Positions 1-51,895 of a DNA stretch of 51,895 nucleotides are shown here, one piece after another (positions within the stretch are counted from its first letter, which is position 1; every line of letters starts with the position of its first letter). Made by a program: the position numbers and the translations under genes. Source of the stretch: Atractiella rhizophila (taxonomy: Eukaryota); contig MU271249.1 in NCBI GenBank assembly GCA_021432655.1, positions 1-51,895 of the forward strand, in the 5' to 3' direction. Below the pieces are notes generated by a model. The model did not search any database and was not told where the DNA came from. It saw only the letters and a program-made list of their open reading frames with translations.

Positions 1-24
1 AACTACTAAATGCCGGCAAGCCTA

Positions 25-500
25 TCATAGGATGACTCCAAGGAGAGTCGCACTGTTGGACATCTCCACTGTCTCGCCGCCGAACCGTAACCTGATGGCA
101 ATTATTTTCCGGCGATTACGAGTAAAGAGGATGAACTTAGTTTTGTCTCTTTCAAAAAGTGCGCCATGCTCATCCCCCCATCCCTCTGCTTCGTCTAGGA
201 TCCTTTCTAGATCCCTGGTGGCTAGAGTCACTGACGATGATCTAGTTAAAAGGAGACGTTGTCAATGAATCCTGCCGAGAAGGAGTTGCATTGGGAGGCT
301 AAACGTAGGAGGGGAGAGTTGTAGACGAGGAAGAGGATGGGGGGAGCCCTGAACTAGACCGATGTTACTTGGCAGCTGTTTCGAGTTAAACCCGTCAAAA
401 GGGTAAGAGGTTGAACGGCCCTCCAGCCAAGCCGTTGCAGCCGGTTTCTCCAGGTTGAAGGTGGTGAGAATAGGGAAATGGTTAGACCAAGTGTGTAGAA
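25..500 (-). mobile_element. Degenerate, internally deleted LINE (Tad1-like) ORF2 fragment
   Basis: Peptides NHFPILTTFN, WLEGRSTSYPFDGF..IGLVQGSP and LATRDLERILDEAEGWGDEHGALFERDKTKFILFTRNR..SATLLGVIL match the LINE ORF2 at 33330-34950 (DHFPILTTFN; WLAGRSTSYSFDGF..IGLVQGSP; LAIRDLEDILVDAEEWGEKHGALFERDKTKFVLFTRNR). Frameshifted. Confidence 0.9.
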
Positions 501-514
501 CGCACATTTTCTTC

Positions 515-963
515 AAACGCAACTCTAACAAAAGGGATGGCCAGGGCCAGATCGTGTGCCTCCCCCTTTCGCCACTTGCACGCTCGCGCATTTCTTTAGT
601 TCTTTCAGCCTTTTCTGGAACTTTGGCATCTTTTTGTTTGTCACAGGGATACAGGGATATTGGCTATAAAAGCCCTTCCAAGCGCGAGACTCATACTCAT
701 TTGTTATCTCTTGCCCACTCATTTGTTATCTGGTTTTCGCAGCGCTCACATACTTGTCAAGAGACTCTGTCATCTCCGATAGAAACAGGCAAAAAATGCA
801 ATCTTGTCGGTTGAGTTAGATCTTAAGTGATAAGTTTAAGAGAGCGGCATGCAAGGCTGTGAGGTGCGAGACCAAACCAATGAGAATGTAATTCCAACTA
901 TGTGAAGCTGACCTACGAGGTGCAAGACCAAACCAATGAGAATGTGGTCTCGCACTCGCAGGG
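515..963 (-). repeat. Dispersed repeat A (copy 1), probable DNA-transposon terminus/MITE with internal subrepeats
   Basis: Reverse complement matches about 26720-26990 (e.g. gtggcgaaagg[g/a]ggaggc 17/18; agataac(a)aatgagtat; atccctgtg). Internal direct repeats gaggtgc[g/a]agaccaaaccaatgagaatgt at about 861 and 917. Confidence 0.7.
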
Positions 964-1051
964 CATTTCGCCTCTATCAGAGAAAGGTGCCGAGTAACGT
1001 GAAGGTGTAATCGGAAGTGAAAAGAAAACTCTACACACCAAAGTAAGGATA

Positions 1052-2342
1052 CTAGGAGACGTGAATGCTCTGGGCTAAGTCATTCTCCTTGATCCACTGT
1101 GGCTCGTTTACCCCTCCACAAATCGTCACTCTCCAAGCCACAGGGTTATATCGCTTTTCTTCCCCCTCCGAGAACAAAAAGTCCCGTACGGTGACCGCCT
1201 TCATGTTCTCCTTCGAGTATACCTCATTCACATCTGCAGGCTTCACAAGGTTTGGTCTTCTAAGCTTCACTCTCTCCTCTTTCCGCAGAGGCATTGGTCC
1301 ATGGATCGGTTTCGGCATCGAAGGAGGGGTGGGAGGCGGAGAGCGGTAGTCGAAATCTGCGTCTTCCGGGAACTTATATTGGCAACCTCCATTGGGGAGG
1401 TGGACGATGTAAGGGATTGGCTTCTTCCCTCCAATTACAGACTTGTTGGAGAAACCATCAGGTGTGGGGGGTTCCGTGGGAGCGAGAAAACTGGTGGGAG
1501 AGTCTGGATGCGTAGATGCGTTTATGCAGAGGTGGACGGTTGGAGCGGAATCGAGTTCTGGTTCGGTCTGTGCCAGGGAGGAGGGGGAGACTTCTTTCTC
1601 ATTCTCGACGAAGGAAGTGGCGCTGGTAGAAGGATCATGGTTTTGTGGAGTGTGACAGGGGGAGCGGTATACTGGTGGATCCATCAGAGGGATTACGGAG
1701 AGAGTCAAACTTGAGATCTGGGGGAAGCATTTAGAGAAGGTATGCTTGAGCGGAATTGGAGCAGGCGACACCGTTCTTGAAGAGGTGCTGGTGGTATGCT
1801 GAAAACTTGAAGGCACTGTGAGGCGAAGCACTCTTCAAGGACATCGTAGGTGAAGGAGTAAAGTGCGTACTGTCCTGTTCCTCCGTTTGGATGCCGTACA
1901 TTATCTGGACATCCGTAGACTTAAATCACAGTACAACATTAGTTAGAACCTCGGTGATGGAGATGAAGAACTCACAGCTGCCACATCCGCTGCAGGACCC
2001 AAGCCATTCTGTTCCTGGGAAGACGGAAAAGAATTAGACAATGTCTCAGCAATATGTGAGCCTCACGTCAAGCATTTTTCTGATCTGACTGCATTTCTGA
2101 TCATTTGTGCCATTCACACAGTTGAGATTAGCCGTCGCAACACCCGGGTTAACGTTGCCTGCGATGAGATGAGATGTTTGAATGTGAGAACCATGAAGGA
2201 TGCCGTGAGCATGAATCAGGGAGCCGTTGCTCCTCGTCATTCCAGGGTTTCCGCTCCCTCCGCTCCCAATCAATCCATTAATGAAACCGAATATCTCATC
2301 GGAAGGAGACTGCTGGAGCTCAGGGTTAGGATTGACCACTCC
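1052..2342 (-). CDS. Hypothetical Pro/Ser-rich protein, probably spliced and possibly decayed
   Basis: 259-aa ORF at 1052-1831 plus upstream ORF at 2046-2339 with intron-like gaps; no family recognised. Confidence 0.35.
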
Positions 2343-2443
2343 ATGGGGAGGGAGGGAATCAATAGAATTCGTGAAGTTGAAGTGATGAGGCGAGTCTTGG
2401 TGAGAGGGTGGGAAGGTATTGACTATGTCCGCTGGGTCGGCAC

Positions 2444-2867
2444 TGTCACGGGGGACAAAATTCGCTCCGTAGCCAGATTTTTCGGCTCCGGATAATATCT
2501 CCGCCCCTGATAATCCCCCTTGGCAAAGTGCCTCAATCTCAGGCTGCCTACGCTAGACAGGCCCAGTAACACCGTAGAAACTTAATAACACAAAGCGTCT
2601 CAAAGGTGGCGAAGGAATTCGGAAAAGGGAAGTTTGCCGTTTCGGAAGGATGCGTCTTCGGATGACACAAGTAGCGGTTTGCAGGTATAAAGATTTCAGG
2701 TATGGTTTTTATCATCCTCTACTTTTCTTTCACTTCTTTGGCGTCTCGGTATAGTTTATTCTATCTGACTTTGAACTTCTTCCTCCTTCGTATTCCTCTT
2801 CGTCCCTCTCCTCTACATCTCCAAACATACCTAACTCAACTACCAAACAAATAGGGAAGACATCACA
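2444..2867 (+). repeat. Dispersed repeat B (copy 1), solo-LTR-like remnant
   Basis: Starts TGTCACG, ends CATCACA, contains TATAAAG followed by a pyrimidine-rich tract; 2460-2492 matches the reverse complement of 24947-24979 at 32/33. No TSD found. Confidence 0.45.
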
Positions 2868-3339
2868 GATTTGCCATTAAATCTCCCTCAAGTGCGTCTG
2901 CTCCTATAATTCCCTTGCCATCTTGTCTGAAAGCATGAACTCATGTGTTGTGAGGTTCAGGCAGGAACTCCCTTGCATTAGAGGGCACGACCGCGCTGCT
3001 CCCAAAGGCCATATCTGCTTCCAAATCATCGGTGGTGGCTTGAACGTTCTTTCTGATGACATTAGTTATGAGAGGTGGACTTTGCTTGCAGTATTCGCAG
3101 CAGAACCAGCAGTGCGTTGGCGATTGCTTCATACTCCGCGCTCAGTTGATGAAGCATGCAGTTTGCCTTTCATGCTGAGAGCAATCGTCACTCTTGATGT
3201 TCTCTGTCTGGTGGACTTATTTCCGCAATCGGTTGGTCTTTCTAATTTCTTTTTCCTTGGGCACATAATCTTACCGTTCGTTAAAGCTGCTGGAACCTGT
3301 TCTTACTCTCGGGAACCGTACTTGCCGTCGATATCGTGA

Positions 3340-5190
3340 CAGCGGACAACAAGCTCTTCATGGTGCGACTAAGCGGTCTCCAGCCCCTCATTTGTCAAAT
3401 GCTCAGTCCAAATACCGAAGTCCAACGCTACGCTGTCCGCTGCATCACCAACGTGACTCCAGTCTGTTTCAGCTGCAAACTGATACCATTCTAGATGAGG
3501 ATAAAACTAGGATTGCAAGATCCGGTGCTCTCGTTCCTCTTACGCAAAAAGCAAGGACATGCGCGTCCAGCGGAATGCTACTGGTGCTCTCCTGAACAGG
3601 ACACAGAGCGGTGATTTATCTCCCTCAGTCTGCCGAAAGTGGCATCGCTGAAATTATAACAGATGAGAATCGCCAACAGCTCGTCAATGCAGTAGCAATA
3701 TCTGTCCTTGTAAGCCTGCAGCTCTCCCGACACCGAAGTCCAGTACTACTGCACAACGGCTCTGTCCAACTTTGCTGTTGATGGCTCGGCTTTCTTTTCC
3801 TCCCGTCCAAAAGATTTCTCTTACTGGTGCATCACAGCCAACAACCGAAAGAAGTTATTGAATACAAAGCGGAAGCTTGTTCAGAATCTCATCACCCTCT
3901 CGGACAGCCCTTCGCTTAAGGTCCAGTGTCAAGCCGCTTTGGCACTCCGAAACCTCACATCTGAATGGTCCATTCATTCTCTTCTCAACTCCTATGATTC
4001 CACAACAGAGAAATCTCAAACTGAGGTTGTCAAATCTGGCGCCTTTCCTCCGCTTCTTCGTCTCCTTCGATCATCGTTCCTACCTCTTATCCTCTCCTCC
4101 GCGACCTGCGTCTCCATCCATCCGTGAACGAGTTCTCCATCATTGAATCTGGCTTCCTTCATCTCCTCATCGATCAGCTGGCATACGACGAGAATGAAGA
4201 GATACAATGTCATCCCATCTCCACTCTCCATAATCTCGCAGCGTCGAGCGGGAAGAACAAGTCAGGTCTGGTTGAAGCCGGGGCTGTGGATAAAATCAAG
4301 TAACTTGTGCTCAACTGTGCCGATTAACGTCCATTCTGAGATGACGGCTTGTGCAGCTGTTCTGGAGTTGAGCGGTAAAGCTGTGCGGCTTTCCAGTGAG
4401 AAGTGTGGCTGACGTACTCCACAGATGATATCAACAGCGATCTTCTAAACATGGGCATCCTAGAAGTGTTGATTCCTCTAACAGCAAGCAGCGGCATGGA
4501 AGTCCAAGGCAACAAGTGCCGCTGCCATAGGCAATTTATCTTCCAAAGGTGAGTGCCATTTGAGAACGAATCTGTGCCAGCTGAAGAGATTCCCTACAGA
4601 GAAAGAATACAATTCTTCTAATGCCTTCTGAGACGATCTTGAAGGCTGTTTACACGGACACCTTACCCGCTTTTTGGAAAACAAATACACGACCTTCCAA
4701 CACATTGCTGTTTGGACGATTGTTCAGCTGCTCGAATCAGGTGGTCAGTCCTTTGTAGCCCAGAGTGCCTATCTTATCCACTCCTCGCTTTGTTATAGAC
4801 CTAACACTGGAACGGCACATCCGAAACTCCCCTACCCTCCTCCGTCAGATTAATGCTCTTGCAATTGTCTCTGTCTCTCCGAACGAAACGAATTCGCAGA
4901 GCAGCGATGGAGATGGAGATGACGGTGCAAGCACTGCTCGTCAAGACATTGACGATGACGAAGGTTTGTCCTTTCATCTGAAAATTGCTCATGGGTCACA
5001 CTTGTTACGGTCCTGGTGAAATCTCGAATTTGGCGGAGAGGATCCCGTTCCTCCTAGACGATGGAGCGCTCATTCGAACCACCGATGGAGAGCTCATGAT
5101 TCAACCTGAAAGCGTCGGTGAGTTCCCAACCCATGCCGCTGATACAAGCACGGTTTCTAGTCCCAGAGTTGGGGAGGATAACGATCACTA
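3340..5190 (+). pseudogene. VAC8: Vacuolar protein 8 (armadillo-repeat) pseudogene, 5'-truncated, intron-containing
   Basis: [44 protein letters not shown] / [60 protein letters not shown] and TFQHIAVWTIVQLLES are Vac8 ARM-repeat motifs; multiple frameshifts, small deletions and stops. Confidence 0.92.
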
Positions 5191-5932
5191 ATCGAGAAAG
5201 GACAGATGTGCTCTTGTTTTGGACTGGTTCTAGCAATATTTTGTTTGCGCTGGGTTTGTTTCTTCAAGTTTGATTATCAGCCTTATCCATACTATCCTCC
5301 CAATCAGTTCTGCTGTCACAAATTTTTTCTCTATTTAATCTCACCCACACCATTCACACCTAATTTAACGAGCAATGATTGGTCAGTGTAAGACATTCAA
5401 TGTGGACTGCATGAAGGTTCCTCTACAGTGCGTTGAAAACTGAATGTTTGGATCTCAACTTAAGACGCACTTAGGTGCTTCCAGAAAAGACAGCAGGAGC
5501 AGACTAACATATGTAGTTCATGACAGAAGGAAAATATTGTCAAACGAGGGTTGACGTGACCCAGCACTTTCTAGCTCGGTGTGGAAAGAAGGACTGCCTG
5601 GTCGAGAAGGTTTGCAATGCTTGTCGGCATTGCCTGTTAGCTGTTGCATGAACGGGTCATTGTGGTTGTAAGCTGCTCATATGACCGTAGCGAAGCTGAA
5701 CGATTTTGAACCGTGCATGTGGTGAGGGTACATCTGAGTTCGCCTCAGCTATCACCATCTTAAGAAAGGCCATGCTGTCGAGACCCATATGACCCCAGTT
5801 TAACATTAATCCTGGCATCCCTTTCTTTATAATGATATCATTGAATGTCATATGGAACAATAGAACAAGTAAAGGAGGAAGTAAAGGAGCGTGAAACGAA
5901 GGAAAATCGGGCAATCGAAGGATAAAAACTAT

Positions 5933-8393
5933 TCATAACTCCCCTGTATCCTCCTCGCCAACGTCATCTAAATCCATGTCTTCATCCTCATCCATGACAA
6001 AATCTCCATCGTCCTCGTCGTCAATGTCGTAATCCCAGTCAACTTCCTCGTCTTGCTCCTCTTGCCTGAAGCCGTCGTAACCTCGCTGAAACCGGTTCCT
6101 TCGATCGTTCTCTGTGGCTCGTTCTCTCGAACTCCATCTTGTTCGACCAGTGTTATGACGTCCAGCATGGTCCTCCTCAGCAAATTCTTGAACATCCCCT
6201 TCAGATTCCTCTTCCAAATCAATAGATTCGGCGTCGTCATCAAGGTTAGGAAGCTTATAACGGGTGTCCAGGTCACCGTTCTTGATAGCGTCGAGGTAAG
6301 GCATCAGTTGAGCCTGTTGCTCATCTGTGAATACGTCCGGGAAGCTAAGATCAAAATTGGGATCTAGCACCGCATTTAGTCGAATACGAATGGGGAGAGG
6401 CAGTCTGTTATAGAAAACAAGATCGAAAATGTAGACCGGAGGCTTCATGGCATTCTTCTTCTGAGCGGGTGTAGCACTTTTCGGAAGAAGAGGGAGAGCA
6501 TGAAATCTTGACTTCGCTTTCTCAGCATGTCGATCTCGGGGAAGTACGCGAAGTGCTGGGTTTCTTCCTCGACTGCCTCGAGCCTTCTCATATTTCAGGG
6601 CATCTAAGCGCATTTCATCAAACAACCGAATAAAGTGATCCCATAAGACTGAGCGAAAAGGTTTGGTCTTGATCTCATAACCTCTCCCCGGACCAAGATC
6701 CTCGTCATCAGAGGTGAGATCATAATTTCCCACCAAGTCGCACAACCAGTCTGGAAGTCCACAACCTTCAGCAAAGTCCTTTCGATGTTTCGCGAGCTAT
6801 GCCAAGTCGAAAGCGCCACGACACCTCAGCTTAGAACAGATGCAGATAGCGGAAGTGAACGAACCTGGTTCCTTCGTTTTCGTATTGTGTCAGCAGCCGC
6901 GTCAGCGGCGATACTTCCTGCTGCTGCTTGCTCCTTGAAAAACATACGTGTAAGACGTGTATGCACAAATGAATTATAGGCTGCAAGGAGAAAGCTGTCA
7001 TTTCCAAGAAGGTCTCTGTTGGGAGCTAAAGCGAAGAAAGCATTCCCAGCAACAAGCGCTTTCATGATTGTGAGGAAAATGAAGCGATGAGCAGAGTTAT
7101 GCACCGAGAAAGGCTGTTCTCTGAGATTGGGATTGAACTTCCGAAATCCAAACTGAGACAGAGTATCCTTGACAAAGGCAAAAGCACTGTCAGGAATCTT
7201 CATCAATGCTGGTAGAACCGTTTTGCCTCGAAATTGAGGGTCAACGCGAAGTTCTGACGGGGTTCGAAAGGCGACATTCTCTGGGGAGATGCTGGCATTT
7301 TGTTGTCCTCTTGCTACTGAAAATATATCTTCTACAGTGGAAACATTTTCGCTAAAGGAGTGCCATTCGTCTGGATTGACCTCTTGGAAGACCATATCAC
7401 CACAAGGAAGGCCGCCTAGGACGCGAATGGTGACATCGACAGCTTGCTACAGGACATAATACTGAGCATGTTCTCCCCAAAAGAGAATCGAGCACAAGCT
7501 CACAAGTGCGGATGAGCGGCTCTGTTTGCCTGCTACATCTTTGTAAAGAGTGAGAGGGTACTTCTGTGCCCGACGTCTTGATTGATGATCCGGGGAAGCT
7601 GAGGGACGACCACGTCTCCTCGCCAGGGCTGCGTGCGGCGGGGATGAGGAGGCATAGGATGACATGGAGCTCGAGCGACTCTGCCTCATACTACCTGCTG
7701 ATGCTGAAGGAGGAGGGAACCGTGTGCGGCGAGGAGGTGGTATTGAACCCAGTGGAGAACCTGGGGCAATTGATGGAATGGGAGACACACAACATTGACT
7801 CGGAGAGTTAGCAGAATCTCTCCTTCCTGTCTGAGATGAGGAAAGTGATGTGGTGCCTTCAGTGGAATGCAACGGAGAAGGAGGATTTTCAGAATTCCTG
7901 TCACTTGATGTCATTCGGGTCAAATCTTCCGATCTTGGCGTGTTGGATGAGCTGGCTTCGCAAACATTGGAGTGGGGCAAAGAAGTTGTAGAGTTGATGT
8001 GGTTGGTAGATGTGGCTGGCCACATGACGTTAGCAGAATACCACGATAGCAAAGAATAATGTCTGTACCTTCCTCAACACCCTCCATATTGATGATCGCC
8101 TCTTGAATAAGCTGTGGTGATTGAGCACTTTCCTGTTTCTGGCATCCTCCCAGTTCATTCTGGAATGCAAGTCCTCGTACCAACTTCTCCAATTCTCCTA
8201 ATCTTTGATTGAGAGCCCGGTTGTCCTCACGAAGACGGCGATTTTCTTCGTCAGGAGACAGTGGCAGAGGTGAACGAAGGGGCAGGAATCCACAATCCGT
8301 TGAAATATGTGATACTGAGCCCAATGTGAGCGAAGGTCCACCAATTCGAAACCAGGGGTACCTTCTGCTGGAATGTCATTTGTCGAAGCTTGC
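5933..8393 (-). CDS. Spliced hypothetical protein of a basidiomycete transposon-associated family (probable CACTA accessory ORF), acidic C-terminus
   Basis: Exon ORFs at 7920-8324, 7447-8052, 6826-7395 and 5933-6745; motif block FGFRKFNPNLREQPFSVHNSAHRFIFL..FLLAAYNSFVH and ..DLTSDDED, which I recall as recurrent in basidiomycete TE-linked proteins. Start and intactness uncertain. Confidence 0.55.
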
Positions 8394-10160
8394 ATTTCTG
8401 GATGAAAACAAAAAGGTAAAAATGTATCAGCAGGGATTTCAGCGAAACAAATAAGTCCAACCTTGAATGATAGCACTTGAACTATGGGCAGACCTGGAAA
8501 TTGACCCATCCGCTTCGTCATGGGGTGAAATGGGCTTTATGTCTATCCAGTAGTCTGCAGAGGAATACGAAGGACTTGAAACTGCGCACCCTCCTTCAGC
8601 CTTTCGACGTGTTTGCCTTTATCACTTGCTGAAATTACGTTAGAGCATTGTATAAAATCGTGGAACATGGTAATACGCACATGAGCTAACCTCTTGGGTG
8701 CCTTCGCGTGGTCCTAATAACTAATAAGTTGCAGAAACTGACCATCATTTGTTAAGTGTACTGGCCTTCTCGTTGAGGTGCATTCCCTCCACTCTTTCTA
8801 GAAGACCGTCTCAACGACGAGTTTGTGGAGGTACTCATCACTGAATAAGCAGATCGGCTGCCTACAGATAGGTCTGTCACATAAAAACTCTTCTGTCAAC
8901 ATTCAACATTCACAGGACGTTTGGGCAATGTGCATACCGCGTCTGGTAGAAGGCTCAGTATCAATCAATCTATCCGCTTCTTCTTGCTCTAATTACTCTA
9001 ACCAAGCATCGGTATCAATAACCTCTATAAACCTATAAGACTTCCTGCTAATTAAATCTAAGATGCTCACCATGGTTGAAAGTGAATGCAGTCTTTTCTA
9101 ATCCAGAAATCGACTCAGAAGGGATGTTATCCAACCTCCCTCGGACAGGCTCAGAGCGGATGATGTTCGGTCTGCGAGCATGAGAAGCCCGACGATACTG
9201 AGGCTGAATTTGAGATCGGTGAGTACGAGAGCTTGAAGGGTGCTCAGGAGGATACGTGTTAGACACTGGGTTCGTTCTTGCTCTTTTGATGGCAGGGTGG
9301 GATGATACTTGGCTTGTCCGACTAGCTCGAGAACTTATAGATGCCTCTGTATGCTGGATTAGCAAGTCGACACATAATTATCTAGAACTACATACCACGG
9401 GCTTGGCTGCGAGTTCTTATCGAGGGGACAATAGAGACCGGCTCCGGTGGATTTTGCTGCTCGTCTCCTTCAGTAGACTGATCATCAGGAGCTACAAATC
9501 CCATCAACAAACAACTTGAAAAATATAGAAGACACACCTTGTCGATCAGATGGCTCTGATGTTCTCCAGGTGTGTGCTCTAGTACGAACAGTAATTCGGG
9601 CTGCTTTCTTTGACATCTTCAAGTGTAGCGTCTGGTGTTTTCTTCTCTGAAAAGAAGAAAATGGCACTGAATGCCTTTTATAGGCATGCTAAGTATCATT
9701 TTTACCCAAGGCAACAAGGATTGAAGCAACTCTGATTTGTTTGCTCTTGTCTGCTCTCAAATGAATTGAAGTCAGCTCCTGAGGTCATCAAGAAAGCTGT
9801 TGTACTTTGTTAAACTGAATCAATCAGAGTGCATTTGGATATTGCCGAAAACAGCGTAATTGTAGCAGTGCTACTAACATCTGATTACAGTGTAATCAGG
9901 TCATAACCATACTATATATCGAGTGCACTTAGAGCCTATTTGGGTGCCAAATCAGCATGAATTCGAATTCCGTGAATTGCCTGAATTGGGAATCCAATTC
10001 ACGCAATTTTGTGATTTGAGATTTTCAAAATCATTAGTTGCCAAACATCAAATGAATTGCATCAAAGCACTTGACCGTGAGCATCTGTGGACCTGAGTCC
10101 GAGTGCTGCTGATGGCCACAGGTACGACACGTCTTTTTTTGAATAACAAAACAACAATCA

Positions 10161-11504
10161 ATGCCTCGCGCCAAACCTCCCTCCGCTGCCCTTCGTCATC
10201 GTCAAAAACAAGCTCTGTGACTTCAATCATGCCAAATCATCCTGCTCCTTGTTGCCGCTACTGTTCATTTTTACGAGCTTCATTCCCTCAAAATCCCTCA
10301 GCACACAGCTTCTCTGACAGGCTATGCCTGGTATCTTCACCTTATCACTCATCCCAATGCTACTGTGATTAAAAATGATCTCGGAGTCTCCCGATTGTCT
10401 TCAACCTCCTGGTGGAAAAGATGGTGGAGCATACTGGTTTCAGGGACAGTCGTGGGGTGACGGCAGGTGAAAGCTCAGTATATTTCTTTACACGGTTAGG
10501 AAAGCTGCTAGCAATCGAACGGTTCAAAGCCGCTTCCAGCAATCTGGAGAAATGGTTTATAGGTATGTTTCTTTTGCTAGCTAGGAGACAGGGTTATAAA
10601 GGGCCTAGGCACTTCCATGATGTTCTCAAGCACCTGATTCAACCTGCACTCTACAAGCAATACGTGAAAGCAGTCGATCACAATACCCCCATCCCTCCGG
10701 AGATCAAGGATAATCCGAAATTCTATCCTTTCTTCAAGGATGTGCTTGGAAGCTGTTGTTCCCACAGCAGATCAACCATGGTTTCAAGATCACAACGGGC
10801 AACATCACCCAGAATGCACTCATAGCCATCTCATTCGACTTGAAAGTTGTTACCTGTGTGGCAGGATGGGAAGGGGGCGCGGCTGACAGTAACCTTTGGC
10901 ATGCAGCTCGATCCACTTCACTGCGGCTGCCGACAGGGAAGAAGCCTGGGAGATGCAGGCTTTGGGCTAGGAGAGGAGGATATACTTACGCCCTATCGGA
11001 ATGTGCGGTACCACCCGAAGGAATGGCATCAGGGAAATCTTAGGTTTGTCCTGCTCCATTTTGAAGCAGACCGGAAAATGCTCAGGAATTGTATAACCTG
11101 CGTCATGCGCAAGCTCGCAATGCAGCTGAGCGAGCATTTGGAGTGATAAAGCGGCGCTTTGCCATCCTTGAACTGATGCGAGAATACAAGTTTGAAACAC
11201 AGGTTTGTAACTTCAATCTGTGCATGTGTGGTCCATCTAACTCTTTGGCTAGGCCGCTCTGATCCCCGCTCTTTGTTTGATTCATAACTTCATACTACAT
11301 TACGAGCTGTTTGAATACAACGAATTCGAGCTTGAGACCCTCGATGCAGAAATTCAAGAGGCTGCAGTGTGGGATCGGAACAGAAACAGCAGTGCCGGGT
11401 CACTAGGAAGAAGTTCTATTAGCAGTGCAGAGTATCAACGAGCATTAGCAGAGCGGGATAGAATTGCACAGGCGATGTGGGACAGTATGAGGTCACGGTA
11501 CTAA
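10161..11504 (+). pseudogene. Harbinger transposase (DDE_Tnp_4 / HARBI1-like), frameshifted
   Basis: PQHTASLTGYAW, IKDNPKFYPFFKDVLG, TQNALIAISFDL..AGWEGGAADS, LGDAGF..ILTPYRNVRYH, ELYNLRHAQARNAAERAFGVIKRRF, IHNFI; stops and frameshifts. Confidence 0.92.
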
Positions 11505-11662
11505 GGAGAGAAAGAACGGGGGAGAGAGGCAGAGGAAATGGAAGACGGAGGACTTGAAGGGACTTTGTATGATACAGACTCGGAGCAGCGGCAATTTCAA
11601 GCAGTAAAGACAGTGCATTTCAAGAGAGGGTAAAGAACATTTTGAGGATCAAGCAGCTATTG

Positions 11663-13361
11663 CTAGACAGGAGTGACACCAAATTTCCGACAGACATCAG
11701 ACATATATTCCTGCCTATCGTCATCCACTTCTTCCTCCTTAAGTCCTAGGTAAACTTCGACAATAGCAGGATGTTCCCTGAACAACTCGAAGACTCCCGC
11801 TATGCTGAAATCAACAAACAATTTATCTTGATTCGAAACAGATTGCAAGCTTCCTGGAGTGGGGTAGTAGCTGGAGTGGGAGGTTTCTGATCAGGAATAA
11901 TGTAACCATCGCTGAATGCTCCTGCAGCCGCCCGTTGAATAACAGAACAGAGAAAGCAGCAATGACAAACCTTGACGGAGCAAGGTATTGAAATCCGCGA
12001 AGGACTCACCAATACTCGCTAATCCCATTGCTCCTGTCATTCTGATTCTCTTAGGAGGTCCGGCAGAGAGGGTGTTGGGATCAGCAGGCCATTTCTTGTT
12101 GCTGTTCATGGCAGGAGTAGCAACATCGGTTTGTTCCTTGATGACCGGTTAGTTCAGCAAAGACACGAGTAAGGCTAAGAAAAGACGCACCTTTTCTTCG
12201 TCTGAAGCAGCAGCCCACTCATCTGCCAGCTGTCTGTCCCTCTCCTTCACCGTCATAGGATGACCCTCCATCAACTCTGAGTCTTCCGCTCCAGGATCAA
12301 TCGCTGCCGCCCCTGTCGCCGCTGAGTCCTGGCACATTTCGAGCATCTTTGTGTTAGGGCAAACACTATGTGCGGTCGCCGATGGGCGATGCTCTGTAGT
12401 GGCGGTAAACCTAAGAGAATAGTATGGCATGAGAAGACTAACCTGTAGTGGAGGTAAACCTAAGAGAATACTCTGAGGTCACCACCACTACATCTTGATG
12501 TATATATACATATGTAAAGGCACTGCCATAAACTGTAACGTACGTTTCTTGAAACACGCAAGATAGCTAGATCAGGAAAGTAATAAAGGGAATACTCGGA
12601 AATAAGATATACTGGGTAGTACTAGTGCGAAAGGACAATAAGGCGAAAATGGAGACGGTGCAGACCGGCGAAATGTAGAAGGTTTGCGGAGCGGCGATTC
12701 GCGTGAGAAAGGGGAAAGTGGCGAACAGCGCAGACATGAGCAAAGGGGCGATGGGTAGGCACGTGCTCTCATGACGTGGTAAAGTGGGTCACATAACTTC
12801 GGATGGTGCATTTCGGTAATGTGTAGGGGCAAGCCTGACACTTTGGCCAGAGCGGCCAAGGATCACAAAACTTCTTGTTCTTCGGATTCTTCTATTCGGT
12901 TACAATTGTTAGAACTAGTGGAAAAAGTGAAAGCAAAGCACACACCTCAATGTACTCCTCCCAAACACTATCAGGGGCAACTGGATGATAGCAATCAGAA
13001 TTCCAGCCCCAGCCTGACTTGTGTTTCAATTGATTGTAGATTTTGAACTTCACAACAAGCTACAAACACCTTAACCCGTTGAACTGCAGCCCGAAGGGAG
13101 ACGTACCCCACGAAACTTGCTTTGGCATGAGCTGGCATCCTTGATGCCTCCATGACTGCTTCCCCGAAACTTGGTTGCACAATCATTGAATGCTTTCTCC
13201 TTGAATCCACCTTGAAGGCGATCTCCAGAGGTCCAGATGGTGTGAAGAGTGCCGACGAGAATCTGTTCATCCATAGCCGACCAGATGGCCTTTTCAGTCT
13301 TCCGTTCCTTCTTATTGGCTGGAGTTCCCGAATCGGCTGTACTAGAGCTCTGTTTGGCCAT
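11663..13361 (-). pseudogene. Harbinger Myb/SANT-like DNA-binding protein, interrupted by a solo LTR
   Basis: MAKQ..KAIWSAMDEQILVGTL..GGFKEKAFNDCA..GIKDASSCQSKF, typical of the Myb/SANT-like partner; convergent with the transposase inside the TIRs. Confidence 0.8.
12352..12840. mobile_element. Solo LTR (489 bp) with 5-bp TSD CTTTG
   Basis: TGTTAGGGC...GCCTGACA termini; CTTTG at 12347-12351 and 12841-12845; first about 170 bp homologous to the LTRs at 14476 and 19456. Confidence 0.92.
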
Positions 13362-13394
13362 TGATCTCGCGTGTCGCACGTCGTAGGGAGGGAG

Positions 13395-13434
13395 GAGTGC
13401 TGAGTGCTGAGTGCTGAGTGCTGAGTGCTGAGTG
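13395..13434 (+). repeat. Heptamer tandem repeat (GAGTGCT)x5.7
   Basis: Perfect repeats read directly; lies between the minus-strand TATA-like motif (about 13477-13482) and the ATG at 13361. Confidence 0.95.
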
Positions 13435-14475
13435 TGGTTTGCTGCACAAATTGGGAATGGATGTTGAGGAGGCTGCTTTATAGGGATTTGGAGGGAGACT
13501 GAAGAGAGACATGGTCTCTATGACAGGACAGCATCCTACTAGTGAGACTTCTGATGATTGTCAGAAAGGAGAGGGGAAGCTGTTTGGTTGGAGACAGTGC
13601 TGATCATCGGGCAGTCTGAAACATGTCCGGTTGTTCTCACGCCAACGAAATCACAAATTTGGGATCGAAATACAGCTCCAAGGCTCGATTTCGACTTTTC
13701 GAATCCTGGCTAGGATGAATTGCAATTCGCAGATTTGTGAATTGCAATTTTCGGCAGCCAAACGGTACCGTGAATTGCCTGATTAGGGTCCAATTCACGT
13801 CCAATTCATCCCAGCCAAAATTTCAAACTTGGAAGTCGCTAAACAGGCTCTTAGAATCAGTTTTCCTTCTGACAATCATCATAGGATAAACCTGTTCGAT
13901 GCTCTGGTAGTGAGAGTTTACCTAGCTAGTGTGGGTGGTGGTGGACTCTTTCATTCAAGCATTGTAACCGCTATTCTTACCTGGATTTGTCATGCTCATC
14001 AACCACCTGCTGCTTCCCTGATATCTGGATTCCAGTAGCTCATGACGTGAAGTCCCTACCACCAGAAAAATTCGAGAAACATCCCACCTCCAGACAAGTG
14101 TTTGTTTGAATCGAGGAAGATAAAATTGTTTCAGGTCCTCATCTCCTAAGAATAGACTAAATGTCCAGAACACAATCTCAAATCCCAATTTCAGGTCCAT
14201 GACTAGCCTCAGGCCAGACTTCATGCTGCTTGATATTTGGGACAAAAGCTGCTTTGCAAAAAAATTATGTGTATACATATATGAAATCCTTAACAGAACC
14301 AAAGGGGAAAACAACAGTGACGGGGCAATCAGGTGTCGACTTTTACAAACGTTGATGGGAGTCCAGACAGGTGAACACGCCCTGGCCAGGGTGAGGTTCG
14401 GCGATTTACGAAAAGTACAGAAATGTACAACTCGATGTTCGAAAACAGATGAAGTTACTGCACCAAGGAGACATG

Positions 14476-14898
14476 TGTTAGGGCTGACACTATGTATGGT
14501 TGCCGATGGGCGATGCGTCTGTAGTGGAGATAAACCTAAGAGCATGATGTGACATGAGAAGACTAACGTCTAGTGGAGATGAACCTAAGAGAATACTCTA
14601 AGGTCACTTCCACTACTCTCTGATCTATATACAAGCGGAATAACACTGCCACAATGTATAGTAGAGAGCAGATGAAACATGTAAGAGAACTAAAAGGGGA
14701 AAGTGACAGTGGTATTACGAGGGGTTAATAAGAGGAGAATGGACACAATTAGGCTAAGTGGTGATGTATGCGCAAATGGGCAAACAGGCGACCGGGCGCC
14801 GATTTGCACTGCGTGCAAACGGGTGACTGGAGAAGCAGAGTCATGTAGAACGCAAACGGGCGAACTAGGGCCGATTTGCGTAAGATACAAACCTGACA
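14476..14898. mobile_element. LTR (left arm), same family as the solo LTR at 12352
   Basis: TGTTAGGG...ACCTGACA termini; shares the duplicated tagtgga[g]..aacctaagag motifs with the solo LTR; no TSD. Confidence 0.8.
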
Positions 14899-14939
14899 CC
14901 GCTTTGCTGCCGACCACTGCTTTGCAACCTCGTGAAGCC

Positions 14940-16999
14940 AATACCCTGATGATATGGAGGTGGACGCAACAAAGTTCAGACCCCCTCATTGTCAAAGATG
15001 TCAAAAAATCTGACACAAAGAGAAGGAATGCAAGATGTCCGTGAGCAAAGAGCATAGAATATTTTGACACTCGTCTTGTACAACAAGAACGACGATCTAC
15101 ACAAATTGCCGACCAGTCGCTGAAAACGAGCTTGACAGATCTGGATGAGGATTTTTGAGACGGCAATGTGTGAAAGGAGTGTCCCCATCACCGACTCACA
15201 ATTCATTTTCGTCAACTAAAATCACTTCCAACAAAGCGCCGCTTTGCGCAGATTTCCCTTCTCCTGAACATGACTCCCCATTTCCAAAGTTGCATTTTTC
15301 CCTTTTGGAGACAAAGATGTGCAGATGTTGCAAAAATATATGACAAAACCCGCTCATGTTCAACACCCATATCCCTTGTCAGCTCAAAAACGAAACTCAG
15401 AACTGTGTTTCATCATCCAAATTCCCATCATTGACATTGCCACATCGGCACTTGTTGACAGCAGGGCAACCACTTCCTTTATTTCCCAAAACATTTCTGC
15501 ATACAACCTACCCGTCACTCAACTCCCTTCCTCAGTGCCTGTTTACAATATCGACAGATCTCTCAATCGGGGAGGTTCCATCTATTCTGTCACTTATTTA
15601 CCCATTTCCACTGCGCTCATCACAAAGTTTGGCAATTTGTGGTGGCAGAGTTGGGAACGGTTGAGATGATTCTGGGTAATGATTGGTTAAGATACCACAA
15701 CCCAAAGATTAACTGGGTGTTAGGGAAAGTTGAGTTCTCTTGCTGTCCCACCAGTTGCAACATGGTTGATGTGTCTACTACACGCAAACAATTTCCATCG
15801 TTGTCTGCTTTAATACGAGCTGCCATGATGAAATCGCAGAAACTAGCGAAAGACGTGGCGGCGATGGGACCAAAAAATGTTGTCGAAATACCAGCGCAAA
15901 TCACTGACTTTCAGACATTTTTGACGACAAAAATTCAAAACTTCACTTCCTCTCCAGTGACCTTGGGACCATGCCATCAGCCTCAAACCAGAAGCTTGAC
16001 CACATACTGGTCCTGTCTACCCTTGAAGAGAGATGAACAAGCGGCGCTCGACCAATTCATCGATGTGGAACTAAGCGCCGGTCATATACGTCCCAGCACA
16101 GGAGCACATGGCACTTCCATTTTTTTTATGCACAAAAAGGACTCACCTGAACTTCATCCCTTTTTGACTATCACAAGTTGAATGAAGCCACAGCCAAAGA
16201 CAAAACATCACTCCCCATCTGAGCTGACCTCTTGTCCATGGTCTTTGCTGAGAAATTCCCCAGCAAGATTGACCTGAGGAAAGGTTTCAACAATTTGAAC
16301 ATCAAAGATTGAGCAAACACAAGCGATGCGTCACACAAATTGTGGACTTTTCTAACCGTTGGTAACGTATTTTGGACTCTGCAACTCACCAGCAACTTTG
16401 CAGGCATTCCTGAACTTCGCGGGTGATCACTGCTGTGTTCATCTTCATATACATTGACGATATCCCGATTGTGACAGAGACTGAAGAGGAACACTGGGAA
16501 CGTATTCAACAAGTTTGTCAAATTTCACGCGAAAATGGACTTTATGTAAATTTGCCGAAATGTGTTTGGTGTCAAGATGAGGTGGAATATCTAGGTTTGT
16601 CATTTCCAGCAGAGGGATCAAACCAGATCCAGTACAAGTCACAGAAGTGATGGATTGGCCAGAACCAAAAAACATGAAAGAGGTCCAAATGTGCTTCGGC
16701 TTCGCTCACTTCTACCACCACTTTTGCGACAGATTCAGTCACATCGGGCGACCTTTATATGAACTGACAAAAAATGAGGTTTCCTGGGTCTAGGGGTAGA
16801 TCAGCCACATTCGTTACTCACGATTTCAGCGTCCATTTTGGCACATCCTGAACCAACAGGATGATTTTGGCTCAAAATGGACATGTTGAAGTAGCACCGT
16901 TTTGTCGCAAATGAAGTCAGATGACAAGTTTCATCCTCTCAGTTTCGTGTCAAAATCACTCGATGCTGCCCGGAGGAACTATGACACCTATGAGAGGAT
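14940..16999 (+). pseudogene. Ty3/gypsy gag-pol remnant (gag C-terminus, protease, RT, start of RNase H)
   Basis: DMEVDATK; broken zinc knuckle CQRCQKI*HKEKEC; protease ALVDSRATTSFI..YNIDRSLN..MILGNDWLRYHNPKINW; RT HIRPS, KIDLRKGFNN, YIDDI; RNase H FHPLSFVSKSLDAARRNYDTYER; many stops and frameshifts. Confidence 0.93.
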
Positions 17000-18992
17000 G
17001 AAACTTGTCATCTGACTTCATTTGCGACAAAACGGTGCTACTTCAACATGTCCATTTTGAGCCAAAATCATCCTGTTGGTTCAGGATGTGCCAAAATGGA
17101 CGCTGAAATCGTGAGTAACGAATGTGGCTGATCTACCCCTAGACCCAGGAAACCTCATTTTTTGTCAGTTCATATAAAGGTCGCCCGATGTGACTGAATC
17201 TGTCGCAAAAGTGGTGGTAGAAGTGAGCGAAGCCGAAGCACATTTGGACCTCTTTCATGTTTTTTGGTTCTGGCCAATCCATCACTTCTGTGACTTGTAC
17301 TGGATCTGGTTTGATCCCTCTGCTGGAAATGACAAACCTAGATATTCCACCTCATCTTGACACCAAACACATTTCGGCAAATTTACATAAAGTCCATTTT
17401 CGCGTGAAATTTGACAAACTTGTTGAATACGTTCCCAGTGTTCCTCTTCAGTCTCTGTCACAATCGGGATATCGTCAATGTATATGAAGATGAACACAGC
17501 AGTGATCACCCGCGAAGTTCAGGAATGCCTGCAAAGTTGCTGGTGAGTTGCAGAGTCCAAAATACGTTACCAACGGTTAGAAAAGTCCACAATTTGTGTG
17601 ACGCATCGCTTGTGTTTGCTCAATCTTTGATGTTCAAATTGTTGAAACCTTTCCTCAGGTCAATCTTGCTGGGGAATTTCTCAGCAAAGACCATGGACAA
17701 GAGGTCAGCTCAGATGGGGAGTGATGTTTTGTCTTTGGCTGTGGCTTCATTCAACTTGTGATAGTCAAAAAGGGATGAAGTTCAGGTGAGTCCTTTTTGT
17801 GCATAAAAAAAATGGAAGTGCCATGTGCTCCTGTGCTGGGACGTATACGACCGGCGCTTAGTTCCACATCGATGAATTGGTCGAGCGCCGCTTGTTCATC
17901 TCTCTTCAAGGGTAGACAGGACCAGTATGTGGTCAAGCTTCTGGTTTGAGGCTGATGGCATGGTCCCAAGGTCACTGGAGAGGAAGTGAAGTTTTGAATT
18001 TTTGTCGTCAAAAATGTCTGAAAGTCAGTGATTTGCGCTGGTATTTCGACAACATTTTTTGGTCCCATCGCCGCCACGTCTTTCGCTAGTTTCTGCGATT
18101 TCATCATGGCAGCTCGTATTAAAGCAGACAACGATGGAAATTGTTTGCGTGTAGTAGACACATCAACCATGTTGCAACTGGTGGGACAGCAAGAGAACTC
18201 AACTTTCCCTAACACCCAGTTAATCTTTGGGTTGTGGTATCTTAACCAATCATTACCCAGAATCATCTCAACCGTTCCCAACTCTGCCACCACAAATTGC
18301 CAAACTTTGTGATGAGCGCAGTGGAAATGGGTAAATAAGTGACAGAATAGATGGAACCTCCCCGATTGAGAGATCTGTCGATATTGTAAACAGGCACTGA
18401 GGAAGGGAGTTGAGTGACGGGTAGGTTGTATGCAGAAATGTTTTGGGAAATAAAGGAAGTGGTTGCCCTGCTGTCAACAAGTGCCGATGTGGCAATGTCA
18501 ATGATGGGAATTTGGATGATGAAACACAGTTCTGAGTTTCGTTTTTGAGCTGACAAGGGATATGGGTGTTGAACATGAGCGGGTTTTGTCATATATTTTT
18601 GCAACATCTGCACATCTTTGTCTCCAAAAGGGAAAAATGCAACTTTGGAAATGGGGAGTCATGTTCAGGAGAAGGGAAATCTGCGCAAAGCGGCGCTTTG
18701 TTGGAAGTGATTTTAGTTGACGAAAATGAATTGTGAGTCGGTGATGGGGACACTCCTTTCACACATTGCCGTCTCAAAAATCCTCATCCAGATCTGTCAA
18801 GCTCGTTTTCAGCGACTGGTCGGCAATTTGTGTAGATCGTCGTTCTTGTTGTACAAGACGAGTGTCAAAATATTCTATGCTCTTTGCTCACGGACATCTT
18901 GCATTCCTTCTCTTTGTGTCAGATTTTTTGACATCTTTGACAATGAGGGGGTCTGAACTTTGTTGCGTCCACCTCCATATCATCAGGGTATT
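16991..18992 (-). pseudogene. Mirror copy of the Ty3/gypsy gag-pol remnant
   Basis: Reverse complement of 14940-16941 carrying the same disabling mutations. Confidence 0.93.
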
Positions 18993-19033
18993 GGCTTCAC
19001 GAGGTTGCAAAGCAGTGGTCGGCAGCAAAGCGG

Positions 19034-19456
19034 TGTCAGGTTTGTATCTTACGCAAATCGGCCCTAGTTCGCCCGTTTGCGTTCTACATGACTCTGCTTC
19101 TCCAGTCACCCGTTTGCACGCAGTGCAAATCGGCGCCCGGTCGCCTGTTTGCCCATTTGCGCATACATCACCACTTAGCCTAATTGTGTCCATTCTCCTC
19201 TTATTAACCCCTCGTAATACCACTGTCACTTTCCCCTTTTAGTTCTCTTACATGTTTCATCTGCTCTCTACTATACATTGTGGCAGTGTTATTCCGCTTG
19301 TATATAGATCAGAGAGTAGTGGAAGTGACCTTAGAGTATTCTCTTAGGTTCATCTCCACTAGACGTTAGTCTTCTCATGTCATATCATGCTCTTAGGTTT
19401 ATCTCCACTACAGACGCATCGCCCATCGGCAACGGTACATAGTGTGCATCCTAACA
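19034..19456. mobile_element. LTR (right arm)
   Basis: TGTCAGG...CCTAACA; mirror of 14476-14898 with mismatches clustered at the outer end. Confidence 0.8.
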
Positions 19457-20135
19457 TCGACTTGCACAGAAGGTGAATGTTCAACAGGAGATACAAAGAG
19501 GTGACGGGAGTAGAAATAGGAGAACGGGTGCCAATTTACGTAGAATGCAGATGGGCGATAGGAGACGCAAACAGGCAAACAGGACTGATTTGCAGGAGAG
19601 CTAAACCGATACTGCTATAGTGAAGATGATTCTCGGAGCAAAATGTATCAGTTGAGCATCAATCTGTTGAGATCTATGAGAAAGACAATGAGAATGAGGA
19701 AGTCGAGGAACCAACCATGATGATGAGAACACAATCTCTGTCGTACACAATCTGATTGAGGCATGCCCTTTACCTTTCTTTGTATTTGTAGTTGGCTTAA
19801 GGTTAGGTTGTGAGGATATGTATCCTACACCTATTGTCATCAACGGTCAAGTTGCTCCGCTGATACCTATATTACCTGTTCATCCATGATGGCATTATGC
19901 TGCTTCCCATGAACCAATTTTTATAGAGAGATATTTTGTTCAAAACTGAAATTGATTGCAGCATTCCCAAGAAACGCAAAGCAAGCATATTAACCACATG
20001 ATGGTATTTGTCTATGTGCAATCATTGACTGGCTCATCTCTGCATTTCTTGAGCTGAGAGGGAACAAGGGAACAAGGGAACAAGGTTTCAAGCAGAGGTG
20101 AAAACCCTCACGTTTAAGTATACCCCAACGTGAAG

Positions 20136-23100
20136 ATGTCAGCTTTACCACATGATATCGACCAACAATACAGAACAAAAGCGGACAGTGGCTTTGTACT
20201 ATGCCCTTGCGAGCAATGCAGCCATCCAAAGGACAAGAATAGGTTCTTACAACAACGCTCAAGGAAGAGAGATGACCACCTTAAACTGCAGGAAGAATTA
20301 CGTCGCTTCAACCTATCACAGCAGCTGCCTAACTAGGACAAATCTTGCTCAGATATCGATTCCAAAGAGAAGACTGGACAACCAAGAAAAGAAGCAAGAA
20401 AAATGAACAGGAAAGCAAGCCGCCTAACCAGAGCTGAAGCCTCCAATAATCGTGAGGACAAGGTCATGGAGCAACCACGAATCTCAGCAACATTCTCTAA
20501 ATCCAGAGCAGAGGACTTTGCAAGAAGTGCGTTTTTTACAATCTCATACTTACTAACCAAATTGCCTTAGGCTTTAGAAGGCATACAAATGTGGCGGAAG
20601 CACAGTCTCTTTTTATGCTCTATCGAATCCTTTTAGCCTATTTCAGCTACCTCTGTGGAATGAGCCGGACTCATATTACCGTCGCTGCAAAAATAGTCCG
20701 GACTTTGCTTATACTTGCGATTTACCTTGGTATCTCAATCGCTTTAACCATGATTCAATCGACCTCAATATCAGGATCTTCACATTTGCCACTTGAACTT
20801 GACTTTGATCAGCTTTCCTCCATGATCACAACATTTCTTTCTACATTGCCTGTCAATATTCGGACAATCAACTCTCATCTCAACATTGAGCCCAAAATCG
20901 AGCGCACAGTTTGCTGTGGCAAATGCCATCAACGATACCAACTGGGCATGAACACTCCACGAAACTGTATTCGAAGGGAGACAGCTCATAGCAAACCCTG
21001 CAGCGAGTCATTGTTCCGACAACGTCGAGGAAGGAACAAGGGTCCAATACTAGTGCCTAGATACTATTACAGCACACAATCTTTTGAATCATGGTTAACA
21101 TACTTTCTCGCACGAGCTGGGATTGAGCGTCTGTTGAAGAAGTGCCACCCTCCTCGAAAAAATGATAAGATAATCCGAGAGATTTGGGACAGTCCGGCTT
21201 GGAGGACTTTTACAGATTCAAGTGGCATCCCTTATACCGAAAATCCTGATAACTTAGTTTTTGGATTATTTGTGGATTGGTTCAATCCATATCAAAACAA
21301 AATCGCTGGCAAAAAGGCGTCCTCAGGAGTTATTTTACTCGTGTGTATGAATCTGCCCGCAGAAGAAAGATACAAGTTGGAAAATGTTTTCATTCTTGGA
21401 ATTACACCAGGAAGCGAACCGACTGTAACCACGATTAACAACGTTTTGGAGCCGCTGGTCGTGGAGCTTCTCGCTTTGAAAGATGGGAAAACATTTGTAA
21501 CCTCAGACTTCCCAGCTGGAAAGACTTTCCGTGCAAGACTTTGGGTTCTCATCTGCGATCTTCCTGCTATGAGAAAGGTTGCTGGTTTTGCTTCTCATAG
21601 TGCCAACTTATTCTGCTCCTTTTGCTATTTGAAGAAAAAGGACATCGAGATTTGGGATTCATCTAAGTGGAAGCTTCGAACTGCTGAGGAACACCTCATT
21701 GCTGCAAGACATTGGAAAGCCGCTACCACATTTGCTTAACGTGATCAAATCTTCAAAGAATCAGGTGCACGGTATTCATGCCTTCTGGAACTATATGATT
21801 ATTGGGATCCAGTCACCGGAAGCATTATCGGCATCATGCACAACATCTGTGAAGGCTTGTTGTCAAACTATTTTCGCCGAAAGTGGGGTCTTGGAGAGAT
21901 CCAGGTAGTGTCTAAAACGGAAGCTGTCTCGACAAATGATCCACCCCAATCCACTGCTGAGAGCGAAGAAGAAGGACTCTCCGGTGTGCAAGATGAGGAT
22001 GACCTTTACTTCGAGTTTTTGAACGATAGTGAAGACATTCTTGAAGATCTTACTGGTCTTGCAGACGAAGCCGTGGAATATAATCAAAATGGTTTGGCCG
22101 CAACCCAGCTTAGGATGAAATTTTATCGTTTGGCGGGTCTCCAAGTCCCTGAAACTGGTGCAGAAATACTCGACCAGCCGGAAAACTCAGACAACGACGA
22201 TGGGGCAAAGTACCACGACCACGATTGGGTTGAAGGTGCAAGTGACCATGAAAGTGTACCGGATCAAGAAGAGGGAGACGAGGAGCGAGAGTTCAAATCC
22301 AATACCAAGGCTAAAGACAAGTTTCAAGGTATTTTCAGAGGTGAAGAAATGCAATCTGTCAGAGAATGGATCGCTGCGCTTGAGATTCCAACTTGGATCG
22401 AACGGCCTCCAACGAACCTTGGAAGTGCTTCCCATGGCAAATTGAAAGCCGACACTTGGTTTGTTTTATTCACAGTTTGTCTGCCTCTCATTTTGCCGAT
22501 AATCTGGACTGGACGAACTGATCGCACGGAACATTGGAGAAATTTTGCATTTTTAGTTACATTTACCAACATTGCTTGTGCTTATTCTTTGACTGACGAC
22601 CTCATCGATCTTGGAGAGGATGCTTACCGCAAGTTTCGAGAAGGCTGCTTCAAACTCTTTCCTCACTCTCCTTCCGCTCCAAATCATCATTTAGCTGGGC
22701 ACATTCCTCTACTCCAAAGGTTCTGGGGCCCGCTCATGCCACTTTCTGAATGGTCTGGAGAACGAATCATCGGAACTCTCCAGCAGTTTCGGACAAACAA
22801 CAAATTCGGTACGTTGCCATCACCACAAGCTCTGTGCTCACAATGACGGGGGAATAGATGAACTTAATCTCACTATGTTTCGTGAATTTTGCCGTCGTGG
22901 TCGATTCGAGGCTTTCTTAAACGATCCACAGCTGCCAATCAAGCACTCCGCTCTGAAGCACATTCTTCCGAGCACCATCTGCTCTCGAACGTCGTCAATG
23001 TCACTCAATGACGGCACTTTCGTACTGTCAGATGATCAACTTATCAGCTTTCAAAAGCAATCGAAACTTCTCAAAGACTCTGATTACAACTCAATTCTTG

Positions 23101-23621
23101 CGCTCGTTAACAGCGAGTTGCGGCCGCGGAAGAAGCAAAAGCATCATACGATGCTTTCTGAGCGCTTATCTCAGAAAGATATCTGCAACATTTTTGTGCC
23201 ATTTGGCCGATATCTCCAACAGATCTCGTACAAAGGGCGAATGATCAGTTGAAGAGGAAAACACAAAGGCAACAGTGGAGTAATATTCCGAAAAGGGGAT
23301 GCAGAAGAATGGGGAGAAGTTATTGATATCATTCAACACGTGAGGGAGGATGGACAAATTGGTTGGGTATGTGAGGTTTTCCTTCAAGTTTCCATTTATT
23401 CCAACTTCGGCGCACGACATTTATCATTTGACCCATTTCTTAACTTTCCTGGTCTCAAAGCAAAGGCTTTTTACTTTGGTACCAATAGCCGAAAGGAGAT
23501 GATCAAACTCAACCAGGTCAAATCACATCATGCACACATTGCACCACCTTTTGGCACGCTTGGTATCAAAGATGACCGCATAGTTTTAGCAATTGATTTG
23601 GATAGGGGTCATTCTGAATAA
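20136..23621 (+). pseudogene. CACTA/EnSpm transposase (tnp2 / Transposase_21-like), inactivated
   Basis: IWDSPAW, FVDWFNPYQNKIAGK..CMNLPAEERYKLENVFILGITPG, CDLPAMRKVAGFASHSANLFCSFC, YWDPV..MHN, GKLKADTW, PNHHLAGHIP..WGP..EWSGERIIG; in-frame TAA at 21737-21739 and further stops near 23250-23283. Confidence 0.92.
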
Positions 23622-24606
23622 TAGTTTGATTTTTTCATTAGCCTGTTGCTTGCAAAGCAGAATATACAATTTATATGATATTCACCAATCTCGTAGGATG
23701 TCACCATGTCAATTTTAAGATGACTGGTCACCTCCTTCGTGCAGCGCATCATGTCCTCACAGCTTGTATCCCCTAAAGACCAATGCAGACTTCGTCAGCT
23801 GCTGAGTCAAAGACAAGGCTATGGCTACCAGGAACAAGAGGGCATTGAGCTCGAGAATCTTCTCCTGCGTTGAGGACGGTGTCGGGAAGACTCCGATATC
23901 GCGACCGAGTGCTGGGATGGTCTGCCACTATAGGTAAAAGCTCGCCTTGATTGAGTGGGAGGTGAGGCGTACCTTTCAGGCTGGCCAAACCTCCGCAATC
24001 AGTTGCCAGAGGGCCTTGTCGACAGGCCAGACCCAGGCATCATATTCTTCTCATGTTCGCCATGCTGGCACAGTCCAGCCTCTCAGGAGGAGCCGAATTA
24101 TTGATAGCGGTGACCTGCAAGATTGACCTTCCTTTTGTCGCCATGGAGCGTTTGTCGGCGCGGATAAGAGCAGGAGCGGGACGAGGGAGGTTTGGAAGGT
24201 CACAGCTGGATATAGGAAACAGGAGGGGCTTGACTTGGAATGAACCTGCATCTAGCTAGCAATCAAATAAGATAGCGAGAACAAGGTCAAGTTCTCACAG
24301 AAATGGATGCTCTATCTGGGGTGGATCCGTCAACAACGCAGTAAGATACCACATCTGGAGGAGTAATGTCATATTTGGCGGCGAGAATCTACTGAAGTGA
24401 GGGCTTTCGAAGTTGTTCCATCGAGCAGGCAGGGATGGGCACATGCAGGCGATGAAATGCAGGAGCAGCTGCATTCTCGTGGCGCGAAGGACTCCTCAAC
24501 ATACTGTGTGAGCTGGAGGGGATTTTGAAGAAACTAGGGAATTCGAGGAAGAGGACGACGCTTGGCATCTCGATGAGTTGCGGAATCCAACGTTGTGTGA
24601 AGTCGC

Positions 24607-24993
24607 ATGTAGCCGTCAAAACCAGCGAGAGATATGAGGTGCGACAAGGGTGCGATTCACTTGCGGTAGGATTCGGAAATGCGGACACATAAGGGTGGGG
24701 AACTGCTCGAAAAAAGTAAAGCTAACAGTGGAGTGGAGGTGTAATATAATGATGTACTCGCCAAATTCCTCCTCTCCCTCAATCCTGAATCCTGAACCAG
24801 TTCTCTGCTCCGCCAACCATCGTCCGAGCTCTACCCTACGCGGGCTAGCGCCATACCTGGTAGGGCTAGCCTCATGCTCATCAGCGCAGCGACAAGGTCC
24901 TGACATAGTGGCTGGACTCGAACAATTTCGAGTGGCGGAAATAACGTCCGGAGCCGAAAAATCTGGCTCCGGAGCGAATGTTGCCCGTCGTGA
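24607..24993 (-). repeat. Dispersed repeat B (copy 2), solo-LTR-like remnant with conserved hairpin
   Basis: 24930-24993 homologous to 2444-2510; hairpin TCCGGAGCC-gaaaaatct-GGCTCCGGA. The left boundary is a guess. Confidence 0.45.
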
Positions 24994-25167
24994 ATCACGC
25001 GTTAAAACCTGACGAACTAGAAACTGAGAGACCGAAACCTTAATTCTTAATTCTCTTCGGAGGTTACATAGTTGACGGATGCCGTTCTATAAAAGACGTT
25101 TGTCAGACCTTCGCGTTCCACCATCTTACCCTGCCCTACTTCTCCACAATACCACTGCTCTTCAGCT

Positions 25168-26510
25168 ATGGACTGCCTTCTCGAACTTCCTCCAAGCTTC
25201 ATCCCCGACCTGGTGACTCGAGATCACCAATCCCACTCTCATGTTGCTCTTACGCTCCCAGAGAGCAGTCTGCCCTCCCCAACCGCTCAACCCTCTTCCA
25301 TCAAAATGTCTCAACATTATCGATCACTTCGGCCGCAACTGCCTCTCGATGCGCAAAACCCTCTCGATGCCTTGATCTCCGGTGACTCGAGACACAACAA
25401 ACCGAGGCTAAAGTGGCCAACAAGTTACCATTTCGATTCCCCACAGAACAGCCCTCAATCTGGATCTGGATCCGTCGTCGATCCCAGGAAACGACGACAA
25501 TCTTCATCTTCGTCCCCCGAAGTGAGGGATGGCAAGTTCAAAAAGATGCTAGAGTGGGAATTGACGGTGCCGATTGCTCCACAGAACCTTTGCGACAGCA
25601 CTGCTCGACACTTCGAGCTCAAAGGCAATCCAGACCTCGAGGAGGTCAAGAAAAGGGTGTTAGAGTGGGTTTCCCAGTGCGTTCTCTCGTTTTGGCTGTC
25701 TTTGTCACTCTTTGATGGAAATCTCAAAGAGGATCATTGCACGATCCCACGACGACTGCCGCGCAAATACCTCTTCTTCAACATCAACGTCAATCACAGT
25801 CGCCGCAACAGCCTTGCGGTCACTTGGACTTCGGTGGCTCGAGATCACTTCCCCAACGCCATTCCCACTCTCATGTTGCTCTTACGTTCCCAGAGAGCAG
25901 TCTCCCCTCCCCAGATGCTCAACCCTCTTCCATCCAAACGCCTCCTCCTCAACATCAACCTCAACCTCAACCTTTGCAAACGGAGGGTCACGACGACCGC
26001 TCTCAAGTTATCCTCATACGCTCTCTCAGTGTACCTACCATGCTTTAAAGTGACATATCCCCAGCGAAAGGATCCTGAACGACAATCTGCCGTAGGCAAC
26101 GTGGGTGGAATGCCAGATTTCTCGTGGCTCTTCGGCCTAGCATGTGCCATGCGTCTGGCACCTAGCTTCGATCCGGGTCAGAGGATTTGGGCGGCGGTTG
26201 TGTTCATACTCGGCATAGTCGGTGTTGCCTCCGCCAACATCGTCTCCCGTTATCATGCTAGTAAGTGACTTCTTGTACTCAAGGCTTAAGCTGAAACTCT
26301 TCTTTTGTCCTAGCTGGGGATCGACAGACACTTTCAGAAATTGCAGGCGATCTCGTGACATGGCTTGTCTTTTGGGCAGGCACGACCATCATTTTTATAC
26401 GACTTTTTCTGGAGTTTATTGGGATGTGGGGTCTCACCTTCTGGCTCAGTATGATGGTTATTTGGACGGCGATGTTTTCTATTATCATTCATGGCCAACG
26501 AAGGGAATGA
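25168..26510 (+). CDS. Hypothetical spliced protein: low-complexity N-terminus, several hydrophobic C-terminal segments
   Basis: TATAAAAG at about 25088, ATG at 25168; hydrophobic stretches FSWLFGLACAM, IWAAVVFILGIVGVASA, LVTWLVFWAGTTIIFI, LTFWLSMMVIWTAMFSIII; internal duplication. Confidence 0.45.
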
Positions 26511-26687
26511 GGGGGGATGGAGAGGTTGAATTTATGCCCCGTTTGATGCACATTTGCATATTCCCATTTCTCACATTCTACGGCATTTTGGTCTTGTGAC
26601 TTTTCTCTTTCCCTTTTTCTTCTTCTATTGCTTGATAATTGGCTCAAGGAATGGCGACAGTGATATTTTCTCATAAATATGCAAGAC

Positions 26688-27054
26688 CCCTGCAGTGCGG
26701 GTTGACAAATGTATTAGGACTGCGAAGTGTGAGATAACGATGAGTATATGTTGCATTTAGTATGTAAGGAAACTACATTACCTGCGAAGTGCAAGATAAC
26801 AATGAGTATAAGTCTCGCACTTGCAGGTTTACAAGCTTTTATAACAGAGAGATCCCTGTGGCAAAAGATTGGCCACAGTTCCAGAAAGTGCTCGAAGGAA
26901 ACTAAACGCGCAAGTGCGCAAGTGGCGAAAGGAGGAGGCGCACGATTCTGTCACGGGTCCCATCACTTTGTGGCTCGCATTTGCAGGTAAAGTTATTTCT
27001 CTTCAGTACGAATGAAATGTATTCTAATTGCTTTTGTGGCTCGCATTTGCAGTG
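26688..27054 (+). repeat. Dispersed repeat A (copy 2), ends in CAGTG (CACTG-type terminus)
   Basis: Homologous to 515-790 in inverted orientation; subrepeats gcgaagtg..agataac.atgagtata x2 and tttgtggctcgcatttgcag x2. Confidence 0.7.
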
Positions 27055-27125
27055 CTTACAGATCTGTTTCTCGTCAATGGTAGGGAGGGTTAGGGTTAGG
27101 GAAGGTGGCACCAACATCAACAGGA

Positions 27126-27340
27126 TAGAGATGCCGACGAATCCTACTCACAAGTCTGGGTACCTGAACTCACGAGTAAACTATAACTACAGCTATGGCT
27201 CAGTGCTCGTAGTACTCCCTGCAGCACAGATACCCTCGACCGCGAGTATTTGTGCTATAAACAAGTCCTGATGAGTACGGAGACTTGTATAGTCAAGGGT
27301 AATGAGTACCCTGTCATTCAATGGGTACTCATGAGAGCTC
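27126..27340. mobile_element. Probable hAT terminus with GAGTAC/GTACTC subterminal motifs
   Basis: Begins TAGAGATG (hAT-type TIR start) and lies downstream of the minus-strand hAT transposase; the partner TIR was not found. Confidence 0.5.
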
Positions 27341-28399
27341 TCAGAAATCAAGAGTTAGTTTCTGCTTTTCCACACGGTATGCTCTATATTACTATAATTC
27401 ATGCAATTTCATTACTTCACTATATCACTACAAGCTGGCGGGCCCCTTGTCCCTCGGGTGGACCACATTGAGTTTCTGCTGTTTTTCAATAAAAAGTGGT
27501 TGACTATGCTGTTAGGAACATGCTGAGAGATAGTCAGTGATTGAGTACTCATACTTCTTTGGAACTACATTATCTGTTAAATTGTGTGCAGGCACTCATA
27601 GCTTCAAGAGCGACAAAATGTGAGGGAACAGAGAATCGAACCGACACCAAAAACAAAATTATGTCACACTCTCGCTTAACACCAACTCACCATCATGCAG
27701 ACTCTGTCTTAAATCCCGACGTTGAGTAGGTAAGGAAAACTTGCTGTAAGTACCAACTTGGCACACAATTATTTTCTGTCCTTTAAATAAGCTTTGTTGT
27801 GTACGGTCCAAAAGAAGCTGACACGTGTATTCTGGTGGTATGCTCACAATTTTGACGGGGTTGTTGTGGACCAAGAGTCACTTGAGGCAGTAAGGAAAAC
27901 ATTTTTTTCGTCTTTCAAATCGACTTTGTTGTATACGGTTCGAAAGGCGCCGACATGCGTATTCTGATGGTATACTCACATTTCTGGTAGGGTTGTTGTG
28001 GGTGGTGAGAGAAGTGCTCAAAAGTACATGTGTGAGTCATGCTAAAAACCTGTCCTGCTTTATATATAGGATTCGGAACAGAGTTATAAGTTATTGAAAG
28101 AAACCGAGATATTGACCGAAGAACAGTTGTCTTCCAAGGACCCAAAGAAAAGTGAAAGAAAAAGAGGCAGCACACTAAAAGAAAAGAACAAAGGAGCTGA
28201 TGAACCCCTTCCACACAATAACCTCACATGTCCAGAATGATAGGCACGTCGGTTAGTTGTCTTCGATGACAACTACCTTACCACCACCCCCCTCCTGGTT
28301 GACGTCCACTGCAGCTCCCTCTCTTCCTCCCCTTCCCTTTTCTGACACACCCCCAACCACCATTCAACTCTGCCTCGAATTCCTTCTTTGCCAATAAGT

Positions 28400-29780
28400 C
28401 AGCTCCAGAAAATTTGCCCTACGCTCTGAGGACGACAGCGGCACACGAACTTTCGGGGCAGAGTCGATTCGGACGTGGAGTAATGGTGTTGCCTGCCACA
28501 GAGAAGATCCATTCGACATCAACCGAGGTTACTAGTATGTTTGTCAGTCAGAGCTAAGCAAGGGATGGAAGTGAAAGATGGAAATGAAAGGTAACACACT
28601 AGGTATGGAAAAGATGTCTAAACCCCATTGTACCAGGTTATCCATACGACCCTTCTTCTCCATCGCGTTCATGCGTGCCTCCCAATAAAGCAACGGATTG
28701 CTGATGTCCTCCGCAACCAGCTCCACCCTGTATTGATCCCACAGGCTCTTTGAAGGGCCTGGTTACAGCCCACTCCGCCGTTGCTGTTGATAAGGTCGTC
28801 GAAGGAACTTATACTTTCCATGATTGTCTACATAAGGTCAATAAGAATGGCATTTCAATAAGAAATCAAGACACGAACCGACTTCTGTTTATTTTTGTTC
28901 GAGGTCTCCCAGACCCTCCCTGTATCCGGATAGTTCTTCTCCAAGTATTCCTTTGTAAGGTGTTCGACTTCTTCGATCCACTCGTCAGGCCACTTTGAGA
29001 CTTGAAGTACTGAAGTTTGAAGTTTGGGGAGGCATCTAGACATATTAAATCAGTATCTTGTACATGAAGATAATGAAGAACCTACACATTGCCATGCGAT
29101 AAAAAGGGGAATCGTCAGTGAGCGAGTAATACTTATTGAGGATCTTCGTGCCAGGAACCGCAGCATGGCGCACGATCTTCGAGATCTTCTCACCCGAACG
29201 AATCCTGTCGAGGTGTGCTTGCAGTTTATCCATGAATCGTAATGACAAGATGTGCAACAGGAACTCCTCTCTGGAAGATAAAGAGAGTTGCATCATAGAA
29301 TGGCTATTCATAACCCCACAACATATTAGATTGTAATCAGACAACTAATGGGTTACTCACCTTTCCCAACTTCTTCAACCGTCCATTCCTGGTCTGCAAC
29401 GTCCCATTTCATAAGACCATGTTCCTTGTATTTTTGGCCTGTAATCTCATTGATTGCTTTGAGAAGGTGGATAACGGAGGTAAGATACAGGTGATAGGCG
29501 TTCCAGCGGTGCCTATGGCCAAGAATCAGTAGAGTTGATGACAATAGGCAGTGGAGCAAGTGGGACATACCTTACAGCTCGTACCAGCTCTTTGTATTCA
29601 ATGTTATTCTCCTTCGCTAGCATCTTGAGCAGCTCAGCCTTCGGTGTGCTCGACCACATTCTTAGTGGTTTGGTCTCGTGCCTCGCAGCCTCGCACCTCG
29701 CCGCTCTTAAACTTATCATCCCGTTCTCCAAGAACTACTGGGCACTTCCCTCGCCCCTATCGTTTCTGTCTTGGTCTCCA
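28400..29780 (-). pseudogene. hAT transposase remnant with C-terminal dimerisation domain
   Basis: ELVRAV../RWNAY, ILNKYYSLTDDSPFYRMAM, KWPDEWIEEV, NPLLYW..LVQWGLDIFSIP, TSVDVEWIFSVAG..NRLCPES; fragmented. Confidence 0.85.
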
Positions 29781-29973
29781 GATCATCTCCTGCTCCTCGA
29801 CTTGGAAGGCTTACTCGATGGAGATTATCGTCCCCTTGTCTCCATTCTGGATGTTGGTCTTGCAGATGAGGTTCCTGGGGTGAAGACACGCTTACGTATG
29901 CTCGCACCAGTTCGAAAACATATGAACGAACTCAGTTTTGGAGGGACATAGGAATTACAGCACAAGGGCATAC

Positions 29974-30072
29974 CGTACGATGCGTGTGATTCTGCACCTT
30001 CAGTTGTCCCATAGCCGCCATCAAAGTTCCTACACTTATCCAAGTATTCAAGGGTTCCTTCTATCCCTGTGC
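29974..30072 (-). pseudogene. Isolated exon-like fragment of Rab geranylgeranyltransferase beta subunit (BET2-like)
   Basis: LEYLDKCRNFDGGYGTTEGAESHAS resembles the prenyltransferase repeat CxNFDGGFG..GAESHA; flanked by AG and GTATGC; no other exons recognised. Confidence 0.55.
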
Positions 30073-30853
30073 TATACCATATCAATATCGAGCTCTTAGA
30101 CAATTTGAGGCGAATCGACCCATTCTCTTTGCATGTCGCAGAATCGCTTCAGCCTCTCGCCAATTGCCTGTTGACCAAAGCACAAGAAAGAATCAACCAA
30201 GTTGATGGGGCGAAGAAGCAAGATGCCTTACTGGGGTTCAGAGATGAATATGTGAACGTTCAACAAGTCATTTTTGACAGTCTACTACACCTTACAGAAA
30301 TGAACGAAAGGCAAGCATTGAAAAACTCGAACATCCTCCATTTGAAGAAGTTTGATACAATGCAATTGCTCCAGAAAATGCTATCGAGAAAGAAATTGTC
30401 CATTCCAGTGATGAGTCGCTTGCGGTTCTACCTTGGGCGTGAGCTTCATTTTTGAGGATATACTAATACAGCCTTAACTGAGCTGCGTGACTCTATGAAG
30501 AACAGTATAACCATTATAAACGGAGCAAAATGTGCCTAATCCATTGGGTTGATCGATTTCTGATGCGGGAGGAACGAGGAAGCGTTGGAGCGATTCAAGG
30601 AGGCGGAGGAGCTGCACATCTCGACGGGAAGTGCACAGGGGAGAGCAAACTGCATCCAATCCATGGGGGACATCCATTTTCGATGTGGGAGAACAAGCAG
30701 TTCTATCTCATGACGGGGGATCGATGTGGTAGGGCCTACTGCCTTGATCTTCTCAATGCAATCAAGGCAGGCTGCCAGTGGACTGCATGGATGAAGAGGT
30801 AAGGAATTATTCAGGACGCTATCGTGAGTCGCGCCTGATATTCCTCGTAACAT

Positions 30854-32380
30854 GTGCTTGGGCAAGCATTGACTTCGCTGGATGTTGATACAGATTCTAC
30901 ATCAACATGGGCTGTAGCGATCCGCGACTACAATCACCCAGACTATGCAGACACCAACGCTCCTCTCACCTTCAAGATCCCGAAAGCCCAGAGATTCCTT
31001 GACAAACTCCTCCCCAACCCTCTCGATCACAAGGACCCCACCAAAGTGGTCCAACTGCTTAGGGACTTTTTAAACGACACTCGGAGACTCAAGAGAAATG
31101 AGAAGTCGATGTCTTTCAAGAAGCAAGAGTTCGACTTCCTGGACAGTGCGGTGGATCACCTAAGCTCTCTGTTGAGCTCCCCGGATAGGATTGGCATCGA
31201 AGTCCAGAAGAGTGTATCCACTCTAAAGGGCCAAGTCGCTGATCTGAAGGAGGCGGTCACTGCACTCACGGCTGCAGTTAACCCCTCCACGCTGGGAGCG
31301 AAGACTGCGGAGAGCATGGCATCGCACCTGTCGAAGCTTCACGGAAAGCCTGACGCTAAGCACCTTTCCTCCATCATCCCCCACTCCGTTTCCCATCAAC
31401 CCCAACCCCAAAAATCCCAAAACGCTTCTAACGAAGATGTACAGCTCACCCTCACTTGGAAGACACCGGAATTGCTGGATATCTCCTCCCCCCTTGACGA
31501 ATTGCTTGAGGAGGGAACCATCCCAAAGTGCAACCTCATAAAAGAGGAGCCTCGAAAGATTGTCGCCACCTTCAACGACATCTTCAGGACAAAGAACATC
31601 CCTAGTGAAGTCTATGAAAAGACACCTAGGGAGGAGAGGATAGCAGCGAAGATGAAGCCTCATCTAAGAATCCGTGCCGCTCAGAGGCTCAAGAGCGGCG
31701 ACCTTCGACTGCACTTTTATTATGCCAGTGAAGTACAACTTGCGATCGAATCCCAAGAGGTGTGGTTACCACACCTCGAAAGTGGATGGTCCATCAAATG
31801 TAAGACTTACCCAACCATTGTTCATGCAGTCCCCTCCTCCTTCGGCATCGACAACCCGGAAGAGGTTCGTAGTCGTATCGAACCCTTCAATCTCAACTTG
31901 TGCGACCACATCCTCAAGATGAACTGGTGCCGAACGAAGAAACAAGCAGCCTCCTCAGAGGAGAAGGCCAAGACACACTCCTCCCTCATCCTAGTAGTCG
32001 ACCACTCCTTGACTGCCGACGCCTTGATCGAATTTGGTCTCGTCATCGACGGGAAAGCGTATACGGTGGAAAAGTCAATCTGTGATGTGCTAAGATGTTT
32101 TAAGTGTCAACAGCCTGGCCACACCATCGCGAGGTGCAAGGCCACTGTCTCCTGTGGAGTATGCGCCGGTTCCCATTTTACGAAATCTTGTACACTCTCC
32201 TGCACGAATCCCAATCCATGCCGTGACGTGCAAAACTGCTCCCATAGACCTATAAAATGCTCTTTATGTAACTCCACAGAACACAACGCTCTCTGCAAAG
32301 GTATGGAGGGCGAGGTGATTAACAACGCAAGACTTTCGCACAGAATCCAGGTGGGCTCCTCCCGGTTCTATGCAAAATGA
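30854..32380 (+). CDS. LINE ORF1 gag-like protein
   Basis: Open 508-aa frame; RAAQRLKSGDLRL, IVHAVPSSF, HSSLIL; knuckles CFKCQQPGHTIARC, CGVCAGSHFTKSC, CSLCNSTEH. True start uncertain. Confidence 0.9.
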   Translation: MLGQALTSLDVDTDSTSTWAVAIRDYNHPDYADTNAPLTFKIPKAQRFLDKLLPNPLDHKDPTKVVQLLRDFLNDTRRLKRNEKSMSFKKQEFDFLDSAVDHLSSLLSSPDRIGIEVQKSVSTLKGQVADLKEAVTALTAAVNPSTLGAKTAESMASHLSKLHGKPDAKHLSSIIPHSVSHQPQPQKSQNASNEDVQLTLTWKTPELLDISSPLDELLEEGTIPKCNLIKEEPRKIVATFNDIFRTKNIPSEVYEKTPREERIAAKMKPHLRIRAAQRLKSGDLRLHFYYASEVQLAIESQEVWLPHLESGWSIKCKTYPTIVHAVPSSFGIDNPEEVRSRIEPFNLNLCDHILKMNWCRTKKQAASSEEKAKTHSSLILVVDHSLTADALIEFGLVIDGKAYTVEKSICDVLRCFKCQQPGHTIARCKATVSCGVCAGSHFTKSCTLSCTNPNPCRDVQNCSHRPIKCSLCNSTEHNALCKGMEGEVINNARLSHRIQVGSSRFYAK

Positions 32381-35300
32381 GCGGAGACACCTCACCCATA
32401 CTGGAGCAACCGTTTAACCAGCTAAGTCCTTTCTTGAATAATTCTCCTTCTCCCCATTTTGTAACGGGTGTCCCCAATCCCTCTCACCCCTCTCCAACTC
32501 CACCAATCACCAACGACCTCCTCTATCTCCCTCCCCGCTCACCTCCCTCCCCTCTTCCTTCCGCAACCCTTTCCTTGTTTCCTCTCCTCAGCAGTCACCT
32601 AGCGCTGATTTCTCTTATCATGGGGACAGCCTTTCAAGCGAACGGGAGTCCTCTTCTTTCAGATCTCTTTATCCTTCTCGTCTTCACGTGTGTCAATACA
32701 ACACGCAAAAGTCGTCCCCAACGTTCCATTCTCTTTTATCTTCCGCTCATTCACGTTTCGATATTCTCCTTATTCAAGAACCTTACATTATACCCGGTGA
32801 TTTGCTTCCTTTTACCACGGCTGAAACCATTTTTCTCAGTCCCCTAACTCCAGATCCACCATCCTCATCAACTCCCCCTCCATTCCCGCCAGCTTTGTCT
32901 TCCAAATCGTCTCTCCTACCCCTGAAATCTCCACAGTTCAGATTACTCTCCCATCTTATACATTTGTCTTTCTTAACGTGTACAACGCTGCAGATTTGAT
33001 GTCTGTAACCTTCTCCGTTTTATTTTCCCTTATTATTAAAATTCGTTCTGAGTTCAGCTCTGAGAGTAATTTCCTTCTTTACGTTGGGGACGACTTCAAC
33101 CTCCACCAGGATCTTTGGAACCAAGAAGGCTATCTTCAAAGGGACGCAAAAGCTGACGAGCTACTGGCGAGATTGACGGAAGAAGGGATGGAGCTAAGGT
33201 TGGAGCCAGGGGTGGTCACCTGGGTGTCGAGGGAATCTCAAACAGTCATTGACCTCATGTTTTTGAATGCAGAGGCTGATGACCTAGTAGAGAAGTGTGT
33301 TACCTCCCATGACCCCAAGTTGAACCACGGCTCTGACCACTTCCCCATCCTCACCACCTTCAACCACCAAAAACAATAACCAGCCGACCTAGGAAGATTC
33401 AACCTGAAAAAGGCTAATTGGGAAGTTATCAGGGAAAGTGTGGAGGATACCTTGAAGGAATACCCCTTCGAGAGGGAATCAAAGCTGGAGGAGGGGGAAA
33501 TCAACGCTGCAGTTGAGTTTCTCACTTCCTCAATCCAAAAAGCGCTGGAGGCATCGACGTCCAAAGCAAAGGTGTTTAAGTTTTCGAAGAGGTGGTGGGA
33601 CGAGGAGCTCTCCCAGCTAAGCACTATGGCAGGGAAGCGAAGAAATAGGTTCCAGAAGACAAAGGATGCAAGGGACTATGCAGTGTGGCAAAGTGCCTTA
33701 CAATCCTTTCGTCGTACGGTCAAAACGCGCAAGCGTGAGCACTGGAATAACTTTCTAGCCGACCTAGATGAAAAGTCCCTATGGACCGCCTCATCGTATG
33801 CTAAGCACGAAAGCAGGGAGCGACAAATCCCACCCCTTAAGAATTCCGACAACTCCTTCACCTACGACAACGAAAGTAAATCGAGGGTTTTCCATGATGC
33901 CATCAGCGCCGCGCACCCCAACCCTTCCCTCGAAGACTTAAACGATGAGAACCAGGAGCTTTCGCCGGATTGGATCCCGTTCGATGACGTGCAGATTCAG
34001 GAGCTGGACAGATACATTGAGAACGCGAAAGCGAAGTCTGCTCCAGGCGATGATGGAATCTCGAACGGCGTTCTCAAGGAGATATGGCCACAAATCAGGG
34101 AAGTCCTCTTTCACATCATCTCATCATGCTACCACCACAAATACTATCCTAACAAGTGGAAATGCTTCACTACGGCGATATTAAGAAAGCCTAAGAAGCC
34201 CGACTACTCCCTCCCCAAAGCCTACCGCCCAATCGCCCTCCTCAAGTGTTTAGCTAAAGTGTTTGATGGAGTTCTAGCAGCGAAGCTATCTTACTACGCC
34301 GAAAACCACGACCTGTTACCCCAGCAACACTTCGGAGGAAGACCAGGTCGTACCACCACCGATGCTCTTGTGACAGTGGTGGAGTTCATCATGGAGGCTT
34401 AGCGAAAAGGTGAGGTGGTGGCGGCAGCCTTCTTAGACATCAAAGGAGCGTTTCCATCTGTCATCCATGAACGCCTGGTTTCTAACCTCCGCAAAGCAAA
34501 GGTCGATCCGCACTTCTGCGAAGTGATATTATCATGGCTCGCCGGTCGTTCCACTTCTTATTCATTTGACGGCTTCTCCTCCCACCAACTTCCTATTCCG
34601 ATCGGGCTGGTCCAAGGCTCCCCTCTTTCTCCTATCCTCTTCCTCTTCTACATCTCTCCCCTCCTCCGACTTGCATCGCGAGACAACTCACTCTCAGTAG
34701 GTTTCATCGACGACTCCTCTATGCTAGTCAAGTCTGCTTCGGCAGTATTGGCTATCAGAGATCTGGAGGACATCCTGGTGGACGCAGAGGAGTGGGGAGA
34801 GAAACATGGGGCTTTGTTCGAAAGAGACAAAACTAAGTTTGTTCTCTTCACTCGCAATCGCAAGAGGATAACTACCAGTCTTAGATTGCGGTTCGGCGGC
34901 GAGGTGATTAGGTCGTCGGATAGCGCGACGCTCCTTGGTGTCATTCTTGACAAGGAGCTCCGCTGGAAGCAGCAGCTCTCTTCGATCGAGGAGAAGGGCC
35001 GCAAGCGCCTTATGGCAATCGCTTCACTATCCAAGACGACGGAAGGCATACCTCTTGCCCAATTCCGTCGTCTATACACCTCAACCGTCTGCGCCGCCAC
35101 TGACTATGCCGCCATCATTTGGCACCAACCTCACATCCACTCTGCGATAGTACAAAGGCTGGAGACCCTCCACCACCTGGCTCAGCGTATAATGCTGGGT
35201 GCGCTCAAGTCCTCACCCATCCCCGCCCTCGGCTATGACTCTAACCTACCAGATCCCATTGTCCGCTTGGACAGAGCCATCTTTCGCAGCGCATTGCGCC

Positions 35301-36517
35301 TTCTTACTTTACCCAATTCTAACCCTGCAGGAGCGCTGGCCCGTGACTGCAGGGACAGCTTTCCTAGATCTTTTCCTTCCACTCTTCACAAAATTTTTCA
35401 CCGCTCTTCTATCTCCTTCCCCCCCGACCTCGAAGTCCTTCTCCCGCTCCCACTTCCCCCTTCCTTCTTACCCAACTTCTCCACGCTCATCCCTGACTCT
35501 AAAGAAGCTGCGCTAGATGCGTACAAAGTGGTAGCTAACAACAGGACGGACCTTCACATCTTTACAGATAGCTCACTCACGGAGGATGGGCTGGCAGCGG
35601 CGGCACTGGAGGTGGAATCAGGATGGGATTCGGTGATCAGGATAGGGGATCCGCATCGCAACTCTGTCTTTGAAGGGGAACTCACGGGGATCCGCATCGC
35701 CCTTGGTCGGATAGCTCAGTTTGATGAGGACATCCCGCCGAATGTGATCATCTTCTCGGACAGCCAGAGCGCAATCAAGGCGCTAGAAGGTCACACCAAG
35801 AATCGCCCGGGACAGCACATCCAACTGGACATCCACTCTCGCTTCCGCACTATTTCCAATCTCCTCCCAGAAGTGCGCTTCCGTCTCCAGTGGATCCCTG
35901 GTCACTTGGAAATCGAGGGAAACGAGCTCGTCGACAAGCTAGCCAAAGGAGCTACAAAGAGGAACGACATCCCTCCGCCATATCCCTTTCCGTTCAGCCC
36001 CTCCAATCTCTCCACCGCCATCCGTGCCTATTCCCCTCCCAGCCCAGAACACCCTCCCGTCTCAGGCAAACACCACCTTAAAGCTAGAGGCGAACTCTCC
36101 TCGAGCAAGACATACAAGATGCTAGCAAGCCTCCCTCGTCCAGTCGCTTCGGTAGTCGTCCAGCTCAGGTCGGGACACGTGGGACTCGGGGACTACCTGC
36201 ACCGCAGAACGGTGCAGGAGTCCCCTCTTTGTGAGCACTGTCGCTCTCGTGAAACAGTAAAGCACTATCTGCAATTCTGTAGGAAATACAAACGCCACCG
36301 GGAAGTCCTCAAGGCAACGCTGGCTAAAGGAGGTATCAGAATCACAAGTAATGCCTCGCTGCTCGCCAACCCCGACGCTCTCCCTCCGCTATGGAAGTTC
36401 ATCAGGGCTACGGGCAGGTTCTCATGGCATGCTCGCTCTACGGAACGGATCCTTCGTTACAAGAAGGCCAACCACGACGCCAAACGTTCGGAACAGGCTG
36501 GGGAGGGTATAGGCTAA
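32377..36517 (+). pseudogene. LINE ORF2: APE endonuclease, reverse transcriptase, RNase H, CCHC; disrupted
   Basis: CQYNTQKS..DILLIQEPY, GDDFNLH, TVIDL, GSDHFPI; KSAPGDDG, YRPIALL, FLDIKGAF, QGSPLSP, FIDD; IFTDSS, FEGEL, FSDSQSA, WIPGH..GNELVD; CEHCRSRETVKHYLQFC. Stops at 33377-33379 and 34400-34402, frameshifts in the EN region. Confidence 0.95.
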
Positions 36518-36950
36518 TGCCCCTCTCGAGCCCGAACAAGCTAAGCGTTCTTAGTTCTTTACTTTAAGTTTTCAACGTCACTCCACATTTCTTCAATAAT
36601 TTCTCCTCTTCTGCTTGTACAACAGTGTACTTTATGTGTTATTATTAGTTTTGTTTTGCTTCTTATCTTTCTAAATTGCGTTCTGATACTTGGTGGCCAC
36701 AGATCAGCACGTCTCGTCAACAACTCTCATGCTAGGGAGCCTTGACCCTCAAATAGCCATCTCAGGAGTTTACTCTAAATGGGTGCCCTTTCCCCGTGAA
36801 GAGCCGGGAAGAAGCAGGAAGGGGAGAAGGAGGTAGTCAGGGTTGAGAGAAGGCAGAGAATGGTTTCCCAGCGCTTGTAACGTTACTAAATCACGATGGA
36901 GAGCTTCATGACCCGTAGGTCGCAAAAAGCTCGTTAATGGATTTCATCTT

Positions 36951-36969
36951 CATCATCATCATCATCATC
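36951..36969 (+). repeat. (CAT)6 microsatellite, probable LINE 3' tail
   Basis: catcatcatcatcatcatc about 430 bp after the ORF2 stop. Confidence 0.8.
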
Positions 36970-37031
36970 CTGCCTAGTGCCAAGGTTAATGCCGTCCTTT
37001 TCCACTTGTCTTACAAAGCATTCAGACCCTA

Positions 37032-38435
37032 TCATTCATCGTTGACTTTGCCGTAGACCCGCTCGATACAAACGGACGACCATGAATCGAGCTTTTCCAT
37101 TCCCCAGAGCACATTTAGTTGAATGTTCTCCGGGTCTCGTTTGATGTTCAGATCTGAAAGTCTTTGTATTGTCCCGTTATATCGGCATTCGAGAGTCTGT
37201 ATTGCCAGCCTGGTCGCTGAAGCACAAACATGCAATGGTTGATACCACGTCACGTTTGCACCTTGGCGTCTTGAATTTCTATGATCCAGCCGATTTGGTA
37301 TCCCTGTGACAAAAGAGCAATACACTTTTGAAACATCTGACAATCAGAGGAACGTCGATAGATATGAAATGAAAGGACGAACCTGCAATCCCCCTCAGAT
37401 CTGGTGAACCAAAGGTCAAGTCTCCACCTCTTTGACAGAGGTCAGCAACATGTAGGGGGGCTAGGTATGCTTCGAAGGTCGAGGGAACATCCATAAACAT
37501 GCCGCCGAACTCAACAAAAGACAAGGAGCGCAACCTCCCGATAGAAGTACGATTCGTGGGCACTCTATACCCTTCGAACGTTTCGTTTTGAGATATGTTT
37601 CGAGAATCCATCATGATCAGGTTCAAACGAGTGGCAGCTGCAAATGCATGTTCCCACAGGGTTCCTTTCTGTCCTTCCCCATAGTCCGCAAAGTTCGGGG
37701 CTGCGTTCGTCCTGCCTCGTCATTAGTTTGATTAGACAGAAGAAGAAGAAAAGAGGATACAGATTGTAAAACCCTCCATGATCTACGATATCCAACGTGG
37801 TAAGCCACGTATAGTACTTATCAGCGGTCGTGTATTCGAAGGTAAGTTTCGTATTGACGCATACAGTGACCTCCAATTCCCTCATTTCAACAGAAGCTCA
37901 TACAAAACAAAAGGGGCGTACCGGCTCAATCCAAAGAACATCTTGCTTCCAACTCGCTCCGTCGTTATCTATTGTTGGTAAGGTATTGTTCAATAAACCG
38001 ATTCTGGATGTTCCCCCACATCAACAACGGCCCCTTAACCATCACCAATGAGTCTAAAAGAAAAAGACGATCTAGAACCTCGCCTTCAATCCCAAAAATA
38101 CCTTCTCTGAGGTGAATGTGTCCATTTGTGCCATATAGCCTACAGAAAATTCCATCACCGTATTATTCTTTGTAAACCTGTTATAAAGCTATTGAGGCGT
38201 CAGACAGGAAACAGAAATCAAGGTATAAAAATTTACTTGCGGAACTGCATGGTCAACGTGGAGTACTTGATGAGAACTTGCTCGTGATATTCGACGGGAT
38301 GATGCCACTGTGGATATCTTGTCCAGGACAGGATTGATAATCTGCAGTTGAATATCCAAAGACTCCGCAATACCGTCCACTACGGTAGGCATCTCTCGGA
38401 CTCATTGATTTTCCTACGTTGCTGTCAGCCATCAC
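37032..38435 (-). other. Fragmented hypothetical gene (possibly F-box-like N-terminus)
   Basis: Chain of minus-strand ORFs with intron-like gaps; SLDIQLQIINPV is only weakly F-box-like. Confidence 0.2.
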
Positions 38436-39710
38436 ATACCTTGTGCGGACCGTCTGATGAGGGCTTTCTTTCCTGCCTGTATCGAGGCCGAGCGGAGTAA
38501 TGACACCTGTTTGACAGGTTTACACGCCAAAAGTGAGAACAGCAATATTCCAAGTGGAGGATGTGAAATCAAAAGGCTAATTCGTCTCCAACCAAAAGCC
38601 TTGTGACGGAGAAGGCAAACGTGCGTGGTAGAAGTGGAATAACGAAGTCAGTGGCTTCCACATGGATTCTGATGCTCTCTAATGCCACGGCCCGACTTAT
38701 GCAGCGAACATGAAAAACCAGGTGAACCACCATCCGAATTGCGCTTGAATCTTCTGTACGTTGCCCGCAGGTGCATCAGCATCTGGTTTCAATGACACAA
38801 TGTGTCTCTCCCGGATTCCGACTCTTTTCCGCCTCCCATCAGGTCCCTCTGCTTCCTCCGACTTGCTTTCAGTCACAAATTTGAACCAATATCCAACGTC
38901 CATTTTGATGCGGCCGACGTTCCAAATATTTGTGAGAAAACTATGGAGCGCATGCAGCTGCAGCGAAAGATCTTCTGGAGGAGTGGGGAACAAACTCACG
39001 AGCTGCAGCCTTCAAGTTTGGAAGTGCTGATAGCGGTATGTATTGAATGTTCTTTTTAAATACACGAGTTAATGATGACACAGTGAACCCAAAGCCGGAG
39101 CTTCTCCTGCCTCAGGATGTCTTGCACCATGTCATCGCTCCACAAAGCTCCCTAACCTCTTCAACGGTCAGCAGGCACCCCTGGAGACTGATGTACCAGG
39201 AGATAGATTTTGTATTATACGAGGTCAGTCATTTGTCTTCTCTCTATGGATTTGGCGCTGATAATGTCTTCGCAAGACAAGACTCCGAGGAAGCATTGCA
39301 CAAACACTTCGAGTTGACAACATTTGGGAAGTCAAATGCTCCTGAGGTTTCATCTGATGAATTTGCATTGGCTCACACTGCCCTATGAATACAGTCTCGT
39401 CTCAAGCTCCCCTTGCGGCATTGTCGGCCAATGCTTTGGCAAGACATTTCGCGGCCACCAGATGGTCTCGTTATCCTCAACAAGGCCTGTCCTTTCTTCC
39501 TTGATTTTGCCTTCTTCGGTTTGATGTTTGTTGACAGTGAGGCTATGAATCACCGAAAGTCATTGGTGAAATGTCAATTGAAGAGTAAAAAGGATTCCTG
39601 GACTAAGGGTAGCGAAGGCTCTGGTGAAAGGAAGGACGGTAGTCCACCACCGTCTAATCTGGTTAAATTAAAGTCAAAATCGCAATACAGGTTATTACAT
39701 ATCTTAATAT

Positions 39711-42700
39711 TACACATTTGAGGTTGCAAGCGCACTGAGAACTGCCGTCATGGTTCTTTCAACAATCATAAGAAGTGTACCCTATTTCCCTATGAGCTAT
39801 TGCCAACTACCAATGAACACACGCACCCGATTCTTGACATTAGCGAAGACCTTCCCACCAAGCTGTGTGACTAAAGCGTGAAGGCTTTCATCTGGCAAGC
39901 TGTCTGCTTCAAATCCAGGTTGGAAACAAGGTAACCTCAGCAGAGCAGTCGATGGACGAGCAAGACTTTCCCTCACGTTCTTTTGGACGATCTTCGACTC
40001 TTGATGCTTTCTGATACCTTCAAGGACAATAGCTTTCCGGTTGAGTTTGGGAATAGATGGGAGAAACTTTTGGAGGAGAGCACTGTTCCGAATGACATGG
40101 GTATTCAGGAGGAAAAGGTGTTTGTTTGTTGGTTCGGTTCTATGTCGAATTGTCCGCCTCGTTTGCTCTGTCGTCTTCCGTTCCTGACGGACCGCATCAA
40201 ATCCATCGTCTGTGCACCCTGCAATCTGGCAGGCATGTTGAACGTTGACGACAGCTCTTATTGTGTCCTGTCACCAAGTTCAATCCGAAATCTTTGGAAA
40301 CAGCATGTACTTACAGTTGAATCGAGCTTTGATAAGTCTGCAGCAGGCAATAAGAGGGGAAGCTGGAAGTGTTTATACCAAGAACCTATGAAGTTGAGTC
40401 GGCGACCATATACTTGGAGTTCTGGGGAATTGACTGCAGTGGAATCGGCAGCTTGGAGAAGAAGCATTTGTTCGATTTGAAAGATGTAAGGATGCTGGGA
40501 CGTGGGGCTATGACAACTCATCATGAAACAGTTCAGAGGGACTGCACCTGTTCCTGCTGCTCCACCAGTACAAATGTATCCTTTCGGGCCTCCTCTTCAG
40601 AATCTGTAATGATGGAACGCACTTGGACATGCGTGATGTCACGGAAGTTGTGGCCATCAGAGGATAGAGGAAGAGAAGGCTGGAGCTTGTGGAGGATGGT
40701 GTCGGCCGCAGATATATGTAACCGCGATCGAGTTTCGAGCTGCCAACTCCCTGTCCAGCCACATCAACTGCCCCCACTCTAGACAACAGTTTAGAAGAAC
40801 GACAGACCTGGAATCTTGCGGGTGCTGGTATTGGGCTGAGACCATGCAGGAGGAAGTGTAAGACCTAGCATTTGATGATAGGATTGGTCATGCATAATGG
40901 CGCGGACCTTTGAAGAGGCGCAAACCCATTCACCAGTCACTTTGTCCTTCCAGAAGCCGCCACTGAAAATGTGTCGAACTCGATCGTAGCCACTAAATGA
41001 GGCAGCAATATCGACTCCAGGAGCTTGGTGATTAGAGAATACCGACCGAAGGCGACTGATGCCATTATAACTTTCGAACTTTTCAGTGGCATAGTTGATG
41101 GGGACACCAAAGCGACGGACATTGTCTGTGAGATGGACAAGGAGGTGGAACTTCCGTTTGTTGAACCACTGAGTGGTCAAGAAGGCTGTTGAATCCAAAA
41201 AGAAGGCAATGGCGGCTTCCAAATCCTTCTAGTAATATCATGTATAATTTCGTGCGATTAAAAGCACAAGATTACGAACCAAATACTCGTCCTTCCCTGT
41301 GACCTTCGGACGCCATACTAGAGATCCAAGGCGACCGAGGGCAACCCATATTGACAGAAATGTGTCATCCAAAATGCCGTCAAGTGCGAAAAGTGCAATC
41401 TGCATAATAATCTTGAAGTCTTTACCGACAAGACTATGTGCGTAGTCGATAAGTTGTGATCCAGAGAATCGAGAGGTTTGAAAACCAGAAACGTTGAGTG
41501 AATCCAAACGTCGAACTGCAAGAGCTTTCTGTGCAGGAGAGAGCCGCTTCACGTTATCACGCCATAAATATTTGGTAAAGCCAAGAAGAATTCCGTGAAG
41601 GATTTCAAATGGTGTGTCTCTATGAAAATCGAAGTTGAGACCTAAGAGTTGAAATGCAGGGTTGTGCTGGAACTGTTGCTTTCCATGTGCATCCAGAACA
41701 TTGCAGATTTCAGCCTCTAGTTCTTCATTGGATCCATGAAAGTCTTTGCGAAGTTGAAGAAGTTGGTCAATAAAAAATGAGGTAAAGGAATCCTTGACTC
41801 CAGTGGCAGTTCGTTCTTGATCAACCTGATTCTTGGGAAGTGTGGGATCTGCTGCAATGGCTAAGGATTTCTGGAGGGATGCAAGTGTTTCCAATGGGTG
41901 ACGTGGATTGCCGCACTAAGAAGGTGTTAGGGGAGGCTACTCATGACCTGCAAGACCAGACACACCGTCATAAAATGGTGAATGTGTTCCTCCGTTTCTT
42001 CATCTGCTTTTGAAGCAGCCCCAACCTTGCAGACTCGGCAGAATTTCAGAGAAGCCAATCCGCCGATCGAACAAAATTCAGATTGCATAGGATTGTCTCC
42101 CTCGAAGAGGAGAGGAAGTGGGCGAAAAACAATTTCTTCCCCTGTGAGACCATCATATGCAATGACAGGTTCCTTCCACGCATCACTGCAGCCCACACAT
42201 TAGTCACCACCAGCTCTGCTTGCTGATGAAGCTTCATACTTACAGAATTTGTGTTACGACGCCTTCCAGCAACTCCAGCACCGATCCGACATTTGTGGTT
42301 CCCAGAAATTGGATGCAAAACTCCTGTTGCTGCAATTTGTTGGGCAATCCTTCTCATCTGATCAGGTCATGCACATTGTCGAAGAGGTAACGCACCGGCT
42401 AATGTCATGAGGAATGATTGGTGTTTGTTCCATTTTTTGGAGCGGTTACCAGAGGTATCATCAGCATACAGCACAATAGGAACCGTTACGACGCGCCGAC
42501 CCTTGCAAGATTGGCGAAGGCTCGAAATTGGCCGCCATTCTTCTGGTGTCTGTGTCAGGATTCCCGCCAAATCAATGCTCCCTATAAGTCAAAATTGAGA
42601 GCTAGCTTTGGAACAAAGATTGTAATGGACCATTCACCTTTAATGAGGTAGGCACTTGGTGCTTTGGCTTCTAAAGCCGGCCCGTTGAGCTCAAAATCTT

Positions 42701-43986
42701 GAATGGGAACTGTTATTCCCTGCCTTTGATCAATGACAAACCCTCTCAATTGCTCATTCCACTGCACTGCGTAAGCACAGCAGTGAACTGTTCCGCTCCT
42801 CATGAACCAGCGCGAGACCAAGCAATATCTCCCGCTCTTCAGTCGGATGACCTCGTCCACAAAGTACTGTTTGCCCCCGACCACAACACAAGACGTAAGA
42901 AGGCGAGCATTTACTTCTTTCGCCCACTTTTCGCCTTGGTAGAGCTCTTGCAGTGTGTCAGGGGTATCTTCGGGAAGAAATGTAAGATGCTTTCGAATCA
43001 GGGGATTGGCAATTGACTGTTTCCCACTCAAAGTTATTTAGCAACAATATGATTCTTGAAACGTACCTCTGCGATCATAATATTGAGGTCATTCACATAC
43101 ACCAGGTTCCCCCTATGACCTCGGTACTCATGCGTACAAGCTCCCACTCCAACATCCTTCATCTTCTCCGCAAACAACTTCATCTGCTCCTTCGACGGTA
43201 GTTCAGCTTTAAAAAGAGATTTCTCTGGCCCAAGTTCTGGTATCATCTTCCAAAGAAGTTTGCGAAGAGATTCTGGAATCTTATGTCGCAAGAGGTTGAG
43301 GAGGAGATCACAGAATGCATGCTGTGACTTTGATTAGAGAGCTGAAACTTGATATGAAGTAGATATACTTGTTTATTCTTGTAAGGAAACCACTCGTTAG
43401 ATTCCTCTGAGATTAGAATTTGCATGCCATTCCGTTCAATTATAACATCTAGGAGACTCCTGAATAAGGCACCAATAAAAGTGTATAAAATAACACACCT
43501 GCCTCTTCGTCTTCTGATGAAAGGGTCTCGTCCTCTTCTCCATCAACTTCCTCCCTATCAAACTCTTCATCTGAGTGGTCCAGGATGTATTTTGCACGCA
43601 GATACTCTTCATGTGCAAGCTTAAGCCGATTTCCTTCGTCATCCTCCTTCAACCTGCATTACAATACACCCATGGAAAACATTCTCTCCCCCCTGAACGA
43701 TGGACGAGTTCTGAATAAAAACATCCGGCAGAGAATCTCCTTGTTGCCCATACTGTGGCCGCATAGAAACAGGAACTCGAGTATTTTGATAAGCTGCAGC
43801 AAATGCATCTTCTTGAAAAGTTGACTCCTGTTCAACTGTTGTATCAAACCCTGCTTTTCTTTCTTGATGAACCGTACGTCGCTCATGTCGAACAGTATCT
43901 GATGGTTTGGAGAATATGATATCTGGACAGAATTGGCAACGGCGCCCATCAGGGAGGAGACAGAAATCCGGGCTAATACTAGACAT
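39711..43986 (-). CDS. Large spliced CMC/EnSpm-related fungal transposase (DDTSGN..KKWNKH type) with N-terminal C2H2 finger, apparently intact
   Basis: CQFCPDIIFSKPSDTVRHERRTVH; EWFPY; LQELYQGEKW; PIVLYADDTSGNRSKKWNKH; GDNPMQSEFCS..CRVC; HRDTPFEILHGILLG; KFHLLVHL..RRFG..ATEKFESYN; VNVQHAC. The exon junctions I checked stay in frame. Superfamily assignment is inference. Confidence 0.8.
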
Positions 43987-44964
43987 TCTGGAATTTCGCT
44001 GGGAATGGATCTGACCAAGTGATTGTTGAAGCAGCAAGGATTGGTCAATGCATGCTGTTGGGATGCTCTTAAAGAACGGAGAGCCCACAAGGTCAACCGG
44101 CTCTTTGGCTTCTGAGACCAGTTCACCCAATGTGCAGACCTCCACAAATCGGTTCATCTGAGACTTTTTTATGAAAGCCCTGTTTCAAGCCTGACGAGGT
44201 TCAGATCCCGTCTGATCATGGAGACACAGGTCCGTTCTTGCAACATTTTGCAGTGTCTCGGAAGAAACACCACACACAAATTTGAGCATTGTTTATCAAC
44301 TCACCCTCAAGAATCCCATTCAAACTCATGAGACCACCCTCAGTTCTTTAATTCCAACATATTATAAATTCATCCGGTTGTCACGGTTCAAGTTGATCGT
44401 GGTTGAAAACTCTTACGTGCACTCAAACGCGCGGGAGCTGCCTTCAGGAGCCAGAAAATCAAAATTCAAAACGCAACGACTCTGCTCAGATTTCGACCTC
44501 GTTTCTTCTGGGTGATCCCGTCATTTTGTGTCCCCTCTTGCTCTTCTCCAGGTCCACATGTGGCCAGTTGACAGTCAGGACAAGAATGACATGGTTCCGC
44601 TGAATCGATCAAGTGCCGCAAGCATATAAAAGGACACCACAGAGCTTTGAAAACTTCTCAACCAAAAAGGATCAATCCGGACCTACTTGCCATTGAATAT
44701 TGGGTTCGTAGTTTCTTCTCGCTCTCTTGGATTCAACACTCAAGCCGTTTATGCCAGAGACGCCAAAATCTATTGGGCTTTAGGAACCCATATTCAGCGG
44801 AGCTCAGTTCGTCGGGACCCAATTACACCACGACCTCTCCTCCTCAACTGACTGATCCTGCTCATGATCCATTTGCACAACAGCGGCAGAATCAACGTGA
44901 AGCTGCGAATGCAGGGGAGCGAGACCTTAGGCATCGACCTGTTGGTCCACCGGGATCACCCACA

Positions 44965-46053
44965 ATGACAAGTAGCAGGGAAATGACCTTCTCAGAATTC
45001 CGCACTGCAGTAGAAGCGCTTATCGCTGGCCGACCTGGGTTAGAGCAAAGTGATCTTCCAAATTTGTTGAGGTTTGGCGTGGTAAGTTCCTTTATACGAA
45101 GATGAACATTGCGAATGTGGGTTGTGTTGAATATGGAATAGGCACATGAAGCACTGCAGAAGGTGGAGCTCAAAGCGGATCTCCTGCTCATTGCGCGCGA
45201 GGTGAGACAGCACCAGCAAGCACTTGTGAAACAATGGCACATCAGTAAGGAAATGAAGGTGTGTCTATGTTCTCCCAGTAGCTGATACTTAATTGACCGC
45301 AGGACTATCTTCGCCGACTCGTTTCTGAGCTTCTCCGAGCGCATAATCCATTCGCATACAAAGCGAAGTTTGGTGATCGGGCCAGGGTGTGGATTTTCTC
45401 TTTCCACTCTCCTTCTCTTCTGATGCCACAATAGAAATACATTGAGAAGGTAGAGCGCGATGTAGGAACCAACATCTTTGCCGCAGCATGGACCTTGGAT
45501 CCCATCATGAAGGCCACGCTAATGAAGGAAATCGAATACGAAGCTGGGCAGGAACGTTCTGATCTTAAGAGCAAGGCGAGTTTTTGTCTTTAATGCCTGC
45601 TGATTTGACACATAGCCCAGCTTGACGAAGGTATAAAGAAGGAATGGGACATCGTTAGGCTGACAGTGACAATCATCCATGAACTCAACATCCTACCTAG
45701 TGCTGCCCTTCAACCGCGGATCGCTTTCCTTGTAAGTGCTTGCCTTATCACGCCTCTTAAAGGGTGAGAGTTTTATCTAGCGGTCGTTCTTAGCTGGGCA
45801 GCACGGTCCTTTTACGCAAAAGGATTTCTGGAACAAGGTCGATGTGGAGTTGAATGACATCCGTAAAGGTGGGCCAGCGGAAGTGGACGCGTATGTTTCT
45901 CTACCTCTTGCATTGCATTCACATCGAGATCACAGACTTGTCGGTAACAGATTCTATTCCAAGTGGTTCAATTGGGATATACAAAAGTGGCCAGTTCAGC
46001 CGGAGTCTCAAGATGCTTTGCGCGACGTCGAGGCTTTGTCAGTTGGTCTTTAA
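44965..46053 (+). CDS. Multi-exon accessory protein, divergent partner of the transposase
   Basis: TATAAAAG at about 44625; exons joined across GT/GC-AG introns of about 50 nt; motif PRIAFL-RSFL..DFWNKVDVELNDIR, which I recall from basidiomycete TE accessory ORFs. Start and stop approximate. Confidence 0.6.
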
Positions 46054-47067
46054 AGGTGCGTTTTCTATCCCGAATTGGGCTTATTGTAACTTGGTTGTGA
46101 CATGCTACGCAGGCTGACATGTCTGGAACTTCGGCTACTTGTGCACACTCATTCGAATCTCCAACCAAGTCAACCAACTCTTCCTTTTATGCATCGTCTA
46201 CCAATGGACATCAACAGAGCTGATTGTTTGGAATGTTCTTTCGCTATATGAACCTGCAATGCATACACGTTGGTCTATCCTTTGCTTCCCGCTCTGTACA
46301 AGTGCTAGCTACGCTGGTGAGGAGCAAGAGCTGCTATTACCGATGGATTCAAGGAGCAGGACGGGTATGTGAAACCCGGCACATGGCTGATAAGTGAACG
46401 GGGCTTGCATACGATGTGCCATTCGTATAACTTTTTTGATTCTCCGTTGTACATTGACGCTGCCGAATGCCGGGATTACTTGCTTAGCAAGTGAGTAAAA
46501 TCTGAAATGATATTGCACCAGATACAATTCTAAGTGAGCCTTAAGATGGGAATCCTTATTCGGCGTTCGCACCTGCTGGACATGTGCCAGTGATTCACTT
46601 TCAAATGCTCCACCACAACCAAAAAACGTGTAAAATCCACGTCCCCAGGACGTGCGGTCAAGTTAGCAGTGTACTCTTATTGTAGGGTTCCCGAAAAGGC
46701 AGCAAGTAGGGATGATTATTATTTTGCAGATTAATTGGAATAATGATTTGTAACAATGCATGATGGAAGACTTGCAGCACATTTGGCCTGTCATTCTCAC
46801 TTTTCTTGACTCAAAATTCACCAAATTTGACCCAAAAAAATTGGCAAAAAATTTCGGACCTCCGCAGCACTATGAGTCATACTGCGTATTTTAGGTTGGG
46901 ACTAGGCATCCTGCACCATAGGAAAGAATCCGAATTTGACACTTAATTTGACGTCATTTCCTCAACAAGCTCAACCTTAACAAGGTCCAACGGATCCTCA
47001 ACCGACATCAGCTTATTCACCACATTCGTCTGCATCTGCGGGTTTTGACCAAACACAGTTCTTCCCT

Positions 47068-50000
47068 ATGGCACCATCGACGACTGCTTTACCACTCGAA
47101 CGAACGGACGCTGCGATTGCGGACGAACAAACTAATGTTACCGGTGATTTCGAGATGCCTCCGCCAGTGTTCGGACCTGTTACTGCTGATGCTTTGGATT
47201 CTGCAGTCGAACAGGCGAGAAGTGGAAGATTAGTATTAGAGTTGAGTTTGGATGAACAGGTGCTTCAGTATGTGTCTGCGACCTGGTTTGAGATAACTGG
47301 GTACATGTTTTTTTTCTTTCGTTTTTGCTTTTTGGTATTGATTAGATTTACAGGTTGGATCCTGACGTGTGCATTGGACGTCCGATCTTTGATTTCCTTT
47401 ACGAAGGCGATAAACACGTCTTCCAGCAAGCCACACGAGCGCTCGAAAAGGACGATTCTCGCACCGTCGAAGCTCACTTTCGCATTATCTTCAAAGCTGA
47501 GACAGAGAACGATGATTTGGAGACAGCGGACGCTACTTTGTTTGCGATGTTGGAAGGGATGGGTATGCTTATGCATGATCGTATTTCAGGTAATAATTCG
47601 CATACCATGTGGGTTGTACGAGAGTGTGGCCAGAAGAAGCTTTTACCGACTGGAGGATGTACTCGAACACCTTCGCGCCGTCCATTAAGCTTCGTCGCAC
47701 CCTCCTTCGACCTCACTCACTTCCCTCCTGGTACTGTTTTATGTCGAATCTGCGAACGTCAAATACCAGCATATTTCTTCGAAAGGCATAACGAGACGTG
47801 CAGCCAGAATAGTCAGACTATTATCTACGGGGAACGTATTCGACAGGAATGGGAAGCAATGGTCAAGAACTACACCTCTGAAATCTCTCAGCCCCCAACA
47901 AGGCCTCCATCAACTCCATTATTCGCTTCCGGTACTGTTACTGCTCATCCCGCTTCCCCATTTTACAATCAACAAAAGTACACTTCTCCAGCATTAAACG
48001 AACCGAGTCGTGTCAGTGGACCCTCTCCTATTTCTCTCCCACTACCCCACGTGCCTTCACCAGCCACCTCTCCTGTTCAGCCAGTGTTTTCCATGGTAGG
48101 TACCCCCCTAACTGTACCACTTTCGCTCCGCATACCCCACATTCCTGCAACAAGATCGAAAGCATCATCGATCAAGGATTTCGAAGTGATCAAACCGATT
48201 TCGAAAGGAGCGTTTGGAAGCGTGTATCTTGCTAGGAAGAAAATTACAGGCGATTACTATGCGATCAAGGTGCTGAAGAAGTCAGACATGATCGCAAAGA
48301 ATCAAGTCACCAACGTCAAGGCAGAGCGGATGATCTTAATGAACCAGGCTGAATCCGACTTCGTGGCAAGGTTGTTTTACACTTTCCAAAGCAAGGATTA
48401 TTTGTACCTAGTGATGGAGTACGTGAACGGTGGAGATTGTGCTGCGTTTTTGAAGATGCTCGGTAGCTTCTCGGAGGAGTGGTCTCAGATTTATGTTGCT
48501 GAGATTACTTTGGGGTTGGGGTATCTTCATAATTCGGGTATCGTCCATAGGTTTCTTCCGTCTACATCTTGTTTGAGTTTTACTAATCCATTGCATAGGG
48601 ACCTGAAGCCAGATAACCTTCTCGTTGACTCCAAAGGACATCTCAAACTTACTGACTTTGGCCTCAGTCGAATCGGTTTACTGGGACGACAACCATGGAT
48701 TCACAGTGGTCTGTATCCTACGCGTGGGAAAGGGCGATATCACCACCCCAAGCAATCAAGATCAACCTCTATAAACCCCTCGAATCTTTCCACACCAAGC
48801 TCTGAGCCTGTTACAGCTGCAGGATCTATGGAATCGTACTTTAGCAATTTCCTAGCGATAGATGATTGCGCTGCCGCCACTGAACCAGAAAGCTCTGGGG
48901 CTGGAGGGCGGTCCGGCAGGAGGTCTGGGGGTAGATCAAAGACGACGAGCATTCCTCGAGTGTCGGACTGTCCGATTATTTCTTTCGTTGCAGGAATAAA
49001 CACAGCTTTTCGATCTCATCCGAACAATCCATCGCGGTCCAATACGTCGTCCAAACATGTCGTTGGAAGTCCAGATTATCTCCCTCCAGAGAGTATTTTA
49101 GGTATTTGTATAGACGAGGGTGTAGATTGGGTACCTTTCTGCTTTGCTCGGTGGCAAGACGTTTGCTGATTGAGGGTGATTCAGTGGGCGTTGGGGGTGA
49201 TCCTTTACGAGTTCGTTCACCATCTGTGGTCCAAGAGTTTAATTTACTGATATATTCTTCAGGTTCCTTTACGGCATACCTCCTTTCCATGCTGCAACTC
49301 CTGCGAAAGTCTTTGAAAAGATTTTGGCAGGTCGAATCGATTGGCATGAGGATGAGCTGGAGATTTCTAGCGAAGCGAAGGATCTAATGGAGCGACTTAT
49401 GTGTTCGGACACGAAACGACGGTTTGGGAAGAATGGCCCGGAGGAGGTTAAGGACCACCCATTCTTCAACGGTATTGATTGGGAAAATCTGCTCTCTCAA
49501 GAAGCACCATTCATTCCGAACGTCATGGATCCTGAGTCGACGGATTACTTTGACGCGAGAGGGGCTGTTGGAAAGCATTCTGATGATGAGGATGTTGGAG
49601 TTGTGAATCATATCGATACTGGTGAGCATATGCCGGTGGGAGACACTTCAATGAACCCGTCAGTCGCCAGATCAAAGAAACGTATGTCCAGAAGTATGCG
49701 AGCAGAGGCAGATCCAGGTTCAGCAACCGACTTTGGGACGTTTGATTACAAGAATTTCGTGGTCTTGAAACGGGCAAACGAGGATGTGATCACGAAGCTG
49801 CGTGCAGATCAGATGGTTGGATTGAGCGCAGCACTCAGTCAATCTCAACCCAATATTCCTCACCAACGACATTCTCAGCTCATCGGGAAGCAACCAACAT
49901 CCGGAAACGGTCCTCCATCCCCTTCAACCTCGACCTCCTCGATATCGTCCAATCCTGCGAAACCAGCCACACCTTCCTCAGTTCTGGCTGGCTCTTTTTC

Positions 50001-50103
50001 TCATTGCAGACCATCCGAACATATCAGACCTGTCGATCAAGTCAAACGCTCTGCAGCCCAATTTGATTCGTTATCAGATCATTCGCGCCGCTTGTGGGGG
50101 TAG
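47068..50103 (+). CDS. RIM15: Rim15/Cek1-like AGC kinase, shortened (PAS, C2HC finger, split kinase; no receiver domain)
   Basis: PAS LELSLD..YVSATWFEITG.DP; CRICERQIPAYFFERHNETC; SIKDFEVIKPISKGAFGSVYLA..NQVTNVKAERMIL; HRDLKPDN; DFGLS; GSPDYLPPE; DFGTFDYKN..LKRANEDVI. Introns at 47301-47353, 48551-48598, 49131-49184 and 49211-49262 give an open frame of about 940 aa. Confidence 0.88.
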
Positions 50104-51895
50104 TACCAATGTTGTATGCACTCCTAGTATGTAAAAGCAGATGTCTAACCAATGGTCAGAGTTCCTTGAGGAACACGGTGGTACACACCGTCCGTGCCTA
50201 GTGCAGATAAGTTCGGACGATGAAATGTGTCAAGTTCTTTAAGTTGGCGGACCAAATTGAATTTTTTGGAGCCAGGGGTCGGATGGAGTGTTCGCTTTCT
50301 GTTCCTCAGTCGGAGAGATTGAATGATGGAAGATGGTGGCTTTGTGGCATCATCGGGGATTTTATTGGTGACTTTCAGATCATTTTGATAATCTATTGAC
50401 AAGCAGCACCTGTACCCTTTTATCATTCCCAGTTAATTAGCAATTGAATAATCTGTGTTGGATCCATTGCAGTATATCAACAATTCATTGCACTATTTTT
50501 GGGCACATTCAATGGGTATTAATCCTTCAGATAGAGGCACTAAAGATTCAGTTCAAGCCATACAGTTGTGGTTATTTCAATTTCTATCTTTTTCCTTACA
50601 GGTAATTTAATGCTCTAGTTATTTCTCGTCTATCTTCTCAAGGTACTTCTTCTCACAGACAATATGTTGTGAATTTGATTATCCACCTTTTCTCCCCTAA
50701 TAACTGTCCAATAATCCAAGACCAAGAACAGAACATGTAGTGTTTGCAACTCCTTGTATTCTGTTGGATAGGTGATTTCCTTCACTTGTCTGCAAACTAA
50801 TTTGATGGAGTAGAGATCAAATGAAGATATTATCCGGATTGAAAGAAGTGGCTACTCAACCGTCATGCTGTGATGTTGTACAAGGTCCCCACTCTTGCTA
50901 TTCCACCTAGATTAAACAAGTGTGTCTGTAGCCTTTGTCCCTCAGGCTGTCCAATGCACTTGCAAGGTGTATGGCCCTTGAACCCTACAGTGACTCATTT
51001 TGAGTCCAGCACAAAATGCAATTTTTTTATTCTTTCAGAATAACATTTCTTTGCAGCTTCAGTAAGAGGCAAGCATATGGGCTATGATGCAATAATTCAT
51101 TCATTCTATTTTGCATGGTTGGGAGGTATGAGGCCTGTCAAGTTTGGTTTGGGAATTTGGACGATTTGGGACAATTCTAGCTTTATTAGGGAACCATTGG
51201 GAGGAGCTGTAGGAGCTGCATGGCTGTGCGTGCTACTGCATCAAACAATGATGAGCTCGATCATACAGTCAGACCCCTAAACATACAGGCCCTCAGTGGA
51301 CCAGCTAAGCTTGTATACGAGCAGGGGCACCAAAAAAGGGGACTTGTAGCTGGAATATTGTCGGAAAACATCGGATATCATAAGTATATGTCATATAGTG
51401 TTTGGAATCAACTGTAGCGCCATGCTCACTTGCTCTGCACGAAAGAACCCAAGGTGGTCTGTACCCGAGACTCCTTTGTGAACTGAACTTTTCGCTTGAA
51501 AACTCCTTCAGTGCCTTTGTGCACAACATTCTAAACTGTCTCGCAACCCCGCTATCACGCAGCATACCTTCCTCTCACAACAATTGAGCCACCGCCGTCG
51601 GTTCGTCCAGAGTCGGCAGAGGTTTGAGTTCGACTGTGTCGTTGCCGTCAGGATCCTCTTCATTGCCGAGCCCGAGCGTTTCTGGGTGCATTATTGCCTG
51701 AAAAAGAAGGTTCTGAATGTCACGTGCTGCACTCTTAACATGCAATCAAAAATTGCGTGCAACTCCTTGCATACTGAGAAATGAATATGCAATGCATAAA
51801 GTACAAAATACATAGGAACGAGGTTGGTGGACGATTTTTCCTTGCAAGTAAAGAGGTTTGCATATTGACTAGTATGCATATTAGCGAGTCTGACT

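Follow-up and report, generated by a model that had tools for sequence, protein, structure and literature searches.

A near-perfect palindrome of a decayed Ty3/gypsy element in Atractiella rhizophila, probably formed by fold-back inverted duplication

Fold-back inversions of Saccharomyces cerevisiae are hairpin-primed and are completed by a homology-mediated secondary resolution, as set out in the portions of PMC7467729 and PMC10622511 drawn on here. In the same portion of PMC7467729 their stems measure 4-15 bp, and the loop has a median of 36 nt in MRE11/SAE2 wild-type strains. We have analysed a stretch of 51,895 nt from Atractiella rhizophila (assembly GCA_021432655.1, contig MU271249.1, positions 1 to 51,895 of the forward strand; hereafter the window) that carries a long palindrome made from the 5' portion of a dead retrotransposon. 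The surrounding region is rich in TEs, and the fungus is an Atractiella-like basidiomycete (Pucciniomycotina). We consider it probable that the palindrome is a genuine genomic fold-back inverted duplication, the scar of break repair or of replication template switching.

An earlier, sequence-only reading of the window had described two 2,466-bp inverted arms around a 49-bp spacer, and both a repeat search and a base-by-base check bear this out. The search returned a single inverted pair within 13000-21000, with the limits given in Table 1; it reported the identity as '100%', and the base-by-base check of the arms serves as the reference identity. By that check the arms align without gaps and with 8 mismatches over 2466 nt (99.68% identity), located at 14483-14486, 14497, 14498, 14549 and 16084 in left-arm coordinates. 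The palindrome is therefore near-perfect, as had been proposed, but not perfect, and its few differences crowd at the outer LTR ends: seven of the eight lie in the outermost 74 nt (67/74 identical, 90.5%; the probability of at least seven of eight falling there by chance is 1.7e-10), and the remainder of the arms is identical at 2391 of 2392 positions (99.96%). In a repeat scan of the whole window the palindrome is without equal, the second-longest inverted pair being 127 nt at 73%. It lies 14,475 nt and 32,439 nt from the window ends and is free of N.

Table 1. Features of the palindrome and of a related LTR, in window coordinates
Feature	Position	Strand	Remarks
Left arm	14476..16941	+	5' portion of decayed Ty3/gypsy: LTR, leader, gag knuckle, protease, RT, RNase H start
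Right arm	16991..19456	-	inverted gapless copy of left arm, 2458/2466 identical
Spacer (loop), 49 nt	16942..16990	+	element's own RNase H coding sequence, in frame with left arm (...HPLSFVSKSLDAARRNYDTY)
CCTCTCA, proximal half of 7-nt inverted microhomology	16935..16941	+	turn-back point
TGAGAGG, distal half of microhomology	16991..16997	+	native RNase H reading (Y-E-R) ends just beyond
Left 5' LTR, ~231 nt, TGTTAGG...GTGACA	14476..14706	+	sense rightward (inward)
Right 5' LTR, mirror of left	19226..19456	-	sense leftward (inward)
Outer 74 nt of left LTR	14476..14549	+	7/8 arm mismatches; putative homology-mediated outer junction zone
Outer 74 nt of right LTR	19383..19456	-	putative remnant of a different, pre-existing, oppositely oriented LTR copy
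Solo or diverged LTR, same family	12352..12582	+	~85% identical to arm LTR; third copy
gag CCHC zinc-knuckle remnant (CQRCQKI*HKEKEC)	14990..15031	+	in-frame stop; capsid part of gag absent upstream
Aspartic protease remnant (VDSRAT..., ILGNDWL)	15442..15760	+	frameshifted
Reverse transcriptase remnant	15950..16650	+	YIDDI at about 16450; Pfam RVT_1 on 16414-16650, E 1.9e-11
RNase H start	16780..16999	+	RT_RNaseH type in relatives; cut off after NYDTYER

Each arm reads, in order, from an LTR beginning TGTTAGG through a CCHC knuckle remnant, protease and RT to the start of RNase H, a content that had been proposed from the letters alone and that the RVT_1 match and alignments to gypsy polyproteins now corroborate. 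The TG...CA LTR ends and the order knuckle-PR-RT-RNase H are features of Ty3/gypsy elements (Metaviridae); integrase and the 3' LTR are missing from the arms through truncation, and the Pfam content of gypsy relatives comprises RVT_1, RT_RNaseH, rve and Chromo. With five or more frame changes and five or more in-frame stops across 15274-16999, the arm element has no intact coding capacity and hence no autonomy. Since the arms are gapless copies, every stop and frameshift is common to both, as the sequence-only reading had held; one example is a T missing after 16152 in the arms that another family contig retains. The shared frameshifts place the duplication after the element's decay, again in agreement with that reading. 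A RIP-like bias was sought among the family differences in short-read contigs of run X1 and was discarded, because the 87 transitions (against 36 transversions) are without directional skew (C>T plus G>A, 42; A>G plus T>C, 45). Judged by contig depth, the internal part of the family lies at ~5-60 times, and the LTR at about a thousand times, the single-copy level. Protein searches for live gypsy relatives, which have to be read in the light of gene sets often leaving out TE ORFs, gave, among the best 150 of 830 matches in 1.84 billion representative proteins, nothing that exceeds 44% identity to the 240-aa ORF of the arm, and none of 403 candidates passed a search for longer relatives with the same ORF.

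The turn-back point lies inside native RNase H coding sequence. In tblastn searches, eight of nine distant gypsy polyproteins are colinear through 16942-16990 and stop at 17012-17030. The relatives read ...HP(L/V)(S/A)F.SKSL..A.RNY....(K/R)ELLAI, while in the window HPLSFVSKSLDAARRNYDTYER is followed by the turn-back; the native sequence beyond that point is deduced from relatives of 25-31% identity, not from the arm element's own family. Spacer and proximal arm thus form, in the gypsy polyprotein alignments, one continuous native sequence in a single frame. A missing-adapter artefact is rejected on this ground, the spacer reading as in-frame RNase H. The spacer itself is not self-symmetric and holds an internal 6-bp stem, GTGTCA/TGACAC. 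In the minimum-energy fold of 16935-16997 as single-stranded DNA, this inner stem forms together with the CCTCTCA/TGAGAGG stem, at -7.8 kcal/mol. The family majority carries G at 16941, which would make the outer stem 6 bp instead of 7. An exact 40-nt junction pattern gave 0 matches in metagenome contigs, and the junction-crossing 41-aa ORF gave no candidate among 5.8 billion proteins; both collections are unlikely to hold the locus.

At the outer edge, both ends of the palindrome are exact LTR termini (TGTTAGG). The right-hand limit of the left LTR was placed from the alignment to the solo LTR, which ends near 14705, and from the fall in contig depth from ~9.5e4 to ~8.5e3 across 14649-14862. 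The sequence-only reading had left the orientation of the LTRs open; both 5' LTRs are outermost, with the gag-to-pol sense pointing inward. No target-site duplication (TSD) is present at the outer ends (left ACATG, right TCGAC). The flanks are unrelated to each other: comparison of the flanks with the arms and with one another (blastn at word size 7, Smith-Waterman) gave weak short matches only (scores 16-34), the best joining 19565-19617 to the leader at 14850-14903 over 54 nt at roughly 74%. The ORFs adjoining the palindrome are without a family in a Pfam search of 12 further flank and window ORFs, and a Myb/SANT-like reading by eye of one of them is unsupported. Scans of the whole window for Rfam families and for tRNAs gave 0 matches each. 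The Protein Atlas result for a kinase ORF is no finer than 'eukaryote'.

The junction of left flank and LTR is present in a second, 10%-diverged contig as well, and for this reason looks old and resident. Identity between the arms falls from 99.96% to 90.5% within the very high-copy LTR, and the sites that vary in the outer 74 nt also differ in the third LTR copy. Together with the lack of a TSD, this fits a secondary homology junction with a donor LTR that we infer. The unequal outer LTR ends and the absent TSD argue against insertion by integrase; the earlier verdict that retrotransposition did not make the duplication therefore holds in that respect, and integrase-mediated insertion of a palindromic cDNA is discarded.

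A wider form of that idea is a cDNA of the defective element, made by a helper in trans, that primed itself and entered the genome through integrase working on a pair of U3 ends or through recombination at resident LTRs. Reverse transcriptase is known to self-prime where short inverted repeats occur, and outer ends that are exact LTR termini suit such an origin. The U3 ends, however, differ at 7 of 74 positions where a self-copied cDNA would have identical ends, a TSD should persist after an event recent enough to have left one internal mismatch, and the left junction looks old; we regard this origin as very improbable. Lower still we place two members of the family that inserted separately in tail-to-tail order and were homogenised later by gene conversion. 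The family is abundant and the flanks are different, but neither a nucleotide-exact mirror truncation, nor a turn-back at a microhomology, nor the loss of the entire 3' half from both copies is expected of independent insertions.

Support for the junction was assessed with contigs from two short-read runs, X1 and X2, of one sample and one study (possibly the assembly's own sample), in which contig depth is a proxy and not a copy number. In X1, contigs matching the arms exactly have depths of 235.7 (14737-15054) and 179 (16649-16928), against 105.5 for the exact left flank (14260-14431); in X2 the exact arm contigs stand at 309.3 and 344.2, against 132-162 for one-copy contigs. Half coverage over the arms had been named beforehand as the mark of an artefact. 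The arm contigs instead stand at roughly double the flank value, evidence against one read having folded back a single copy; the same doubling is expected if separate copies were misjoined, so that on this second count the depth does not discriminate. Among the 16 contig pieces listed (1663 more exist), none bridges the spacer or the junction 16990/16991. At 16958, moreover, the entire X1 depth (4479.1 of 4479.1) carries the family's G and not the window's A, which in X2 accounts for 202.2 of 5166.6. The left arm's A at 16084 occurs only in a diverged contig (depth 89.1 in X1, 132.5 in X2), and no contig has its G at 14549. Given these two arm bases, some of the arm-to-arm differences may be consensus errors.

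An assembly misjoin keeps part of the probability. Near-identical dead copies at two loci would then have been joined tail to tail by a fold-back chimeric read or an amplification chimera. Such molecules exist: fold-back chimeras make up 0.55-0.6% of ONT genomic reads in the data described in PMC12870357, and amplification yields many artificial palindromes according to the Pacasus preprint (10.1101/173872). Since snap-back in vitro draws on microhomology too, the 7-nt stem cannot tell the two explanations apart, and a misjoin likewise predicts different flanks and unlike LTR ends besides the doubled depth. The lack of a bridging contig among the listed pieces and the X1 contigs without the spacer A point the same way. 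On the other side, a misjoin requires two copies that are alike at 2391 of 2392 positions inside and yet 9.5% different over the first 74 nt of the LTR, a contrast that would itself have to be accounted for. Long reads normally span 2.4-kb repeats, which leaves an assembler scant reason to follow one chimeric read; the turn-back lies well inside the window, the palindrome beginning 14.5 kb from one end and stopping 32.4 kb short of the other; and the join at the centre is neither an adapter nor of zero length, but element sequence that stays in frame. PacBio HiFi reads contain virtually no fold-backs in the portion of PMC12870357 drawn on here, a point that would weigh according to the assembly's platform. 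The doubled depth, the different flanks and a spacer that is not adapter all weaken the artefact reading, which we judge unlikely while giving it far more weight than the two transposition-based origins above.

Under the fold-back duplication that we favour, a Ty3/gypsy copy that was dead already would have suffered a break or a stalled fork within its RNase H region. The 3' end, once resected (...TATGAGAGG), could have snapped back onto the CCTCTCA lying 49 nt upstream and primed DNA synthesis with its own strand as template, which would have produced a reversed copy of RT, protease, gag remnant and the greater part of the LTR. Within that very high-copy repeat, a different, oppositely oriented LTR copy would have captured the growing strand, through single-strand annealing or template switching; this capture would link the duplication with what is now the right flank and delete the rest of the element. 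The arms, the spacer, the microhomology, the clustering of mismatches and the flanks are read directly from the assembly, while the order of events and the enzymes are what we infer from them.

The sequence-only reading had also proposed that the locus is a natural source of silencing hairpin RNA. Transcripts of long inverted repeats with short loops are canonical Dicer substrates; endogenous hpRNA and endo-siRNA loci occur in animals and plants, and inverted-repeat transgenes trigger RNAi in fungi. To our knowledge, natural RNAi triggers in basidiomycetes are poorly known. The maize locus Mu killer reportedly stems from the DNA transposon MuDR; a neighbouring gene has reportedly been proposed to supply its transcript by read-through, and siRNAs, together with heritable silencing of an active element, are reported as demonstrated for this locus. 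In the Atractiella palindrome the left LTR contains a putative TATA-like run at 14626-14631. Since both LTRs point inward, a transcript from either would be self-complementary over up to ~2.3 kb. It would fold into near-perfect dsRNA of up to that length, a Dicer substrate if the fungus is RNAi-competent; this prediction rests on the geometry of arms and LTRs. Actual production of siRNA from the palindrome, if the locus is real, is a tentative prospect on which we lean towards doubt, and a measurable role in trans-silencing we rate below it. The full proposition, a self-promoted hairpin locus born of a fold-back whose ~2.3-kb dsRNA silences gypsy pol relatives and the very high-copy LTR family in trans, seems to us improbable. 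If true, it would be a fungal, retroelement-based counterpart of Mu killer made by DNA repair and not by transposition, and a hairpin locus in an early-diverging Pucciniomycotina fungus.

If the palindrome itself is real, it is a natural fold-back inversion with both junctions readable to the nucleotide (a 7-nt stem with a 49-nt loop, and an LTR-homology switch), and it would indicate that a mechanism known from yeast mutants also shapes wild fungal genomes, with dispersed LTRs as the resolving homology. It would further offer a test case for accidental TE palindromes seeding RNAi silencing in basidiomycetes, and another for the tolerance by eukaryotes of a palindrome with 2.4-kb arms and a short spacer. 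Should the palindrome prove an artefact, it would serve as a useful caution for long-read assemblies rich in TEs.

Set beside known systems, the palindrome shares with fold-back artefacts a sequence joined inverted to its own reverse complement near one point. Artefact reads, as the portions of PMC12870357 and 10.1101/173872 used here describe them, mirror about the read midpoint and have one flank on both sides; the Atractiella palindrome, unlike them, has distinct flanks, distinct outer LTR ends and arm contigs at ~2x flank depth. With maize Mu killer, as far as the excerpted PMC3440606 goes, it has in common a partial inverted transposon duplication that includes a terminal repeat, and a kilobase-scale hairpin potential. 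It differs in being made of a dead LTR retrotransposon and in being known here from sequence alone; its inward-facing LTRs are the sole candidate promoters, since the flanking ORFs found read outward. The hpRNA and endo-siRNA loci are defined by their own small RNAs, whereas this locus is defined by its DNA letters. The closest likeness in form is to the yeast fold-backs as presented in the cited portions of PMC7467729 and PMC10622511: an inverted duplication, a short asymmetric native loop (49 nt here), a short stem (7 bp here), the loss of whatever lay beyond the break, and, putatively in our case, an outer end formed through a dispersed repeat, which is an LTR here and Ty-bearing or oppositely oriented homologies in yeast. 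The yeast events so described were laboratory-selected, extend from tens of kb to a chromosome arm and were validated by depth and junction reads; the Atractiella palindrome is natural, has 2.4-kb arms, lies inside one retroelement and is seen in an assembly, and its break, enzymes and donor LTR are reconstructed.

A repeat search of 13000-21000 returned one inverted pair only, with arms of 2466 nt (14476-16941 and 16991-19456) lying 49 nt apart. Compared base by base, the arms align without gaps at 99.68% identity, the eight mismatches falling at 14483-14486, 14497, 14498, 14549 and 16084 (left-arm coordinates). Both methods thus confirm the near-perfect palindrome that the sequence-only reading had claimed, arm and spacer lengths included. 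A whole-window scan of the 51,895 nt found no comparable repeat elsewhere, the runner-up inverted pair being 127 nt long at 73% identity. The window contains no N, and the palindrome is 14,475 nt from its left end and 32,439 nt from its right end.

To read the content of the arms we translated them in three frames and compared them by tblastn with nine distant polyproteins of a representative library; the domains of these relatives are RVT_1, RT_RNaseH, rve and Chromo. Judged by their translated sequence, the arms are a decayed Ty3/gypsy element, and the proposed series of LTR, gag knuckle, protease, RT and the start of RNase H is borne out. Frame changes and in-frame stops each number at least five; since the arms are gapless copies, all of these are common to both, as had been claimed. 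Among the best 150 of 830 matches to the arm ORF in 1.84 billion representative proteins, none exceeds 44% identity. The capsid part of gag is absent from the arms: the stretch from LTR to knuckle (14707-14990) is only about 280 nt, hence the missing capsid. Just past about 14705 the short-read contigs become about tenfold shallower. The leader 14707-14990 holds a GCAAAC...GATTTGC motif that is repeated twice, and its contig depth of about 100x is above that of the pol region; a non-autonomous sub-family may exist.

Features of the window and short-read contigs (X1 and X2, two public short-read runs) aligned to 13900-17100
Feature	Coordinates	Strand	Evidence or detail
LTR start			TGTTAGG
LTR	14476-14706		about 231 nt; diverged solo copy at 12352 aligns to about 14705; contig depth falls
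CCHC knuckle	14990-15031		in-frame stop
Protease	about 15442-15760		
RT	about 15950-16650		Pfam RVT_1, E 1.9e-11
RNase H, first part			end reads ...HPLSFVSKSLDAARRNYDTYER
Transposase_21 (tnp2-type) ORFs	20118-23252	+	E 4.2e-13; DNA-transposon neighbour directly right of palindrome, reading away
LINE-like non-LTR retrotransposon	30851-36517	+	long open frames
Protein kinase ORF	47346-49169	+	Pkinase, E 6.7e-37
X1 exact contig, left flank	14260-14431		depth 105.5
X1 exact contig, arm	14737-15054		depth 235.7
X1 exact contig, arm	16649-16928		depth 179
X2 exact contig, arm	14737-14982		depth 309.3
X2 exact contig, arm	15262-15481		depth 344.2
X2 diverged one-copy contigs	various		depth 132-162

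The 49-nt spacer is native sequence in the RNase H frame of the left arm, and eight of nine aligned relatives are colinear through it, reading ...RNY....(K/R)ELLAI. The native reading is kept through TAT GAG AGG (16989-16997) and then gives way to left-arm sequence in reverse complement, which places the turn-back at an inverted microhomology of 7 nt, formed by CCTCTCA (16935-16941) and TGAGAGG (16991-16997). As ssDNA, 16935-16997 has a minimum-energy fold consisting of exactly this 7-nt stem, braced by an inner 6-bp stem GTGTCA/TGACAC (-7.8 kcal/mol). At 16941 and 16958 the window has A, against G in almost every family contig; a G at 16941 would make the stem 6 bp plus a G-T pair. These A residues may be older than the event or may be a product of hairpin repair.

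The outer ends differ from the rest of the arms. Seven of the eight mismatches are in the outermost 74 nt, with identity of 67/74 there versus 2391/2392 elsewhere (Fisher P=1.3e-10; binomial 1.7e-10), and the LTR at 12352, a third copy, differs at these sites as well. On both sides arm homology ends exactly at the LTR terminus, and no relatedness of the flanks to each other or to the arms was found. The 5 nt adjoining the left terminus read ACATG and those adjoining the right one TCGAC, and a target-site duplication is therefore absent. A snap-back cDNA inserted by integrase is consequently very improbable, as it is at odds with the missing duplication and the unequal LTR ends; we give as slender a chance to two independent insertions of the family, given a symmetry exact to the nucleotide.

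A native loop, a short inverted stem, distal loss, an identity switch in a dispersed repeat and no target-site duplication together make the signature of fold-back inversion. The palindrome is in our view probably the product of a genuine hairpin-primed fold-back inversion, its secondary junction being homology-mediated. The event would have begun with a break or stalled fork in RNase H, the resected end snapping back on the 7-nt stem; reverse synthesis over about 2.4 kb would then have reached a point within 74 nt of the LTR end, where the new strand would have been captured by an inverted LTR copy supplying the present right flank. We infer these steps; the structure that they explain is observed. 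The structural half of the earlier interpretation is thus borne out and made sharper. In yeast, according to a survey of more than 500 rearrangements by whole-genome sequencing, fold-back stems are 4-15 bp and loops have a median of 36 nt in strains wild-type for both MRE11 and SAE2; resolution of the outer end by homology most commonly involves a sequence distal to the break in opposite orientation, and in other cases Ty elements (PMC7467729).

Logan contigs of X1 and X2, short reads of one sample from one study, contain 0.76 and 0.69 of the sampled words, respectively, and were aligned to 13900-17100. Contig depth should not be equated with copy number; taken as a proxy for it, exact arm contigs have about twice the depth of single-copy sequence. 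This read-depth result does not fit a single genomic copy folded back by one read. Two near-identical copies misjoined via a fold-back chimeric read or an amplification chimera would predict the doubled depth and the unlike flanks equally well. Fold-back chimeras make up 0.55-0.6% of ONT genomic reads but are virtually nil in PacBio HiFi (PMC12870357), and artificial palindromes arise in amplification (Pacasus preprint). However, such an assembly artefact requires two dead copies identical at all but one of 2392 internal positions yet 9.5% apart at the LTR tip, and an assembler route via one chimeric read over a 2.4-kb repeat, a length usually bridged by long reads; we regard it as less likely, though with a real chance.

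Several observations limit the fold-back inversion reading. None of the 16 contig pieces listed (1663 further) bridges the spacer. At 16958 the family G accounts for 4479.1/4479.1 of X1 depth, and the window A occurs in X2 only (202.2/5166.6); at 16941 the window A takes 95.6/6615 in X1 and 483.3/16985.1 in X2. The left-arm A at 16084 is found solely in one diverged contig, and the left-arm G at 14549 in none. A further limit is the left flank/LTR junction, crossed in both X1 and X2 by a 213-nt contig (14278-14490), about 10% diverged and at single-copy depth. The junction thus belongs to an older repeat, and the 'unique' left flank with the LTR start is present at least twice. The second copy may be segmental and older, may belong to the other haplotype, or may be the 3' end of an element that lies upstream and has this LTR in common. 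The left flank ends in purine-rich AAGGAGACA, which we take to be a PPT-like motif.

Relative to single-copy sequence, summed contig depth of the family is about 1000x in the LTR, about 100x in 14756-14969 and about 5-60x in interior bins, which suggests that it is abundant. For the 231-nt LTR (14476-14706, 19226-19456 and 12352-12582) summed depth is about 9.3e4-2.2e5, where single-copy sequence has about 1e2 and the interior of the element lies far below the LTR; this suggests roughly a thousand LTRs, most of them solo, or a common terminal module.

Elsewhere in the window, the LINE-like element is possibly young or near-intact: its ORF1 has a weak CCHC knuckle, and Exo_endo_phos_2 (E 8e-14), RVT_1 (E 3.7e-16) and RNase_H (E 3.5e-9) domains are present. 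The kinase ORF is the sole evident host gene among those examined; its best match, at 94% identity, is named 'kinase-like protein' and comes from Atractiella rhizophila, while remoter matches are named RIM15. A GC-richer segment (0.52) holds a direct repeat of 113 nt at 81% identity (25227-25339 and 25859-25971), the copies 632 nt apart.

Gag-to-pol runs inward in both arms, so both 5' LTRs are outermost and face inward; this settles the LTR orientation, which the sequence-only reading had left unresolved. A transcript from either LTR is therefore predicted to pair with itself along as much as about 2.3 kb, as estimated from a model transcript of 4613 nt (14660-19272). The palindrome is accordingly a potential hpRNA locus, and its reading as a 'killer locus' a geometric possibility. 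RNAi core genes are reported for 12 of 12 Pucciniomycotina genomes surveyed, a set that does not mention the genus Atractiella (PMC12210899). The ORFs found alongside the palindrome face outward (Transposase_21 ORFs from 20501 on the plus strand, ORFs at 12995-13517 on the minus strand), and read-through from an adjacent gene in the style of maize Mu killer is thus not evident. The palindrome, which has a real chance of being an assembly artefact, would fall among fold-back inverted duplications and, potentially, among hpRNA loci.
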